Shown: in pieces, positions 1 through 62,769 of the stretch
How positions within the stretch are numbered: the stretch's first letter is position 1
Layout of the letters: every line of letters starts with the position of its first letter
Origin: an uncultured Enterobacteriaceae bacterium
Lineage (GTDB): Bacteria > Myxococcota_A > UBA9042
Direction of reading: 5' to 3'
Length of the DNA stretch: 62,769 bases
Assembly (NCBI GenBank): GCA_964356325.1
Contig: CAYHHL010000009.1
Location: forward strand, 1 to 62,769
Made by a program: the position numbers and the translations under genes
Notes under the pieces: generated by a model
The model's input: only the letters and a program-made list of their open reading frames with translations
What the model was told of the DNA's origin: nothing
Database searches by the model: none

Positions 1-285
1 GTACGTGAAAGTGATGGTATTGGTCTTGCCGATGAACACGGTCTTGGTCGTGCGCAACTCGCTCTGGTGCTTGCTGACGTAGGCCATGCCGATTTCGCGT
101 TCCATGCGACCCAAGGCGACCCGCGCGGTGTGGTAGTAGTCCTGCATCTGCTTGGTGTCGCGAATCGCACCAAGAATCGAGGACATGGCCGTGCTGATGA
201 TGACGCCGAGCATGGCCAGCAGCGAAACTGCGATCATGAGCTCGACCATGGTAAAACCCGTGGATCCACGGCGTTCCTTCCTCAT
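1..285 (-). CDS. gspJ: T2SS minor pseudopilin GspJ-like (3' truncated by window edge)
   Basis: Manual translation from ATG 285: MRKERRGSTG|FTMVELMIAVSLLAMLGVII (class III signal), then RVALGRMEREIGMAY. The ATG overlaps the gspI stop (TGATG). Not in the ORF track because it runs off the window. The J assignment rests on gene order. Confidence 0.8.
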   Translation of the reverse strand, partial: MRKERRGSTGFTMVELMIAVSLLAMLGVIISTAMSSILGAIRDTKQMQDYYHTARVALGRMEREIGMAYVSKHQSELRTTKTVFIGKTNTITFTY

Positions 286-1145
286 CACCCACCGCCGGGA
301 GGCTGAGGCATCGCCCCCTGGATCGCGCCTTCCACCTTCTCCATCTGCTTCATCTGCTGGATAGCCTGGGCTTCCTCCTCGCTCACCGCGGTCGTGAACG
401 TCTCGATGTCCAGCGCGCGCTTCTCGCCCTCCTCGTCCTTCCAGGTCAGGTGCAGCACGACCTTGCGCGTCCGGTCCGAGGCCCGTTTCAGGATGCGCGG
501 CAGCAGCTCCGCCACCATGATGCCCATCGACATCTGCAGCACCGAGATGTTGATGTCGCACAAGTTCAGCAGGTTCACACCTTGGTCGCCCGACATCAGG
601 ATGACGCCGAGCAGCGACATCATATCGCCGCCCTTGCTCAAGGCGCCGAGGTCCAGCCCCGCGTCCGTCGCGCCCTTGGCCGCGCCCGCCAGATCCTGCA
701 TCTTCTTGGCCGGATCGCCCGCCGCGCCGTCGCCCGAGTTCAGCTTGTCCAGCGCGCCGGTCTTGGCCAGGCCGTCTTGCGCGTCGGCCAGCACCTTTTG
801 CGCCTGGGTCGACATGTCGCCGATCGCCGCGTCGTCCAGGTTCAGGCCGATCAGGTCGTACTTGCACTTGAATTGCCGGGCGTAGGCCTTGGGCAACTCG
901 CAGTCCTTGCCGGTCACGTCGTTGGTCGGGAAGCCGTCCTTGCGGTACTTTTCCTCGACGTCGAGCATGGTTCCACGCAACAGCAGCGCCGCGACGGTCG
1001 ACCGGTAGATGCGTTTGGAGTACAGCGCCGACGACGACGTGCCCGCCGTGATGATGGTCAGCGCGAACGCCAGCACCGCCATCGCGATGAGCACTTCGAG
1101 CAGGGTAAAACCCCTTTGTTGCCGTCGGTTGCGCGCCACCAGCAC
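285..1145 (-). CDS. gspI: T2SS minor pseudopilin GspI-like, unusually long (286 aa)
   Basis: RG|FTLLEVLIAMAVLAF prepilin motif; GTG start with AAGGAG upstream; lies between gspH and gspJ. Confidence 0.75.
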   Translation of the reverse strand: MLVARNRRQQRGFTLLEVLIAMAVLAFALTIITAGTSSSALYSKRIYRSTVAALLLRGTMLDVEEKYRKDGFPTNDVTGKDCELPKAYARQFKCKYDLIGLNLDDAAIGDMSTQAQKVLADAQDGLAKTGALDKLNSGDGAAGDPAKKMQDLAGAAKGATDAGLDLGALSKGGDMMSLLGVILMSGDQGVNLLNLCDINISVLQMSMGIMVAELLPRILKRASDRTRKVVLHLTWKDEEGEKRALDIETFTTAVSEEEAQAIQQMKQMEKVEGAIQGAMPQPPGGG

Positions 1146-1148
1146 GAA

Positions 1149-1799
1149 TCAGCTCTCCTTGCCGAGCTTGTCGGCGTCGACCTTGTCCTTGTGTACTTTC
1201 GCGGTTCCTTCCAGCGCCTTGACCTCCACCGTCATCACGTCGTCGTCGTCGGCCTGCACGTAGATGAACGCGTTCTCGGTGGTACCATTGGGGAAGAAGT
1301 ACACGTAAGCCATGCCCTTTTCCGTTGGGTTCTGCTGGTGCGAGGTCATCACGGTGCCGAACTTCAGGCCCTTGTCCAGCGTGTACTTCGCTAGCAGGCG
1401 CGATTCGATCGGCGTGAACCCGGAAGTCTGGCTCTTGTCCGGCTCGGCCTGATTCTTGCCTTTTTTCAAAGGCTTCTTCTTGACCGCGTCGTCTTCCTCC
1501 TCGCCCTCGCCCGGCAGCAGGAAGGTCTCGCACGGATCCGAACTGGTCTGCGATTCCGCCCAGTAGGACTGCGTGTCCAGATCGATGACCAACCGGTGGT
1601 TCTTGCCCGAAAGCACTGACAGGTTGTAGAGATAGCGCACGGCGACCGCGAGCTTGCCCGACTCCGACTGCACCGAGGCGCCGCGGATGTTGCTGACTCC
1701 CGCCGCCACCGCGACCGTGACGATGCCGATGACCGCCACGACGACGACCAGCTCGATCAGGGTAAACCCGCGAGAACTACGTGGTTCAGTGCTTGTCAT
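1149..1799 (-). CDS. gspH: T2SS minor pseudopilin GspH-like
   Basis: RG|FTLIELVVVVAVIG motif; C-terminal VYFFPNGTTE typical of GspH/FimT; start revised to ATG 1799 (1808 also possible). Confidence 0.8.
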   Translation of the reverse strand: MTSTEPRSSRGFTLIELVVVVAVIGIVTVAVAAGVSNIRGASVQSESGKLAVAVRYLYNLSVLSGKNHRLVIDLDTQSYWAESQTSSDPCETFLLPGEGEEEDDAVKKKPLKKGKNQAEPDKSQTSGFTPIESRLLAKYTLDKGLKFGTVMTSHQQNPTEKGMAYVYFFPNGTTENAFIYVQADDDDVMTVEVKALEGTAKVHKDKVDADKLGKES

Positions 1800-2271
1800 T
1801 GCCGCCATAGCAGATGTCGTCGTCGCCGCCGTTCTTCTTGTCCGGACCGTTGGAGCACAGCGTGAACGCATCGCCCTGGGCGCTGTAGTTCAGGTCCTGC
1901 TTCCAGGGATCCTTGAGGTTGGCCTGCTTGAGCCGGGCGCGCTTGCCTTCAGTCAGGCTGGCCAGCGAGTCCGGGAACTCGCCCTGGCGCGCCTCGACCG
2001 CCTCGATCACGCCGCCGACCGTGGCGATTTGCGCCTTGGCCGCGTCGATCTTGGCATCGCCGAGCATGCCGAACACGCCGACCGCGAGCGCGCTGCCGAG
2101 CACGCCGATGATCACGATCACCACCATGATTTCAATCAAAGTCATGCCCAGCGAAGCGTGGGGCATGACTTTGATTGTAGTTGCCGCGCGGCGCCGCGCG
2201 ACTCCGTGATGCGCCTGGGTACAGGCTTCGAGTTGCTGCCAAAGATGCAGTTTCAAGACGTTCAGGTTCAT
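1786..2271 (-). CDS. gspG: T2SS major pseudopilin GspG
   Basis: G|MTLIEIMVVIVIIGVL, LKDPW and SNGPD motifs of GspG; AAGGAGG 9 nt upstream of ATG 2271. Confidence 0.85.
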   Translation of the reverse strand: MNLNVLKLHLWQQLEACTQAHHGVARRRAATTIKVMPHASLGMTLIEIMVVIVIIGVLGSALAVGVFGMLGDAKIDAAKAQIATVGGVIEAVEARQGEFPDSLASLTEGKRARLKQANLKDPWKQDLNYSAQGDAFTLCSNGPDKKNGGDDDICYGGNDKH

Positions 2272-2301
2272 CGGTAGCGCCCTCCTTCGGCGCGGAAACT
2301 C

Positions 2302-3561
2302 TCAGCCTCTCATGGACTTCGCAAGTTGCATCATCGGCAGCAGGATCGCCGCCACCAGGAAGCCGACCATCACGCCCATGCCGACGATCATGATCGGCTC
2401 CAGCAGCGAGGTCAGCGCATTCACCCGCGTATCCACCTGATTCTCATAGCTTTCACTCACGTTGCGCAGCATGTTCTCGAGTTCGCCCGAGCGCTCGCCG
2501 ATCGCCACCATGTGCACGACCATCGGCGGAAACTGCTGGCTGCGCTTCAACGGCCCGGCGATGCTGTCACCTTCCCGAATCGCCGCGCGGGCTTCGGCGA
2601 TCACCTTGGCGAGCACGCGATTGGCCACCACGTTCTCGACGATTTCCATCGCGGTCAGCAGCGGCACGCCCGAGGACAACAGCGTCGACAGGGTCCGAGA
2701 AAAGCGTGAGATCGCGATCTTGCGGATGAGGTCGCCCAGCACTGGCACCCGCAGCAGGAACGCGTCCCACGAGTCGGCGCCCTTGTCGGTGGCCAGCCAG
2801 CGCCGAAAGCCTACGGTTGCGCCGACCGCGAGCAGGATGCCCAACCACCAGAAGCTCGAGAACAGGCTCGAGATGAAGATCAAGGCCTTGGTGATCAACG
2901 GCATCTCGGTGCCAAGATCGGTGAACATCCCGGTAATCGTTGGCACCACGAAGATCATCATCGCCGAGACGATGAGGGTGGCGATGCACAACATGATGAC
3001 CGGATAGGTCATGGCGCCGATGATCTTGTTGCGCAGGCGCACTTGCGATTCGGTGAAGTCGGCCAACCGCAGCAGCACGACGTCCATGTTGCCCGAGCTC
3101 TCACCCGCGCGGACCATGTTGAAGTACGTGACGCCAAAGACTTTCGGGTGCGCGCCCAACGCCCGCCAGAACGGCGCGCCCTCGTTCACGTCGGTGCGCA
3201 CCTGGGCAAGGACGCGCTTGAGCTTGGGGTTTTCGATCTGCTCGACCGTGGCGCCCAGCGCATCGACCAACGGCACGCCGGCCTTGAGCAAGGTCGCCAT
3301 CTGCCTGGTCATTTCCGAGACGTCGTTGGGCGAGATGCGCGTGAGCAGTTCTTCGAGGTCGAAGTCGCGCGAGCCGGCCTTCTGCACCGCACCGGCGCGG
3401 ATCTTGGCCTTGCCGCCCTTGACCGAAGTCTCGTGGTACTCGGTGAGGAAAACCTTGTCGCGGCGCAACGCGGACTTGAGCGAACGCACGCTCTCGACAT
3501 CAAGGACTCCCTTGATGGTGCGGCCACTTGAATCCTTGCCTATGTATTCAAAGACCGGCAT
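2302..3561 (-). CDS. gspF: T2SS inner-membrane platform protein GspF
   Basis: Two T2SSF domains (RQMATLLKAGVPL, GESSGNMDVVL, MTYP, GERSGELENML, LLEP). Confidence 0.95.
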   Translation of the reverse strand: MPVFEYIGKDSSGRTIKGVLDVESVRSLKSALRRDKVFLTEYHETSVKGGKAKIRAGAVQKAGSRDFDLEELLTRISPNDVSEMTRQMATLLKAGVPLVDALGATVEQIENPKLKRVLAQVRTDVNEGAPFWRALGAHPKVFGVTYFNMVRAGESSGNMDVVLLRLADFTESQVRLRNKIIGAMTYPVIMLCIATLIVSAMMIFVVPTITGMFTDLGTEMPLITKALIFISSLFSSFWWLGILLAVGATVGFRRWLATDKGADSWDAFLLRVPVLGDLIRKIAISRFSRTLSTLLSSGVPLLTAMEIVENVVANRVLAKVIAEARAAIREGDSIAGPLKRSQQFPPMVVHMVAIGERSGELENMLRNVSESYENQVDTRVNALTSLLEPIMIVGMGVMVGFLVAAILLPMMQLAKSMRG

Positions 3562-3658
3562 GGAGGTTCCTGATGAGCACTGCTTCTAATTCTGGGCGTT
3601 CAATTCCAGTCGCTCGGCGACCCATTGTGATGCGTGATTGCGATGGCACTGCAGAGAC

Positions 3659-5467
3659 CTAATCTTCTTGGTCTTGATTGGCGATGCGCATCACCTCTTC
3701 CACGGTTGTAGAGCCGCGCAGCACCTTGTAGGCGCCGTCGTTCAGCAGCGTTTGCATGCCGCTCGCCACCGCCGCGCGCTTGATCGTCCCCGCGTCGTTC
3801 TTGGCCACGATCAGCCGCTTGATTTCCTCATTGGGAATGAGCAGTTCGTGTAGACCCATCCGACCTGCGTAGCCCGTCATGCCGCACTGCGGACAGCCCT
3901 TCGCCGAGTAGATGGTCGCCGTCGCCAGCCGCGGATCGGTGCGCGCGATGCCCAGTTGCTCCAGTTCCAGATCGGTCGGGATGTGCGGCTGCCGGCAGTC
4001 CCGGCACAGCACGCGACACAGCCGTTGCGCCAGGATGCCGATGATCGACGACGACAAAAGGAATGGTTCCACGCCCATGTCGACCATACGGGTATAGGTC
4101 GAGGCCGCGTCGTTGGTGTGCACCGTCGAAAGCACCAGGTGGCCGGTCAGCGCCGCTTGCACCGCGATTTCAGCGGTTTCCAGGTCGCGGATTTCACCCA
4201 CCAGCACCACGTCCGGATCCTGACGCAGCGTAGCGCGCAGACCGCGGGCAAAGGTGAAGTCGATCTTGGGGTTGACCTGCATCTGGCCGATGCCTTCCAA
4301 CTGGTATTCGACCGGATCCTCGATGGTCAAGATGTTGATATCCGGGTTGTTGATCGACATCAGCGCCGAGTACAGCGTGGTCGTCTTGCCTGAACCGGTC
4401 GGCCCCGTGCACAGCAAGATGCCGTTCGGACGGTGCACCAGCTGGTTGATCGCCTCCACGACGTCTTCGCGCATGCCCAGCGTCTTCAAATCCAGCGTAG
4501 TCGAGCCCTTGTCGAGCAGACGCATCACGATCCGCTCGCCGTGCGCAGTCGGGATCGTGCTCAAGCGCAAGTCGATGTCGCGGCCCGCCACCTTGATGCG
4601 GATGCGGCCGTCTTGGGGCAGGCGCTTCTCGGCGATGTTCAGGTTGCCCATGATCTTGACGCGGCTGGTGATGGAAGCCTGGAACTTCTTGGAGGTCCGC
4701 ACCACCTCGCGCAGCACGCCGTCCTTGCGGAAGCGCACCAGCACGTACTTCTCCATCGGCTCGATGTGCACGTCCGAGACGCGTTCCTTGGCCGCCTGGT
4801 TCAGCACCGAATTCACCAGCCGGATGATCGGCGCTTCGTCGTCCTCGTCGAGGATGTCCTTGGCCGCGTCCTCCAGTTCCATCGCGATGTCGGCGACGCC
4901 GGAGTCGGTTTTCTCCATGTCGTCGAGCACTTGATCGGCACGCGCGCGGCGGTCGAAAGCGAAGTTGATGGCGTGGTTCAGCACGTCGGGAGTCACCAAC
5001 ACCGGTTCGACCTGGACGCCGCCGAACAGCACGCGCAAGTCGTCCAGCGCCGAGGTCGCCATCGGATTGCTGGTCGCCACCGTCAACACGCCGTTCAGCT
5101 TGTGAATCGGCAGAAGTTCCGACTCCTTGGCCCAGCCCATCGCCAACGGCGCCACCAGCGACACGTCGATGTTCGCCTCGTCGATACTGTCCTGTACGGT
5201 CATGCCCAGCTGCGAACCGAGCGCCTGCATCAGCTGAAGTCGTGTGATCGCCAGGTGTTGGATGAGCAGCTCGCCGATCAGCCCGCCGCGCTCGCCCTGC
5301 ACCTTCAGCGCGCTCTCGACCGCCTCGACCGTGCACCAGCCGCGTCCGACCAGGATCTCACCCAGCGCGCGCGGATCGATCTGTGGCGCCACGGCCGGAC
5401 GCTGTGTCGGCGCCGGACTCTGCGGCGGCAGTGGAATCGACATCATCGTGGTGGCTTCGAGCGTCAC
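3659..5467 (-). CDS. gspE: T2SS ATPase GspE with N-terminal MshEN-like domain
   Basis: Walker A GPTGSGKT, TIEDPVEY, Walker B LVGEIRD, His box STVHTND, CRDC...CPQC zinc module; GTG start overlaps the gspD stop. Confidence 0.95.
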   Translation of the reverse strand: MTLEATTMMSIPLPPQSPAPTQRPAVAPQIDPRALGEILVGRGWCTVEAVESALKVQGERGGLIGELLIQHLAITRLQLMQALGSQLGMTVQDSIDEANIDVSLVAPLAMGWAKESELLPIHKLNGVLTVATSNPMATSALDDLRVLFGGVQVEPVLVTPDVLNHAINFAFDRRARADQVLDDMEKTDSGVADIAMELEDAAKDILDEDDEAPIIRLVNSVLNQAAKERVSDVHIEPMEKYVLVRFRKDGVLREVVRTSKKFQASITSRVKIMGNLNIAEKRLPQDGRIRIKVAGRDIDLRLSTIPTAHGERIVMRLLDKGSTTLDLKTLGMREDVVEAINQLVHRPNGILLCTGPTGSGKTTTLYSALMSINNPDINILTIEDPVEYQLEGIGQMQVNPKIDFTFARGLRATLRQDPDVVLVGEIRDLETAEIAVQAALTGHLVLSTVHTNDAASTYTRMVDMGVEPFLLSSSIIGILAQRLCRVLCRDCRQPHIPTDLELEQLGIARTDPRLATATIYSAKGCPQCGMTGYAGRMGLHELLIPNEEIKRLIVAKNDAGTIKRAAVASGMQTLLNDGAYKVLRGSTTVEEVMRIANQDQED

Positions 5468-8400
5468 GGCTTGGGCTCCGGCGTCTTCGGGGCGCTGTCT
5501 TCTTTCGCGGGCGCGCTGTCCGGGCCAGCCTTCTTGCCCTTGGCCTTGGGCGCAGTCTTGCCCTTGACTGGCACGGTCTTCGCCTTGGGCGCAGAGGTTG
5601 CCGCGGGCGCAGCGGATTCCCTGCCTGGCTTCTCGCCGTCCAAGCGATCGCTCGCGTCGTCGTCCTTGGCCTTGCCAGAAGCCTTGCCACCGCCTGGCTT
5701 TTCCGCTTCCGGCAGGTCGATCACTTCGGGCACGGTGCCGTCGTCGCTCTCGTCGTCCAGCCTGCCCTCGGCGTCCGGCTTGCCTTGGTTCTTCCTGTCC
5801 TGCGCATCCTTTTGTTTTTGCGCCTTGAACGGGTCGAAGTTCAGGTCGTGGCGCTCCGGCGGTCCGACCAGATCCACGTCCGCGTTGTCGAAGTACGCTT
5901 TTTCCTGAAGTTTGCGCTCCTCGGACGCCTTCTCGACCGTCTGGAACACCGCCTCGAGGAATCCGCGCTTCTTGCGGTAGTCGACCTTGCCCTCGTACTC
6001 CTTCTGCTTGGTCGCCAGCTCTTCGGCAAACTCGCGAATCTGCTGCATCTTGTTCTCGTGCATCCGCTCCAGATCGCTCGGGTCCTTGATGATGTGCGGC
6101 ACGATGATGAGCAGCAGGTTCTTCTTCTCGAGCAGCTTGGTGGTCTTGCGGAAGAACATGCCCAGCAGGGGCAGGTCGCCCAGGATCGGAATCTTGGAAA
6201 CGCCCGTGGTCTCGCGATCGGTAATCAAACCACCGATGACCACGGGCTGCTGATCGCGTACCACCACGGTGTTGGTGATCTTGCGCTTCGAAGTCGTCGG
6301 CCCCAGATCCGGGCTGATGCCTTCGACCTCGTCGAGTTGCTGGTCGATCTTGAGCTTGATGAAGTCCGACTCGTTGATCTGCGGCGTGATCTTGAGCGTC
6401 AGGTCGACCTCGAGGTGCTGCACCGTGCCGCCGAGCGCGCCGCCGAGCAGGCCGCCCAGCCCGCCGAGACCGCCCAACGACGACGCCGCGCCGCCCAAGC
6501 CGGAGAGGCCGCCGAGACCGCCCAAGGCACTGCCGCCCATGCTCTGGGAACGATAGGGGATCTTGCGTCCGACTGTGATCTCCGCGTCCTCGTTGTTGAG
6601 CGTGAGGATGTGCGGGGTGGACAACACGTTGACGTCGGAATTCTCCTGGATCGCCTGAATCAGGAAGCCGAACGCGGGGATGGACAGGGTGGCGCCGGCC
6701 GGGACAGCGCCTGTGTTGCCGGCGTCGACCTGCAGCAGGGGCCCCTGCAAGCCCGCCGCGAAGCCGCCCGCGTTGAGTTGCTGCAAGCTGACGCCGCCCA
6801 TGCCCAGACCGCCCAAGCCGATCAGGAAGGGCACATCCTTGTACTGGCCGATGTCGAACTTGACGCCCGTCGAGCCGGCGAGTTGGGTCTTGCGGTTCTT
6901 GGAGGTCGAGATCTCCATGATCACGGCTTCGACGTAGACTTGCTTGCGCCGCCGATCGAGCTCGGCGATGACCTTCTGCAAAGACAGGTAATCCTTGAGC
7001 GAAGACTCGATCACCAAGGCGTTGGTGGCCTTGTGCGCGGTGATCTTCACGTCGCCTTCGAACAGCGTGGCCGTCCCGCCGCCCTTGGCCCCACCGGCCT
7101 TGGCGCCGCCGGTCTTGCCCCTCGCCGCGCCGGCCTTGGCCCCGCCGCCGCCGCCCGCGAGCGAGGACAAGGTGCTGGCCACGTCCTCGGCGTCGGCGTT
7201 CTCCAAATGGTGGATGTGGATGGCGCCCTCGCCCGGAATCGGCACGTCGAGCTTGCGGATCAGCGCGTCGATCTTGAGGTAGTTGCTCCTCGTCGCGATG
7301 AGGATGAGCTGGTTGGAGCGGTCGTCAGCAATCGCCTTGGAAAGCGTGACCTTGTTGCCCGCCGGACCGCCGGCGGCTCCGGGAGGCGAACCGGGCGTGG
7401 TCGCTCCACCCTTGCCGCCCGCGCCTTCGAACACCGCGGTGATCTTCTCGACCAGTTCCGAGGCGTCCATGTGCTGCACCGGGCGGATCCAGATCTTCTC
7501 GGCGCCCAGCGGCAAGTCGACGTCGTTGAGCAACTTCATGATGCTGTGGATGTTGGTGCCGGTGTCGGTGACGATGAGCGAGTTGTTCGGCGGATACACG
7601 AAGATATCGCCGGCCTTGCTCTTGAACTTGGTGACCAGGGGCTCGACCTCCTTGGCGTCGAGGTTCTTCAACCGGATGATGCGCGTGACCATGTTGTCAT
7701 CGTTGGGCACCGCGCTCGTGGGCCCGACGACCGTGGCGCCCGAGGTGCGCGCGTCCGCCGTGTCGACGATGTGGTAGAATGCGCCCTTCTTGGTGACGGA
7801 CATGCCGTTGACCATCAGGCTCGACAGGAAGGCGCGGTAGGCCTCGTACACGCTGACCGGCTGCGGCGAAATGATGGTGATCTTGCCGCCGCGCTTCTGG
7901 GTCGCGAGGATGAAGTTGCGCGTGGTCCAACACGAAACGAGCTTCATCACCGCTTCGATCGGCGCGTCCTGGAAGTCCAGTGTCACCTTGGCGTTGGCCG
8001 GCAGCTTCTTGCACTTGATATCGCTGATGTTGTTCTTGATCGCGACGACGTCATCGCCCATCTTCTTGAGGTCGTCGTCACCGATCGCGCCCTTGGCCGC
8101 GCCTGCCTGATCGTCCTTGCCAGCGCGACCGCCACCGGCAGGCGTGGGCACCACCGGATCGCTCGGGCCCCCGTCCACGCCCAGCTTCTTGGACGTTTGC
8201 GCGGGATCGTAGTCCGGATCGAGGGACTGCTTGCCGCCGCCGCGCTTGAACACGCCGCTGCCGGTCGCCTTCAAGTCCTTGGTTTTGCCCTTCTTGTTCA
8301 GCGTGCCGGCGCCGGTCTTGACGGGAATGGTCTTGTCGCCCGGCGGGGCAGCGGCTTGCTGGGCATGCGCCATGCCTGGCAGCAGAAGCGCGCAGATCAG

Positions 8401-8499
8401 CACCAAAACGCCAGTCTTGTCGCAGGCACGCCGCAGGGACGGCGGCGGCTGGCTTGGCTTGCCCGGCTTGTCAGCCAGCGTGGGTCGGAACGGACGCAA
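5464..8499 (-). CDS. gspD: T2SS secretin GspD
   Basis: N0 (VTLDFQDAPI), repeated N domains, KQVYVEAVIMEI, NVLSTPHILTLNNEDAEITVG, LKITPQIN, KIPILGDLPLLGMFFR. Likely start is TTG 8499 after GGAGAG (ORF track starts at 8553). Confidence 0.95.
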   Translation of the reverse strand: MRPFRPTLADKPGKPSQPPPSLRRACDKTGVLVLICALLLPGMAHAQQAAAPPGDKTIPVKTGAGTLNKKGKTKDLKATGSGVFKRGGGKQSLDPDYDPAQTSKKLGVDGGPSDPVVPTPAGGGRAGKDDQAGAAKGAIGDDDLKKMGDDVVAIKNNISDIKCKKLPANAKVTLDFQDAPIEAVMKLVSCWTTRNFILATQKRGGKITIISPQPVSVYEAYRAFLSSLMVNGMSVTKKGAFYHIVDTADARTSGATVVGPTSAVPNDDNMVTRIIRLKNLDAKEVEPLVTKFKSKAGDIFVYPPNNSLIVTDTGTNIHSIMKLLNDVDLPLGAEKIWIRPVQHMDASELVEKITAVFEGAGGKGGATTPGSPPGAAGGPAGNKVTLSKAIADDRSNQLILIATRSNYLKIDALIRKLDVPIPGEGAIHIHHLENADAEDVASTLSSLAGGGGGAKAGAARGKTGGAKAGGAKGGGTATLFEGDVKITAHKATNALVIESSLKDYLSLQKVIAELDRRRKQVYVEAVIMEISTSKNRKTQLAGSTGVKFDIGQYKDVPFLIGLGGLGMGGVSLQQLNAGGFAAGLQGPLLQVDAGNTGAVPAGATLSIPAFGFLIQAIQENSDVNVLSTPHILTLNNEDAEITVGRKIPYRSQSMGGSALGGLGGLSGLGGAASSLGGLGGLGGLLGGALGGTVQHLEVDLTLKITPQINESDFIKLKIDQQLDEVEGISPDLGPTTSKRKITNTVVVRDQQPVVIGGLITDRETTGVSKIPILGDLPLLGMFFRKTTKLLEKKNLLLIIVPHIIKDPSDLERMHENKMQQIREFAEELATKQKEYEGKVDYRKKRGFLEAVFQTVEKASEERKLQEKAYFDNADVDLVGPPERHDLNFDPFKAQKQKDAQDRKNQGKPDAEGRLDDESDDGTVPEVIDLPEAEKPGGGKASGKAKDDDASDRLDGEKPGRESAAPAATSAPKAKTVPVKGKTAPKAKGKKAGPDSAPAKEDSAPKTPEPKP

Positions 8500-8572
8500 A
8501 GGGCACTCTCCGATGCGGACGTTGGTCCGCTGGTGGTGGCACGAAAAGCCCATCCCACCCAGATGGTTCGAT

Positions 8573-9598
8573 CTACTGGACCGTATACCGCAGCGTTTTC
8601 GCGACGCCGCCGCGCTCGATCAGCACGGTCAGGCGCGCCTTGTTCTTCAAGGCTTCGTACAGGGACAAGGCTTTGTTCGGACTGTCCAGGGGCTCACCGT
8701 TCACCGCGAGCAGGATGTCCCCGTTCGTGAAGCCGATTTCGCCAAACAGGCTGTCGCCCTGCATGCCGATCATGCGCACACCGGCGTACTTGCCGTTCTT
8801 GTAGTTCGGCACGATGCGGACCTGCTGGCCCAGCGCCGCCAGATCCTTCAGCTTGTCATTGATATGCTTGCGATCCAGCTGGTAGCTCGTGTCGGACAGC
8901 TTCTTCACGCCCTCGACCTGCGGCTCCGTGCTCTTCCTGGTATCGACAGCGGAACTGCGCTTGGGCTCAGGCGATCGGCCGGGCATCGGCTGGCCAGGCT
9001 GCCCGTCCATGCCTGGCTGCACCGGCACCCCCATGGCCGCGGAATCCTTGCCGAACAGCGGCGCGATCGTCAGCTTGTCGGCTTCCCTCAACACCACGTA
9101 ATTGCGCCGGATAGCCAGGATGGTCGCCTTGCCGTCGAGGATTTCCGTGCCGACGCCGACGACCTTCTGGTCCTTCTTGTCCATCTCCATGCTGGCCTGG
9201 GAAAACTCGGCGGGCATCACGACCATCGTGCCCAGCAGCTTGACCGGCAGCGTCGTCGGTTCGTAGGTCGGCTCCGGGGGCGCCAGTTCGGCTCCGCTGT
9301 CGACGACGTTTTCATCTGTATTCTCGAGAGGCTCTTCGACCTTGGGCGTTTCGATCAGGAAGATGCTGCGACCGGCGATGACTGCGCCTGCCTGCTCGTT
9401 CAAGCGACCGTTCAACAGCCGCAGGCCAATCGCGGTGTCCCCTGCCGTCGCGGCGATATTGGGCTTTTCGTCACCGCGACCCATCACGGCCAGGCGCATG
9501 CCGATGAAGGCATTGATCGACCCGGCCGAAAGCCACGCGATGACCGCGAGGCCGACCAGGGTGATGACCCAGAAATGACGCTTGAGCAGAACTTCCAT
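8573..9598 (-). CDS. gspC: T2SS protein GspC with C-terminal PDZ domain
   Basis: N-terminal TM helix, HR domain (KLLGTMV, IRRNYVVL), RIVPNYKNGKYAGVR and PDZ (GFTNGDILLAVNG); first gene of the operon. Confidence 0.9.
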   Translation of the reverse strand: MEVLLKRHFWVITLVGLAVIAWLSAGSINAFIGMRLAVMGRGDEKPNIAATAGDTAIGLRLLNGRLNEQAGAVIAGRSIFLIETPKVEEPLENTDENVVDSGAELAPPEPTYEPTTLPVKLLGTMVVMPAEFSQASMEMDKKDQKVVGVGTEILDGKATILAIRRNYVVLREADKLTIAPLFGKDSAAMGVPVQPGMDGQPGQPMPGRSPEPKRSSAVDTRKSTEPQVEGVKKLSDTSYQLDRKHINDKLKDLAALGQQVRIVPNYKNGKYAGVRMIGMQGDSLFGEIGFTNGDILLAVNGEPLDSPNKALSLYEALKNKARLTVLIERGGVAKTLRYTVQ

Positions 9599-9678
9599 GC
9601 TCGCCTGTTCTCGCACGTCAGCTAGGTTGCCGACTCGCCCTTGGTGGCCCTGGCTACACCAGCACTAGTCCGATTAGA

Positions 9679-9694
9679 AGCAAGGGTCGTGCCA
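9679..9694 (-). promoter_or_regulatory. sigma-54 promoter of the T2SS operon
   Basis: Minus strand reads TGGCACG-ACCC-TTGCT, an exact match to the -24/-12 consensus with GG-N10-GC spacing, about 80 nt upstream of gspC. Confidence 0.85.
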
Positions 9695-9796
9695 TCTGGC
9701 CCGCCAAGGAAACGCAGGGAATCGCGTCGGTTGCCCGTCGGCACGGCCTGTGGGTCGCGACGCCTTGGCATCTCCATGCCCCGCGCGGTCTGAACC

Positions 9797-9813
9797 GTGT
9801 GCCAAATTGGCAA
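9797..9813. promoter_or_regulatory. Palindromic candidate bEBP enhancer site (copy 1)
   Basis: GTGTGCCAAATTGGCAA, core TGCCAA-A-TTGGCA at 9800-9812; core starts 106 bp from the -24 T at 9694; near-identical copy at 13851-13867. Confidence 0.65.
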
Positions 9814-9958
9814 CAGCGCGATCCGCAAGCCCTGCCATCGCGGGAGAAGACGGGGCCGAGGCCGGCTTTCTGGCGCGGGCGACCTGGCCCCGCTATGCTG
9901 AGGCGCGCATCCGGGCTCCAGTGCACGGCCATGCCCACTGCGAAAGAGGCCGCTCCCC

Positions 9959-11035
9959 ATGACAAGTCGATGCTGTATCTGGGTTTGCTGCCTCTGGTTT
10001 GGCGTCTTGGGCTTCGGTTGCTCCGACGGCGAGACAGCCGCCAAGGCCAAGGCCGACGCCGCGATCGCCGACACGCTCGACACCGAGGACTCGGTGACGC
10101 CCCCTGACGCCGGCAGCGAGATCGTCGACAGCGCGACACCCGGGACCGATGCCAGCGCACCCGTCGACGAAGACGCCGGTCTGGACGCGACCTTGCGCAC
10201 CACGCCTGACGGTTGCGTCGCGAACTGCGCGCAAAGCGACGGCACGCCCAAGGTCTGCGGCGGCAACGGCTGCGGCTCGGTGTGCGGCTTCTGCAAGACC
10301 GGGTACTTGTGCAAGCCCGACGGCAGCGAGTGCATCGAACTGTGCAAGCCGAAATGCGACGGCAAGAAGTGCGGCGACAACGGCTGCGGCGGCAACTGCG
10401 GCACGTGCCAGGATAAGTTCCACTGCGGCATCGACTTCCTGTGCCACGAGGACGCCTGCGTCGGCTCGTGCGCGAGCAAGCAGTGCGGCGACGACGGCTG
10501 CGGCATCAGTTGCGGCGACTGCCCGCAAGGCGACCTGTGCGAGAGCACGGGACAGTGCAAACCTGGACCGTGCAAGGGTATTCCCAACGAGGGCAGTTGC
10601 GCGGGCGACATCCTCAAGACCTGTGTGGGCAGCGGCGCCTCGGCCACCAAGCTCAACACCGATTGCGGCGCGACCGCGGGCAAGACCTGCGGTTGGGATC
10701 CCCTCAAGAATGTGAATGCTTGCATCGAGAAGCCGCCGTGTGTGCCGAACTGCAAGACCCTCGACGGCAAGACCACCAAGGTTTGCGGCGACAACGGCTG
10801 CGGCAAACCGTGCGGCACCTGCACAAGCGGCTGGACCTGCAAGATCACCACTTGCGAACCGACGGTAGGCGCGGAATGCGGCTCGAGCTGGCCACCCGCG
10901 GGCAAGTGCTCGGGCAATACGCTGCAATACTGTTCGACCGGCTCGCCGCCCAAGATCGTCGAGTTGGACTGCAGCGAAGTGCCCGGTTGGAAATGCCAGT
11001 ACACCGGCAGCAAGTACGACTGCGTCTCGCCCTGA
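9959..11035 (+). CDS. Cys-rich repeat lipoprotein
   Basis: Lipobox-like GFGC, acidic D/A/T linker, four CxxxC..CGxxGCGxxCGxC repeats and two GxCxG(D/N)xLxxC modules; AAGAGG before the ATG. Confidence 0.8.
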   Translation: MTSRCCIWVCCLWFGVLGFGCSDGETAAKAKADAAIADTLDTEDSVTPPDAGSEIVDSATPGTDASAPVDEDAGLDATLRTTPDGCVANCAQSDGTPKVCGGNGCGSVCGFCKTGYLCKPDGSECIELCKPKCDGKKCGDNGCGGNCGTCQDKFHCGIDFLCHEDACVGSCASKQCGDDGCGISCGDCPQGDLCESTGQCKPGPCKGIPNEGSCAGDILKTCVGSGASATKLNTDCGATAGKTCGWDPLKNVNACIEKPPCVPNCKTLDGKTTKVCGDNGCGKPCGTCTSGWTCKITTCEPTVGAECGSSWPPAGKCSGNTLQYCSTGSPPKIVELDCSEVPGWKCQYTGSKYDCVSP

Positions 11036-11040
11036 CCTGG

Positions 11041-11877
11041 TTACATGCCTCGGGCTGCTTGCATGTTCACCAGCAAGTCCTTGTAGTTGACGCCTTGCCT
11101 GGCCCCTGCCGGACCGTAGAACACCTCGTCCAGCGTCAAACCGTGCGCGGGCGCCGTCTGCCCGGCGCGGCTGCGATCGCCGCCCAGCAGGATCTGCGGC
11201 ACTGTGAGTGCGTTGAGCCGGCCGCGACCTATGTCGACCAACGTGCCGGTGATGATGCGCACCATGTTGAGCAGGAAGGCGTTTCCATCCACGGTGACCG
11301 TCACGACACCCGGTTCCGGCTCGGCCACCTCCACGCTGCGCAGGTGACGGATCGTCGAGGCCGCGGTACAGCCGACCGCTCGAAACGCCGCGAAATCATG
11401 GATGCCTGCGAAATACACCGCGGCTGCTTGCATGGCCTCGACGTCCAAGGGCCCGCGCACTTGCCAGGCATTTCGCCGGCGCAGGGGCTGGCGCGCTTCC
11501 CCGACCGTCAACCCGTATACGTAGCGCTTGCCCACCGCGTCGGCGCGCACGTCGAACTCCGCGGGCACGTCATCCGCCGCCTGGATCGCCATGTCTTCGG
11601 GTAGATGTGCGTTCAGCCCGAGCATCAGGCCGCGCGCCGGCACCGTCTTGTCGGTTCGCACCAGCACCGGCATGCGGCGGGCGTGCACTCCGGCGTCGGT
11701 GCGGCTGGAACTGCGCGCAATCACAGGCTCGCCGAGCATCCGCAGCCAGGCCGCCTCGAGCGTGCCCGCCACCGTGCGCGTGCCTTCAGCCTGGCGTTGG
11801 AAGCCCGAGAAGTCGGTGCCGTCGAACTGCACCCACAGCAGCACGTGACGCGAGCGCTCGCGGTCCGCGGGCCTCAC
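11041..11877 (-). CDS. truA: tRNA pseudouridine(38-40) synthase TruA
   Basis: QFDGTDFSGFQRQ, SRTDAGVHA (catalytic Asp), FLLNMVRIITG, TAPAHGL. True start is GTG 11877, overlapping the upstream stop (GTGA); the 549-aa ORF-track call is over-extended. Confidence 0.95.
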   Translation of the reverse strand: MRPADRERSRHVLLWVQFDGTDFSGFQRQAEGTRTVAGTLEAAWLRMLGEPVIARSSSRTDAGVHARRMPVLVRTDKTVPARGLMLGLNAHLPEDMAIQAADDVPAEFDVRADAVGKRYVYGLTVGEARQPLRRRNAWQVRGPLDVEAMQAAAVYFAGIHDFAAFRAVGCTAASTIRHLRSVEVAEPEPGVVTVTVDGNAFLLNMVRIITGTLVDIGRGRLNALTVPQILLGGDRSRAGQTAPAHGLTLDEVFYGPAGARQGVNYKDLLVNMQAARGM

Positions 11878-13649
11878 AGATCGAACGCAATCCCGAAGGT
11901 CAGCATGTCGTCCGACAGGTCGATCGACTTGGGGTTGCCGAAATCCGTGAGCGAGAGCTTCTTGTATTCCGCGAACAAGTAGCTGTGGTTGACGCCCATT
12001 TCGATGTCGAAGCTGCGGGCGGACTGCGGCTCGAACACGTCCAACAGCAAGCGCATGCCCAACGTCCCGTAGAAACCGCCAGTGCCGCCGCGGCCGACGT
12101 ATTCCTTGCCGCCGATCGTAGTGCGCGACAAGTTGCCCAGGCCGTTCTCCATCCACCACAGCGCGTAGACGATACCGCCGCGAACATAGGGAATCAGCGG
12201 GAAGTCGTAGCGTTCGGCCAGCACGTCGAAGCGGTACACGGCGTCGAACGAGATCGGCACGATCGACAGCGTGGTGGTGTCGCCGGTCGTGGCACCGCCC
12301 TTCGAGAGGCTGTTGCCCTCCTTGGTCCAGCGCGCGGCGCCCATGCCCATCGAGAAATCCCCGAAACCGTTCCAGATTCGCCAATCTATCGTTGCGCCGA
12401 CTTCCCAGGCGCTGTCCTTCATGATCTTGGCGTAGGGCGTGAAGCCATTGGTGCCGACGAATTCGCGATCGATTTGCGGGGTGTAGCTGCCAAAGCGGAT
12501 GTCCAGGCTCGAGGTCAGGGGCGAGACAGCCTCGCTGCGGGCGGGCAGGGCGCAAAGGCCGAGCGCAACCAGGACAATCGGCAAGGCGCGCACCGACTTG
12601 CGCCGCCGGACCACTAGCCACGCCAGCCCCGCGAGCATCAGCAGGGCGATGAGCCCCGAGGGCGAGCGACCGACCGGAGCCGCACTGCACGCGGCGTAGT
12701 CGCCTTCTTCGGCCCCGCCCTTGTCCTTGTAGTACTCCCAGAGGTCTCGGACCTCGATGGGGGTGGCGGTCTTGATTGCCGATGGGGCGCTCTCGTTGTC
12801 GTGCGCATCGACGGCGACGACGGTGACGTTGTAGGGGATGTCATTGGTCAAGTTCGGGATCTTGTAGGAGGTGCCCGGCAACTTGTCCGACCTCGTTGAT
12901 TCAGGCAGGGCATTGAGATCCAGCGGCCCGGCCGACCAATACACCCGCGCGAAGTTGTCTTTCGCGTCGACGTAGCTCCAAGTGACGTTGAGGTTGTTGC
13001 CGCCTGGAGTCAGGCCGGTGATGGTCGGCGTGCCCGGGCCGGCCAGGTCGAGCTTGATGTCGAGCGTGATGCCGCTGGTCGTGGCGGCGGCGCCGGCCGT
13101 TGCGACCTGACCGCCGATGAGAAAGGCGATTTTGGCAGTGGGTTCGGTGCCGGCCGTGCACAGCGTGTCGCCGAGCAGGTCGCGCAGGTCGACTTCCACC
13201 GTCTCGCCCAGCGCGTTGGCCTTGAACTTCTCGTCGATGAGCAAGACCTTGCACTTGCCCGACGGGTCGGCGGTCGAGGACATCTCGGTGAGGCTGCAAC
13301 TCGCGCCCGGCGCGGCGACCTTGATGCCGTACGTGTTCGACGCTACGCCCGCCAGCGGCCGATCGAGCCAACTCCACTTGATCCGCACCTTGGGCAGCGC
13401 ATTCTTGCGGATCAGGTTGCAGTCCGCGATGTTGATGACGTGCTCGACGTTGATGTCGACGGCGCTGGCGGGAGACTTGAACAAGCGCTCATTGGGCGTG
13501 TAGGTCAGGCCCGAGATTGCGGCGATGCTGTCGATCTGAATGGTGATGGCCCAGGCCGACGCGCTAGTCAGAAGGAGCATCGTCACCGATACTGCCAGAG
13601 TCAGCACTTTCTTTGTCTGGCCAAGGGCCTGCCGCGCACTCCACACCAT
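11874..13649 (-). CDS. Secreted FN3-like protein with internal MYXO-CTERM-like segment fused in frame to an outer-membrane beta-barrel (MXAN_2561/MXAN_2562-like)
   Basis: Signal peptide (SAWA|I); FN3-like domain (PGTPTITGL...LNVTWS...YNVTVVAVD); CSAAPVGRSPSG + TM helix + RRRK; a second signal-like stretch (ARSEA|V); alternating-hydrophobic barrel ending GIAFDL. GGAGG before ATG 13649. Family names from memory of myxobacterial families. Confidence 0.8.
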   Translation of the reverse strand: MVWSARQALGQTKKVLTLAVSVTMLLLTSASAWAITIQIDSIAAISGLTYTPNERLFKSPASAVDINVEHVINIADCNLIRKNALPKVRIKWSWLDRPLAGVASNTYGIKVAAPGASCSLTEMSSTADPSGKCKVLLIDEKFKANALGETVEVDLRDLLGDTLCTAGTEPTAKIAFLIGGQVATAGAAATTSGITLDIKLDLAGPGTPTITGLTPGGNNLNVTWSYVDAKDNFARVYWSAGPLDLNALPESTRSDKLPGTSYKIPNLTNDIPYNVTVVAVDAHDNESAPSAIKTATPIEVRDLWEYYKDKGGAEEGDYAACSAAPVGRSPSGLIALLMLAGLAWLVVRRRKSVRALPIVLVALGLCALPARSEAVSPLTSSLDIRFGSYTPQIDREFVGTNGFTPYAKIMKDSAWEVGATIDWRIWNGFGDFSMGMGAARWTKEGNSLSKGGATTGDTTTLSIVPISFDAVYRFDVLAERYDFPLIPYVRGGIVYALWWMENGLGNLSRTTIGGKEYVGRGGTGGFYGTLGMRLLLDVFEPQSARSFDIEMGVNHSYLFAEYKKLSLTDFGNPKSIDLSDDMLTFGIAFDL

Positions 13650-13732
13650 CGCCTGCCTCCGCGCCCATTCTCGCGACTGGCCGGACCGACTGGACCGTGC
13701 CACCGTTGCGAACTCTCACGCTGCTTCCATGA

Positions 13733-13748
13733 TGCACGCCCCGTGCCA
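13733..13748 (-). promoter_or_regulatory. sigma-54 promoter of the fusion gene-truA unit
   Basis: Minus strand reads TGGCACG-GGGC-GTGCA: exact -24 box, GG-N10-GC spacing, one mismatch in -12; about 85 nt upstream of ATG 13649. Confidence 0.7.
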
Positions 13749-13850
13749 AAGCCGCTCGCCCGGAACATCTGACGAAACAGGCGGATGCGCCCCGATCGCA
13801 GCTACAGCGCCTGCCGTCCCGTCACGGTCTCGAGTCTACCGCGCCCCCCG

Positions 13851-13867
13851 GTGTGCCAAACTGGCAA
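13851..13867. promoter_or_regulatory. Palindromic candidate bEBP enhancer site (copy 2)
   Basis: GTGTGCCAAACTGGCAA, 16/17 identical to 9797-9813; core starts at 13854, 106 bp from the -24 T at 13748. Confidence 0.65.
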
Positions 13868-13888
13868 AGGCGCGCGAACTCACCGCCG

Positions 13889-14953
13889 TCAGTTGGCGAT
13901 CGTGCCCGCGCGCGGCGGTCGCACCAATGCGCCGTGTACCAGGCCGCGCTTCACCGCCAACTGCGCGATCTGCACCGCATTGGTTGCCGCGCCCTTGCGC
14001 AGGTTGTCCGCCACCACCCATAGCGCCAGCCCATGCGGCACCGACGGGTCGTTGCGAATCCGCCCCACGAACACGGCGTCCTTCTCGGCGACGTCGATCG
14101 GCATCGGGTAGCGCTTCTGACTGGGGTCGTCCACCACCACGATACCTGGCGCTTTTTCGAGGATGTTGCGCGCGTCGTCGGCCGTGAGCTCGTAGGTGAA
14201 CTCGACTGCGATCGATTCGCTATGGCCGGCGAACACCGGCACGCGCACCGCCGTCGGACACACCTTTATCTCGGGATCGTTGAGGATCTTGCGCGTCTCG
14301 TGGATGAGCTTGGTCTCCTCCTCGGTGTAGCCGTCGGCCTCGAACGCGCCGATGTGCGGCACCACGTTGAAGGCGATCTGCGCGTGGTGGATCTTGACGT
14401 CGAACGGCTTCTGGTTGAACAGCGCGATCGCCTGCGCCGAAAGTTCGTCCATGCCCTGCTTGCCGGCGCCACTGACCGATTGGTAGGTCGAGACCACGAT
14501 GCGCTTGATCCGCGCGGCGTCGTGCAGGGGCTTGAGCGCCACGACCATCTGGATGGTCGAGCAGTTCGGGTTCGACACGATGCCGTGGTGATCGTCCAGC
14601 GCCTCGGCATTGACCTCGGGCACCAGCAGCGGCACGTCCGGATCCATCCGGAACGCGCTGGAGTTGTCGATGCAGAAGCAGCCTCGACGGGCGGCCTCGG
14701 GCAGCAACAGCTTGGAGATCGCCGAACCCGCTGAAGCCAGGACGATGTCCACGCCGTCGAACGCCTCGGGCTCGGCCGCGCGCACGATCAGCTTGCGCTT
14801 GCCGAAATCGACCTCCTCACCGACTGAGCGCGGGGAAGCCAGGGCAATGACTTCGGAAAACGGGAAGCGCATCTCGTCGAGCACGGCCAACATCTCGCGG
14901 CCGACGGCACCGGTGGCTCCCAGGACGGCGACCTTGTAACGGGGCAGATTCAC
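13889..14953 (-). CDS. asd: Aspartate-semialdehyde dehydrogenase
   Basis: VLGATGAVG, DNSSAFRM, NPNCST (catalytic Cys), QSVSGAG, DNLRKGAATNAVQIA; GTG 14953 after AAGGAG. Confidence 0.95.
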   Translation of the reverse strand: MNLPRYKVAVLGATGAVGREMLAVLDEMRFPFSEVIALASPRSVGEEVDFGKRKLIVRAAEPEAFDGVDIVLASAGSAISKLLLPEAARRGCFCIDNSSAFRMDPDVPLLVPEVNAEALDDHHGIVSNPNCSTIQMVVALKPLHDAARIKRIVVSTYQSVSGAGKQGMDELSAQAIALFNQKPFDVKIHHAQIAFNVVPHIGAFEADGYTEEETKLIHETRKILNDPEIKVCPTAVRVPVFAGHSESIAVEFTYELTADDARNILEKAPGIVVVDDPSQKRYPMPIDVAEKDAVFVGRIRNDPSVPHGLALWVVADNLRKGAATNAVQIAQLAVKRGLVHGALVRPPRAGTIAN

Positions 14954-15124
14954 GGGACTCCTTTGCACCGGCCGAAAGCGGAGGCGATCTGGCTGGCTAG
15001 GGTGTGGGAAGGTCTACAGGCCAAAGCGACGGTTCGCATCGACCGGGCGCCGCAGCCGACGTGCAACCCGCGCCAGGATCGGCGTATGCCCGTCGTGGTG
15101 CAGGCGCGCATGCGACCGGACTGG

Positions 15125-16099
15125 CTACGAAACCGGCGCGGGTCCCGGGGGCGGCGGCGGAATGCCGGGTCCCGGCTCCGCTTGCCCCAGTCCCGGCGGC
15201 GGCGGCGGCACGCGCTGGGGCCGTGCGAGCAACGGTCGGTCGTGCATGCGCACCACCAGCGTGGTGATATTGTCGTGGCCGCCGCGCTCCTTGGCGACTT
15301 CGGTCAGCATGTGACACGCCGCTTCGGCCGAGGGCGCATCGTGCAGCACGCGGCCGATTTCCTCGTCGCGCACCAGATCGGTCAGCCCGTCGGTACACAG
15401 CAGGATCTGGTCGCCGGCGCGGATGCTCGCCACGTAGATGTCCACCACCACGCTCTCTTGCAAGCCCAGCGCGCGCACGATCACGTTCTTGTACGGGAAG
15501 TTCTCGATCTCGTCAGGCTGCAGCAGGTTCATCTTGATGTATTCGTTCAGCAGCGAGTGGTCCTCGGTCAACTGCTCGAGCTTGTTCTTGCGCATCCGGT
15601 AGACGCGGCTGTCGCCGACGTTGGCGACATACACGCGCGAACCGACGAATGCCGTCGCCACCACGGTCGTGCCCATGTCGCGCAACTGCTCGTGCTGCTG
15701 GGCCAGGCGGAACACCGAGATGTTGGCGCTTTCCACGGCCTTGCGCAGACGCAGCGCGTGGTGGCTCACGTCGCGCGCACCTGGCTCATCGGCGCGAATC
15801 GCTCGACGGTGGGCGGACTTGACGCGACGCGTGAGGTCGCGCGAATGGTAGAAGGCCTTGACCGCTTCGATGGTGAACGCCGAAGCGACCTCGCCGCACG
15901 CGTGGCCACCCATGCCGTCCGCGACGACGTACAGGGCCTGATCTTCCATGATCAGCAAGGCGTCTTCGTTGCCTTCGCGCACGAGCCCGACGTCAGTGAG
16001 CCCGAAGACTTCGCGGAACAGGCCCCTGCGGACGGCCGTGCTCGAACCGGAGACTACGGTCTTGGCGGAGGTCTTGGATTCGACGGTCGTTTGGCCCAT
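15125..16099 (-). CDS. PP2C-family Ser/Thr protein phosphatase with Pro-rich tail
   Basis: TDVGLVREGNED, VADGMGG, NVGDSR, LCTDGL, GGHDNIT motifs; start revised to ATG 16099. Confidence 0.92.
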   Translation of the reverse strand: MGQTTVESKTSAKTVVSGSSTAVRRGLFREVFGLTDVGLVREGNEDALLIMEDQALYVVADGMGGHACGEVASAFTIEAVKAFYHSRDLTRRVKSAHRRAIRADEPGARDVSHHALRLRKAVESANISVFRLAQQHEQLRDMGTTVVATAFVGSRVYVANVGDSRVYRMRKNKLEQLTEDHSLLNEYIKMNLLQPDEIENFPYKNVIVRALGLQESVVVDIYVASIRAGDQILLCTDGLTDLVRDEEIGRVLHDAPSAEAACHMLTEVAKERGGHDNITTLVVRMHDRPLLARPQRVPPPPPGLGQAEPGPGIPPPPPGPAPVS

Positions 16100-16194
16100 G
16101 CGCGGAACATCCCCTTGGTTCCGTTCCGTCGCACACAACTGCGCGTCATACAACGGTTGTCTTGCCCCGCACCGGGCGGATTCGCAGCCAGGGG

Positions 16195-16223
16195 AAGCTA
16201 GCCTGCCGCACGGCTCGTGTCAA
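16195..16223 (-). promoter_or_regulatory. sigma-70-type promoter upstream of the PP2C gene
   Basis: Minus strand TTGACA-17 nt-TAGCTT. Confidence 0.6.
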
Positions 16224-16280
16224 ACACCATCGCGCTGGCCGCAACGCGCGCAGAAAACTTCGCGAAATTCCTGGACAAGT

Positions 16281-17651
16281 CTACGGCCGCAAGCGGTCCA
16301 TCAACCGGGCGAACGGAATCGTCTCGCGCACGTGCGGGAGTCCGCAGACCCACGCGACCGTGCGTTCCAGACCCAGACCGAAACCGGCGTGCGGCACCGA
16401 TCCGTACTTGCGCAGATCCAGGTACCAATCGAAGGACTCCATCGGCAGCCCATGCTTCTCGATGGCGGCGCGCAGGGTCTCGTAGTCGTCCTCGCGCTGC
16501 CCGCCACCGATGATCTCGCCGTAGCCTTCGGGCGCCAGCATGTCCACCGAAAGGCTGCGCACTGGATCGGTCGGGTCGCGCTTCATGTAGAATGCTTTGA
16601 CTTCCGCGGGATAGCGATTCACCAGGATCGGCCGATCGTACAACTGCGTCAGCTTGGTCTCGTCGTCCGCGCCCATGTCGTCGCCAAAGGGCATGTCCGA
16701 ACCGAGCTCGTGCAGCTTCTCCACCGCGTCGCCGTAGTCCACCCGCGGAAACGGCTTCTGGATCAACGCCAGCGCTTCCCGTCGCGGCTTGAGCTGGCGA
16801 TCGTTCTCGGCCTCGGTGCGGATGCTGTCGATGGTGTCCAGCTCAGGTCCGCAATGTTCCAGGACTTTCTGGCAGATCGTGACGATCAGGTCCTCGGCGA
16901 GATCCATCGTCCCGTCCAGGTCCATGTACGCGGCTTCCGGCTCGACCATCCAGAACTCGGTCAAGTGTCGGCGTGTCTTGCTCTTTTCCGCGCGAAACGT
17001 CGGCCCGAAAGTGTAGACCTTGCCGAACGCCATCGCCGTCGCTTCGCTGTACAACTGCCCGGACTGGCTCAGGTAGGCCTTCTCACCGTGGTACTCGGTC
17101 TCGAACAGCGTCGAGGTACCTTCGCAGGCATTGGGCGTGAAGATCGGCGTGTCCATCAGCAGGAAGCCGCGATCGTCGAAGAAGTCCCGGATCGTCTTCA
17201 CGATGCGCGCCCGCACCCGCATGATGGCGTGCTGGCGCCGCGATCGCAGCCACAAGTGCCGGTGATCCATCAGGAACGCGACGCCGTGCTCCTTGGGCGA
17301 GATCGGGTAGTCGGCGTGCGCCTCAGTCACGATCGTCAGGCCGTCGCACGCCAACTCGTAGCCGATCGCCGATCGCTCGTCCTTGCGCACCGTCCCCGTG
17401 ACGATGAGCGAGGTCTCCTGGGTCAGGTGGTCGGCCTTCTCGAAGGTCACCTCGTCGACATCGCCTTTGAACATCACCGCTTGGATGATGCCCGAGCCGT
17501 CGCGGACCTGCAGGAAGTGCAGCTTGCCCTTGCTGCGGCGCCCATACAGCCAGCCGCGCACTTGCACGCGTTGGCCCTCGAACTGCGCGATTTCGCTGAT
17601 CGTGGCGACGGGCAGACCCGGCAGGATGAGGGGAAGTGCTGGGCTGGTCAT
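16281..17651 (-). CDS. asnS: Asparagine--tRNA ligase
   Basis: OB-fold ([11 protein letters not shown]), [53 protein letters not shown]; start revised to ATG 17651. Confidence 0.93.
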
Positions 17652-17944
17652 GGAAATCCTCGTCGAGACCGGGCGGCGCCTCCACTGGACGCCATCGCGG
17701 CTTCGAACTGGCGCGAAACGACACAACGCGCGGTCGCCACCCGGAGGGCCGCATCCATGGCGGTCTTCAACGAGGTGGCAACCCGCGCGCGGTGTCTACT
17801 CTGAACCCGCACACCAGCTGCGTGCAGGTCTGGTGCGTGAAGGTCTTGTGCTGACCATCGACCTGGGCAGCCGCTTCTCGACGGCATGCCACGGCTGGCG
17901 CAAGGCAGGCAGAACCCCACCGTCTTACGCCAGAAGCTGTCGAA

Positions 17945-18232
17945 TTACTTGGAGTTGCCCTTGTCGACGCGGTTCTTCAGCTCGAGGCCGACCTTGAAGA
18001 ACGGCATGCGCTTCGGGCCCACGGCGACCGGATTGCCGGTCTTGGGGTTGCGGCCGGTGTACGCCGGGTACTTCCGCACGGTGAAGTTGCCGAAGTTACG
18101 GATTTCGATCCGCTCACCGCGCTTCATCGCATCGACCATCAGGTCGAAGATGGAGTTGACGACGATGCTGGCCTTGTCCTTGGTCAGGGTGGCCTTCTGG
18201 GCGACGTTCTCGATCAGGTCAGACTTAGTCAT
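17945..18232 (-). CDS. ihfB: Integration host factor beta / HU-family DNA-binding protein
   Basis: MTKSDLI, ERIEIRNFGNF, GRNPKTG, PFFKVGLELKNRVD. Confidence 0.85.
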   Translation of the reverse strand: MTKSDLIENVAQKATLTKDKASIVVNSIFDLMVDAMKRGERIEIRNFGNFTVRKYPAYTGRNPKTGNPVAVGPKRMPFFKVGLELKNRVDKGNSK

Positions 18233-18466
18233 GGGTTGGCTTCCTTGTCGTGGCTAATGGGTTGGATCCAGCGGCGCTTGTTTTCAGGCGGTCAATCTTT
18301 GGTGCCCAGGCGGTCAGTCGGAGCATTGCGCGCATGGATACCGCGGATTGCACCGTCCAGTCAAGGGCCTGCGAAACACCTTCCCGCAGATTTCGTCAAA
18401 GTCCCTCCGCCGTAGCCCTGGACCGTGGTCCTCGCGGTAGTGAAACAGGCGGACGGAGCGCCACGG

Positions 18467-20719
18467 CTACTTCGGGCAGGCGAAATTCGTGGCGGTGTAA
18501 TCGAATTTGTACTTGTGAACCAGCAGGTTGCCCGAGGCGTCGGCCCCTGCGCAGGGTTCGAGCTTGTTCGGGTTCCACGCCACGCGCTGCGCACACCAGA
18601 AGTCGCCGGTCACCATCGCCGGGCCGATCTTGTCGAACACCGGCACAGGCTGATTGTCCAGGTAGATGCGCACGCGTGGCGTCGAACTGCCGAAACCATT
18701 GTCATTCCAATCATGTACGCCGACGAAATACAGCGCCCCGGGTTCCGGCACGTGGATGTTGGTGTTTTCCGGGCCCCAACCGTCCTTGTCGTCCAGGTCC
18801 AAGCGCGGATCATCGTCGGTCGAACTGTCGCCCCACGGCGGCTTGGCGTTGAGCAGGTAGCAGTCCCAGCACGGCGTAAACCATGGATCTAGCGGACCAT
18901 TGGTGAATTTCGCTGGCTTGGTCACGGTCATCGCATTCGGGTGGGCGAAGTGCAGATCGAAATCCGAGCCGATGAACTTGCCGTCCTTCTTGCCCGAGTC
19001 CTTGTCGCCTACATCAGTGGGATCCTTATCGTTTGGCGTGTCCCAGGTCAGCTCGATGTGCAGCTTGTCGTCCGGCACCACCGTCACGTCCAGCAGCACC
19101 GGCGCGCATGCCGGCGTGCCCGCGTCGTCGGTCACGTCCATGCGGATTTTGTAGGTCCCCGCGGCATTCAGCGCGATCGCCGCCACCGCTACAGGACCCG
19201 CGGCCGGTTTGGTCAACTGCGCGGCGGGCGAGAAGACCGCATAGGATCCAGAAGGTTGCTTCAGCATCGTATACTTGAAGGTCTTCAGCACGTGGCCAGT
19301 CGGCGCGGTCGAGCAGTTGCCGTCCAGCAGCAAGGTCGTCTGCGGAATCACCGGATCGCCCTGCTTGTACGTCGTGATAGGCACCCCTTTGGGATCGTTG
19401 GCCTTCACCTTGACGCACGCCACCGGGCAACTCGCCTGCGTGCCCGAGCCGTGCAAGGCGATCTTCTTGGAGCCGCCGTTGCTCTCGATCGCCAGCGTCG
19501 CCTTGGCGTCGGCGGTCACCTGCGGCGGATTGTAGGTCACGAACAGGGAACACTTCGGATTGACGTCCAAATCCAATGTCAAAGGCGCTGCCGGCGCCGG
19601 AGCCTTGCAACTGCCGGAGAAATCCAGGGCAAAACCTGCATCACCACCAGCCTCTAGCGCGATCGTCGCCAGGTTCAAGGTCTCCGTGCCGCAATTGATC
19701 AGCTGTACTTCCTTGGACACCGGCACGCCCACTGGCGAGGCTCCGAAATCCATGGGGTTCGAAGCCGGCTCGATCAGCAGGCACGGCCCGGTCGTGTTGA
19801 CGCGGAACTGCACGTCGGTCACCGGCAGCGCCGGGTCGTTGCTGTGCAAGCGCAGCGTCGCGCTCATCTTCGTGGTCGCCGTCAGCTTGGCCAGTTGCGC
19901 AAACAGAAGGAGCGTCTCGCCTTTCTCGATCGACACCCCTGGCGTGCCCTGGTAGGCCAGCCCCGGCTTGGCGATCTGGCCGCCCAGCGTCACGGTCAGC
20001 GGCATCCCGGATTCCGTCAGCACTTCGGCCTCGTCGATGTAAAGCGTGTCCGTGCCGACGTTGCTGCATGACACAGTCGCGCTGGCGTCTTGACCCAGCG
20101 GTACCTGCAGGAAATCATGCAAGGTCTTGGAGCACTTCAGGCTCGGCACGCCCTGCTCGGTCAAGATGACGAGGTCGCGCGTCGCCGTCGCGTAGAGCGG
20201 ATCTCCCGACACCGCCAGAGAAATCTTCACCCGCCGCTTCACCGCCGTCGCCGGTTGCGTGAACCGCACGGTGAAGCTCGTCGCCTGCGTGTTGCCGGCA
20301 CCGCCGCAGCTCTTGTCCAGACCGGCCGGCACGATCGGCGGCCACGTACTCTCCGCGCAAGGCTTGCCGTCGGGGCCCAGGCAGGTGAACACCGGCGCTG
20401 CCACCGCCTTGCCTTCCAGGTCCGTCTCCTGCAATTGCACGGACTTGACCAGCAGCGCCCTGGCCGTCGTCAAATTCGCGGTGTTGCCGATCTGGAACTT
20501 GTAGTCTTTCTTCCCGCCAGCCTGAAAATTCGAAACATCGAGCGAATACTGATCCTTGGCAGTCGCGCCCGTCTCATCGCGCAGGTCCAAGGTCGCCTTC
20601 AGGTCCAGGTGGGCCGGATCCGGGCAGTTGGCCGACGTCGAGCCCGGCCCGCTAGGATCGCTCGAACATCCGGCCAGGGCCATCAGCGCCACGACGTATA
20701 ACAGCATGAAATAACGCAT
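18467..20719 (-). CDS. Lipoprotein with Ig/ASH-like (choice-of-anchor D) repeats, PKD-like domain and YfaP/DUF2135-like C-terminal domain (paralog A)
   Basis: Lipobox LAGC; repeats such as DFLQVPLG..ATVSCSNVG and MDFGASPVG..VQLINCG; tip LHIELTWDTP..DFDLHFAHP..LDLDDKDGWGPEN..YFVGVH. Confidence 0.8.
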   Translation of the reverse strand: MRYFMLLYVVALMALAGCSSDPSGPGSTSANCPDPAHLDLKATLDLRDETGATAKDQYSLDVSNFQAGGKKDYKFQIGNTANLTTARALLVKSVQLQETDLEGKAVAAPVFTCLGPDGKPCAESTWPPIVPAGLDKSCGGAGNTQATSFTVRFTQPATAVKRRVKISLAVSGDPLYATATRDLVILTEQGVPSLKCSKTLHDFLQVPLGQDASATVSCSNVGTDTLYIDEAEVLTESGMPLTVTLGGQIAKPGLAYQGTPGVSIEKGETLLLFAQLAKLTATTKMSATLRLHSNDPALPVTDVQFRVNTTGPCLLIEPASNPMDFGASPVGVPVSKEVQLINCGTETLNLATIALEAGGDAGFALDFSGSCKAPAPAAPLTLDLDVNPKCSLFVTYNPPQVTADAKATLAIESNGGSKKIALHGSGTQASCPVACVKVKANDPKGVPITTYKQGDPVIPQTTLLLDGNCSTAPTGHVLKTFKYTMLKQPSGSYAVFSPAAQLTKPAAGPVAVAAIALNAAGTYKIRMDVTDDAGTPACAPVLLDVTVVPDDKLHIELTWDTPNDKDPTDVGDKDSGKKDGKFIGSDFDLHFAHPNAMTVTKPAKFTNGPLDPWFTPCWDCYLLNAKPPWGDSSTDDDPRLDLDDKDGWGPENTNIHVPEPGALYFVGVHDWNDNGFGSSTPRVRIYLDNQPVPVFDKIGPAMVTGDFWCAQRVAWNPNKLEPCAGADASGNLLVHKYKFDYTATNFACPK

Positions 20720-20808
20720 GGTTTGTCACCGCATCTCGAGCCGCGAGGGCCGCAGCCGGGCCGGGGGGTACTGACGACAGGGCGAGGCGAACCGGCGCAG
20801 AAGCGTCA

Positions 20809-23262
20809 CTACTTCGCGAGCTTGCAGCGGCCGTTGAGCGACGTGGCGAGCTTGCTGCCGTACTTGGGCGTGATCTTGCCGCTGGAACCGTTCTTGAGGT
20901 TGGCGCCGGGCACGTCGAGCAGGTCGCCGCTCGGCCAGTCGATTTGCGAAACCCACCACATGTCGCACTCGTGCATCAGTTGCATGACCGAGGCCTTTTG
21001 CATGCCCAGGATGTAGATGTTCACCGTCGCGGTCGAGTCGCCGTAGTTGTGCGCGTCCCAATAGTGCACGCCGACAGAGTATTTCGTGCTGTTCTCGGGC
21101 GTGGCCAGATTCAGGTTCTCCGGGCCGGCGCCGTCGGTGTCGTCCAGATCCAGGCCCGGATCGTCGGCGTTCAGCGTCAGGCTGCCCCACTTCGGGTTGG
21201 CGTTGAACCAGTAGCAGTCAAACGTCGCCTCGAACCACGGGTCGCCCGCGCCGTCCAAATCGAGGTCCGGCTGGCACGCGCACGGCTTGCCATTCGGACA
21301 CAACTCAGCGGGAGTCTTGCAGGTCTTGCCCGCCGTCGCGCTCGGGTGGGTGAAGTGCAGGTCCAGATCCGAGCCGGCGTCGTTGCCGCTGTCTTTCTTG
21401 TCGGTGTCCAGCGGCGTGTCCCACAGCAATTCGATGTGGATGCCGGTGTCCGGCACGACGTTGATGGTCACGGTCGCGGAGTTGCACGATGGGTTGTTGG
21501 CGTCGTCCCACACGCTCAGCTTGAACGTATATTCGCCGGCGACGTTGGCCTGCACGTACAGCTTGCTGTCGGCCTTGTGGTAGGTCGGGATGCCGAACAC
21601 GACGTCCGCGGCCTTGGCCTCGGGCGCCAGCGTCGGGCAGGTGCCGTCGGACTTGCAGGGGGCCACCGCGTACGTCTGCGGATAGAACAGGTAGCCGTCC
21701 GTGCCCGCCGGCTGCTTCAGGACCTCCCACTTCCACTTGGTGACCGCGTACGGCTCCAGCGCCACGCTACCGCTGCCTTTCAGCATGATCTGGCCCTGCG
21801 GCACGATTTCCTCGCTCTCGGTGCCGATGATCGCGGTCGGGCACGCGACGTTGGTGCCCTGGCACAGCAACGCCACGGTCTTGGCCGGGTCGATGGTGTT
21901 GTCCGCCACCGCAATCTGCGCTGTGTAGGGCTGCGCCTTGCCCGCCGGGTCCTTGTTCTCGCTGACCGGCGTGCAGGTCACCAGCACGTCCACCGTGTCG
22001 TTCTTGCCGATCTTCAGCGGGTTATCCTTGCCGATCGGCTTGCCGCCCAGTGCCGTGATCGCGCCCACCTTGAAGACATCGCCGGTGTCCTTCAGCAGAT
22101 CCAGCCCCGTCACTTCGACTTCTTCGGTGCCGCAACTGCTCAAGGCCAGCTTCTTCTTGTTGGCGCCGCCCAGCACGACGTTGCCGAAGTTCAGCGTCGG
22201 GTAGGGCTGCACCTTCAAGCACGGCACGTTCTTGTTCGCCAGCAATTGCACGGTAGTCGGCGAATTCGCATCGTTGGAGAAGATCTTCATCGTGGTCGCG
22301 TGCACCGCGCCGTCCAAGGCGGTGAACTTGACCTTCAGGGCCTGGCCCGCGCTCTTGGCCAACGTCAGCGGTGGCTCGAACTTGGCGATCGTGCCGCCCT
22401 TCCACGTATTCTCGCCGACTTGCAGTTCAAAGGCCTTGCTGTCGTTCGGCGCGAAGTCGATCTGGGTGATCAGCAGAGGCGCGTCGCCCACGTTCAGCGC
22501 GGTGACTTTGTCCGGTGCGGAAGCTCCGAGCTTGACCGTGCCGAAGTCCAACTGCTGAGGCGACACCGTGATCTTGGGCTGGCCGACGCCGGTCGCCAAG
22601 AACAACGTCGTGCTGCCCGCGGTCTTGGCGTCGTCCAGCAGGTAGTCGATCCGCAGGGTTGCGGCGCGCGCCACGTTGTCCGCCGGCTTGTTGAAGCGCA
22701 CGAAGATCTCGGTCTGCGTGTGCGCCTTGTCCCCGGCCTTGGCGCATTCGTAGTCGGGCGGCACCACCAGGCCGAAGTCGTAGCCGGCGCAGGACGCCCG
22801 CTTGTCGCCGCCCAAGCCCACCAGGCACTCGAACCCGGGCTTGTCGCCGTCCTGCGCGGGCAAGGCGGGCACCGTGTACTTGACTTCGACTTTGGTAATG
22901 CGCAGTTCGCTCGCGGTGGCCGGCGAAGCATTGTTGGTGACGATGAAGCGGGTGTCCTGGAATTGGCCGGTACTCAAGGAGCTGACCGAAATCTTGACGA
23001 CTTCGTTGTTCTCGACCGGGCTGCCCGATTCGTTCAGCACGCCGACCACGGCTTTGTAGTCGAGACCCTTGACCTTTTCGTGGCCACAGCTCAGCGCGCT
23101 GGGCGTGCCGGTGCTGGTGTCGCCGCCCGTCGAACCCGCGTCCTTGCCGTCGTCGGCTGGCGTGCTGCACGCGATCGCCGCGATCGTGGCCAGACCGAGC
23201 GCGCCGCGGAGCACCAGGCCTCTGACGAAAGTGCGCGTCTGCTTGAAGGAAACTCGGTCCAC
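20809..23262 (-). CDS. Ig/ASH-repeat lipoprotein with DUF2135-like tip (paralog B)
   Basis: GTG 23262 after GGAGG; lipobox AIAC; LDFGTV..TALNVG and LNFGNV..LSSCG repeats; tip IHIELLWDTP..DLDLHFTHP..LDLDDTDGAGPEN..YSVGVHYW. Confidence 0.8.
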   Translation of the reverse strand: MDRVSFKQTRTFVRGLVLRGALGLATIAAIACSTPADDGKDAGSTGGDTSTGTPSALSCGHEKVKGLDYKAVVGVLNESGSPVENNEVVKISVSSLSTGQFQDTRFIVTNNASPATASELRITKVEVKYTVPALPAQDGDKPGFECLVGLGGDKRASCAGYDFGLVVPPDYECAKAGDKAHTQTEIFVRFNKPADNVARAATLRIDYLLDDAKTAGSTTLFLATGVGQPKITVSPQQLDFGTVKLGASAPDKVTALNVGDAPLLITQIDFAPNDSKAFELQVGENTWKGGTIAKFEPPLTLAKSAGQALKVKFTALDGAVHATTMKIFSNDANSPTTVQLLANKNVPCLKVQPYPTLNFGNVVLGGANKKKLALSSCGTEEVEVTGLDLLKDTGDVFKVGAITALGGKPIGKDNPLKIGKNDTVDVLVTCTPVSENKDPAGKAQPYTAQIAVADNTIDPAKTVALLCQGTNVACPTAIIGTESEEIVPQGQIMLKGSGSVALEPYAVTKWKWEVLKQPAGTDGYLFYPQTYAVAPCKSDGTCPTLAPEAKAADVVFGIPTYHKADSKLYVQANVAGEYTFKLSVWDDANNPSCNSATVTINVVPDTGIHIELLWDTPLDTDKKDSGNDAGSDLDLHFTHPSATAGKTCKTPAELCPNGKPCACQPDLDLDGAGDPWFEATFDCYWFNANPKWGSLTLNADDPGLDLDDTDGAGPENLNLATPENSTKYSVGVHYWDAHNYGDSTATVNIYILGMQKASVMQLMHECDMWWVSQIDWPSGDLLDVPGANLKNGSSGKITPKYGSKLATSLNGRCKLAK

Positions 23263-23383
23263 AATTGCCTCCAGGCCAACTTCCGCGACCGTCCGAAGTG
23301 CCCGGCCGGTGCAAGGACCAGCGGCCGACATCGGTAGGGCACGTGGTCGGCAAGGCCGGCGGCTCTTCAGAACCTCTCGCGCA

Positions 23384-25759
23384 CTACTTCTTCTTGCAAC
23401 TGCCGATCTGCGCCGCGCCGCCCGCAGCCGCGATGAACAGCTCGTTCACGTAGCACTTGGTGATGCACCAGTCGCCGACCGGCTTCCACATCTTGCCGGC
23501 CTTCGGGTTGTTCGGGTCCGACAGGCCGAGGCAGGCGTCGCCGCTCTGGTAGCACATCGAGATCGGCGGCAGCGGTCCGCTGGTCAACTGGTTGGGCCAG
23601 TTGATCTTGCCGACGTACCACATGTCCAGCGGGTCCATCTTGATCTTGTCGACCTTCAGCGTGACCACGCCCTGCAAGAATACCGTCACCGTGGCGTACG
23701 ACGGGCCGAAACCGTGGTCGTTCCAGTAATGTACGCCCACCGAGTAGGCGTTCGGGTCCTTGGCGTTGCCCTCGGGCGAGGCGAGGTTCAAGTTCTCCGG
23801 GCCGGCGCCGTCGGTGTCGTCCAGGTCCAGGCTGGGATCGTCGCCCGCGCCCGCGTCCGCGCTGCCCCAACCCGGGTTGGAGTTGAACCAGAAGCAGTCG
23901 AACGGATTGGAGAACCACGGGTCGCCATTGCCGTCGCAGTCGATGTCCGGTCCGGACGCCAGGGCATGCGCGAAGTGGAGGTCCATGTCGGCGCCGGCCA
24001 TCGGTCCCGTGTCGTTCTGGTCCGGGTCGCCCGGGGTGTCCCAGAGCAATTCCACGTGGATGGCGTTGTTCGGCACCACGTTGACCTTCACGCACGCCGG
24101 ATCGCAGGACTTCACGTCGTTGCCGTCCCACACTTCCAGGCAGAACTCGTACTCGCCCGCGGCGTCAGCGGTCAACGTCGGATTCGGGAAGGAGAAGTTC
24201 GGCGACAAAGGCTTGTTCGAGCCCGGCGGCTGCTTGACCGTCCACTTGTACTTCTTGATCGTGCCGTTCGGCGCCACCGAGCCGTCGCCCTTGAGGTGAA
24301 GCGGCGTCTGCGGCACGACTTCCTCGCCTTCCTTGACCGAAACCTTGGCCTGCGGGCACGTCTGGTTCACGCCGATGCCTTCGACGATCACGGTCTTGGC
24401 GTTGAACGCGTTGGACGTGAACTTGATGACGCCGACATCGGGCTTGGGCGCCTTGGTCACGGGGTCTTCGGGCGTGATGTCCGACGGCGAGTACTTCACC
24501 GTCACGGGCACCGAGGCATTCTTGGGGATGATCAGGTACTTGACCTTGGACGGCCCCAGCGGATCCAAATTGGAGTTCTTGGCGTCGAGCTTGCCGCCTT
24601 CCTTGATGGTCTTGGTGTAATCGAACGAGAACTCGTCGGACGTGGTGCCCTCGACGAATTCGATCGAGTAGATTTCGAGATCCGCCGTGCCGCAGTTCTT
24701 GGCGATGAGGTCCTTGGTCGAAAACGCGCCGGCCAGCACGCCGCCGAACGGCAGCTTGATGGCGGGCAGCAACTCGAGGCACGGCACCGCCGAATTCGCT
24801 TGCAGTGGCACAGCGATGCTCGCGGCTGACTTGTCGTTGGACCACACGGTGATGGTGCCCTGCTTGGGCTTGTCGTCCTTGGGCGCGAACGTCACGGTGA
24901 TCTTCTTCTGGCCGCCCGCTTCGATGTCCAGGGTAGGTTCGAACTTCACCATCGCGCCGCCCTTGTGGACGATCGCATCCGGATCGCCGTCGACGACCAG
25001 CGAGAAGACGTCGCCCGCGAAGTCGAACTTGCTGATACTCAGCGTAGCGTTGCCGACGTTGGAGATGGTCAGGGACCGGGGCTCGGTCTTGCCGGCCTGC
25101 ACCAGCGGCCATTCCAGCTTGCCGGGCTGGATGTTGGCCTTGGGCTGGCCCTGCACGGTCGTGAAGTTGACGACGAATTCGGCGACTTGGGCGTTGCGCA
25201 CCTTGATGTGCAGCTTGGCGGTCCGGTTGATGCTGTCGAAGCGGGTGTAGCGGATCCGCAAGTTCACCGCGGAAGTGCGCTTCTGCGCGGGGTTCTCCAG
25301 ACCGCCTGGGACGATCTTCATCCAGGATGCCGCCGGGATGTCAGAGCACTTGGTGGTGCCGTCGTCGGCGTAGCATTGGAACGCGACGTTGCCGGTGTCC
25401 TTGTCTTCTTCGGGCGAAGCGACGTCGTAGTCGAGTTGGACGCCCTCGATGATCAGGTCGGCCGCGGCCAGCATGTTGGCGGTGTTGTTGATCGTGAAGA
25501 TCGTATCCGACGAGCCGCCCTGGGCGATGGTGCCCACCTGGATCGGCACCGATGCGTTGCTGGTGATCGGCGAAGTGCCGTCGCGGATGACTTCGATCTT
25601 GGCCTTGCAGTCGATCTGGTTGCCGGCCTGGATGCAAGTGGCTGATCCTCCGCCGGTCCCGGTCGGAACGGTCCCGCCGGGTCCGTTCGGGTCGGTGGAA
25701 CAGCCCGCAATGGCGACGAGGCCTGCGAGAACGAAGGCGAATGGGGCGAAACGAGACAT
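23384..25759 (-). CDS. Ig/ASH-repeat lipoprotein with DUF2135-like tip (paralog C)
   Basis: Lipobox IAGC; repeats with ISNVG and AKNCG; tip IHVELLWDTP..DMDLHFAH..LDLDDTDGAGPEN..YSVGVHYW. Confidence 0.8.
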   Translation of the reverse strand: MSRFAPFAFVLAGLVAIAGCSTDPNGPGGTVPTGTGGGSATCIQAGNQIDCKAKIEVIRDGTSPITSNASVPIQVGTIAQGGSSDTIFTINNTANMLAAADLIIEGVQLDYDVASPEEDKDTGNVAFQCYADDGTTKCSDIPAASWMKIVPGGLENPAQKRTSAVNLRIRYTRFDSINRTAKLHIKVRNAQVAEFVVNFTTVQGQPKANIQPGKLEWPLVQAGKTEPRSLTISNVGNATLSISKFDFAGDVFSLVVDGDPDAIVHKGGAMVKFEPTLDIEAGGQKKITVTFAPKDDKPKQGTITVWSNDKSAASIAVPLQANSAVPCLELLPAIKLPFGGVLAGAFSTKDLIAKNCGTADLEIYSIEFVEGTTSDEFSFDYTKTIKEGGKLDAKNSNLDPLGPSKVKYLIIPKNASVPVTVKYSPSDITPEDPVTKAPKPDVGVIKFTSNAFNAKTVIVEGIGVNQTCPQAKVSVKEGEEVVPQTPLHLKGDGSVAPNGTIKKYKWTVKQPPGSNKPLSPNFSFPNPTLTADAAGEYEFCLEVWDGNDVKSCDPACVKVNVVPNNAIHVELLWDTPGDPDQNDTGPMAGADMDLHFAHALASGPDIDCDGNGDPWFSNPFDCFWFNSNPGWGSADAGAGDDPSLDLDDTDGAGPENLNLASPEGNAKDPNAYSVGVHYWNDHGFGPSYATVTVFLQGVVTLKVDKIKMDPLDMWYVGKINWPNQLTSGPLPPISMCYQSGDACLGLSDPNNPKAGKMWKPVGDWCITKCYVNELFIAAAGGAAQIGSCKKK

Positions 25760-26103
25760 GGCGATTCGTCCTTGGCTGAAATGAACTGACCGTCCCGCGC
25801 GACAACTACCGGCCCAGGCGGGCGATGCTCATCGGACGGAAGCGATGAACTGTAGAGTCCGCCGCCGATAGCGTCAACCGCGACTTGATGCCAGCCTCCG
25901 GCAAGCGGGTCGCGCGGGACCAGCGCACCCCAATCCGTCGACGGCGCCCTTGACTTGCTGGGACAGGGGCGGAAACATTCTGCCCCTTCCGAGTTGCGCG
26001 TGGGCGCTGGCACGGAGACCTCAGTTCAGGCAATCGGCCGCGAAAGCCTGCTCCCCGGCGCCTTCTTCTCCCTGGTTTTCCCCGTCGTTCCAAGAGGATA
26101 GTC

Positions 26104-27972
26104 ATGCTACATCAGCGCAGAGTGTTGTGGACGCCAACGGCCTTGATCGGGAGCACCCTCGGTCTGACCTGGCTCCTGACCGGCGGCCTGGTGTCGTGCG
26201 ATTCGACCGCGAAATTCAGTTTGCCGGACACGAAGTTCTTTCAGGTCCAGGTGGTCACGGCATTTCCGGCCCACATTTCGGACGACAACAAGACGGTGAC
26301 GCGCGTTTGTGGCGCCCCACTTCCGGAGTTAGACGGCGCGGAGCCCGAAATCGTGCCGGAAGCGAATGGCTTCGAATTGACCGTCAACCTCGCCTCGACC
26401 GGGCTGTCCAAGCCAGGATGCGAAGGAGAGAAGGACCTCGCGATCAAGGAAGGCGATCTGATCGAGCTGACCGAGGTGACCTCGCTGGCGCCCGGCGCGA
26501 CGATCGGCCCGCAGAACTTCACGATGAACATCGATTGCATGGACGAACGCGTTTCGGGGTCCGCTGACTGCAAGACGTCGCTGAACGGTCCGTTGGTCGC
26601 GAGCGCGCTACACTACAAGGCGCTGAGCAACCGCTGCGACAAGAAGAATCCCGATACGTTCGTCAACGTTGCACTGATCATCGATCACAGCGGCTCGACC
26701 AGTGGCCTGGTGGACGCCAACACCAAGCTCGAAGATTCACCGAGCACCGTCGTGTCGGGCAGCACCAAGGAGACGACTTCGGACTTCTACAATGCGCGGG
26801 TTTTTGCAGCCGGGAACTTCATCGACAGTCTGAACAGCTACGATCGCGCGATCGGCTACTTCTTCGACGAGTTGATCGGTGTTGGCGTGGCGGCGTCGAA
26901 CGCGTTCATCTGCAGCGGTACTGAAAAGAAATGCAATGGCGTGAACGACACTAGCACGTGTGGCGCGGGCAGCCAGTGTGCGCCCGACCCGACCGGGGCC
27001 ACGGACGATTACAACACGTTGCCCATCGACGAACAGCAGATCAAGGCGTTCGGGCCGATGCGTACGGACAAGCAGTACCGCCGCGAACTCGAGCTCGGCA
27101 TCTTACAAAAGGCCAAGCTCCAGGGCCTAGGGCGCGCGCCGATCTGGCAGGCCATCGACACGGCCGTGTCGTTCCTGTCCGACCCCGCGCGCAACATCGT
27201 CAAGAACAACAAGCACGTCGTCATCGTCGTCGACGGTCCCGACACCTGCACCGAAAGCGAGAACTACTTCAACTACAAGGACCTCTCGGGGATCAAGAGC
27301 ATCTGCCGCAAGCCTTGCCCGCTGGCGACCATCCAATACGTCGCCCTGCTCAAGAAGTTGCGCGAACTGGATGCCGCCAACAACCACGTCACCGTGGACG
27401 TCGTGCAATTCCAATCCGTGGCCAAGGAGTACAACCAGCCGGATCCGCGCTTGATGGAGATCGCCTGCCGCACCGGCGGTACCTACCAGTTCATCAACAC
27501 CTCGGATTTCAACCGCTCGGACCCGTCGCCGTGGACCAAGTCGCTGAGCCAAGCCTTGGTGCGCGTGCGCAATTCGCTGGCCGGCAGTTGGCGTCCGGCG
27601 TTCCGGCACGGCTCGATGTCCAACGGCGACGTCCCCGTCGGCAAGATGCAGGCCATCAAGGGCTCGCTCGCGTTCCAGAACGGCAGGTTCCCGAGCCTCG
27701 CCTCGACCTACGAGAACTCGGACACGTGGCGCTTCGGTTACAGCGCCGGCGCCACCGAGGATCGCCGCTTGCTGTTCCGCAAAGCCTGCGTCAAGTCAGC
27801 GGATTGCGGCGGCAACGACCTTTGCGGCGCGAAGCATTGCACCGCGGCGGGCATGTGCGAGGACGGCCCGACGCGCGACGGCCTGCCGTGCGGTGACGGC
27901 GGCAGCAACAGCAAGCGATGCTGTGCCGGCGTCTGCGCGCAGGGCGAATGCGCGGCGGCGTGCAAGCTATAA
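26104..27972 (+). CDS. CglB-like von Willebrand A domain lipoprotein (candidate gliding adhesin)
   Basis: Lipobox LVSC; IIDHSGS (DxSxS), VVDG, VDVVQF; Cys-rich inserts and tail; directly upstream of glt-like barrels. Orthology with CglB is not proven. Confidence 0.65.
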   Translation: MLHQRRVLWTPTALIGSTLGLTWLLTGGLVSCDSTAKFSLPDTKFFQVQVVTAFPAHISDDNKTVTRVCGAPLPELDGAEPEIVPEANGFELTVNLASTGLSKPGCEGEKDLAIKEGDLIELTEVTSLAPGATIGPQNFTMNIDCMDERVSGSADCKTSLNGPLVASALHYKALSNRCDKKNPDTFVNVALIIDHSGSTSGLVDANTKLEDSPSTVVSGSTKETTSDFYNARVFAAGNFIDSLNSYDRAIGYFFDELIGVGVAASNAFICSGTEKKCNGVNDTSTCGAGSQCAPDPTGATDDYNTLPIDEQQIKAFGPMRTDKQYRRELELGILQKAKLQGLGRAPIWQAIDTAVSFLSDPARNIVKNNKHVVIVVDGPDTCTESENYFNYKDLSGIKSICRKPCPLATIQYVALLKKLRELDAANNHVTVDVVQFQSVAKEYNQPDPRLMEIACRTGGTYQFINTSDFNRSDPSPWTKSLSQALVRVRNSLAGSWRPAFRHGSMSNGDVPVGKMQAIKGSLAFQNGRFPSLASTYENSDTWRFGYSAGATEDRRLLFRKACVKSADCGGNDLCGAKHCTAAGMCEDGPTRDGLPCGDGGSNSKRCCAGVCAQGECAAACKL

Positions 27973-28031
27973 CGCCTGGAATGAACATCACAATGCCAAG
28001 TGCGACGATCGAGAACCTACTCGGAGGAATC

Positions 28032-28799
28032 ATGACCTGTGCACGCAACCCGGCCGGCCCTGGATCATGGGGCACTCGCAAGGCAAGCGCCCTGGCGCTG
28101 GTTGCCCTGGCGCTGGCCCTGGGGACGAGCCTGGCGGCGACTCCGGCCCACGCCGACGAGTTGATCGACAAGGAACTCGCGAAGTATTGGAATGTCGAGC
28201 AGGCTGTGCCATCGCTGCAAAATCCGTTGTACGAACGCAAGGGTGGCTTCGAGGGCTCGGTGCACTTCGGCGTGGTGCCCAACGATTCGTTTTACCTGCC
28301 GTACCCGATCGGCGGGCGGTTGGCCTATTTCATGACCGACACGCTGTCGCTGGAAGCTGGCTTCTCGTACCTGCTCGGCGGCAAGAGCGCCCTGGAAACA
28401 TTTCTGGAATGCGCCGGCAAGTCCGGAGACAAGTGCGCCAACCTGACGGACAACACGATCAAGCCGCCGCGCATGACCATGCTGACCTCGTTGGACGTGG
28501 CGTGGGTGCCGCTGCACGGCAAGGTCGGCATCTTCACCTCCAAGCTGAGCAACTTCGACCTGGGCATCGCCGGCGGATTCGGCATGGTGCAAGCGGACAT
28601 CGACACCTCGACCGGGCGCCCGTACGGCAAGGTCGAATCGCAGTTCAAGCCGGCAGGCCATTGGGGCGCGGGATTTCGCGTCTACCTGTCGCGGATGATC
28701 AACTTGCGTGTCGATTACAAGCAGTTCGCCTACAAGCCGGGCAATGCCTGGCTGGCTCCGGTCGAGTTCACCCTCGGCCTGGCCTTCCTGACGAAGTGA
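28032..28799 (+). CDS. gltB: Outer-membrane beta-barrel, GltB/GltA-like (first copy)
   Basis: ATG 28032 after GGAGG; signal peptide (PAHA|D); LQNPLYERKG, GVVPNDSF, LHGKVGIF; ends FTLGLAFL. Symbol assigned by the order gltB-gltA-gltC only. Confidence 0.65.
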   Translation: MTCARNPAGPGSWGTRKASALALVALALALGTSLAATPAHADELIDKELAKYWNVEQAVPSLQNPLYERKGGFEGSVHFGVVPNDSFYLPYPIGGRLAYFMTDTLSLEAGFSYLLGGKSALETFLECAGKSGDKCANLTDNTIKPPRMTMLTSLDVAWVPLHGKVGIFTSKLSNFDLGIAGGFGMVQADIDTSTGRPYGKVESQFKPAGHWGAGFRVYLSRMINLRVDYKQFAYKPGNAWLAPVEFTLGLAFLTK

Positions 28800-28868
28800 T
28801 CCCCTTGTGCCTGGCCGCGCGCTGCCCCCGGCCGGCACTCGCGGTGCCATCGTGAACGAATCGAGGAC

Positions 28869-29786
28869 GTGAGCGACATGAAGACGACAATCGCCTTGTT
28901 TCCCAGCCTGCGCGCCATCGCCGCCGCCGGTTTGCTGTTGGCGCCGGCAGCCTTGCTCTCGGCCCCGGCCGCGGTGCTGGCCCAGCCGGCGCCCGAGCCG
29001 CCTGCCGCGACCGCGCCTGCCGCCGAACCGCCGGCGGAAGTGAAGCCGGAAGCGCCCAAAGCGGAAGCGAAGCCCGAGGCGCCGGCCGCCGAAGCCGAGA
29101 AACTGCCCGATGTCGTCGGTCCAGGCCCGGCCGAAGATGCCTATGGCAATACGGACGAATCCGTGCCGCTGGGCGGTCGCCTCGAGTGGGCGCGCCGGCG
29201 GGAAATCCGCGTCATCCAGAAGCGCGACGTGCTCAAGGAAGGCCGCCACGCCTTCACGATCCAGTCGGGCGTGGTGCCCAACGACGACTTCTTCGTGTAT
29301 CCGCTGGTCGGCGCCGGCTACCAGTACTTCTTCTCCGAGGACCTTGCCCTGGACGTCCACGGCGTCTACGCCTTCGAAAACAGCACGGGCCTCAAGGACT
29401 CGCTTGAAATCGCACGGCAATCGGGCGGTCCTGGCCTGGAAGTCCGCCTGCCGCAGGTACTCAAGGCGTACGCGTCAGCCGGCGTCGACTGGTACCTGCT
29501 GCACGGCAAGTTCGGCTTCTTCGGCACGCACTTGACCGAGTTCGACCTGTCGCTCAACTTCGGCGTCGGCGCGGTGCAGACCAAGATCACGCCGGTCAGC
29601 GGTGACCCGACGACCAAGTTCGACCCGGCGGGCGAAGTCGGCGCCGACCTCATGTTCTATCTGGCGCGCAACTGGGCCTTGCGCCTGGGCTATCGGCAGA
29701 ATTTCTATGGTGCGTCCGGCGGTGGCGTATCGTTCCCGATCTCGACCACCGTCGCGGTGACGTACTTCACGGCTGCTCCTCAATAG
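28869..29786 (+). CDS. gltA: Outer-membrane beta-barrel, GltA/GltB-like (second copy)
   Basis: Signal peptide, Pro/Ala/Glu linker, IRVIQKRDVLKEGR, GVVPNDDF, LHGKFGFF; ends VAVTYF. Paralog of the preceding gene; symbol by order only. Confidence 0.65.
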   Translation: MSDMKTTIALFPSLRAIAAAGLLLAPAALLSAPAAVLAQPAPEPPAATAPAAEPPAEVKPEAPKAEAKPEAPAAEAEKLPDVVGPGPAEDAYGNTDESVPLGGRLEWARRREIRVIQKRDVLKEGRHAFTIQSGVVPNDDFFVYPLVGAGYQYFFSEDLALDVHGVYAFENSTGLKDSLEIARQSGGPGLEVRLPQVLKAYASAGVDWYLLHGKFGFFGTHLTEFDLSLNFGVGAVQTKITPVSGDPTTKFDPAGEVGADLMFYLARNWALRLGYRQNFYGASGGGVSFPISTTVAVTYFTAAPQ

Positions 29787-29824
29787 CCGACCTGATCCGA
29801 TCCAAGTCTTTTGGAGGCCGTACC

Positions 29825-31771
29825 GTGTTGCAGTTGCAGAGCTTTCGTCGTCTCCTGTCCTCGCCGCGCCTCGCCGCCCTTGCGCTCGCCGCCGGTCTGG
29901 CGCTGGGTCCGGTCACCGAGGCGGTCGCGCTGACGGTCCAGGACGTCATCACGCTGACCGGTCTGGAAGTCCCCGACGACCAGATCATCAAGAAGATCCA
30001 GAAGGACGGCACCGTCTTCAAGCTGGCGCCGAGTGAGATCCTCGAACTGAAGAAGAAGGGCGTGTCCGACAAGGTCATTCGCTTCATGCTGCAGACCGGG
30101 CAAACGACCGGCGGCACGCCCGCTGGGCCGGCCAAGATCAAGACCGACGACAAAGCCAAGCGCGAGTTGTCGGCGGCCGAGCAGAAGGCCGAAGAGGCCA
30201 AGATCCAAGAGGAAGCCCTGCGCCTGGCCGACGAGGACCGCAAGCGCCAGGCCGCCCAGAAGAAGGCCTTTGCCAACAAGGTGATGGCCTCGGGCCTGCA
30301 GTTCGCGGAGGATGGCGACTGGCGCAAGGCCATCCAGCTGTTCAACAAGTTCGTGGACGAAGGTTCCGACGGCGTGCCCTATGCCCCGGATTCCGACGAG
30401 GTCTACAACGCCAACTATGGCATCGCCAAGGCCTTGGTGAACGCGGGGTTGTGGCAGTCCGGCGCGTCCAAGCTGCTCGATGTCGTGCGCGCGGGCCCGG
30501 ACAAGCCGTGGTTTCAGCAGGCGTTCCTGAAGCTGCGCGAACTGCGACGCAAGATCAACTACCGGCCGCCCGAGCTCGAGGACCTGACGCGCTTTTCGAT
30601 CGTCAACCAGCCCGCGGAGTTCCAGGACGCATACAACTACTTCGTCGGCGAGTTCCTGCACGACTTTGGCCTGTCCGCCGAGGCCAAGCCGTTTCTCGAC
30701 AAGGTCCACGCCGGCGCCGAGGACTATGCGCGCACTCAGTATCTCGTCGGCCTCATTCCGATTTCGCAGTCGCCCGAGGAAAAGGAGAAGCTCAACGCCG
30801 AACAGGTGACCGAGGCGAGCCAGGGCTTCCAGAAGGCGGTGCTCGCGGCCGAGAAGCAAGGCGTGGCCGGGCAGCCGGTGGTCGATCTGGCGTACTTGAG
30901 CCTGGCGCGCTTGGCCTATGACATCGGCCAGTTCGACGCGGCGATCTACTACTACAAGAAGATCAGCAAGAACTCGCCCAAGCTCGCCACGGCGTTCTAC
31001 GAGTCCGGCTGGACGTACTTCCTCAAGAATGACACGAGCCGCGCCCTGGGCACGTTCCATGCGCTACACAGCCCGTACTTCGCGCACCACTTCTATCCGG
31101 AACTGTGGATTCTCGAAGCGACGATGTACGTCAACATGTGCCAGATCGACTCCGCGCGCAAAGCCATGGAGATGTTCGAGAGCCACGTGATGTCGCTGAG
31201 CCCGCCGTTGCGCGACTTCATCAAGAAGAACCGCAAGCCAGAGGATTACTACATTTCCTTCATCGACTCGGTGAACAAGAAGGGCACCAACGGCCTGCCG
31301 CGCGTGTTGCAGTCGCCGGTGATGGAAAACGTCGAGTTCTACAACCTGTACCAGACCATCAAGCAGATCGAGAAGGAGGAGGCGACGCTGAAGGCCAACC
31401 TCAACCAGCTCGGGCCGTTCGGCCAGGATCTGCTCGGGCGCCTGGGCCAACTGCGCCAGGAGCGTATCAGCGAAGGCGGCGTGATCATTCAGAAGACTTT
31501 GCGCGTCGTGCAAAAGGATCTGGACAACTACTTCGACAAGCTGGACCAGCTCAAGATCGACCTCATCGAGGCCGAGCAGAACCGCATCGACGAAGCCATC
31601 GCCGGCAAGAAGGACGACGACGCGACCAAGGGGGCGGCCAAGCAGGGCTCCGTGGCGATCGCCGGCTCGGACTCGATGGTCTGGCCGTTCGAAGGCGAGT
31701 TCTGGAAGGACGAGATCGGCGCCTACCGCTCGTTTCTGCCCAACAAATGTCAGGTGGAAGCAGTGAAGTAG
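29825..31771 (+). CDS. gltC: GltC-like periplasmic TPR protein
   Basis: Signal peptide, TPRs (LAYLSLARLAYDIGQF, FYESGWTYF), LGTFHALHSPYF..FYPE and C-terminal WPFEGEFWKDEIGAYR typical of GltC; follows the two barrels. Confidence 0.75.
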   Translation: MLQLQSFRRLLSSPRLAALALAAGLALGPVTEAVALTVQDVITLTGLEVPDDQIIKKIQKDGTVFKLAPSEILELKKKGVSDKVIRFMLQTGQTTGGTPAGPAKIKTDDKAKRELSAAEQKAEEAKIQEEALRLADEDRKRQAAQKKAFANKVMASGLQFAEDGDWRKAIQLFNKFVDEGSDGVPYAPDSDEVYNANYGIAKALVNAGLWQSGASKLLDVVRAGPDKPWFQQAFLKLRELRRKINYRPPELEDLTRFSIVNQPAEFQDAYNYFVGEFLHDFGLSAEAKPFLDKVHAGAEDYARTQYLVGLIPISQSPEEKEKLNAEQVTEASQGFQKAVLAAEKQGVAGQPVVDLAYLSLARLAYDIGQFDAAIYYYKKISKNSPKLATAFYESGWTYFLKNDTSRALGTFHALHSPYFAHHFYPELWILEATMYVNMCQIDSARKAMEMFESHVMSLSPPLRDFIKKNRKPEDYYISFIDSVNKKGTNGLPRVLQSPVMENVEFYNLYQTIKQIEKEEATLKANLNQLGPFGQDLLGRLGQLRQERISEGGVIIQKTLRVVQKDLDNYFDKLDQLKIDLIEAEQNRIDEAIAGKKDDDATKGAAKQGSVAIAGSDSMVWPFEGEFWKDEIGAYRSFLPNKCQVEAVK

Positions 31772-31930
31772 GCCTGTCCAGGCAGACGACCGCCCCGAGA
31801 CCCATGAACGAAGCCGGCCCCTGATAAGCCGGTGTGATCGATGGTTGGCGACCCCGACCCGCGCACGTCAGCTCCAGTTGGCGACCCGGACCGAGTGCAG
31901 CGGACCACGAACGAGCGAAAGCACGAGAGG

Positions 31931-34900
31931 ATGGCGATGCGAGAGAAGTTTGACACCGGCAATCTGATGATCCGCAATCTGCTGATCCGCAAGTGGATTC
32001 GCCGGATGACGTCAGTGACGCTCTTGGCCGGCGTGCTGAGCGGCCTGCCGGTCTACGCTCAAGTCGTCGAAGACGTCGATGCCGGCGCGGGGACCAAGAA
32101 GGTCGACAAGAAAGCCTCGCTGATCGAGGACGTGAAGCCGGTCGAGCCGGCGCGCAAGAAGGTCGATGACGACAAGCTGAAGAAGGGCGGCTTCGACTAC
32201 GACCGTCTGGAAACGCTGGGCTTCTCGAAAAAGGAGCAGGAGCTCCAGTTCAAGAAGTCGCAGTTGCGCAAGGAGATCATCAAGACCACGGAACGGTTGC
32301 TGGACCGCACGACGGACAACAGCATCAAGCCCGACCTGATCTTTCGCCTGGCCGAGAACTGGTGGGAGGAGACCCACTACCAGTGGCTGCTCGAAGGCGC
32401 TGAATACATGAAGCAATTGGACGCGTGGGACAAGCTGCCGGAGACGCGCCGCGGGCCCAAGCCGACGCAGCCGGTCGAGAACTACCAGAAGTCCATCGAA
32501 TACTACGAGAAGATCCTGCAGCAGTACCCGAGCTACCCGCGCTTGGACGAAGTGCTGTACCGCTTGGGCAACGCCGCGCTGCAGCAGGGCAAGGCCTTGG
32601 GCGACAAGGTGCTTTCCAACAAGGGCGTGCAGTACCTGAACCAGCTGGTGCAGAAGTACCCGACCTCGAAGTACATCGCCAAGGCGCACCTCGATCTGGC
32701 CGAGCATTTCTTCGAGGCCAACAACCTGACCCTGGCCAAGATGAACTACGAGCGCATCACGCAGAACTTCAAGAACGCGCCGATGTTCAACTACGCGCTC
32801 TACAAGCTGGGCTGGGTCTACTACAACTTGCGCGAATTCCGCCGCACGATCGACACCTTCAAGCAAGTCGTCGAGACCATCAGCAAGGAGAAGGAGCAGG
32901 GCAAGATCGAGTTCCGCCTGCAGGCGCTCAAGGACCTGGTTCAGGCTTTCGCGGAATTGGACCATGGCTGGCCCGAGGCGAAGGACTACTTCAGCAAGAT
33001 CGAGGGTGACGCGGCCATGTGGACACGCCTCGAGAAGATGGCGGAAATCTACGTCGCGATCGACAAGGACGACAACGCCATCGAACTGTTCACCCTGTTC
33101 GTCGAGAGCCATCCGGCCGACGTTCGCTGCGTCGATTGGCACGAGTCGATCGTCGACGTGCGCAAGAAGATCGGCAACTTCCCCGACGTCGAAAAGGCGA
33201 TGCGCAGCTTCTTGGCCTTCACCGACGACCGGACCAGTGCGTGGGTCGCGGCGGTCAAGCGCCAGGGCGAGAAGGGCGGCGAGGCGTTGGACAAGGCCGG
33301 CAAGATGGGCGAGGCCTACTTGCTGTTCATTTCCAACAACTACCACCAGACCGCGCAGAAGACGCAGGACGAACAGAAGGACTTGGAGAAGGCCAAGCCG
33401 TTCTATGCCAAGGCCGCCAGCGACTACAAGGAGTTCGTCCGTCGCTATCCGAATAGCAAGAAGGCGTACGTCGTCAACTTCTACTACGCGGAAATCCTTT
33501 ATGATCAGCTGCAGGACTACCGCGGCGCGCTCGACGGCTACAAGGCGTGCATCGTCCGCGACCCGTCGGGCGAATTCGTCGAGGACGCGGCGTTGGGCGT
33601 GCTGTATTCGACCGAGAAGCTGATGGCCAAGACCCATGCGAAGTGGGACGCGGTCAAGAATGCCTGGGTGGACGATCCGACGGCGCCGGCGCTCATGGCC
33701 GAGATGGGCGAAGAGACGACGACCAAGAAGTTCAAGAAGGAGAAGAACTCCGAACTGACCGAGGAGCAGATCAAGTCCGCGCAAGTGCCGAAGAAGCGCC
33801 AGGAACTGCACCCGTTGGAGAAGGACTATGTCGACGCGGCGGACAAGTACGTCGAGATCATGTTCCGCTTGAAGGACGAGTGCGAGAAGGGCAACAAGCG
33901 CTCGTGCAACAAGGGCAAGAAGGTCCCGGAAATCATGTACGTGGCGGCGACGACCTACTACGATCGCGGCCAGTACGACAAGGCCGTGGAACGCTTGGAG
34001 AAGGTCTACACCTACCAGCCCGAGAACAAGGTCGCGGAAATCGCGGTCAAGACCATGATCGACGTGTTCGCGCGCCACAAGGAGTGGGTCAAGATCGAGG
34101 ACTGGGCGCGCAAGATGCTGGTGCGCAAGAACCGGATCGTGTTGGAGACCAAGGACCTGCGCAAGTACATCGTCGTGGCCGTGGCCGAGCAGGCGTTCGA
34201 ACTGGTCGAGCGCAAGGACTGGGACGGCGCGCACAAGAAGTTCGACACCATCCTGGCCGAGTTCCGCAAGGACGAACCGGAGTTGGCGGCGACCGCGCTC
34301 TACAACAAGGCGATCCTGTACGAGAAGCAGAAGGAGGACGTCAAGGCGATCACGACGTATGAGCGTGTCGTCAAGGAGTTTCCCAAGGCCAAGGTCGGTC
34401 CCGAGGCGATGTTCCAGATCGGCGTGATCTACGAATCGATGACCCAATTCAAGGACGCCGCCGACGCGTTCCTGAACATGGCGAAGTTGCGGGACAATGC
34501 CGACGCGGCCCAGGCGCTCATCAACGCGGGCCAGATCCTGACCGCGCTGCAGAGCTACAAGGAAGCGGGTGCGGCCTACGACAAGTTCCAGACGGTGGCG
34601 GGCGCACTCAAGGGCGAGGACGAGAACACCAAGCGTCTCAAGGGTTTGATTCCCGATGCCGAGATGGAGAAGGGCCACGTGTTCGAGAAGCTGGGCACCG
34701 AGGGCGCGGCGAAGGCAGCGGGCATCTACGCGTCCATCGTGACGAAGTTCAGCAACCGTCCGGACTTGCAAGTGGAAGCGCTGGGCCGCCGCACCGAGAC
34801 GTTGCGCACGAGCGACCCGGTCAAGAACCGCAAGGAGGTCGTGAAGGCGGCCGATGCAGCGGTGGCGGCGTTCGCCAAGCCCGAGGCGCAGAAGGGGCGC

Positions 34901-35593
34901 GCGGCCTACCACGTGGCGCAGGCGCAGTTCTACAAGTCCGAGTATGACTTCGATGACTTCGACGTGGTGACGCTGAAGACGGTGAAGAAGATGTCGGCGT
35001 TGGGGCCGGCTCTGCAGAAGAAGGCAGAACTGCTGAAGAAGGCTGAGAAGGGCTACTTCACGGTCATCGATGCCACGGCGGCTGGCGCGGGTCGGGCGTT
35101 CGCCGCGGCATCGGCGTTCAAGATCGGCGTGCTGTACTTCAAGTTCAAGGAAGACTTGTTCAATGCACCGGTGCCGCCGCAAGTGGCGCAGAATCCGGAG
35201 CTCGAGCAGGCCTACCGGGCGATCATCGAGAAGTTGGCGGTGCCGATCGAAGAGCAGTCCCTGTCGGCGTTGCGCAATGCCATCAACATGGCGCACAACC
35301 TCGGCGTCTACAACAAATGGTCCAAGGAAGCCGGCGAGTACGCGGCGCGGGTCAGTCCCGAGGAATACCCGACGGTCGAGAAGGACCCGAACCTGCCCAA
35401 GGCGACCACGGCGGTCAGCGCGAACAAGGCGACCGACGCGGCGACTTCGGCGGCGTTCATCACGAGCGTTCGGCGCGGCAAGTTCACCGTGTCGTTCAAG
35501 CCGGGCGACGACAAGCCCGTGGAACCCAAGACCAAGGGCAAGTCTTCGGGCGCGGTCGAGGGTGGCAAGCCCTCAGCTCCTGCGCCGCAGTAG
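31931..35593 (+). CDS. gltD: GltD (AgmU)-like large TPR protein
   Basis: About 1220 aa secreted TPR protein (YPSYPRLDEVLYRLG, ALYKLGWVYYN, FYYAEILY, C-terminal LGVYNKWS); start revised to ATG 31931; sits upstream of gltE/gltF-like genes. Confidence 0.7.
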   Translation: MAMREKFDTGNLMIRNLLIRKWIRRMTSVTLLAGVLSGLPVYAQVVEDVDAGAGTKKVDKKASLIEDVKPVEPARKKVDDDKLKKGGFDYDRLETLGFSKKEQELQFKKSQLRKEIIKTTERLLDRTTDNSIKPDLIFRLAENWWEETHYQWLLEGAEYMKQLDAWDKLPETRRGPKPTQPVENYQKSIEYYEKILQQYPSYPRLDEVLYRLGNAALQQGKALGDKVLSNKGVQYLNQLVQKYPTSKYIAKAHLDLAEHFFEANNLTLAKMNYERITQNFKNAPMFNYALYKLGWVYYNLREFRRTIDTFKQVVETISKEKEQGKIEFRLQALKDLVQAFAELDHGWPEAKDYFSKIEGDAAMWTRLEKMAEIYVAIDKDDNAIELFTLFVESHPADVRCVDWHESIVDVRKKIGNFPDVEKAMRSFLAFTDDRTSAWVAAVKRQGEKGGEALDKAGKMGEAYLLFISNNYHQTAQKTQDEQKDLEKAKPFYAKAASDYKEFVRRYPNSKKAYVVNFYYAEILYDQLQDYRGALDGYKACIVRDPSGEFVEDAALGVLYSTEKLMAKTHAKWDAVKNAWVDDPTAPALMAEMGEETTTKKFKKEKNSELTEEQIKSAQVPKKRQELHPLEKDYVDAADKYVEIMFRLKDECEKGNKRSCNKGKKVPEIMYVAATTYYDRGQYDKAVERLEKVYTYQPENKVAEIAVKTMIDVFARHKEWVKIEDWARKMLVRKNRIVLETKDLRKYIVVAVAEQAFELVERKDWDGAHKKFDTILAEFRKDEPELAATALYNKAILYEKQKEDVKAITTYERVVKEFPKAKVGPEAMFQIGVIYESMTQFKDAADAFLNMAKLRDNADAAQALINAGQILTALQSYKEAGAAYDKFQTVAGALKGEDENTKRLKGLIPDAEMEKGHVFEKLGTEGAAKAAGIYASIVTKFSNRPDLQVEALGRRTETLRTSDPVKNRKEVVKAADAAVAAFAKPEAQKGRAAYHVAQAQFYKSEYDFDDFDVVTLKTVKKMSALGPALQKKAELLKKAEKGYFTVIDATAAGAGRAFAAASAFKIGVLYFKFKEDLFNAPVPPQVAQNPELEQAYRAIIEKLAVPIEEQSLSALRNAINMAHNLGVYNKWSKEAGEYAARVSPEEYPTVEKDPNLPKATTAVSANKATDAATSAAFITSVRRGKFTVSFKPGDDKPVEPKTKGKSSGAVEGGKPSAPAPQ

Positions 35594-35698
35594 TTCCGCG
35601 AAATCTTTGCAGTGAACGAGCTGGGGACAGACACCCGGCGACAGAATCGAGAGCAGCGGGCATTCGCCAAAGCGAACCGCGGGCAAGGACGAACAGAC

Positions 35699-37837
35699 AT
35701 GCAGCAGCGGATCGCCATGACTCGTAGTATCCAGAAGCTTCGCAACGTATTGGCAGTCGCAGGCTTGCTGTGCCTGACCATGCCGGTGGCGGCCTGGGCC
35801 CAGCAAGGCGCGTACCTCGAGGGCGTGAGCGAGAAGGCTCAGGACGCCATGCGCGAAGGTCTCGGCGCCGCGCTGCGCAAGCTGCCGAAGTGCAACCAGT
35901 TCCAGATGCGTGAGGACGGCGAGTGCTGCGCGCCCGGCTTCATCTCGCTGGGCAAGTCATGCGTGCGTATTGCCCCGCCGACTTGCGCCGCGGTGGCCAT
36001 CGACGCGCCGGAGTCCTGCAACATCACGCGCTGCGCCAAGTACTCGCGGTCCAAAGAAGTCGAGGTCGACGCGATCGGCGACGACGGCAAGCCCACGGGC
36101 CAAAAAGAGAAGAAGACGATCGAGGAGCCTTGCGAGCCCTGGGTCGGCGGCAAGCGCGACCTGACCTGCGAACTGGACACTTACGACTGCAAGAAAGAGG
36201 AGATGGCCTCCGGACCCGTGCGTTGGTGCGGCGACTGGGTCAAGGAAGTGCCGATCGTCGCCGCGGCGGACGCGCCCAAGCCGGTCGGTCCTTCGGTCGA
36301 GTTCGTGCGCTGCAAGGCTGGCACCGAGGGCTGCAACCTGGACGTGCGCGAGTGCATGGGCCCCGAATTGCTGGGCAACAAGTCCGAGGGCGCAATCTGC
36401 AAGATTGGCGAGTACATGGACCCCGCCAGCGGCAAGTGCAGCACCTACCAGTGCCCGCAGGTGTGCCGCACGTCCGATGGGCGCTGCAGCAAGTGCGGCC
36501 CTGACTACCAGGGCGCGGCCGACAGCTTCCGCAAGGCGATCGATGCCGACAAGCGCTTCTACGAGGCGTACTTCAACCTCGGCATGGCGCTGGAACGGCA
36601 GGGCAAGTACGCCGACGCGCAGCAGACCTACGACGCGGCCAAGAGCATCGAACCTAAGGACGAGCGCGAGAAAGTGCTGCAACTCTCAGCCCAAGGCTAC
36701 ATCGCCCGGGGCTGGCTGGCACAAGCCCACCGTCTGGACGAAGCCGGCGAGCCCGACAAGGCCCGATCGTTGCGCGAGCAGGCCAAGGGCGTGTGCGAAG
36801 GCATCCGCGGCCAGGATCCGGACAACTCGATGGCGAACGTGGCGTTGGCGCTGTATTACCTGGAGGGCGAGACCACCAACCTGGAACTCGCCGAGCAGTT
36901 CGTGCGCCAAGCCCTGCGCAACAACCGCGAGGACACCATCGCGCTGAACATCCGCGGCGTGATCAACCTGCGCCAGAACAAGAACGAGATTGCCCGCTGG
37001 ATTCTCGAGGAAAAAGTGCTGGGTCTGGATCCGGCCAATGCCGAAGCGCTGGCGAACCTGGGTCTCGCGTACGTGCGCCTGGGCGATTTGCCCAAAGCGG
37101 TGGCGGCGCTCGAACGGGCGGTGAAGCTGAACCCGAACTCGATCGCGGCGCGCATGGACCTGGGTGCCATCTACCTGGAGTACTTGAACTATCGCGATGC
37201 GGATCGGCAGTACGCGGCGGCGCTTCGACTCGAACCGGAGAACTTGGAAGCGTTGACCGGGCGCGCGCTGACCTTGGAAGGCAAGCGCCAGCCGAAGGAA
37301 GCCGCGGAGATCTATGAGAAGGTGCTGGTCAAGGATGCCTCTCGTTCGGCGATCGTGGTGCGGCTGGCGCTCATCTACAACAAGGCTCCGTTCAACGACG
37401 GCAACAAGTCGATCACCTATTGGCAGCGGTACTTGGAGGCGATTGGCGTGCAACCGGCGCAGCGCGTGCAGGTCGTCGCGGACCTCAAAGCCGCTCTGGA
37501 TGCGACGCGGACCGCGATCAAGGGCTACGAGAAGGCGCCGCGCAAGGCCCCTGCGGACTGGGCCAAGCAGAAGGCCGAACTGGTGGGCAAGGAGCAGACG
37601 CAGGCAACTCGCTGGAAGAACGTCGCGGCGATCAACAGCTTCATCGACTCCATCGAGCAGGGCATGATCCTGGAGAAGCAGGCCAAGGACCCGGCCCCGA
37701 AGGCTCCGGACGCCGCGCCCGTCCCGACTCCGGGGCCGGCGCCGGCGCCGCCGCTGGCGCCCGAGGCCAAGGGGGCTGCTACAGCGCCGCGAGCCGCGGA
37801 AGAGCCGAAGACCGCGGCGCCCGCTGCCAAGCCGTAG
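35699..37837 (+). CDS. gltE: GltE (AglT)-like TPR protein with an N-terminal 20-Cys domain
   Basis: Signal peptide (AAWA|Q), Cys-rich block, then TPRs (EAYFNLGMALERQG, ALANLGL, ARMDLGAIYLEYLNY) and a Pro/Ala tail; position between gltD and gltF. Confidence 0.6.
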   Translation: MQQRIAMTRSIQKLRNVLAVAGLLCLTMPVAAWAQQGAYLEGVSEKAQDAMREGLGAALRKLPKCNQFQMREDGECCAPGFISLGKSCVRIAPPTCAAVAIDAPESCNITRCAKYSRSKEVEVDAIGDDGKPTGQKEKKTIEEPCEPWVGGKRDLTCELDTYDCKKEEMASGPVRWCGDWVKEVPIVAAADAPKPVGPSVEFVRCKAGTEGCNLDVRECMGPELLGNKSEGAICKIGEYMDPASGKCSTYQCPQVCRTSDGRCSKCGPDYQGAADSFRKAIDADKRFYEAYFNLGMALERQGKYADAQQTYDAAKSIEPKDEREKVLQLSAQGYIARGWLAQAHRLDEAGEPDKARSLREQAKGVCEGIRGQDPDNSMANVALALYYLEGETTNLELAEQFVRQALRNNREDTIALNIRGVINLRQNKNEIARWILEEKVLGLDPANAEALANLGLAYVRLGDLPKAVAALERAVKLNPNSIAARMDLGAIYLEYLNYRDADRQYAAALRLEPENLEALTGRALTLEGKRQPKEAAEIYEKVLVKDASRSAIVVRLALIYNKAPFNDGNKSITYWQRYLEAIGVQPAQRVQVVADLKAALDATRTAIKGYEKAPRKAPADWAKQKAELVGKEQTQATRWKNVAAINSFIDSIEQGMILEKQAKDPAPKAPDAAPVPTPGPAPAPPLAPEAKGAATAPRAAEEPKTAAPAAKP

Positions 37838-37905
37838 CAGGACGATGCGAAGGTTGCGCGCAGAATCCTGCGCTAGTTCGCAAGCCTGGCGGGGACAATA
37901 CCTGC

Positions 37906-37933
37906 TTGACGAAACGGACGGCTAGAGTACTTT
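37906..37933 (+). promoter_or_regulatory. Possible sigma-70 promoter just upstream of gltF
   Basis: TTGACG-16 nt-TACTTT in the gltE-gltF gap. Confidence 0.4.
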
Positions 37934-37969
37934 GGAACGCTGCTGTACGCCGAACCCATGGAGTCCGAG

Positions 37970-38233
37970 ATGTCGCGCACCCTTCGCCTGTTGCTCCTGA
38001 GCCTTTTCGTCGTGACGCCGGTACTCGGCACCGCGGGCGTCGCGCTGGCCGCCGATACCGACAAGGCCAAGTTCTACGACTTCAGCGACCAATTGATCGA
38101 CGGCGAAGTGAAGAAGCCGACCGTGCTGCTGAACGAAGGCCGCCAGCGTGCCAAGTTCGAGAAGCTGCTGAAGCTGAAGAAGTCGTTCCGGCCGGCGATG
38201 ATCGAGACCAGCAAGGAACGGATCCTGAAGTAA
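37970..38233 (+). CDS. gltF: GltF (CglF)-like small secreted protein
   Basis: Signal peptide (ALA|AD), then YDFSDQLIDGEVKKP..FEKLLKLKKSFRPAM, matching the CglF pattern (DF.D..I.GE..KP..F..L...R..F); GGAG before ATG 37970. Confidence 0.75.
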   Translation: MSRTLRLLLLSLFVVTPVLGTAGVALAADTDKAKFYDFSDQLIDGEVKKPTVLLNEGRQRAKFEKLLKLKKSFRPAMIETSKERILK

Positions 38234-38274
38234 CTGACGGGTGGCACTCGAAGAGTGCCGGACCCCGTCAGTTA
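38231..38274 (+). terminator. Long hairpin starting at the gltF stop codon
   Basis: TAACTGACGGG/CCCGTCAGTTA outer stem (11 bp) plus GGCACTC/GAGTGCC inner stem (7 bp); no U-tract, so it may be a stabiliser or processing site. Confidence 0.5.
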
Positions 38275-38411
38275 CCCTGAGCGCGAGCAGTAGATCCACC
38301 CGGTGTTCCGATCGAGACTCAGCGTCGATCGAATCCCGCGCGAAGGGTCTCCCAGGCAAGCCCAAGACGCGCCCGACCTCCACTGCAGCCTCGGCGACCC
38401 ACCCGCGCGCC

Positions 38412-38461
38412 ATCGCCGGCTCAACCGCGCGCAATCGCCGGCCCAACCGGGCGCAATCGCC
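38412..38461. repeat. 22-bp tandem direct repeat in the intergenic region
   Basis: ATCGCCGGCTCAACCGCGCGCA / ATCGCCGGCCCAACCGGGCGCA / ATCGCC, with a partial unit at 38401-38411. Confidence 0.75.
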
Positions 38462-38604
38462 TCACCGACATCGGATGGCGCTTGCGGGATCGTGCGCGCT
38501 TTCGTTACATTCAGCGGTTCGTCCGCCGAGCGGGGCCTCACTCGCCCTTTCTCGCCCGACCCTGACATGTTCGCAGCGCCCGAATGCGGCGCACTGAGGA
38601 CCTG

Positions 38605-40791
38605 ATGCGCCGGATTGCTTTGAGCCTTTGCCTCCTGACCGGTCTCGCGACTGCCTGCTCGGACGCGCCCGGCGACACCGGCACTGGCATCCCCAACAAC
38701 GGCGTCAAGACCGACCCCGACGCGGGCGCCACCGATCCCGGACTCACCTGCGCCAAGGGCAACCTCGCGTTGGAGTGCCAGCCGCAGATGCTGGTCGTGA
38801 ACGAAAACGGCACTATCGACAACAATGGCTCGGTGCCGATCTCGGCGGGTGACCTCTCACCCGGTCAGATCCACACCGAGAACTTCTCGATCAACAACGC
38901 CGGCAAGGCCGCACTGGGTATCGCGTCGATTACCCTCACCTACGAAGCGAAATCGCCCGACGAGGCGACCGACCCCGCGTTCACGTGCATCGCAGACGAC
39001 AAGGTGAGCGCCTGCAACGGTTTCAAGTTCCCCGGCGTCGCGCCCGGCGGTCCGGCGGTCAACTTCACCATCAAGTTCAAGAAGTTCCCGGACGACGTGA
39101 CGCGCACGGCCAAGGTCGTCATCAGCACCAACGACGTCAAGACCAAGGTCTTCACCATCCATCTGGCGACGTCGGCTGGTCAGGCGCGGATCCAGCTGCA
39201 ACCGCCGATCATCGACTTTGATTTCGTGCAGATCGGCACCAGCCCGAGCCGGAACGCCAAGGTTCTGAGCGTCGGCAACTCGCCCCTGCACGTCGAATCG
39301 ATCGACCGCAGCGCGCTGGACCCGAGCATTTTCAACATCTTGCTGACCGATGACCACAACAAGGCCATCGCCGCGCCGCCTTTCGACATCGCGCCGGGCA
39401 CCAACATCCAGGTCACCGTGGTCTACACCGCCAAGGACGATAAGCCGCACGTCGGTGACATCATCTTCAAGACCAACGATCCCAGCCTGACCCAGGACGG
39501 CGGCGTGGGCTGGAGGCGCTTGAAGGTCAAGGTGAATTCTTCGGGGCCGTGCCTCAAGGTCTCGCCCACCGACGTCGTGTTCGGTGCCACTGCCGTCGGC
39601 GCCGCGCCGGAACGCCCCATCACGCTCGAGAGCTGCGGCGATCAGCAGGTTTGCGTCACCGACATGAGCTTCGACACGCCGCCGGGCCCTGGCTCCTTCA
39701 CGCTAGTCTGGAAAGGCGTCAACGGCGGCGTGGCACCCACCAAGGCGGCGCCGCTGTGCATTCCGATCAACGGCAAAGCGCTGCTCAAGGCCGTCTACAT
39801 GCCGACGCAGTTGAGCAAGAAGGATGGCAGCGGCCAGCCGATTCCGGACAAAGCCTCGGTCACGGTGCATTCGGACAGCGGCAGCGGCGACGCCAAGGTC
39901 ACGCTGCAGGGCGTCGGCGCCAACGGCGACTGCCCGACCGGCATCATCACGGTGGCCGAGGGCGACACGGTCACGCCGCAGACGGTGCTTCATCTCGATG
40001 GCAAGCAGAGTTACAGCACCTCGGGCGGCGCGATCGCGACCTACAAGTGGACGGTCAAGCAGCCCGAGGGCTCGGTGTCGACGTTCCTGCCGGCCGCCAA
40101 CAAGTCCTCGGTCACGTTCCAGCCCAACGTCGCCGGCGACTACAAGTTCCAACTCGCGGTGACGGATTCCTCGGGCAAGCCGAGTTGCTTCCCGGCTGAA
40201 AAGGTCGTGAAGGTGTTGCCGGACCAAGCATTGCACGTGGAACTCTTGTGGAATACGCCCGGTGACAAGGACCAGACCAACGAAGGCCCGGACGCCGGCG
40301 CCGACATGGACCTGCACTTTGCCCATGACTTCGCGGCCATGCCCGACTACGACAAAGACGGCAAGGCCGACCCGTGGTTTTCGGACGCCTATGACTGCTT
40401 CTGGTTCAACTGCGCGACTTCGGGCGGCAAGGCTCTGGAGTGGGGCAGCTACGACCCGAACATCGACGACAACCCGCACCTGGATCGCGATGATACCGAC
40501 GGCGGCGGTCCCGAGAACTTGAACCTGACCTTGCCCGAGGACGGCAAGACCTACGCGGTAGGCGTGCATTACTACAAGGATCATGGCTTCGGTGCCTCGA
40601 TCGCGACGGTGCGTGTCTACGTGTACGGCGACCTGACTTTCGAGAAGACCTCGGCGGCGATGAACCAGAACGATATGTGGTACGCGGCGAGGATTACCTG
40701 GCCCGACGGCGCTGTCTCCGCCATGAAGAATCCCAAGGATGCCTCGCTGCCCTTCTTCATCACGGCGAAGTACCCCGCTCCTGCGCTGTAG
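38605..40791 (+). CDS. Ig/ASH-repeat lipoprotein with DUF2135-like tip (paralog D)
   Basis: ATG 38605 after GAGG; lipobox ATAC; same architecture as paralogs A-C; tip LHVELLWNTP..DMDLHFAH..LDRDDTDGGGPEN..YAVGVHYY. Confidence 0.8.
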   Translation: MRRIALSLCLLTGLATACSDAPGDTGTGIPNNGVKTDPDAGATDPGLTCAKGNLALECQPQMLVVNENGTIDNNGSVPISAGDLSPGQIHTENFSINNAGKAALGIASITLTYEAKSPDEATDPAFTCIADDKVSACNGFKFPGVAPGGPAVNFTIKFKKFPDDVTRTAKVVISTNDVKTKVFTIHLATSAGQARIQLQPPIIDFDFVQIGTSPSRNAKVLSVGNSPLHVESIDRSALDPSIFNILLTDDHNKAIAAPPFDIAPGTNIQVTVVYTAKDDKPHVGDIIFKTNDPSLTQDGGVGWRRLKVKVNSSGPCLKVSPTDVVFGATAVGAAPERPITLESCGDQQVCVTDMSFDTPPGPGSFTLVWKGVNGGVAPTKAAPLCIPINGKALLKAVYMPTQLSKKDGSGQPIPDKASVTVHSDSGSGDAKVTLQGVGANGDCPTGIITVAEGDTVTPQTVLHLDGKQSYSTSGGAIATYKWTVKQPEGSVSTFLPAANKSSVTFQPNVAGDYKFQLAVTDSSGKPSCFPAEKVVKVLPDQALHVELLWNTPGDKDQTNEGPDAGADMDLHFAHDFAAMPDYDKDGKADPWFSDAYDCFWFNCATSGGKALEWGSYDPNIDDNPHLDRDDTDGGGPENLNLTLPEDGKTYAVGVHYYKDHGFGASIATVRVYVYGDLTFEKTSAAMNQNDMWYAARITWPDGAVSAMKNPKDASLPFFITAKYPAPAL

Positions 40792-40852
40792 TCTTCCGGT
40801 TCGAGACTCTACCCTTTGTATCAAGAAGCCACGTTCATTCGAGAGGTTGTCC

Positions 40853-43800
40853 ATGTTGCGGATTCGCGCTGCGGTCTGGGCCCTTGTGATGGCGGGTGGC
40901 GCTGCCGCGACCAGTTGCTCTGACACGAACGACGGCAACAACGGGGGAAAACCGGGCACTTCCGGCTGTACTGGCACGTTTTGCGTCGAAGCGGACCAGC
41001 GGCCATCGACGATTCCGGACAAGCTCGTATTCACCGACCTGGCCGCGGGCGAGGAACAGACGCTCGAGCTCAAGGTGGCCAACATCGGCAGTCGCGGCAC
41101 GCTGCAACTGACGGGCGTGTCGTTCTCGCCCCCGACCGACGAGTTCAAAGTCACGGACTTCGTGCTCAAGAACCTCACGCCCGGCCAGTCCGCGGTCCTG
41201 CACGTGACCTACACGCCCAAGGTGACGGGGGCGCGCAACCTGAACCTGATCCTCGACAACAACGCGGTGAATCTGACCCAGCAGCACTTCCCGGTGCCGG
41301 TCGTGGTCATCGCGGGCGGGTCGTCGCTGCTCATCCAGCCCTCGCCGGTGGATTTCGGCAACATCGCCGGCAAGACGGGCATGGATAAGACCGTCAACAT
41401 CTTGAACATCGGCGATCAGCCCATGCAGTTGGCGACGGTGCAGCTTTCGCCCACCGGAAGTGCGGACTTCACCCTGCCAGTGGCCGTCGACGTGAAGACG
41501 CCGATCGAAGCCGGCATGTCGCGGCCAGTCGTCATTCATTACGTGCCCTTGGACGGCGACCAGGACACGAGCAAGCTGCTAGTGGAACTGGCCGATGGAC
41601 GCAAGGATTCGGCGCTGGTGCTCGGCGGCGAGATTGCCCCAGACATCGTTGCGATTCCGCCCAAGCGCGACTATGGCTCGGTGACTTCGGGCAGCGATGC
41701 GGTGACCACGATCAAGCTGCTCAACCAGGGCCAGGCGCCGCTGCACATCGAGAAGATCGAGGTGGTTTCGCCGGCGCTGAAGAATTCGACCTTCGAGCTG
41801 AGCAACTTGGGGCCGATCGACCTGGCCGGCAAGGCGGACGTGCTGCTGACCGTGACGATGCACTGCAAGGAGGCGCTGCCCAACAACGGCTCGCCGCTCG
41901 CGAATCTCGAAGTGCATTCGAACGATCCGGGCACGCCGGTGCTGAAAGTGCCACTGTTCGGCCACACCGACGCGGGCAGCCTGAAGGTGACGCCGAGCGA
42001 CGTGGTGGACTACGGTTTCGTGGGCAAGGGCGTGAAATCCAAGAAGAAGGTCGAGCTGTTCAACCAGGGCACCGCGCCGATCGACGTCAACCAGCTGACC
42101 ATAAGCGATGATGCCGGCAAGGAGTTCACCATCGTGCCGAGTGCGTTCAAGCCGGCGAGCCCGACGCCGGGGACGCAGGCGCTGGACGCCGGCAAGTACG
42201 ACGCTTTCGAGGTCCAGTTCGAGGCGAAGGGAGCGCCGGAAGCGGCTGCGACTGCCAAGCTGCACATCCTTTCGACCGATCCGCAGAAGCCCGACTACAT
42301 CCTGGAATTGAAGGCGATGCGCAAGAGCCTCGCGGAATGCAGCGTGACCCTGGTGCCGGTGCCTCTGAACTTCGGTCTGCTGGCGTATGGCACGTCCAAA
42401 ATCCTCAAGCTTTCCGTGCAGAACAACGGCTCGGGCTACTGCAGTTTCGACTCGGCCAAGCTGACCGACTGCAAGGCTCCGGTCTCGCTGCCCGGCTTGC
42501 CGCCCTCGGGACCGATCACCTGTGTCAGCGGCGGCTCGACCAAGTTCAAGACCTTCGCGCCGAGTACCAAGCTGTTCGACCTGGGCCCAGGCGATGTCGG
42601 TTCCATCCAGGTCGAGTTCGACGCGCCAGAGACGTTGGAAGGCTTCCTCGGTCTGCCGGGCGGCAAGCCCAACGAAGTGACGCCCATGCAGGGGCTGATC
42701 GTGCTGCAGTTCAAGGACACGTTGTCGGGTGCGATCAAGCACTTCCCGGCGGTCGACATGGCCAGCCCGGCGCAGTTGGCCAAGGCCGCGCCCAACCTGA
42801 TCGCCCAGGTCGGCAAGGCGGACGTGCAGGTTCTGCCTGATCACCTGGAGTTCGGCATCGTCACAGTCGGCTGCAAAGCGGCACCGCAGGAAGTCTCGGT
42901 CTACAACACCGGCTCCACGGAAGCCGCGGTGACCAAGGTCGAAATGCAAGGCTGCGGCCCGGAAATGGATGCGGTGGCCTGGCCGGCGATCCCGAAAGGC
43001 ACGGGCCTGCCCATCACGACCGCGACGCCCGCGCACTTCAAGGTCCAGTACGCGCCACAGAATGTGGGCAAGGATCAATGTTCGTTGGCGATTACCACGG
43101 ACTTGTTCGGCGTGTGCGCGGACAAGAACGGCCAGCAGACCGGCGTCAGCTGCGGTGGCGCCCCGTCCAACGTCTGCAAGAACGCAGGCGAGTGGTGCAT
43201 GGGCCAGCAGTTTACCGTGCCGCTCATCGGCGAGGGCACGCTGGACACTGAGTTCACGGATGTTTTTGACCAGGGCACCGGCAAGAAGGTGGACGTCCTG
43301 TTCGTGATCGACAACTCCGGCTCGATGTCGAACAAGCAAAACGAACTGGCCAAGAACTTCAAGGAGTTCGTCAAGATCGCCACACTGTGGAACAACGACT
43401 ACCACATCGGCGTGGTGACCACGGACGTCGGCGACCCTGGCCAGAGCGGCAAGTTGATGCAGACCGGCGGCGTGCGCATCGTGACCAAGGGGGACCCGGA
43501 TCCGACTGGCAAGCTGCTCAACCTCGCGAATCAAGGCGCCAATGGTTCCGGCGACGAGCAGGGCCTGGAGGCGGCGTACCTGGCGTTGAAGCTGCCCCTG
43601 ACTGCGGACACGATGAAGCCTTGCACGGCCGACAAGGACTGCGGCGGCGGCGGCGCGGAATGTGTGCTCAATCCCGACGACGGCAAGAAGGCGTGCGGTG
43701 GCCACAACCGGGCGTTCCTGCGCAAGAACGCCGCGCTGGAGATCGTGGTGTTGTCCGACGAGGAGGACAGCTCGCCCAGCAAGCCGGACTTCTACGCCAA

Positions 43801-44227
43801 CTATTTCTATTCGATCCACGGCACTGGCAACAAGTCGCTGTTCCACTTCCACGCCATCGCCGGCGACCCCAACTCGGGCTGCAAGAGCAACGGCGGCGCG
43901 GACGCGGGCAATCGCTACTATGACATCGTGCAGAAGACCGGCGGCAAGTTCGGCAGCATCTGCGCCCCGGATTACGCGCAGTTCCTCAAGGACATCGGCA
44001 ACGCGGCCTTCGGCTTGACCGAGCAGTACTTCCTGACCCGCACGCCCGAGCCTTCGACCATCGACGTGAAGATCAACGGCGTGCCGTGCGCGTTGGCCGG
44101 CGACTCGTGGTCCTATGACGGCGCGTCGAATTCTGTAAGCTTCGTGCCGGCTGCCAAGGGCGGCAAGTGCATGCCGCAGAAGGGCGACAAGATCGCGATT
44201 CACTACAAGATGCTGTGTTTCCCTTGA
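40853..44227 (+). CDS. Multi-Ig/ASH-repeat lipoprotein with C-terminal VWA-like domain
   Basis: ATG 40853 after GAGAGG; lipobox ATSC; about six repeats of the type DFG.I....K...I.N.G; tip VDVLFVIDNSGSM..YHIGVVTTD..GDEQGLEAA..IVVLSDEED. Confidence 0.8.
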   Translation: MLRIRAAVWALVMAGGAAATSCSDTNDGNNGGKPGTSGCTGTFCVEADQRPSTIPDKLVFTDLAAGEEQTLELKVANIGSRGTLQLTGVSFSPPTDEFKVTDFVLKNLTPGQSAVLHVTYTPKVTGARNLNLILDNNAVNLTQQHFPVPVVVIAGGSSLLIQPSPVDFGNIAGKTGMDKTVNILNIGDQPMQLATVQLSPTGSADFTLPVAVDVKTPIEAGMSRPVVIHYVPLDGDQDTSKLLVELADGRKDSALVLGGEIAPDIVAIPPKRDYGSVTSGSDAVTTIKLLNQGQAPLHIEKIEVVSPALKNSTFELSNLGPIDLAGKADVLLTVTMHCKEALPNNGSPLANLEVHSNDPGTPVLKVPLFGHTDAGSLKVTPSDVVDYGFVGKGVKSKKKVELFNQGTAPIDVNQLTISDDAGKEFTIVPSAFKPASPTPGTQALDAGKYDAFEVQFEAKGAPEAAATAKLHILSTDPQKPDYILELKAMRKSLAECSVTLVPVPLNFGLLAYGTSKILKLSVQNNGSGYCSFDSAKLTDCKAPVSLPGLPPSGPITCVSGGSTKFKTFAPSTKLFDLGPGDVGSIQVEFDAPETLEGFLGLPGGKPNEVTPMQGLIVLQFKDTLSGAIKHFPAVDMASPAQLAKAAPNLIAQVGKADVQVLPDHLEFGIVTVGCKAAPQEVSVYNTGSTEAAVTKVEMQGCGPEMDAVAWPAIPKGTGLPITTATPAHFKVQYAPQNVGKDQCSLAITTDLFGVCADKNGQQTGVSCGGAPSNVCKNAGEWCMGQQFTVPLIGEGTLDTEFTDVFDQGTGKKVDVLFVIDNSGSMSNKQNELAKNFKEFVKIATLWNNDYHIGVVTTDVGDPGQSGKLMQTGGVRIVTKGDPDPTGKLLNLANQGANGSGDEQGLEAAYLALKLPLTADTMKPCTADKDCGGGGAECVLNPDDGKKACGGHNRAFLRKNAALEIVVLSDEEDSSPSKPDFYANYFYSIHGTGNKSLFHFHAIAGDPNSGCKSNGGADAGNRYYDIVQKTGGKFGSICAPDYAQFLKDIGNAAFGLTEQYFLTRTPEPSTIDVKINGVPCALAGDSWSYDGASNSVSFVPAAKGGKCMPQKGDKIAIHYKMLCFP

Positions 44228-44329
44228 TGTTCGCCGTGTTTCTCGTTGAGTTTCGCTTTGAGATTCAGCGGCTTCCCTGAAGGGAGGCGAACGGGGCGAC
44301 ACAGACAGGGGCAAGTTCCAGGAGGCAGG

Positions 44330-46324
44330 ATGGCTCGGCGAATCACTCTGGCAACGGCGTGGCTGGCACTGGGAGCGCTGAGCGTTCCCGTGGTTGCATG
44401 CAGCAATACCGACCAGTTCGAAGTGTCCTATCCGCCGACGCTGGAAGTGCGCCTGGACGACAGCGTTGCGCCGTTGAAGACCACGCCCACCGACAAGGAC
44501 TGTTTCAAGTTCGATCAGTCGGATACCGGCGAGACCGTGACCTTCACCAAGGTCGTGAAGATCAGGAACAACGGTCACGCGCCACCGGAAAAGCTGCTCT
44601 GCGTCAAGCAGACCTGGGCGACGTCCACGCCGCAGACCCAGCTCAAGATGGCGGTGGTCGGCAGCAAGACCGTCGACGAGAAGATCTGTCCGGGCGGCTT
44701 CGTATTGGCGCCGAACGCGACGCTGGTGCTGAACGTGACCTACACGCCCAAGCCCGACGAACTCGCCGAGGGTACCGGCACGTTGACGCTCACCCACAAC
44801 GGCAACAAGCAGCTGACGCCCGCGCGTTTCTGCTTTGGCGTCAATAGCCTGGCTGCGCAGGTCAAGCTGTCGCAGGCCGAGGACAAGTTCATCAACGCCA
44901 GTACGTCCAACCCGCCGGAGCACTGCTACCAGATCTACAACACCGGCAATGCCCCGCTGATCTTCAAGAAAGCGCGTTTCGGTACGGCCAACAGCCAGTA
45001 CACGATTACCAAGACGCCGAACGAAGGCGACCAGATCCCCGGCAAGGGGTCGCCGGACAACCTCGACGGCCAAGCCAAGCTCGAAGTGTGCGTGCGCTAC
45101 GATCCGAACAAGACGCCGGATGACGAGGACGTGACGCTGGAAATCCTGACCAACGACCTGACCAACGCGACGGCGCCGATCAAGATCACCGCGACCACCG
45201 AGGCGGGCGGCTACACCTTGTCGTGCAGTGCCAACAATCTCACGGGCTTCGATTTCACCGGCAGCAACGTGGCCAAGCCGCAGACCTGCATCGTGACGGT
45301 CGAAGGCCAGGCGCCGTTCAAGTTCTCCAGCGAAGAGGTCGTGGCCGAGGATCCGAACCAGGACGCGGCGGCCAAGGCGGCGTACTCGTGCGTGAAAGAG
45401 TATCCGCAGGGCAGTGAGGTGGCGGGCGTGCTGGCCGTGCCGCCGGGCAAGTCGGGCTACATCGTGTGCAAGTACAAGCCGGCCCTGGATGGCAGCGCGC
45501 CGCCCGCGGCCCACCTGCTGGTCTCCTATACCCAAGCCAACGTGCCGAACTCGTTCTCGCTGCCGATCGTAGCGGGGACTTGTGACATTCCTTCGCTTTC
45601 GATGGCGCCGGACGCTTCGCTGCAGCTGTGGTTCCTGGCCTCGGTGGGCAAGTCCGCGACCAACATCGCGATCGTGGCCAACCAGAGCTGTGGCGCCCTG
45701 CAACTGGTCCAGGCCTGCGTGACCACCGCCAACATCTCGAGCGAGAACGCGTGCGACAACCCGGCGTTGGCGTCGACAGACTACTCGGTGGCGCTGCTGA
45801 CCGGCGGCAAGCCTGGGCCGTTCAGTCTGGTGAGCGTGCCGCCGTGGGGCTTGCAGCAGTTGCAGATCACCTTCAAGCCGTTGACCCTGAAGCAGAACAA
45901 CTTGGCGCTGATGCACCTGCGCTACTGCTCTGGCAAGTGGGACGCCGCGGCCAAGCAGTGCGTCGGCGGTCAACTCGTGACGCAAAAGCTGACCCTGGCG
46001 GGGGCGCAGGACGCGGCGTTGAAGGCGCCGGTCTTCAAGCTCGACTCGCCTGGCGACGTGACGGTGGGCAAGCCCGCGGTGATCACCGGCAAGGTCACGG
46101 AGAACGCTTGGGATGCCAAGAACTTCGTGTGGTTGGTGAGCGAGCGCCCGGCCGGTTCCGCGGCTTGGCTGTACGGGGTGACGACGGACAAGCCCGCGTT
46201 GACGTTCGTGCCGGACAAGGCGGGCCACTACACGTTGGTCGGCATGGCCCAGACGTACGACGACGCTGATCCGAGCAAGATGGCGTGGAGCGCACAGGCG
46301 ACCGTCAGCTTCGACGTGAAATAG
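44330..46324 (+). CDS. Ig/ASH-repeat lipoprotein ending in a PKD-like domain
   Basis: ATG 44330 after GGAGG; lipobox VVAC; repeats with KIRNNG, QIYNTG and IVANQSC; terminal W.VSERPAGS..LTFVPDKAGHYTL like the PKD-like domain of paralogs A-D, but with no tip domain. Confidence 0.7.
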   Translation: MARRITLATAWLALGALSVPVVACSNTDQFEVSYPPTLEVRLDDSVAPLKTTPTDKDCFKFDQSDTGETVTFTKVVKIRNNGHAPPEKLLCVKQTWATSTPQTQLKMAVVGSKTVDEKICPGGFVLAPNATLVLNVTYTPKPDELAEGTGTLTLTHNGNKQLTPARFCFGVNSLAAQVKLSQAEDKFINASTSNPPEHCYQIYNTGNAPLIFKKARFGTANSQYTITKTPNEGDQIPGKGSPDNLDGQAKLEVCVRYDPNKTPDDEDVTLEILTNDLTNATAPIKITATTEAGGYTLSCSANNLTGFDFTGSNVAKPQTCIVTVEGQAPFKFSSEEVVAEDPNQDAAAKAAYSCVKEYPQGSEVAGVLAVPPGKSGYIVCKYKPALDGSAPPAAHLLVSYTQANVPNSFSLPIVAGTCDIPSLSMAPDASLQLWFLASVGKSATNIAIVANQSCGALQLVQACVTTANISSENACDNPALASTDYSVALLTGGKPGPFSLVSVPPWGLQQLQITFKPLTLKQNNLALMHLRYCSGKWDAAAKQCVGGQLVTQKLTLAGAQDAALKAPVFKLDSPGDVTVGKPAVITGKVTENAWDAKNFVWLVSERPAGSAAWLYGVTTDKPALTFVPDKAGHYTLVGMAQTYDDADPSKMAWSAQATVSFDVK

Positions 46325-46405
46325 CGGCCGGAATCCGCAGCCCGCTCCGTTCCTCGCCACAAGCCCACCTCTCCGCTATGCTTCAGGCATTCGGCGAGGT
46401 CATCC

Positions 46406-47734
46406 ATGCACGACGACGGCCCGGCGCAGGTCGGCTTGTGGAACGAGACGGCAACCCTGCGCGGATGCATCACTTGCGCGCCAGGCACCGAGTTCGACCG
46501 CATGGCGCCGCGTCACATCGAATCGGTCGGTGTCGACGCCCGGGGCCAATTCGCAGCCAATCCGGACTACCTGCTCTTCGACGATCTGGTGCTGCTGCCG
46601 CTGCTGCAGTCCGAGCACACCCAACTAGTCGAAGTCATTCGCGCCGTCACCGGTCCACAGCACAGCCACGACTTGCGCACGATGCTGCAGCAGGTGGTCG
46701 CCGATCACCGCGTCGCCGGTCGCGTCGTGGACGAAGTACTGGAGCTCGAGCGCCAGTGGGGCCGGCTGCCCCGCGTGGTCGAGAACGCCCGCCAACGCCT
46801 GCGCGATCTGCCCCCGGCTGAATTGGTGCATGCGCTGATGTCCGGCGCCGACCCGCACACCGATGCCGATCTGCTGTCCTGGCCGATGCCCAACTGGATG
46901 TTCGCGCGCGATGTCTGGGCGGCCGTGGGCGACGCGATCGTGGTCGGCTACCCACGGCCAAGGGCGCGAAAACGGGACGGTGTGCTGGCCCGGGCGCTGC
47001 TGGACCACCACCCGCTGCTGCGCGACGTGGTCAAGCTCGACCTGCGCGCCGACCAACCGGGCCTGGCTTCGGACGAGGATCGCGACCTTCGCTGCGTCGA
47101 GGGCGGCGATGTGCTGGTGGCGGCACCGGATATCGTGCTGGTCGGCATCGGCGTGCGCACCACGGCCTCGGCGGCCCTGGCGCTCGCGGGTCTGCTGCAC
47201 GAACGGGGCGTGCGCACTGTGCTGGGCGTGCACCTGCCGCAGCGGCGCGCGACGATGCATCTGGACACGGTCTTCACCATGGTCGATCGCGACGCCTGCC
47301 TCCTGCACGGCGAAGCCTTCGATCCTGCGTCGGATCCCTTGGATCGGGTGCGCATCGTCGACCTGCGCGAGCCCGAGCGCGACCTCGGTTGCGATCTGCC
47401 GGCGTTGCTGACTGAACTGGGCATGCCGCTTCAGGTCATCCGCTGCGGCGACGGCGAGCCGAGGGCGGCGGCGCGCGAGCAATGGTCCGACGGTGCCAAC
47501 GCCTTCTGCCTGGGGCCGGGACGCATCCTGCTCTATGCGCGCAATTCCCAGACCTTGCGTGCGCTGAACCGTGCGGGCTTCGAAGTGATGACGCCGGCGC
47601 ACTTCATCGCCAACGCCGACTTGTGGATGACCGGGCAGCGGCGCCTGGCGGTGGCGTTGACGGGCGCCGAACTGTCGCGCGGTCGGGGCGGTCCGCGCTG
47701 CCTGACCTTGCCGATCGCGCGCGCGCCGACTTGA
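46406..47734 (+). CDS. arcA: Arginine deiminase family enzyme
   Basis: MFARD, VEGGDV, MHLDTVFTMVD, EQWSDGAN, ELSRGRGGPRCLT (catalytic Cys, His and acidic residues present). Confidence 0.85.
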   Translation: MHDDGPAQVGLWNETATLRGCITCAPGTEFDRMAPRHIESVGVDARGQFAANPDYLLFDDLVLLPLLQSEHTQLVEVIRAVTGPQHSHDLRTMLQQVVADHRVAGRVVDEVLELERQWGRLPRVVENARQRLRDLPPAELVHALMSGADPHTDADLLSWPMPNWMFARDVWAAVGDAIVVGYPRPRARKRDGVLARALLDHHPLLRDVVKLDLRADQPGLASDEDRDLRCVEGGDVLVAAPDIVLVGIGVRTTASAALALAGLLHERGVRTVLGVHLPQRRATMHLDTVFTMVDRDACLLHGEAFDPASDPLDRVRIVDLREPERDLGCDLPALLTELGMPLQVIRCGDGEPRAAAREQWSDGANAFCLGPGRILLYARNSQTLRALNRAGFEVMTPAHFIANADLWMTGQRRLAVALTGAELSRGRGGPRCLTLPIARAPT

Positions 47735-47746
47735 TCGCCGCTTCGC

Positions 47747-48709
47747 CTACGGCAGGCTCGGTGTCGCGTCCCTCGGCAGATTCTCCATGGCCTGACAATG
47801 GGTTTGCGCGCACCACTGCCGCCACGCCGCCGCGTCCGTGTAGGTCAGGCCAGTCAACTGCTGCAGCGCCGTCATGGCGTGCTCCGAGATGGAACGCACG
47901 GTATCTCCTGACAGATCGGTCAGCGCCGGCTCGTAGCCATGCACCGGTCGCGCCGCCATCGCCCGCGCCGCCTGCCGCCTGGTCGTGAAGCCGGGATGCC
48001 GGGCCAACAGCGGCAAAACCGTTCGACAATCCGGGGCTTCCTCGCGCATGCACAGCTCGGCCGCCCAGGTCAGCGCCGGCCCCGCCATCTGCTGACCGGA
48101 AAGTACCCGCAGCTGCTGGAGGAACTGCTCGCCCGCGGCCACGTCGCCCCACCGGTGCAGCGCCCACAGTGCGGTCAGGCGGGGCGGCGCGAGCCAGGGC
48201 GTCGTCGCCTCCTTGGCGATATGCTCGAAACGATTGCGCAAATTCTTCGCGTCGAGCAGCCCCAGGCCCCAGATCGCGTAGGCCTTCGCTTCCGGATCGC
48301 GATCCTGCAGCACGTGCACGAGAAACGCTTGGGCCGACGGATCCCGCAACTGCGCGATCGTGCGCACGGTTCGCGTCCGGTAGCTGGCCTGGGGTGGCGC
48401 CTGCTGGAACAACTGCTCGAGGTAGGGGCGCGCCGCCCAGCCGTATTCCACCAACGTCTGCTCGGATTTGCAGCCGGAAATGCCATTGCACTGGAACTTG
48501 TCGCGAAACTGGCGCAAGGCCTCGCGCAGGCCCTCGTCCATGGCGTCGGGATCGCGGCGCAAGGCTTCGTCGTGCGGCGACACGGCGACGGCGGATCGGC
48601 TGCCGGCGTCGACCGGCTGGCTTGTCGGCATGGGGCGCGAACAGCCGAGCGCGCAGGCGATCGCGATCAGGGCCGGCAGATAGACTCGCCTTGAATCAAT
48701 AGGGTGCAT
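47747..48709 (-). CDS. HEAT-repeat lipoprotein
   Basis: ATG 48709 after GGAG; lipobox ALGC; helical repeats (LVHVLQDRDPEAKAYAIWGLG, LLARHPGFTTRRQAARAM). Confidence 0.65.
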   Translation of the reverse strand: MHPIDSRRVYLPALIAIACALGCSRPMPTSQPVDAGSRSAVAVSPHDEALRRDPDAMDEGLREALRQFRDKFQCNGISGCKSEQTLVEYGWAARPYLEQLFQQAPPQASYRTRTVRTIAQLRDPSAQAFLVHVLQDRDPEAKAYAIWGLGLLDAKNLRNRFEHIAKEATTPWLAPPRLTALWALHRWGDVAAGEQFLQQLRVLSGQQMAGPALTWAAELCMREEAPDCRTVLPLLARHPGFTTRRQAARAMAARPVHGYEPALTDLSGDTVRSISEHAMTALQQLTGLTYTDAAAWRQWCAQTHCQAMENLPRDATPSLP

Positions 48710-48908
48710 CGAAACTCCAGGACGGACCGGCGGGGCGGCGCGCGCATTGCAGCGGACGCGGCGGCAGGACGCAAGAGCGGGAATGACGCGCTGGACGCAG
48801 GGGTTGCAGCCGATGCTGAGCGGGGTTACCATGCCGCGCTTGTTCGCTCGCGACCGTCGTATCTGAAGACCGTCCGACTCCCAACCTGCCATAGCTTGAG
48901 GAAATTAG

Positions 48909-50963
48909 ATGAAGAAGGAAAATGCCATCATCGCGATCGTCGCGGTCGGTGTGCTGGCGTTCGTGGGCGGACGCATGGCGACCTCTCCATCGGCGCCGGC
49001 TCCGGCAGCCGTGACCCCCGAGACCGTGAAGGCGGAAGCGCCGGTCGCAGCCCCGGTCGGGTCCAAGACCCCGGCTGAAGGTCCGGCCAACGCCAAGGTC
49101 ACGATCATCGAGATCAGCGACTACCAGTGTCCGTTCTGCAGCCGCGCGTACACGACGCTGGAAGAGGTCAAGAAGCAGTACCCGAAGGACGTGCGCATCC
49201 TCTTCATCAACCAGCCGCTGCCGTTTCACCCGCACGCCAAGCCGGCGGCTGTCGCCTCTCTGGCCGCCCACAAGCAGGGCAAGTTCTGGGAAATGTACGG
49301 CAAGCTGTTCTCCAACCAGCAGCAGCTCGGCGACGAGAACTACCAGAAGTGGGCCAAGGAAATCGGCCTGGACATGGCCAAGTTCAACGCCGACCTCAAG
49401 GACGCCGAAGTCGCCAAGCAGGTCGAGCGCGACATGGCGGTGGCCAAGGGTCTGGGCGTCAACGGAACGCCGGGCTTCTTCATCAACGGCGTGAATGTCT
49501 CGGGCGCGCAGCCGATCGAGAACTTCAAGAAGATCATCGACGAGCAGATCACCAAGGCCAATGACGAGTTGGCCAAGGGCACCAAGGCCGAGGACCTGAA
49601 CGAGAAGCTGACCAAGGCCAACAACCCGGCGCTCGGTGACAACCTGATCAAGTGGGTGTTCAAGGGCGAGAACCCGCCGGCCGATGCCGCGCCGCCCGCC
49701 GCTGCCGGTGGCGACAAGAAGGCCGATCGCCCGGATCCGCTGGCGGACAAGACCGTGTGGAAGGTGCCGCTTTCGGGTCTCGAAGCCGTCAAGGGCAAGG
49801 CCGACGCCGCCGTGACGCTGATTTGGTACACGGACTTCCAGTGCCCCTTCTGCTCGCGCGTCCAGCCGACCATCGAGAAGATCGAGACCGAGTACAAGGA
49901 CAAGGTTCGTATCGTTTTCAAGCATTTGCCGCTCGACTTCCACAAGAACGCGATGGGTGCCGCCGAAGCCGCCGCTTGCGCCAACGAGCAGGGCAAGTTC
50001 TGGGAAATGGAGAAGTACCTGTACGAGAACCAGCAGAAGCTCGAAGCCGCCCAGCTCGGCGAGCATGCCAAGGCTGTTGGTCTGGACACAGGCAAGTGGC
50101 AGAAGTGCATGGACGCCCACAAGTTCAAGGACGCGATCGCCAAGGACATGGCCACGGCCGAGAAGGTCCAGACGACCGGAACGCCGGCATTCTTCGTCAA
50201 CGGCCGCAAGCTCTCGGGCGCGCGTCCGTTCGAAGACTTCAAGAAGATGATCGACGAGGAGTTGGAGAAGGCCGAGAAGATGATCAAGGACGGCACCCCG
50301 GCCAAGGACGTCTACGCGAAGATCATCGCGGACGGCAAGGAGTTCACGCCCCCGGCTGCTTTGGATCCGAAGGTCCGTGACTTCGACTACGCCGGTTCGC
50401 CGCACAACGGTCCCCGGGACGCCAAGGTCAAGATCGTCGAATTCAAGGATTTCCAGTGCCCCTTCTGCGCGCGCATCAACCCGGCGCTCAAGCAGCTCGA
50501 GCAGAAGATGCACGGCAAGGTCGCGATTGTGTACAAGCACTTCCCGCTGTCGAGCCAGTGCAACCCGGGCATGTCGCGCGACATGCACCCGGCGGCGTGC
50601 CTCGCCACCTACTGGTCGATGGCGGCCGAGGAGCAGGGCAAGTTCTGGGAGTTCGAGGAGATCGTTTACAACAACATGTCGACGATGATGCCGACCGAAG
50701 GCGAATTGCCGGCCCGTCTGGCTGCGCAGACCGAGAACCTCAAGAAGTACGCCAAGGAAGCTGGCGTCGATGTCGACAAGGCCGCAGCCTACGTGGGCGC
50801 CAAGAAGTACGAAGCGCGCCTGACCAAGGACATCAAGGAAGCCGGCGCGGCCGAAGTTCGCGGCACGCCTTCGCTGTTCATCAACGGTCGCCAGTACAAC
50901 GCGCCGATGACCCCCGAGAAGATGGGCGAAGTCGTGCAGAAGGTGCTGGACGGCAAGATCTAG
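48909..50963 (+). CDS. Membrane-anchored protein with three tandem DsbA/thioredoxin-4 domains
   Basis: N-terminal TM/signal; three CPFC active sites (DYQCPFC, DFQCPFC, DFQCPFC), each followed by a cis-Pro motif (GTPGFF, GTPAFF, GTPSLF). Confidence 0.92.
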   Translation: MKKENAIIAIVAVGVLAFVGGRMATSPSAPAPAAVTPETVKAEAPVAAPVGSKTPAEGPANAKVTIIEISDYQCPFCSRAYTTLEEVKKQYPKDVRILFINQPLPFHPHAKPAAVASLAAHKQGKFWEMYGKLFSNQQQLGDENYQKWAKEIGLDMAKFNADLKDAEVAKQVERDMAVAKGLGVNGTPGFFINGVNVSGAQPIENFKKIIDEQITKANDELAKGTKAEDLNEKLTKANNPALGDNLIKWVFKGENPPADAAPPAAAGGDKKADRPDPLADKTVWKVPLSGLEAVKGKADAAVTLIWYTDFQCPFCSRVQPTIEKIETEYKDKVRIVFKHLPLDFHKNAMGAAEAAACANEQGKFWEMEKYLYENQQKLEAAQLGEHAKAVGLDTGKWQKCMDAHKFKDAIAKDMATAEKVQTTGTPAFFVNGRKLSGARPFEDFKKMIDEELEKAEKMIKDGTPAKDVYAKIIADGKEFTPPAALDPKVRDFDYAGSPHNGPRDAKVKIVEFKDFQCPFCARINPALKQLEQKMHGKVAIVYKHFPLSSQCNPGMSRDMHPAACLATYWSMAAEEQGKFWEFEEIVYNNMSTMMPTEGELPARLAAQTENLKKYAKEAGVDVDKAAAYVGAKKYEARLTKDIKEAGAAEVRGTPSLFINGRQYNAPMTPEKMGEVVQKVLDGKI

Positions 50964-50982
50964 TCCTTCAGCTCCAGTGCAA

Positions 50983-51026
50983 GACGCGGCCCGGTCCTGC
51001 CTTGAAGGTGGAACCGGGCCGCGGTC
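50983..51026. terminator. GC-rich hairpin between convergent genes
   Basis: GCGGCCCGGT (50986-95) pairs with ACCGGGCCGC (51013-22), followed by GTCGTTT. Confidence 0.5.
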
Positions 51027-51087
51027 GTTTGGGGGACAGGCGTTTGGGGGCCCGGGCGGCGTGTTTCCCCAGAGGTCCTTCGGCAGC

Positions 51088-51158
51088 TTCGAGTGCAAGC
51101 ACTCGAATTGGCTCAGGATGACATCGCCTGCTTCGAGTGCTTAGCACTCGAGGCAGGC
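51088..51158. repeat. Two related palindromes overlapping the end of the matrixin-like gene
   Basis: TTCGAGTGC-AA-GCACTCGAA (51088-51107) and GCCTGCTTCGAGTGC-TTA-GCACTCGAGGCAGGC (51126-51158). Confidence 0.75.
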
Positions 51159-53189
51159 TCGGCGGCGCAGGGCCAGCAGGCTCACGACGGCCAGCAAGGC
51201 CAGCAGGGGCAGCACGCCGCGCGAGGTTCGGCTGGCTTGGCAGGTCGAGTCGTCCGCCAGTTGTACGCCCTTGAACTTGCTCGCGAGGACCACGTCCGGC
51301 AGCGCGAGATCGTTGCGCGCCGAGGGGTTGGCTAGCTTCTTTGCAGCAGGACTCACCGCGAAGCGCAGCGCGGCGTCGGGCGCGCACACGCCGTGCTCGC
51401 TGGCCAAGCCGCCCGTTTCGAAAGGCGCGCACGTCAGCCCCGAAGCGCACGGTTTGCCTTTGGGGTCGCACACCGTGCGGCAGTTCGCGGGCTCGCCGGT
51501 CGCCGCGGCGCAAAATAGGTCCGAGCGGCATGGCTGGCTGGCGCTGCACGAGGCTCCCGGCGCGGCGCCGCCCTGGTCCGCCCGGCACACTCCGCCTGAC
51601 TTGACCCACACGCAGCTGTGCGCCTTGGTGCAGTCGCTGCCGTCACCGTACGGGTCGCAGGTGGGCGAACAGGCGCCGATACCAAGCGCGGGGCCGACGT
51701 CGCAGGCCAGGTTGTTGCCGCACGAGCCGGACAACAGGCACGGACCGCCGACGATGGCCGGGCCTGAGGGGATGCACCACTGGAGGCCGGACACGGTGCT
51801 GCAGCCGGTGCCGGCGGGGCATTCCGCTGCGACGACGCAGGGCTGGCTGCACACGCGCGGGTAGCGGCCGCCAGGCGTCGGCACGCATTCGCCGGTCGCG
51901 CAGTCGCCGTTGCCTTCGCAGGGGAAGCCGATCGGCAGCGGCCCGCCCTTGGCCGAACAAAACTGGTCCGTGCGGCAGGACGAGCTCTTGGGGCAGCTGT
52001 GGTTGCCGACGCAATCCAGGCTGCACGAGCCGCCTTGGACCGAAGAACCGACGCAAGTCGCCGGGTTCAGAGCGCCGGACGAACACTCCGAAGCGATGAG
52101 GCAGGGCTCGCCGGGTTCACGCGTTCCAGAGTAGTGGCACAGCTGGCCGGTGCTCGAGGCCACGCAAAAGCCACCGTGGCATCCGGAGCTGCAGGTCTTG
52201 GTGCACCAGCCGAACTTGGACTCGGTGTTGCAGTAGTAGCCGCCGGGGTCGCCGGCGCTCGGCGCGGGGCAGGCGTTGTCGCTGAAGCACAGGCCGCCAG
52301 GGGCCGCCTGCCCGGACTCGGGGTGGCAATGGCCGTCATTGGGCAGGCAGGCCTTGCCGTCGCCGGTCGCGCCGCAACTGGTGGCCAACGGGCAGTCGCC
52401 GTGATCCTGGCACGAGAGCAGGCAGTGGCGGGAACCATCTGACCAGGCGAAGCATTGCCCTTGGGCACAGTCGGCGTCGGTGCTGCACGCGTCGCACTGG
52501 CTGCCGGGCGCTGGACTCTTGGCGGTGGGCCACAGGAAATGGACGCCGCGGCGATCGTCCTCGGCTAGCACGCGCTGGCCGGCGTCGATGCGGTAGAAGT
52601 ACATGGCCGAGCCACTGTCCCTGCTGTGGCCGAGACCGATCGCATGGCCGAGCTGGTGCGTCAGGGCGCCTTGCAGATCGACGAGTTGGCCGGTCTGGAA
52701 CGGCGCGTTGGGATTCAGGGACCACACGATGGGCGGCGCCGCGTTCAGCGCGATCTCGATCCGGCTGACCTTGCCCGAGGCGTCGTGCAGCCGATCGGCG
52801 CGGCCCGTAACGTCGCCGCTGCTGCCGACGTACTTGGAATCGAAGGTGATATAGATATCGTAAAGTGGCGGCTTGGTGACTTGACCGCCGAAATTCAGCA
52901 CGACCCGCGAGTCCGGCACCGCGTTCCAGGTCGCGATCGCCGCCAGGATCGCCGTCTCGACTTGCGCCGAGGTGAGCTTGCCGACGGCCTGCGGACGCCA
53001 ATACACCGACAGCGGCACCTGCGCCGGCCGGATGATGTGGCCCTGTTCGGTGCGATCGACGTCGAACGCAAGCGCCTTACGCGGCAAGAGCAAAGCGCTC
53101 GCCAGGAGCAGCAGCGCCAGCGTCGGTCGCGCGAGCCACTGGTATCTGGGGAACAGCCGGAGAGGATGCGGTGTAGATAGCAAGGCCAT
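51141..53189 (-). CDS. Matrixin (M10)-like secreted protein with HQxxH motif, Cys-rich repeats and MYXO-CTERM-like tail
   Basis: Signal peptide (ALA|F); AAIATWNAVP; HQLGHAIGLGH plus Met-turn SAMY; about 400 aa of Cys repeats; tail TCQASRTSRGVLPLLALLAVVSLLALRRR. Confidence 0.85.
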   Translation of the reverse strand: MALLSTPHPLRLFPRYQWLARPTLALLLLASALLLPRKALAFDVDRTEQGHIIRPAQVPLSVYWRPQAVGKLTSAQVETAILAAIATWNAVPDSRVVLNFGGQVTKPPLYDIYITFDSKYVGSSGDVTGRADRLHDASGKVSRIEIALNAAPPIVWSLNPNAPFQTGQLVDLQGALTHQLGHAIGLGHSRDSGSAMYFYRIDAGQRVLAEDDRRGVHFLWPTAKSPAPGSQCDACSTDADCAQGQCFAWSDGSRHCLLSCQDHGDCPLATSCGATGDGKACLPNDGHCHPESGQAAPGGLCFSDNACPAPSAGDPGGYYCNTESKFGWCTKTCSSGCHGGFCVASSTGQLCHYSGTREPGEPCLIASECSSGALNPATCVGSSVQGGSCSLDCVGNHSCPKSSSCRTDQFCSAKGGPLPIGFPCEGNGDCATGECVPTPGGRYPRVCSQPCVVAAECPAGTGCSTVSGLQWCIPSGPAIVGGPCLLSGSCGNNLACDVGPALGIGACSPTCDPYGDGSDCTKAHSCVWVKSGGVCRADQGGAAPGASCSASQPCRSDLFCAAATGEPANCRTVCDPKGKPCASGLTCAPFETGGLASEHGVCAPDAALRFAVSPAAKKLANPSARNDLALPDVVLASKFKGVQLADDSTCQASRTSRGVLPLLALLAVVSLLALRRRACLEC

Positions 53190-53343
53190 TTCCGTCCATC
53201 TCGCGCGCAGAACCGGCGCGCGTTTTCGCTGGCAAACCATCGCCCTGACTGTAGGCGTCCGCGGCTGTGGAGTCCACCGCTAGCACAGTGGCTCGCTCGG
53301 CCAAAGGCAGGGGTGCAGAACAATAGGCGAAACATTGAATTGC

Positions 53344-53371
53344 TTGACCTAGGGCTGGACGTGGCTATTCT
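53344..53371 (+). promoter_or_regulatory. Possible sigma-70 promoter of the small Cys protein gene
   Basis: TTGACC-16 nt-TATTCT about 70 nt upstream of ATG 53439. Confidence 0.45.
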
Positions 53372-53438
53372 CCGCGCCCGTTCGGCCCCCTGCGTCCAAA
53401 GCGCGAGTCTGGGCCAAGACCCTGCAGGAGAGGTTTCC

Positions 53439-53726
53439 ATGAGTACCAGCGCACTTCCGCAGATCGCGAACGATGACTCACGCCCCCGCCGCCTGACCGA
53501 TATCTTCCGGTGCAGCCACCGCGGCCGCAACCTGCTGCTCGCCACGTGCCTGGACGACTACATGAACGCCAACGCCTTGCGCGTGAAGTCCATGGTTTGT
53601 TTCGAATGCACGCAGGGGGGCTGCAATCGCGAAGCCTTCGCCGCGGACGCCGATACCGAAGGCCTGCTCGATTCCGAGATCTGGGCGCGGCTGATGGCCG
53701 ACATGAAAGATCCCGACATGCCGTGA
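53439..53726 (+). CDS. Small cytoplasmic protein (95 aa) with a candidate Cys4 metal site
   Basis: GGAGAGG RBS; FRCSHR..TCLDDY..CFECTQGGC; no signal peptide; GC3-rich codon usage. Confidence 0.7.
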   Translation: MSTSALPQIANDDSRPRRLTDIFRCSHRGRNLLLATCLDDYMNANALRVKSMVCFECTQGGCNREAFAADADTEGLLDSEIWARLMADMKDPDMP

Positions 53727-54036
53727 CACGCCTACGCGTGCCGGTGTGCGATTAAAGCCATCTGAAGCCGCACGGTTGCGGGCGAGAAGTCGCGGAGTCG
53801 CTTGTCGCGCAGGCCTCGTCGTGCTAACTTGCCCGCGCCTCGACGTCTGCCAGGTCGCCTCTGGGCACCGAAACGACGCGAGGTTTGAACGACCTACAAG
53901 GTTCGAAGGACAGCGAGGTTTGCACGACCTTGCTGGGGCGGCAGGTGAGACCTGTCCTCGACGCTGATCCAACCCTGGAATATGCCGGCGATACGGGAGC
54001 CCTCGGGCCCGATTCGAGAACCGGCGCGGAGACGAC

Positions 54037-56115
54037 ATGGCGACGGCCAACAGTCAGAGCTTCCCGGTCCAATTCGGGCGCTACTACCTGACGCAGAAGG
54101 TCGCCATGGGCGGCATGGCGGAGATCTTCCGCGGCAAGAGCATCGGCGCGGAAGGCTTCGAGAAGATCGTCGCGATCAAGCGGATCCTGCCGCACTTCTC
54201 GGAGGACGAAGGCTTCGTCACGATGTTCAAGGACGAGGCCCGCGTCGCCGCCCAGCTGACGCATGCCAACGTCGTGCAAGTGTTCGACTTCGATGAAGTG
54301 GACGAACTCTTCTACATCGCGATGGAGTACGTCGAGGGCCACGACCTGAAGCGCGTGCTCGACGTCGGCGCGCGCGATGGCAAGCCGCTGTCGATCGCGC
54401 AAGCCGTTCACATCATGATGGAAGCCTCGCAGGGCCTGCACTACGCCCATACCCGCGTGGTCGACGGCAATCCGCTCAACATCATCCACCGTGACGTATC
54501 TCCGCACAACATCATGGTTTCCTTCAATGGCGAAGTGAAGATCATGGACTTCGGCATCGCCAAGGCGGCCAGCCGATCGACCAAGACGCGCGTGGGCACC
54601 GTGAAGGGCAAGTGCGCGTACATGAGCCCAGAACAGGCGCGTGGCAAGCCGCTGGACGGCCGGTCCGACCTGTTCGCGCTCGGCGTGACGCTGTGGGAGA
54701 TGCTGACCGGCAAGCGCTTGTTCGTGGGCGAGTCGGACTTCGAGACGCTCAACAACGTGCTGAAGGCCGAGGTGCCGCCGCTGAGCGAACTGAACCCGGA
54801 AGTGCCGAAGGAACTCGAAGCGATCGTGCTGAGGTCGCTGGCGCGCGATCGCGATGAACGCCAGGCCGATGTCGGCGTGTTCGTGAGCGAGTTGCGGCGC
54901 TGGTTCTACGGCAACGTGCCCGATCCGGAAGCGGCGAACATCAAGACCTATATGAACGACCTGTTCGCGAGCGACATCGCCAAGTTGCGCAATGACGTCG
55001 CGGCCGAGCAGCAGATGATGGAGGGCGTGCGCAAGGGCGGCACGGCTTCGCAGCGTCGGGCGGCGGGCGGTGGCACTGGATCGTCGCCCTCGGCGCGGGT
55101 GCCGGACGACGAAAAGACCATGGCGTTGGATACTTCTGGCGGCGCCCAGTTGGATGCCGATAGGACCATGGCGCTGCCCGACGCGATGGCCCAGCTCGGT
55201 CTGGCCAACGCGGGCGGACGCACGATGTCCGACATGTCCGCGGTGATCCCCAAGAAATCCAAGGCCGGCATGTTCGTCGGCGTCGGCGTCGTCCTGGCCG
55301 CGGTGGTTGCCATCGGCGGCTACGTTGCGATGACCGGGGACAAGACTGCGGCCAAGCCGCCTTCCGCGCTGGCCGCGGTCGCGCCACCCACCGCCAAGAC
55401 CAAGCTGCACATCAAGGCACCGGGAGCGAACCAGATCTCGGTGGACGACGAACTGCTGTGCACCGAAGCGGAATGCACGACCACGGCGGAAAAGGGCAAG
55501 ACCGTCAAAATCATCGCCAAGAACGGCGAGCGCATGAAGCTCGTGCGCCAGGAACTGACCGAAGACGAAATGACGATCACGCTCGAACTGCCCAAGAGCG
55601 AAGAGAAGAAACCGGAAGCGTTGATCGCGGTGCAGGCCTCGCCGGTCGTGATCGTGCAGGTCATTCCGATCACGGCGGAAGTGACGGTCAACGGCCAGAA
55701 GATCGAACTGACGGGCGGCAACGGCAAGGTCCCGAACGCCAAGCTGGGCGACACGATCAAGGTGGAGGCCAAGGCTGAGGGGCACAAGTCCGAGACCAAG
55801 GACTTCCTGGTCAAGAACGCGCAGTTGGAGACGTTCGAGATTCGCTTGGAGAAGGAACAGAAGGAGAAGCCGGCAGGCGGTTCAGCGACTCAGGCGCCGA
55901 GTGGTCCGGGCAAGCTGGTGGTCAACGCCAAGCCGTGGGCCAAGGTTTCGGAGAAGGGCAGGGACCTCGGCCTGACGCCGGTGAAGGTCGATCTGGCCGC
56001 CGGCAAGCACACCTTGACGCTGACCAAGGGCTCCGTGACCAAGACCATCTCGGTGACGATCAAGCCTGGTCAGACCGCGACGCAAAACGTCGACATGACC
56101 GAGGCAGCGCCGTAA
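54037..56115 (+). CDS. Membrane Ser/Thr protein kinase with extracytoplasmic PEGA-like domains
   Basis: GGMAEIF, VAIKRI, HRDVSPHN, DFGIAK, YMSPEQ, DLFALG; TM helix at GMFVGVGVVLAAVVAIGGYV; C-terminal GKLVVNAKPWAKV..GLTPVKV..GKHTLTL. Confidence 0.93.
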   Translation: MATANSQSFPVQFGRYYLTQKVAMGGMAEIFRGKSIGAEGFEKIVAIKRILPHFSEDEGFVTMFKDEARVAAQLTHANVVQVFDFDEVDELFYIAMEYVEGHDLKRVLDVGARDGKPLSIAQAVHIMMEASQGLHYAHTRVVDGNPLNIIHRDVSPHNIMVSFNGEVKIMDFGIAKAASRSTKTRVGTVKGKCAYMSPEQARGKPLDGRSDLFALGVTLWEMLTGKRLFVGESDFETLNNVLKAEVPPLSELNPEVPKELEAIVLRSLARDRDERQADVGVFVSELRRWFYGNVPDPEAANIKTYMNDLFASDIAKLRNDVAAEQQMMEGVRKGGTASQRRAAGGGTGSSPSARVPDDEKTMALDTSGGAQLDADRTMALPDAMAQLGLANAGGRTMSDMSAVIPKKSKAGMFVGVGVVLAAVVAIGGYVAMTGDKTAAKPPSALAAVAPPTAKTKLHIKAPGANQISVDDELLCTEAECTTTAEKGKTVKIIAKNGERMKLVRQELTEDEMTITLELPKSEEKKPEALIAVQASPVVIVQVIPITAEVTVNGQKIELTGGNGKVPNAKLGDTIKVEAKAEGHKSETKDFLVKNAQLETFEIRLEKEQKEKPAGGSATQAPSGPGKLVVNAKPWAKVSEKGRDLGLTPVKVDLAAGKHTLTLTKGSVTKTISVTIKPGQTATQNVDMTEAAP

Positions 56116-56214
56116 CGGCCGATCCTGGCTGAAAGTCGGTCCCAGGCGCCAACTCGAGCCTTCCTGTCAGACTCCGAAATCAGCGGCCGAGGTCGAAAAT
56201 AGCTGGGCTGAGTG

Positions 56215-56243
56215 TTGACGGCCTACCTGACCTCGGGTACACA
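56215..56243 (+). promoter_or_regulatory. Possible sigma-70 promoter of tRNA-Gly
   Basis: TTGACG-17 nt-TACACA about 55 nt upstream of the tRNA. Confidence 0.45.
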
Positions 56244-56296
56244 TGCACCCGCTTGAAGCGACCCAGCGTGTTGCGGAAAGCGAGAGTAGATACCGT

Positions 56297-56371
<75 letters not shown>

Positions 56372-56436
56372 GGTTCTCGCCTGGTGCGAAAAGTCAGGTG
56401 CCCCTCACCTGGTGCGAAAAAGTCCAGAGACTAGAC

Positions 56437-56472
56437 GGAAAGGGCTCCATCGCGGGCCCTTTTCCTGCTTTT
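56437..56472 (+). terminator. Rho-independent terminator after tRNA-Gly
   Basis: AAAGGGC/GCCCTTT stem followed by TCCTGCTTTT. Confidence 0.6.
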
Positions 56473-56495
56473 ACGCCCGATCGCCCCAGGAAATT

Positions 56496-56603
56496 GCCGG
56501 CGGCTGAAGCCGCGCCTTGATCTGCGAAGTCCGCCTACGCGGACTGGGCCTTCAGCCGGCGCAGGCCGGCTTTGCAATTTGAGGCGCGGCTTCAGCCGCC
56601 GGC
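56496..56603. repeat. REP/REPIN-like nested palindromic element (108 bp)
   Basis: Perfect 22-bp terminal inverted repeats (56496-56517 and 56582-56603), each containing GCGGCT-NN-AGCCGC, plus two internal hairpins (AGTCCGC/GCGGACT and GCCGGC/GCCGGC). Confidence 0.75.
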
Positions 56604-57013
56604 GTCCCTTCGCCGTGCTGGCGAGATCGCGATGCCGGTCGCGGCCAAACGGCCGGCACGACAACACGGCGGACTTGCGCCGGACTGCCTGTTGGCCGCC
56701 GACCCGGTTTATTCCGCATCGGCGCGAACTGGCATTCAGTTCCCCTCGGAAACCCGTTGCAGTCCCGGCGGCGCTTTGCTAGCCTCCGCAGGCGGGAAGG
56801 CCCTCGCCTGCGCAGCGGCGTCCTTCTCAGACCGACCACGCGTTGTTTCCGGGCATGATCCACCTGGCGGCGCGTTTCGGGGCCGAATCTGGATTCGACA
56901 TCGAAGGCATGCGAACGTTGCGATCCCCTAGCAACTCGTTGCACCGTCAAGGTCGAGCCGGTGGAAGAGGATGGAAGACACCCGCCCCGCTCGTACGGCT
57001 CAGGAGGATTGTA

Positions 57014-60000
57014 ATGCGAAGTCAGCGGTCTGCACGCACGCTGCGCGTGGCGCTGTTCGCGGTGGTGTTGGCGTGCGTTTCGGCATGTCAGACTCCGGCC
57101 GCGGATGCGCCCTCTGGACAACTCGCTGACTTTGCGAGTGGTGTCGATGCCGAATTCGGGGTCGAGACCTTCGCGTTGACCACGCCGACGCTCAAGATCA
57201 CGTCGCCGGAGCCGAACAAGCAGTTCGGCACCGACTTCACCGTCGCTGGCGCCTTGAAGGTGCCGGTCTGCCTCTACCCGAGCGATGCCAACGTCGGCCT
57301 CAACGCCGGCCAGAACAAGATCGTCTGCTACTTGGACGGCGGCACGCCCCTGAGCACGGCCAAGCCAGTTCCCGCCAACGATCCGTCTGGTTGCGCGTTC
57401 AATACCTTCTCGGTCACGTTCGCGGCGGTGCCCCAGAAGCTCGGTATGCACGCCATCGAGTGCACCCTGGCCGACGCCAACGGCGCGCCGCTCACCAACG
57501 CAACCGCTCACGACGTCACGCATTTCTTCGTCACCGGCGATCCGCTCAGCGTCGATCCGGCCAACAAGTGCGGCAGTGACGCCGACTGCGACGACGGCAA
57601 CGCCTGCTCGACCACGGACAAGTGCCAGGATTTCCATTGCGTCTACTCGTACGACGCCGCGCTGACCTGCTGCAACAACAGCCTGGACTGCGTCGCGGGC
57701 GAGGCGTGCCTGAATCCGAACACCGTGACCGCCAAGTGTTCTTCGTGTCAGAACGACAGCGAGTGCAACGACAACAAGAAATGCACCACAGACAAGTGCG
57801 ATCTGAGCGGTGTCAAAGGTACTTGCGCCAACTTCAAGTTGGACCCGACCTGCTGCGAGGATGCCACCGACCTGTGCGACGACGGCAAGGCGTGCACCAA
57901 CGACAAGTGCAATGTCGTGACCGGGAAGTGCGAGCACGACCAGCCCAAAGGCGTGTGCTGTCAGGCCCAGGACTGCAACAACAGCGACGAGTGCCTGGTC
58001 GCGAGCTGCGTCGATCTCGAGTGCCGCTACGGCAAGGACATCTTCAAGCCGGACTGCTGCTCGACGATCACCAACGCCCTGTGCGACGACAAGAACCCGT
58101 GCACCATCGACAAGTGCGACCAGAGCCAGGGCGCCACGCCGAACTGGACGAAGTGCTCGCACGTCTCCGATCCGGCCAAGCCCAAGTGCTGCGACATCGT
58201 TGGCGACACCAAGTGCGACGACGGCAACATATGCACCGCGGACGTCTGCGAAGCCTTCGAGTGCAAGAACATCCCCATCGGCGAGTGCTGCGTCAAGGAC
58301 ATCGACTGCGACGACCAGAAGGAGTGCACGCAGGACAGCTGTGACGCCCAGGCCGGCAAGTGCGTGCACGCCAAGGGCGATCCGCTGTGCTGCACCGACA
58401 ATCCGGACTGCGTCGACAACCTGTTTTGCACCGTCGCGAGCTGCGACATCGCGGCCAAGAAGTGCGTGTTCTCCACGCCTGACCCGACTTGCTGTGACGC
58501 TGACGCCAGTTGCGACGATGGCAACATTTGCACCGTCGACGCCTGCGTGAACCACTACTGCGTGCACGGCCCCGACGCCAACATGACGAACTGCTGCAAC
58601 GGCCAGGCCGACTGCAACGACAACGACGTTTGCACCATCGATAGCTGCAACGTCACCTCGCACAAGTGCGAAGTCATCGACAACGGCGATCCGTCCTGCT
58701 GCCAGAACCAGCTCGACTGCGACGACCTGGACTGCTCGACGCTGAACTTCTGCGACGCCAACAACAAGTGCCAGTACAAGCCTTATCCCGAGTTGTGCAC
58801 CAAGGACGTCGAGTGCGAGGACAACGACGCCTGCACCAACGACAGTTGCGACCTCAGCTCCGGATGCGGCCAGTGCAAGCACGAGGCGAGCACGACCTGC
58901 TGCGTGGCCGACTACCAATGCGACGACAGCAAGCCCATCGGCACCACGCCGGCCAATCCCAGCGCCTCGTGTACGACCGACAAGTGCGTCGACGGCGCCT
59001 GCCAGAACAACGCGATCGCCGGCTGCTGCGTCGACGACAAGGACGCGTTGACCGCCTGCGACGACAAGAACGCTTGCACCATCGACTATTGCGTGAACAA
59101 CCAGTGCCGGCACACCGCGCCCAAGAACGGTTGCTGCGCCGCGATCGCGGACTGCAACGACGGCGACAAGTGCACGACCGACGCCTGCAAGAGCATCGAT
59201 CCGGTCACCAAGATCGGCAGTTGCACGAACCTCGCCGTGCCGGATTGCCAATGCACGCAGGCCGGCGCCTTCAACGGCTCGGAATGCAACGACGGCAACG
59301 ATTGCACCACCGACGCCTGCAGTGTCACGACCAGCAAGTGTACGCACTCGGCGATCGAGGGTTGCTGCGTCGACAAGTTCGACTGCAACGACGGCAACGC
59401 CTGCACCGCGGACTTCTGCATCCTGGCTTCGTGCTTTTACTACTCCAGCGTCGGCGGCACTGCGGTGTGCTGCTCGCCCGCCACCCAGGATGTCGATTGC
59501 GCTTACCTGAACACCGAGTGCGCCAAGGGCGTGTGCTCTGATCAGGTCGACGGCAGCAAGAAGTGCACGGCCGAAACGGTGCCGGTCTGTACGGTCAACA
59601 TCGGCTACTGTCAGGACTTTTCCGCCAGCACCAACCTGCAGGCGATGGGCTGGAATCCGGGCGATGTCTCGGGCAACGGCGCCAAGAACTGGGGCCTGGC
59701 CAAGGACGGCGCCTTGGGGCCGGATCAGCACGCGCGCTTCAGCTGGACGCCGACGACCATCAACTACAACACGTGCTTGCAGTCGCCGATCATCCAGGCG
59801 GCCGGTGCCACCACGATCACGATGCAGTTCGACCGCGAGTTCGTGTGGAACCAGGGCGAGACCGACATCACGGTGTACGGCACCTTGGACGGCGCCAACG
59901 CGGACTGGACCAATGCCACGCAAATCGACACCTTGAAGATGACCGCCGACCTCGCCGCGCAGACCGTGGACTTCACGCTGCCGGCGGAACTGTCGGGCTC

Positions 60001-62769
60001 CAACGGCCTGCGCCTGGGCATCTGCGTCCAAGGCACCAGCACGTTCAACCTGACCAGCTTCGCCCTGGACAACATCTGCATCGTCAAGGGCAACAAGCCG
60101 GTGTTCTCGAAGTGCCCGGTCAACCAGGTGGTTCCGCTCGGCGCCAAGAAGTACCTGCCGCTCAAGGCCTACGACCCGGACACCGACGCCATCCTCTCGT
60201 TCTCGCTGGTCAAAGCGCCGTCGTTCATCACCCTGACGAGCGCGCTGTACTACTGGCTCGACACCAGCTGGAACACGACCATGGTCATCGATCCGACCAC
60301 CACCGCGCACGTCGGCACCTGGCCCGTCACGATCAAGGTCAGCGACGGATCGCTCTACAGCACCTGCACTTTCGACGTCATCGTCACTTACAAGGGTGGC
60401 TACCTGGTCTGGCGCCCGAGTGAAGTGCCGGTGGCGGCTGGCGACGCGATCTTCAATTCGATCAAGTCCAAGGGCAAGATCGTCCAGCACATCAGCGACA
60501 TGAGCCTGTACCCGGACCTCGTGGGCTTTGACGGCGTGTTCGTCACCCTGGGCGTCTACCCGAACAACCACGTGCTGACCGACACCGAAGCCGGTCCGCT
60601 GTCGCTGTACCTGGCCCAGGTCGGCCACGTGTACATGGAAGGTGGCGATACTTGGGCATTCGATCCGCCCACGCAGCTGCACGCCCTGTTCAAGGTGCTG
60701 GCCCAACAGGACTCGACGCCAGCGGGGATCACCGGGCCGCTCAATGGCCTGGCGTCGCCGTACATCGACATCTTCCAGGCGCCGATCAAGACCTACAACT
60801 TCGCGTACGACCAGGGTTATGACTGGAACAACCTGAACGACATCATCACCGGCAAGGTGACGATCCACCGCACCAAGAACATCTTGTCGAACACGATGAC
60901 CACGGGCGAGATCGTCCAGGTCGCGCACGATGACGATACAGGCTATCGCTCGGTCGGTTCGACGATCTTGTTCGGCGGCGTGATCGCCGGTCCCGACGAC
61001 ATCAACGGCATGATGGGCCGCGTGCTGGACTTCTTCGACAACGGCTTCGTCGAGTGCAAGGGCGCCACCGACTGCGAAGACAACAACATCTGCACGATCG
61101 ATACTTGCGTCAGCGGCGAGTGCGGCCACAAGAGCACGTGCAGTTGTTCGGCCTCGGCGTCCCTGACCTGCGGCGAAACCTTGACGCTGGTCAGCAACGG
61201 CACCGGCTCGACCAACAGCGTCGTCGATTACGCTTGCGACACCGCGGTCAAGTACACGGGCGCGGAACAGGCCATCAAGTTCGCGACTGCGACTTCCTCG
61301 CCGGTCACCCTCACGGTCACCGGCTTGACCAACCCCGCCGCCAAGGTCTTGGTTCTCAAGGCCAACGACTCGGGCTGCGACCCGGCGGCGTGCATCGCGC
61401 TCGGCGACGCGTCCAAGCCGATCGTGTTCGCGGGCGCGGCGGGCGCTTCGTACTTCGTGGTGCTCGACGTGCCGGCTGGTGGCACCGCGCAGGCCGACGT
61501 GAAGTTCCAGTGCGGCGCTGGCGAAAACTGCTCGAACAAAGTCGACGACAACAGCAATGGCCTGGTCGACTGCGCGGACCTGCTGTCGTGCTGCGGCGAC
61601 GCGGCGTGCGGCGAAGTCTGTGACGGCTTGGACAATAACTGCGACGGCAAGGTCGACGAGGGCTGCGACGACGACGCCGACAAGTTCTGCGACAAGGACA
61701 TGACCGTCGTCAACACGCCGCCCATCTGCCCGCTCGGCGGCCTGGACTGCAACGACACGCAAGCGACCGTAAATCCAGGGACTCCCGAGATCTGCTCCAA
61801 CGGCAAGGACGACAACTGCAACGGCGTGCAGGACGAAGAGAACGCGGTGGGCTGCACCAACTTCTGGGTCGATCTCGACGGCGACGGCTTCGGCGGCGGC
61901 GTGCCCAAGTGCTTGTGCGGACCTTCGGGCGCGTTCTCGGCCAAGAAGGGCAACGACTGCAACGACGCGAACATCAAGGTGAACCCCGCGGCGATCGAGA
62001 TCTGCGGCAACACCATCGACGACGACTGCTCCGGCTCGCAGAACGACTTGAACGCCCAGGGTTGCTCGGACTTCTACACCGACAGCGACGTCGACCAGTG
62101 GGGCGCATTGCCCAAGAAGTGCCTGTGCTTCGGCGCGGGCGTGACCACTGCCACCAAGCCCGGCGACTGCAACGACAGCGACAAGCAGGTGAACCCGGAA
62201 TTGCTCGAGACCTGCAACAACCAGGACGACAACTGCAACAACGTGATCGACGAAGGTTGCGACGATGATCTGGACGGTTATTGCGACATCAACCTGGGTT
62301 ACGTGACCATCGGCGGCTCGGCCAAGCTGTGCGGCCAGGGTGCGATCGGCACCGACCTGACCGTCACCTGCGAAGCCGGCATGACGATCACCAGCGTCGA
62401 CTTCGCCAGCTACGGCACGCCGAGCGGCGGCTGCGGCACCTACCAGACCGGCGTCTGCCACGCGCCGACCTCGGCCCAGGCGGTCAAGAACCTGTGCTTG
62501 GGCAAGGCCAGTTGCACCATCGCGGTGAACAACCCGACGTTCAGCAGCGATCCGTGCCCCGGCTTTGCCAAGATCCTCGACGTTCAGGTCACTTGCACCG
62601 GCAATGGCGGCGTGGCCCCGGACGTGTGCGTCAAGGGCCCGGGCGATACCGACGACCTCGACCCGTTGATCAACCCGAACGGCAAGGAGATCTGCGACGG
62701 CAAGGACAACAACTCGGACCTCAAGGTCGACGAGGGTTGCGATGACGACGGCGACGGCTTCTGCGACGC
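57014..62769 (+). CDS. Giant Cys-rich surface lipoprotein (3' truncated): CTDC-type repeats, beta-sandwich/Ig and GATase-like domains, PPC-like domain, MopE-type repeats and a SUEL lectin domain
   Basis: ATG 57014 after AGGAGG; MRSQRSARTLRVALFAVVLACVSA|C lipobox. No stop found in the segments translated by hand, and the ORF track lists nothing ending in this frame, so it appears open to the window edge (1918 codons). About 18 C(D/N)DxxxCTxDxC repeats; ExCDGxDNxCDGxxDEGC repeats; FASYGTPSGGCG..CLGKASC..DPCPG. Confidence 0.9.
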   Translation, partial: MRSQRSARTLRVALFAVVLACVSACQTPAADAPSGQLADFASGVDAEFGVETFALTTPTLKITSPEPNKQFGTDFTVAGALKVPVCLYPSDANVGLNAGQNKIVCYLDGGTPLSTAKPVPANDPSGCAFNTFSVTFAAVPQKLGMHAIECTLADANGAPLTNATAHDVTHFFVTGDPLSVDPANKCGSDADCDDGNACSTTDKCQDFHCVYSYDAALTCCNNSLDCVAGEACLNPNTVTAKCSSCQNDSECNDNKKCTTDKCDLSGVKGTCANFKLDPTCCEDATDLCDDGKACTNDKCNVVTGKCEHDQPKGVCCQAQDCNNSDECLVASCVDLECRYGKDIFKPDCCSTITNALCDDKNPCTIDKCDQSQGATPNWTKCSHVSDPAKPKCCDIVGDTKCDDGNICTADVCEAFECKNIPIGECCVKDIDCDDQKECTQDSCDAQAGKCVHAKGDPLCCTDNPDCVDNLFCTVASCDIAAKKCVFSTPDPTCCDADASCDDGNICTVDACVNHYCVHGPDANMTNCCNGQADCNDNDVCTIDSCNVTSHKCEVIDNGDPSCCQNQLDCDDLDCSTLNFCDANNKCQYKPYPELCTKDVECEDNDACTNDSCDLSSGCGQCKHEASTTCCVADYQCDDSKPIGTTPANPSASCTTDKCVDGACQNNAIAGCCVDDKDALTACDDKNACTIDYCVNNQCRHTAPKNGCCAAIADCNDGDKCTTDACKSIDPVTKIGSCTNLAVPDCQCTQAGAFNGSECNDGNDCTTDACSVTTSKCTHSAIEGCCVDKFDCNDGNACTADFCILASCFYYSSVGGTAVCCSPATQDVDCAYLNTECAKGVCSDQVDGSKKCTAETVPVCTVNIGYCQDFSASTNLQAMGWNPGDVSGNGAKNWGLAKDGALGPDQHARFSWTPTTINYNTCLQSPIIQAAGATTITMQFDREFVWNQGETDITVYGTLDGANADWTNATQIDTLKMTADLAAQTVDFTLPAELSGSNGLRLGICVQGTSTFNLTSFALDNICIVKGNKPVFSKCPVNQVVPLGAKKYLPLKAYDPDTDAILSFSLVKAPSFITLTSALYYWLDTSWNTTMVIDPTTTAHVGTWPVTIKVSDGSLYSTCTFDVIVTYKGGYLVWRPSEVPVAAGDAIFNSIKSKGKIVQHISDMSLYPDLVGFDGVFVTLGVYPNNHVLTDTEAGPLSLYLAQVGHVYMEGGDTWAFDPPTQLHALFKVLAQQDSTPAGITGPLNGLASPYIDIFQAPIKTYNFAYDQGYDWNNLNDIITGKVTIHRTKNILSNTMTTGEIVQVAHDDDTGYRSVGSTILFGGVIAGPDDINGMMGRVLDFFDNGFVECKGATDCEDNNICTIDTCVSGECGHKSTCSCSASASLTCGETLTLVSNGTGSTNSVVDYACDTAVKYTGAEQAIKFATATSSPVTLTVTGLTNPAAKVLVLKANDSGCDPAACIALGDASKPIVFAGAAGASYFVVLDVPAGGTAQADVKFQCGAGENCSNKVDDNSNGLVDCADLLSCCGDAACGEVCDGLDNNCDGKVDEGCDDDADKFCDKDMTVVNTPPICPLGGLDCNDTQATVNPGTPEICSNGKDDNCNGVQDEENAVGCTNFWVDLDGDGFGGGVPKCLCGPSGAFSAKKGNDCNDANIKVNPAAIEICGNTIDDDCSGSQNDLNAQGCSDFYTDSDVDQWGALPKKCLCFGAGVTTATKPGDCNDSDKQVNPELLETCNNQDDNCNNVIDEGCDDDLDGYCDINLGYVTIGGSAKLCGQGAIGTDLTVTCEAGMTITSVDFASYGTPSGGCGTYQTGVCHAPTSAQAVKNLCLGKASCTIAVNNPTFSSDPCPGFAKILDVQVTCTGNGGVAPDVCVKGPGDTDDLDPLINPNGKEICDGKDNNSDLKVDEGCDDDGDGFCD

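Follow-up and report, generated by a model that had tools for sequence, protein, structure and literature searches.

Apparent single loss of the catalytic glutamate in a putative surface matrixin of uncultured lake Myxococcota

Comparison of orthologous sequences indicates that the catalytic Glu of a matrixin-like protein disappeared in a single event at the root of a family of uncultured lake Myxococcota, and that the gene has been under selection ever since; judged by this evidence, the protein is an old bacterial pseudoprotease. The best reading, to which we give a probability of about 0.7, is that the protein descends from a surface protease and is now tethered at the surface as a binding protein with no catalytic role. 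The gene was found in a window of 62 769 nt (the whole stretch of DNA analysed) from a fragmented MAG of 464 contigs.

The ORF (51141..53240 on the minus strand, stop codon included) is intact and encodes 699 aa from the first ATG. Translation probably starts at Met18 (window position 53189), giving a protein of 682 aa, as in gene call P0002. A Sec-type signal peptide, Met18 to Ala58 (53067..53189, minus strand; ...LLPRKALA/FDVDR), was read from the sequence and ortholog alignments; its AxA/F-D boundary is conserved among orthologs, and cleavage would fall between Ala58 and Phe59. Then follow, all on the minus strand, a matrixin-like (Peptidase_M10) head (aa 59-245, 52506..53066), a disulfide-rich stalk (aa 246-620, 51381..52505), a linker that is poorly conserved in the alignment and has lower pLDDT in the AF2 model (aa 621-664, 51249..51380), and a MYXO-CTERM-type sorting tail (aa 665-699, 51144..51248). 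Within the head the zinc-binding motif HQLGHAIGLGH (52626..52658, minus strand) contains the ligands His195 (CAC, 52656-52658), His199 (52644-52646) and His205 (52626-52628). The position of the HExxH general base is taken by Gln196 (CAG, 52653..52655), and the Met-turn methionine is Met213 (ATG at 52602..52604, in SAMYFY). The first-pass annotation had described the substituted Glu, the three intact zinc ligands and Met-turn, and an intact ORF with Cys repeats and a MYXO-CTERM-like tail, and its description agrees with our own reading of the minus strand.

Several searches assigned the head to matrixins. It matched Pfam PF00413 (Peptidase_M10) over aa 88-236 with 43.2 bits (E 5e-11, cutoff 24); in a six-frame search of the genome the PF00413 score was 47.1 bits. 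A profile of the family, used in a search of PDB, matched chains of MMP-13, MMP-16, stromelysin and karilysin with E ~1e-10, and in these alignments Gln is placed opposite the Glu of HELGH in the MMP chains. The AF2 model of the head (pLDDT 87.4, pTM 0.88) had as top Foldseek matches karilysin and MMP-1/3/7/8/13/14 (E 6e-10 to 2.5e-08, probability 1.00); for karilysin from Tannerella forsythia (2xs4) the TM score was 0.76 with E 6e-10. The fold is thus common with that of karilysin and the MMP catalytic domains (M10A/PF00413), as are the HxxxHxxGxxH-S motif, the Met-turn and the C-terminal helix with a DD motif. As far as sequence and model can tell, the head is a genuine matrixin-like domain and its HxxxH is no chance match.

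The differences from matrixins concern the active site and the architecture. Matrixins have the catalytic Glu, while the pseudo-matrixin has Gln; of the features expected in an active metzincin it lacks the general-base Glu of HExxHxxGxxH and possesses the three zinc-ligand His and the Met-turn. The zinc site of the window protein probably still binds metal. Unlike canonical MMPs, it has no Cys-switch or Asp-switch propeptide; there is no prodomain of the PRCGxPD type, since the signal peptide abuts the head. The MMP-16 segments GFHGD, LAHAY and DTHFD, which we take to be those carrying the ligands of the structural zinc, are aligned with segments of the family profile devoid of His, and the structural second zinc site is probably absent. 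Also unlike in karilysin and MMPs, the head is followed in the same chain by a Cys-rich stalk and a MYXO-CTERM tail.

The stalk contains 50 of the 54 Cys of the 699-aa protein, with a spacing that suggests about six repeats of ~60 aa with eight Cys each; the Cys columns are invariant and AF2 predicted the repeats as beta-hairpin modules (pLDDT 78.9). The stalk model had no significant fold match in PDB (best E 0.24); EGF, Dickkopf and colipase-like folds were considered and had probabilities of 0.16 or less, and no fold is named here.

A MYXO-CTERM tail consists of an invariant Cys motif, a transmembrane helix and an Arg-rich C-terminus (PMC11980579). The C-terminus of the window protein, ...DDSTC(667)QASRTSRG-VLPLLALLAVVSLLAL-RRRACLEC, has this tripartite layout, with Cys667 at 51240-51242 followed by QASRTSRG, a hydrophobic helix and the RRR cluster; AF2 placed a helix across the last ~23 residues of the protein. 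Against TIGR03901 the tail scored 17.8 bits (E 0.0032), below the cutoff of 20; the authors of this model advise review of low-scoring true members (10.1101/2023.06.07.544157). Among 30 ortholog tails 22 matched TIGR03901 (best E 6.3e-08) and a Gly-Cys pair was at least 90% conserved. The genome encodes a myxosortase (NF040914 Mrt_core, 116.8 bits, cutoff 100; none of 14 control genomes was above the cutoff), and the window itself carries T2SS genes at 285-8553 (GspD, GspE, GspF and pseudopilins). Surface sorting through the myxosortase and T2SS pathway has been shown for TraA of Myxococcus xanthus (PMC11980579; see also PMC3820747). By analogy with TraA these observations support surface localization of the pseudo-matrixin and, as the first pass had anticipated, its likely dependence on T2SS.

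Further evidence on the loss of Glu comes from orthologs. In the taxonomic family of the window, sampled through 14 genera and 37 species with independent assemblies from many lakes, no ortholog out of 34 has Glu at the site; we found Gln in 23, His in six, Leu in four and Met in one. The gene is present in 36 of the 37 species, in all 24 high-quality genomes and in all 14 genera, as a single copy with no internal stops. On the other hand, the 11 orthologs that share its architecture but come from other families of the class all have HExxH; Glu is present in three short paralogs as well. The trees require one change of Glu, on the branch leading to the whole family, with SH-aLRT support of 100 for the full alignment and 100/100 for the stalk columns alone. 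In a census of a library of 1.84 billion proteins the 25 closest head-bearing clusters were all non-Glu and the next 126 were all HExxH. These comparisons place the loss of Glu in one ancient event, which marks out an entire bacterial family.

The HExxH orthologs (loci L021-L031; e.g. P0027-P0048) form the sister clade in the trees. They have ~650-800 aa and, like the pseudo-matrixin, a signal peptide and M10 head, a repeat stalk with ~50-70 Cys and a tail of the form GC...hydrophobic...RRR; they differ by retaining Glu, a D-A-A-A edge-strand motif, Trp72 and the Cys110/Cys234 pair. We found no experimental characterization of these proteins in the literature. Their gene neighborhood differs too: the DsbA-fold, small-ORF and kinase neighbors described below are missing within ~6 kb at nine outgroup loci. 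The argument from shared synteny for orthology with the HExxH clade was therefore dropped, and orthology rests on architecture, single-copy status and the tree.

The head had dN/dS values of 0.05-0.31 and the stalk of 0.07-0.42, which places the head under purifying selection. The 23 Gln sequences use CAG (14) and CAA (9), and such mixed codon usage shows that Gln has persisted for a long time, with no reversion even though one base would suffice. Thus an essential catalytic residue is missing and this state is kept across species under purifying selection, as expected of a pseudoenzyme; the pseudoprotease call, which the first-pass annotation had tied to finding Gln conserved in orthologs under such selection, came out stronger than proposed. 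Of the refuting outcomes that it had listed, Glu in all orthologs is contradicted outright by the 34 family orthologs and the 25 closest clusters.

Other changes in the head accompanied and followed the loss of Glu. The node of the Glu loss also saw the edge-strand motif conserved in active orthologs (D-A-A-A) and the Cys110/Cys234 pair disappear and a conserved mature N-terminus, F-D-V-x-R, arise. Newly conserved positions lie at the N-terminus and at positions 234 and 255; Arg63 (100%), Asp60 (85%) and Arg234 (85%) became fixed after Glu loss. Across the family the three zinc-ligand His are conserved at 97%, 94% and 85%. The third is replaced by Phe in L016, L017 and L020 and by Leu in L057; the motif reads RQLAY in L010, HMVGR..V in L018 and QQLAR..EA in P0023, and zinc ligands are gone in at least seven otherwise intact members of the clade. 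The Met-turn Met is Leu in several family members, and the Glu site is Leu, Met or Ala in some clade members. Since the loss of Glu, the third His, all zinc ligands or the methionine of the Met-turn have disappeared in separate lineages. The expectation that zinc and substrate binding were kept is weakened for the family as a whole, by the lineages that have lost zinc ligands or the Met-turn Met and by the absence of the edge-strand motif throughout the clade. The eroded edge strand speaks against binding by a simple substrate trap.

According to the preferred reading, a surface protease would be the ancestor of the binding head. The protein would be exported by Sec and then oxidatively folded; a rigid disulfide stalk would hold the head away from the membrane, and the head would act through binding instead of cleavage.

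One could argue that the head is a vestigial cap and that the selected function resides in the Cys-rich stalk or in the whole protein, e.g. as a surface-layer or spacer element, with the matrixin fold kept just for folding, T2SS recognition or stability and having no specific ligand. Such a history would be consistent with higher mean identity within the family for the stalk (47%) than for the head (39%), with a head/stalk divergence ratio of 1.15 in the family vs 0.97 in the active clade, and with the dispensability of zinc ligands in several lineages together with the missing edge-strand motif. Nevertheless, head and stalk have similarly low dN/dS, residues became fixed in the head after Glu loss (Arg63, Asp60 and Arg234, as above), and the active-site helix motif, DLQxxLTHQLGHxxGLxHS, remains the best conserved stretch. 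Furthermore, no deletion or truncation of the head was seen in the 34 orthologs or in the 20 full-length (≥600 aa) entries among the 25 non-Glu clusters; the entries P0004, P0025 and P0026 are shorter. We regard the vestigial head as unlikely.

It is less probable still that the protein remains an enzyme, either a protease with an unconventional general base, such as zinc-bound hydroxide helped by Gln or His, or another residue, or else a zinc hydrolase acting on a new non-peptide substrate. The window protein retains all three His together with the Met-turn, the site is occupied by Gln or His in 29 of the 34 orthologs, and purifying selection acts on the head; in the HHxxH variants His itself might in principle serve as the base. 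Metzincin mutants with Gln in place of Glu can retain trace activity; the activity of matrilysin E198Q is reportedly down by orders of magnitude and yet not zero. In single-molecule work on collagen fibrils, MMP-1 with the same substitution is the form used as catalytically inactive (10.1101/804559). Members of the clade with Leu, Met or Ala at the site, and those intact members that have lost zinc ligands, are difficult to reconcile with continued catalysis, as is the loss of the edge-strand motif that aligns substrate. When the family was compared with the active orthologs, no newly conserved acidic or His residue was seen in the helix or Met-turn region.

A special case of the binding model, in which the dead head acts as a decoy or regulator by binding inhibitors, substrates or partners of the active MYXO-CTERM matrixins of the same genome and thus tunes the surface activity of these paralogs, seems to us very improbable. 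The genome does have at least seven other M10-like genes, all HExxH and several with MYXO-CTERM-type tails, and such roles are the commonest ones proposed for substituted zincins and ADAM pseudopeptidases (PMC3650047, PMC11266112). The active paralogs, however, are short (~320-360 aa), distant (E 1e-6) and not next to the gene; no inhibitor gene was seen nearby, and the eroded cleft argues against mimicry of an active site. As for a recent loss-of-function allele or a one-base sequencing or assembly error, suggested by the fact that CAG is one base away from GAG in a genome as fragmented as this one, it is refuted by non-Glu residues in every ortholog from 14 genera and independent assemblies, with error made very unlikely by Gln in 22 other orthologs that use both CAG and CAA.

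Returning to the non-catalytic binding protein, its closest analog in architecture is TraA, with which it shares a signal peptide, a distal head, a Cys-rich repeat stalk and a MYXO-CTERM tail. The two are not homologs: TraA has a PA14-like head and the pseudo-matrixin a matrixin head. Membership in TraA-type receptors (PA14-like head, TIGR02232-type Cys repeats) was rejected, as Pfam gave only M10-type matches. One could speculate that at the origin of the planktonic lake family its sole full-length surface matrixin turned from a cutting enzyme into a TraA-like recognition or adhesion receptor whose dead active-site region or F-D-V-x-R N-terminus binds a specific ligand on prey, kin or particles; we offer this as a doubtful extension. 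Such a receptor might signal via the divergent pair of a small Cys protein and a PEGA Ser/Thr kinase.

A search of NCBIfam with the whole protein at E≤1 produced only NF041905, with no match in the stalk. This model of myxosortase-dependent metalloproteases (MXAN_2677/MXAN_2678), 283 positions long, describes an M10-like domain followed by a MYXO-CTERM tail, an order common with the pseudo-matrixin; its member proteins are annotated as proteases. The match was weak (32.4 bits vs an equivalog cutoff of 250) and confined to the zinc-motif region, aa 186-256, so the pseudo-matrixin is not a member. Automatic annotation of the family proteins is ‘matrixin family metalloprotease’; with the catalytic Glu lost, this label overstates what the protein can do.

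Pseudoenzymes are well documented in eukaryotes and have seldom been traced in bacteria. Among eukaryotic pseudo-metallopeptidases with substituted HExxH are ADAM proteins (HQxxH or LQxxL), ACE3 and CLCA; in conserved pseudopeptidases of zincin fold Glu is mostly replaced by Gln, Leu or Ala, and the proposed roles include binding, scaffolding and decoy (PMC3650047, PMC11266112). The pseudo-matrixin joins this known class of pseudopeptidases. The eukaryotic proteins belong to other families (M12, M2, CLCA) and have usually arisen by paralogy, while the pseudo-matrixin stands in place of the sole full-length copy of a bacterial lineage, where no active counterpart shares its architecture. A conserved pseudo-matrixin (M10), bacterial or other, was not described in the literature searched, and the 2024 pseudopeptidase review does not treat an M10 case. 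The present case is unusually clean in that the general base was lost a single time, and in the only copy of the architecture that the lineage has. Subsequent erosion is visible in steps, from the edge strand and Cys pair to the Met-turn and then to the zinc ligands, with the gene remaining core and constrained; the series is natural material for the question of why a dead protease fold persists on the bacterial surface. The case also points to a family-specific surface protein in abundant uncultured lake myxobacteria.

The neighbors of the gene are conserved within the family. A convergent gene (48909..50963, plus strand) encodes a triple DsbA/thioredoxin-fold protein, identified by Pfam, and 13 of the 22 family loci searched retain this arrangement. 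On the other side, two plus-strand genes are transcribed divergently: a conserved 96-aa Cys-containing ORF (53436-53726), recognized by synteny and with no Pfam match, and a PEGA-domain Ser/Thr kinase (54037-56115), supported by Pfam and synteny. The block of small ORF and kinase (53436..56115) is kept in 19 of the same 22 loci. Inspection by eye of the region upstream of the pseudo-matrixin gene gave no sigma-54 site (TGGCAC-N5-TTGCA); the only sigma-70-like match there sits on the plus strand, facing the small ORF.

The motif HQLGHAIGLGH of the pseudo-matrixin is encoded at 52626–52658 on the minus strand (direct translation), with Gln196 specified by CAG at 52653–52655, one base away from GAG. 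The zinc-ligand residues His195, His199 and His205 are all retained in the window protein, as is the Met-turn Met213 (52602–52604, within SAMYFY). The ORF (51141–53240, minus strand) is unbroken and gives 699 aa from the first ATG, with 54 Cys; the public gene call, P0002, starts at Met18 (682 aa). The C-terminus reads DDSTC-QASRTSRG-VLPLLALLAVVSLLAL-RRRACLEC. On re-reading, the first-pass annotation had described the sequence accurately (Gln codon, three His, Met-turn, intact ORF, Cys and tail).

Over aa 88–236 the head scores 43.2 bits on the Pfam model PF00413 (Peptidase_M10), whose gathering score is 24; membership in NF041905 was ruled out (32 bits vs 250). A profile of the family heads matched PDB chains of MMP-13, MMP-16, stromelysin-1, matrilysin and karilysin with E-values of about 1e-10 to 1e-8, and in the alignment to the MMP/karilysin chains the Glu of HELGH is the exact partner of the family's Gln. 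An AlphaFold2 model of aa 58–262 (21 input sequences; pTM 0.88, mean pLDDT 87.4) had as its closest PDB folds the karilysin catalytic domain 2xs4 (TM 0.76, E 6e-10) and then MMP catalytic domains. The propeptide is absent: the signal peptide, ending in PRKALA, directly adjoins the head domain, which begins with FDVDR. In the PDB profile alignment the MMP-16 segments GFHGD, LAHAY and DTHFD, which we take to be the carriers of the structural-zinc ligands, lie opposite stretches without His in the family profile. Given the M10 profile and fold matches, the missing propeptide and the lack of His opposite these segments, the head appears to be a minimal matrixin-like domain rather than a canonical MMP. 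It belongs to Peptidase_M10 by homology; by function, it fails on the defining Glu.

To place the substitution, we searched 40 related genomes and read the motif in every homologue; nearly all of the genomes carried a single full-length homologue. Glu was absent from all 34 distinct orthologs of the window's family (Gln in 23, His in 6, Leu in 4 and Met in 1), a result that directly contradicts one of the refuting conditions named in the first-pass annotation, that orthologs would all have Glu. HExxHxxGxxH was present in 11/11 proteins of the same architecture from nine other families of the class, and likewise in three short paralogs. The maximum-likelihood tree required exactly one Glu/non-Glu change (branch SH-aLRT 100), and a second tree, built from stalk columns alone to exclude head bias, gave the identical split (support 100/100, present in 100% of bootstrap trees). 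Within a family sample of 37 species and 14 genera the gene was found in 36 species, 24/24 high-quality genomes and all 14 genera, in single copy and free of internal stops; the only species without it is represented by a MAG of 58% completeness. In a global census (profile search against 1.84 billion cluster representatives, motif read in the best 150 matches) the 25 top-scoring head-containing proteins among the matches read all lacked Glu (Gln in 17, Leu in 3, His in 2, Met in 1 and Ala in 1), and the next 126 in the ranking all had it. Gln codons in the family are divided between CAA (9) and CAG (14), so the Gln state has outlasted synonymous codon turnover; no lineage showed reversion to Glu, though a single base would suffice.

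The named family records were lake or freshwater MAGs throughout (Baikal, Mendota, Erken, Zurich and others). Two public locus-bearing MAG records look mislabelled: CAYURO010000011.1 goes by the title ‘uncultured Enterobacteriaceae bacterium’ and CAMDBH010000061.1 by ‘Klebsiella pneumoniae’. One genome with 6% contamination, G009, carried two orthologs; comparison of G009:C648:22640-24631 with G011:C575:230-2221 showed that one G009 protein is identical to that of G011, a genome from a different genus, and the extra copy probably stems from bin contamination rather than from duplication.

The stalk (aa 246–620) contains 50 Cys in ∼6 repeat units, judged by Cys spacing, each of ∼60 aa with 8 Cys, and nearly every one of these Cys is invariant in the family alignment. 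Its AF2 model consists of strings of beta-hairpins (pLDDT 78.9); we gave it no fold name because a PDB search returned no significant match (best E 0.24). MYXO-CTERM is defined by an Arg cluster, a transmembrane helix and an invariant Cys motif (PMC11980579), and the tail has all three. The window tail scored 17.8 bits on TIGR03901, below the cutoff of 20, and the model matched 22 of 30 ortholog tails (best E 6.3e-08). A protein of the same genome passed the myxosortase core model NF040914 (116.8 vs cutoff 100), a level reached in 0/14 control genomes. On the same contig, ∼43 kb from the pseudo-matrixin gene, a T2SS gene set (285–8553, minus strand) comprises genes for the secretin GspD, which is 1029 aa long and has an N0 domain, for GspE, which has an MshEN domain, and for GspF, together with two pseudopilin-like ORFs. 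The tail is of surface-sorting type, with sorting machinery encoded in the genome. TraA, similarly built from a head on a Cys-rich stalk that ends in a MYXO-CTERM tail (PMC3820747), undergoes myxosortase cleavage and T2SS-dependent surface display (PMC11980579); by analogy, we infer that the pseudo-matrixin may use the same route.

The protein has the matrixin fold but no general base. This residue was lost once, long ago, and the loss has been maintained; head and stalk are both constrained. We consider it very probable that the protein performs no conventional proteolysis and is kept by selection. In the reading that we prefer, with a probability of about 0.7 as a whole, it is a pseudoprotease acting by binding: it would sit at the cell surface on a lipid anchor, with a distal head that binds instead of cutting.

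An unlikely alternative, the best placed of those considered, is that the head is vestigial and function resides in the stalk. The ratio of head to stalk distances was 1.15 in the non-Glu clade vs 0.97 in the active clade, which fits partial relaxation of the head rather than release from selection. Pairwise dN/dS (Nei–Gojobori, ten pairs within the non-Glu clade) was 0.05–0.31 for the head and 0.07–0.42 for the stalk (nine pairs, dS of the tenth being saturated), with 0.05 in one active-clade pair; by this measure the gene is still constrained and not decaying.

Comparison of column conservation between the HExxH and non-Glu clades showed further changes in the head. The non-Glu clade has lost Trp72 and the D-A-A-A motif at aa 143–146 (82–91% conserved in HExxH orthologs), the site of the substrate-aligning edge strand in matrixins. 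Its gains are a fixed F-D-V-x-R at the mature N-terminus (Asp60 85%, Arg63 100%) and Arg234 (85%). A pair of Cys at aa 110 and 234 (codons at 52911–52913 and 52539–52541 in the window) shows 91% conservation at each position in the active clade, and the paralog at locus L038 has both. Neither Cys occurs in the L032 paralogs or anywhere in the non-Glu clade, where the two positions are Gly/Asp and Arg/His. Their co-occurrence suggests a disulfide of the head domain that disappeared at the node where the catalytic Glu was lost.

The zinc site is kept in the window protein and dispensable in some relatives. Individual lineages later underwent further losses: the third His is replaced by Phe at three ortholog loci (L016, L017, L020) and by Leu at L057, the first and second His are altered at L010 (RQLAY) and L018 (HMVGR..V), and the Met-turn Met is Leu in at least six members of the non-Glu clade. 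The furthest-decayed member of this series is the cluster representative P0023, in which every zinc ligand is gone (QQLARALGLEA, no His); it is nonetheless full length (718 aa), with 52 Cys in the complete pattern. Cryptic catalysis by the head, for which the three His of the window protein would be at hand, is improbable. With the edge-strand motif gone and the zinc ligands eroding in relatives, we think a classical substrate trap less likely than binding via a remodelled surface. Among HHxxH orthologs, four of six (L008, L011, L012, L047) have Leu at the Met-turn; His at the Glu position and this Leu may be linked changes in the surroundings of the zinc site.

The window's genome carries at least seven further M10-like genes, all with HExxH and several with MYXO-CTERM-type tails, and thus the organism does not appear to have abandoned surface matrixin proteolysis in general. 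Intact HExxH was read at L071, L072, L074, L075 and L078 (contigs C45, C51, C37, C108 and C58); several of these genes are short (∼320–360 aa) and one is long (733 aa). At least four of their products end in a hydrophobic, Arg-rich tail, and in three a preceding Cys can be seen. These genes probably encode the active surface matrixins of the organism. A decoy role for the pseudo-matrixin towards these paralogs is very doubtful. The readings of a recent allele and of a sequencing error at the Gln codon are refuted by the ortholog data.

Pseudo-metallopeptidases and HQxxH are already known as a phenomenon. Substituted HExxH motifs are widespread, with Gln, Leu and Ala the commonest replacements of Glu, and binding or decoy roles have been proposed for their carriers (PMC3650047, PMC11266112). 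Single-molecule measurements on collagen fibrils have made use of the MMP-1 point mutant E219Q, which is catalytically inactive (10.1101/804559). A 2024 review of pseudopeptidases covers M12, M14 and others and has no M10 case, and we found no description of a bacterial pseudo-matrixin in the literature searched. A specialist would likely see a tidy, unsurprising example; its clean evolutionary record is distinctive, and so is the fact that the dead copy took the place of the lineage's only protein of such architecture and was not duplicated from it.

Downstream of the pseudo-matrixin gene, and convergent with it, lies a gene for a triple DsbA/thioredoxin-fold protein (48909–50963, plus strand; three Thioredoxin_4/DSBA stretches). 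Of the 22 family loci searched, 13 preserve this adjacency. Upstream and divergent are a 96-aa ORF (53436–53726, plus strand; conserved Cys pattern C..C...CxxC..C), with no Pfam match and no signal peptide, and directly after it a Ser/Thr kinase gene with a PEGA domain (54037–56115). This arrangement was not found beside HExxH orthologs at nine outgroup loci. The 96-aa ORF was found in 19 family loci, with identity of 64–80% in most and 55% at L058, always immediately upstream of the PEGA kinase and divergent from the pseudo-matrixin gene.

Follow-up and report, generated by a model that had tools for sequence, protein, structure and literature searches.

To my knowledge, RemA of the gliding bacterium Flavobacterium johnsoniae is the only bacterial lectin of the SUEL (galactose/rhamnose-binding; PF02140) type that has been studied. 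It is reported to act as an adhesin and to bind galactose-containing EPS (PMC8481357, citing Shrivastava et al. 2012). In Myxococcus xanthus, TraA, an adhesin and recognition receptor, carries a lectin-like domain on Cys-rich tandem repeats that have been proposed to form a rigid stalk (PMC3325183). The animal members of the SUEL group include CSL3, SUL-I and the lectin domain of latrophilin. The primary sugar site of CSL3 consists of Glu7, Tyr27, Asn74, Asp79, Gly83 and Lys86, and the disulfides of SUEL domains are C1-C3, C2-C8, C4-C7 and C5-C6 (PMC3269628). For another member, the C-terminal domain of rice BGal1, carbohydrate binding was not detected (PMC13070324). A search of the literature for SUEL together with myxobacteria gave only unrelated matches, and a preprint on the horizontal transfer of cysteine-rich repeats mentions neither lectins nor the repeats considered here.

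The window analyzed here (the whole stretch of 62,769 nucleotides) is contig C9 in the 6.6 Mb assembly of an uncultured freshwater (lake) myxobacterium. Its end holds the 5' part of a giant gene that encodes a SUEL domain within an array of repeats. The main parts of the gene, all on the + strand, are as follows.

57014..62769, + strand: 5' part of the host gene, from the ORF listing; giant gene for a putative lipoprotein, truncated at the contig end
57014..57088, + strand: predicted signal peptide with lipobox (MRSQRSARTLRVALFAVVLACVSA, then C), read by eye from the translation
57570..59400, + strand: Cys-rich repeats of the Dicty_CTDC type (PF00526, 53 bits, 5 stretches); bounds approximate, placed by eye
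59402..61501, + strand: central non-repeat module of 700 aa, which defines the protein family (paralogs and distant homologs)
60302-61051, + strand: alpha/beta domain in the central module, predicted to have a fold like that of class-I glutamine amidotransferases or the IFT52 'GIFT' domain
61617..62769, + strand: first part of the array of MopE-type repeats (PF11617), 70 bits within the window

The host protein is putatively a lipoprotein, a judgment made by eye from the lipobox, where VSAC fits the pattern [LVI][ASTVI][GAS]C. The MopE array extends for about 1,900 aa more on contig C42 (PF11617, 683 bits in 25 stretches there). Only three Pfam families, PF11617, PF00526 and PF02140, were found in the host protein. 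Searches of Pfam and NCBIfam gave no match to the central module, nor to the C-terminal 330 aa apart from one MopE motif, and neither the N-terminus nor the C-terminus matched any NCBIfam family. The model of the alpha/beta domain (pLDDT 78.5) found its top fold match in 5fms (TM 0.57-0.62, E 2e-4).

Comparison with known systems

The host protein resembles RemA (PDB 8gl6, chain D) in that it would likewise be a large bacterial surface protein with one SUEL domain. The two domains are of the same sequence subtype (FASYGTPTG.CG.F...C.A...DPC.G..K.L), and the profile of the present family scores 86.7 bits on RemA. However, RemA is a T9SS-secreted protein of the Bacteroidota with other repeats, while the protein described here is a putative lipoprotein of the Myxococcota with MopE and CTDC repeats; Pfam found no SprB repeats in it, and no T9SS signal was matched in its C-terminal 330 aa. 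Within the aligned piece the SUEL domain of RemA shows 4 Cys, against 8 in the present domain, and whereas the present one is nested in the loop of a Cys-rich repeat, that of RemA is not. RemA has a complete E-Y-N-D-G-K site, where the present domain has Ile for Glu.

TraA provides a second likeness, as a myxobacterial surface protein that presents a lectin-like domain on Cys-rich repeats, but its parts are different: an N-terminal PA14 domain, TIGR04201 repeats and MYXO-CTERM, as compared to a SUEL domain in mid-array, PF11617 repeats and an N-terminal lipobox. Pfam found no PA14 in the host protein, and NCBIfam found neither TIGR04201 nor MYXO-CTERM at its N- or C-terminus.

CSL3, SUL-I and the latrophilin lectin domain share with the present domain a common fold, the eight-Cys framework and the positions of the primary sugar site, but the animal domains have ANYGR and KYL motifs in place of FASYGTP and AKIL, and Glu in place of Ile. 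The closest solved structure is the C-terminal domain of rice BGal1 (TM 0.74, rmsd 1.4 A), and a FAS(F/Y)GTP.G.CG.F..G.CH signature is found in both. The rice domain is appended to an enzyme, whereas the one considered here is nested in a repeat, and rice lacks the equivalents of Asn74 (Pro) and Gly83 (Glu), both of which are present here.

The SUEL domain and its place in a MopE loop

The open frame that begins at 57014 on the + strand encodes the peptide LCGQG...VQVTC. The excised piece matched PF02140 with 75.6 bits (E 3.9e-21, gathering score 31.4), and a six-frame search of the genome gave the same match at 62366-62596 (75 bits), the sole SUEL domain in the assembly. When the entire 1,975-aa frame was scanned with Pfam, PF02140 was absent from the result, only the excised piece giving a match; domains nested in this way within giant low-complexity proteins are therefore probably under-reported. 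The matches of a PDB sequence search were SUL-I, the C-terminal domain of rice BGal1, CSL3, RemA and latrophilins. An AF2 model had pLDDT values of 84-90 across the domain (below 55 in the flanking repeats), and Foldseek matched it with probability 1.0 to 14 SUEL structures (top 5iaz, TM 0.74, rmsd 1.4 A). The eight Cys stand at aligned positions in all 31 of the 31 same-site sequences. The motifs vary from the usual ones (YGT for YGR, DPCPGFAKIL for DPCxGTYKYL) in a way common to bacterial and plant members. The surroundings of the domain are as follows.

62171..62254, + strand: PF11617 motif of the lectin-bearing unit (NDSDKQVNPELLETCNNQDDNCNNVIDE), 32.6 bits, cut-off 27
62255..62326, + strand: acidic GCDDDLDGYCD motif, then the left arm of the loop (INLGYVTIGGSAK), from ortholog comparison
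62327..62596, + strand: SUEL lectin domain (LCGQG...VQVTC), 8 Cys; Pfam envelope 62366-62596
62597..62644, + strand: right arm of the loop (TGNGGVAPDVCVKGPG), containing the loop's own Cys, present also in lectin-less units
62651..62734, + strand: degenerate PF11617 motif of the next unit, 18.4 bits, under the cut-off of 27

Since PF11617 matches flank the lectin on both sides, it lies between two motif matches, in the variable linker of a period of about 62 aa. The lectin-bearing unit is the fourth MopE-type unit of the host protein (about 3,830 residues). Loop lengths were measured directly for each unit on the joined protein: amongst 17 recognizable CDxDxDxYC-loop-GDCxD units, the loop has 16-17 aa in 12 and 21-25 aa in 3, and only at the lectin does it reach 118 aa. 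The left junction, YCD-xxLGY, is kept in orthologs. In the motif of the next unit a pair of Cys has been replaced (GDTDD for GDCxD, DNNSD for DNNCD), a signature common to both paralog lineages, with or without the lectin. The original prediction, that a SUEL domain occupies 62327-62596, inside the loop of one MopE-type unit, is thus borne out by the Pfam score and the matching modelled fold, and by the exceptional length of the loop between its two motifs.

The sugar site and the proposed function

At one position the sugar site departs from that of CSL3:

62345..62347, + strand: Ile codon (ATC) where CSL3 has Glu7 and latrophilin Glu42, the Glu that binds the sugar; from alignment to CSL3

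The codon showed no variant in any of four sequencing runs (three RNA, one DNA). Five of the six residues of the primary site are present, leaving the set incomplete by the Glu7 position. Most orthologs keep all six, several having Gln, His or Leu at that position, and the consensus of the family (E-Y/F-N/S-D-G-K) is the same as in CSL3 and RemA. Because Ile replaces the key Glu, the affinity or specificity of this copy for sugar probably differs from the family norm, and its sugar binding may be weakened or changed.

The best explanation overall, which I hold to be fairly probable, is that a genuine SUEL domain, nested in a repeat unit, was gained long ago by lineage A (one of two giant paralogs), that such domains were taken up repeatedly, and that the domain serves as a sugar binder borne on a stalk. 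About 45 disulfide-rich, Asp-rich repeats would make up this stalk, stiff and probably stabilized by Ca, with the N-terminal lipid as its anchor. The C2-C8 disulfide would tie the first strand of the lectin to the last, so the ends of the domain would be adjacent and the domain would project sideways from the stalk. Its ligands would be galactose- or rhamnose-type sugars of polysaccharides, whether in the organism's own matrix, the envelope of prey or the surface of algae or cyanobacteria, and their binding would lead to adhesion. Glycan recognition, proposed from the outset, appears to be the most reasonable function, but sugar binding by this particular copy is not assured, in view of the Ile and of the non-binding domain of rice BGal1.

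The same two facts are what would be expected if the nested domain were no sugar binder at all, serving instead for protein-protein contact or as a structural module, and perhaps in this organism representing a decaying lectin. The Gln, His or Leu of several orthologs would fit as well, and there are structure entries that show latrophilin lectin domains bound to teneurin, FLRT and TOL-1. I consider this reading somewhat unlikely, since even here five site residues and all eight Cys have been kept, most orthologs retain the full site, and the proteins that carry the nearest SUEL domains as appendages are carbohydrate esterases, galactose-oxidase-like enzymes and RemA/SprB-type adhesins. The rice domain, moreover, differs from the present one at Asn74 and Gly83.

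Two paralog lineages and repeated uptake of SUEL domains

Full-length paralogs of the host protein number two per genome within the family, an uncultured freshwater family of Myxococcota, and distant homologs are found elsewhere in the class. SUEL domains are rare in bacteria: in two phyla, about 1-2% of the genomes sampled have one (4 of 301 genomes of Bacteroidota and about 5 of 275 genomes of Myxococcota from outside the family). Within this family of lake myxobacteria PF02140 occurs in 31 of 37 genomes (84%), as compared to 1 of 24 genomes from the remaining families of its class. Four genomes that were reached through their loci have no SUEL domain.

The paralog on contig C13 lacks the lectin:

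62305..62635, + strand: stretch without DNA counterpart in the C13 paralog, which has 31 nt (about 10 aa) in its place

The C13 sequence aligns to positions 18-305 and 637-768 of the query, with the 31 nt between. Secondary loss of the lectin from this paralog was considered and rejected: in a tree of the flanks, lineage B forms one clade (99/99), without the lectin in 11 genera, and the six lineage B sequences that do have a SUEL domain, at the homologous loop, are nested within one genus (g11). Two other inserts in the C13 paralog gave no Pfam match. By eye, these inserts may bear a likeness to lamin tails.

The SUEL domains in lineage B group with those of another protein of the family, one with CGDDGCGGSCG repeats (99/88), separate from those at the lineage A site. 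Monophyly of the A and B domains was rejected by an AU test (p=0.010), in which the groups tested were named after inspection of the tree. A third placement, in another unit of the paralog, was found in one genome (G007). These trees and placements indicate that loops of the paralog took up SUEL domains again, once from a different donor, at the homologous position, and once in another unit. Given a lineage B lectin-less in 11 genera and the separate gains, the loop acts as a plug-in site over evolutionary time, and it illustrates clearly how domains can be inserted repeatedly at a single structural position. The paralogs with and without a lectin at the same loop, and the orthologs that differ in the key sugar-site residue (Glu, Gln, His, Leu or Ile), make up a natural comparison set, usable for testing both the ligand of the domain and the tolerance of disulfide-rich repeats for nested domains.

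One may go further and suppose that the CDxDxDGYCD loop is a reusable docking site for lectins, with at least three entries from different donors in two paralogs, and that the lectin-bearing paralog is a myxobacterial counterpart of RemA that arose convergently, in another phylum and on another scaffold, as an adhesin for matrix or prey glycans that works with the nearby Glt gliding machinery. Taken as a whole, this seems to me quite unlikely. RemA is a gliding adhesin, whereas the link to gliding here consists only of a partly conserved proximity: in 6 genomes from 5 genera the gene shares its strand with the large Glt-cluster protein and lies 27-30 kb downstream of it, while in genus g9 and in G010 the two are on different large contigs.

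Age and origin of the insertion

Ortholog frames were located by phmmer on six-frame translations. The lectin is found at the identical site, with the same junctions and flanks, in 24 of the 24 orthologs recovered, from 10 genera of the family (46-62% identity). Homologs of the host scaffold in other families (31-34% identity) are lectin-less. This distribution argues that the scaffold is older than the insertion, and that the lectin was added to lineage A near the base of the family and has been retained at that loop in the 10 genera.

The original prediction had viewed the domain as a plug-in module, by implication a recent insertion, and had itself named fixation of the lectin in orthologs as what would speak against this. 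The plug-in character stands when viewed over evolutionary time, considering the lectin-less lineage B, the different SUEL domain gained in one genus and the third placement; the recent event does not. That the insertion is specific to a genome or genus, and possibly a transfer from a eukaryote, might be read from the 10 or so amino acids at the homologous place in the C13 paralog and from the rarity of SUEL domains in bacteria, but it is made very improbable by the identical site and junctions in 24 genomes, by a SUEL domain tree that broadly follows the flank tree, and by the architectures of the nearest outside relatives, which are bacterial.

In the tree of SUEL domains, the animal lectins form an outgroup and the rice domain lies on a long branch. 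The nearest matches are found together with GSDH, CHB_HEX_C and Fn3_assoc domains, with CE2 and GDSL, with galactose-oxidase Kelch and He_PIG, or with SprB repeats, and one of the top ten comes from a Bdellovibrionales MAG. By these relationships the domain belongs to a bacterial SUEL subgroup whose other members are parts of carbohydrate-active enzymes and of RemA/SprB-type gliding adhesins. The label "eukaryote-type", insofar as it was meant to indicate origin, must accordingly be given up.

Continuity and transcription of the host gene

The host gene continues within the same assembly on contig C42 (L005, 1-5792), whose initial 55 nt are identical to the final 55 nt of C9. When joined, the frame amounts to 3,887 codons from an upstream TTG at 56843, free of stops, and the ortholog in G003 is colinear with it beyond the junction. 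A single metatranscriptome contig of 1,934 nt bridges the junction, and Logan contigs, assembled from separate runs of DNA and of RNA, span 61800-62769 with no more than 0-1 differences and extend into C42. The gene does lie at a contig end, in highly repetitive DNA, but an assembly chimera, or a eukaryotic contaminant joined to a bacterial repeat gene, can be dismissed as next to impossible, given those contigs, a frame open throughout and the same arrangement in independent assemblies from many lakes.

The host gene is transcribed in lake samples, where RNA contigs about 100% identical to it reach depths of 11-14 in runs of 0.13 Gb, as compared to a depth of 5 in a DNA run of 1 Gb.

The nested lectin domain and its host gene

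The SUEL lectin domain nested in this giant predicted lipoprotein is real, correctly located, old, bacterial in affinity and transcribed. Bacterial surface proteins with a SUEL lectin are known, and this is one of the same kind, with the lectin nested in the loop of a MopE repeat. The main features of the gene are as follows.

57014 (+): Met, probable start of the host gene, followed by a signal peptide and lipobox VSA|C
60302-61051 (+): central alpha/beta module, GATase1-like (class-I glutamine-amidotransferase) fold in a structure model
62171-62254: PF11617 (MopE-type) motif left of the lectin, 32.6 bits
62327-62596: SUEL lectin domain, the sole one found in the genome
62651-62734: PF11617 motif right of the lectin, 18.4 bits

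The original prediction of a SUEL domain in the loop of a MopE-type unit holds on both counts. The excised piece matches PF02140 (75.6 bits, E 3.9e-21), its sequence matches in PDB are SUL-I, the rice BGal1 C-terminal domain, CSL3, RemA and latrophilins, and the AF2 model from 12 orthologs (pLDDT 84-90 over the SUEL domain, the flanking repeats being modelled poorly) retrieves only SUEL structures with Foldseek at E<1e-3 (top 5iaz, TM 0.74, rmsd 1.4 A). PF11617 motifs stand on both sides, and among 17 CDxDxDxYC-loop-GDCxD units the loop measures 118 aa in the lectin unit, as against 16-25 aa in all others. A Pfam scan of the complete 1,975-aa frame (56843-62767) reported only MopE and Dicty_CTDC, with PF02140 absent; routine annotation can miss domains nested in biased giant proteins such as this one. 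The conserved central alpha/beta module is closest in fold to the N-terminal (GIFT) domain of IFT52 (TM 0.57-0.62, E 2e-4; one of five models confident).

The plus-strand frame holding the lectin has no stop from 56843 through the window end. Since the window is one entire contig (of 464, in a 6.6 Mb assembly), the host gene is truncated by the assembly. Its last 55 nt are identical to the first 55 nt of contig C42, whose first frame has 1,929 open codons of MopE repeats. The join is genuine, because the joined frame (3,887 codons) is stop-free, because its colinearity with the closest ortholog (genome G003) extends more than 550 aa beyond the junction, unit-specific quirks included, and because a single 1,934-nt metatranscriptome contig bridges the junction (window 61800-62769, one difference; C42 1-859, none).

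Transcription and genomic context

The gene occurs at ~100% identity (window 61800-62769; L005, the C42 locus, 1-1500) in freshwater metatranscriptomes sequenced from the samples that also gave the DNA runs. RNA and DNA contigs together show only four single-base variants (61995, 62266, 62401 and 62587). RNA contigs reach depth 11-14 in runs of ~0.13 Gb, against DNA depth 5 in a run of 1 Gb, which favours genuine transcription of the lectin region, contig depth being a poor measure.

A large Glt gliding-cluster protein (window 31841-35590) lies 27-30 kb upstream of the lectin gene (57014-62769) on the same strand in six genomes of five genera (g1, g4, g8, g12 and g13); in g9 and genome G010 the lectin gene is on other large contigs. 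This arrangement hints at a link to gliding.

Age of the insertion

The family of the source genome, an uncultured freshwater family of Myxococcota, has two paralogous giant repeat proteins, lineage A (that of the window) and lineage B. PF02140 occurs in 31 of its 37 genomes and 12 of its 14 genera, every time in frames of 2,000-6,500 aa, as compared to 1 of 24 genomes in other families of the class, about 5 of 275 in non-family Myxococcota and 4 of 301 in Bacteroidota. With all matches translated together with their flanks, the lectin occupies the identical loop, with common junctions, in 24 genomes from 10 genera: YCD-xxLGY...C[SUEL]...xPxxCPKGPGD(T/S)xD. These lineage-A orthologs come from lake MAGs (Baikal, Tanganyika, Swedish lakes, Zurich) labelled Myxococcales or Deltaproteobacteria. 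No lineage-A ortholog with an empty loop was found, and family genomes lacking a PF02140 match have no lineage-A gene recovered. Hence the insertion is old and has become fixed, the very outcome that the original prediction had named as counting against a recent event.

The scaffold predates the lectin. Its 700-aa central module is present as two full-length paralogs per genome in the family (45-64% identity); elsewhere in the class there are only distant homologs (31-34% identity, frames up to 8,700 aa), in families without PF02140.

Bacterial relatives

An exhaustive SUEL search (3,052 cluster representatives, E<=1e-3) gave top per-domain matches of 66-84 bits with the common signature FASYGTPxGxCGxF...CHA...DPC. 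The matches in or adjoining the family's SUEL clade have bacterial architectures, and one of these matches is named from a Bdellovibrionales MAG:

GSDH + CHB_HEX_C + Fn3_assoc + three SUEL
CE2 esterase/GDSL + three SUEL
galactose-oxidase Kelch + He_PIG + two SUEL
SprB repeat + SUEL

In the SUEL-domain tree RemA clusters with SprB-type sequences, and animal lectins form the outgroup. The label "eukaryote-type" tells where the SUEL family was first studied, not the source of this copy.

Family SUELs occur in at least three other architectures (L012, L015, L016 (g5), L017, L023 (g9); L041 (g11), L044 (g7); L045 (g9)): after a LamG-like segment and before CTDC-type repeats, between CGDDGCGGSCG repeats, and in a further Cys-rich protein. 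Genus g5 has the LamG-context SUEL and no giant A/B protein. About 1 kb upstream, the LamG-context proteins show an extra sub-threshold SUEL match of half length (model positions 1-59, 27-31 bits).

The sugar site

The primary sugar site of CSL3 consists of Glu7, Tyr27, Asn74, Asp79, Gly83 and Lys86, with latrophilin equivalents Glu42, Tyr63, Gly117 and Lys120 (PMC3269628). Residues were aligned by family profile and MAFFT.

Residues at the sugar site
Lineage A, family consensus: E-Y/F-N/S-D-G-K
RemA: E-Y-N-D-G-K
Lineage B: D-Y-H-D-G-K
Rice BGal1 C-terminal domain: -, F, P, D, E, K
Window: I-Y-N-D-G-K

Three RNA runs and a DNA run show no variant at 62345-62347, the codon for the window's Ile. 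RemA is a reported binder of galactose-containing EPS (PMC8481357), and no sugar binding was seen for the rice domain (PMC13070324). From these comparisons the family SUEL is probably a Gal/Rha-type glycan-binding module, and I infer that binding is weakened or shifted in the window copy, with roughly even chances that it is retained at all. By analogy with TraA (PMC3325183), and given their Asp-/Cys-rich chemistry, the repeats might form a stalk.

Repeated uptake at equivalent loops

Of greatest interest is that SUEL domains have been taken up repeatedly at equivalent loops. The lineage-B paralog on contig C13 reads EGCDDDLDGFCDANMTYVAPPTPGICPQGPGDTDD at the homologous place, with 31 nt in the DNA comparison against 331 nt in the window. 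Lineage-B orthologs that are contiguous and lectin-less were found in 22 genomes, from 11 genera. A tree built from the flanks alone, without the lectin, recovers lineage B as a single clade (99/99), with six sequences that combine B flanks and a divergent SUEL falling inside its g11 subclade (98/96). Secondary loss of the lectin from the C13 paralog was rejected, since lineage B is one clade, lectin-less in 11 genera, with its SUEL-bearing members nested in g11.

In the SUEL-domain tree the six B-site domains nest with those of the family protein with CGDDGCGGSCG repeats (99/88, 100/95), this group joins the LamG-context SUELs (98/93), and all are separate from the A-site SUELs. Constraining the A-site SUELs to group with those of the B site lowers the log-likelihood by 74 units (AU p=0.010, the groups having been named after the tree was seen). 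Genome G007 has an empty B site and a SUEL in a type-A unit five units downstream, with the same junction style. Most simply read, a SUEL entered lineage A once, long ago, and another entered the homologous lineage-B loop later and separately; G007 represents a third placement, which may come from recombination between units.

The unit after the insertion loop (62645-62734; also L006, the C13 locus, and L099-L120) has two Cys replaced together (GDTDD for GDCxD, DNNSD for DNNCD), presumably one disulfide. Both lineages conserve this signature, with or without the lectin, so it is older than the A/B split and marks that particular unit.

The MopE array of the C13 paralog holds two further non-repeat inserts, of 217 aa and 162 aa (L006 6752-7402 (-) and 5537-6022 (-)), one in the loop of a type-B unit and one within a PF11617 motif. 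Pfam had no match for either; by eye, the first resembles a lamin tail (FIINEF...NEYIELLV). A run of N at about L006 11750-11860 (masked or a scaffold gap) splits the frame of this paralog, whose full length is probably >4,000 aa.
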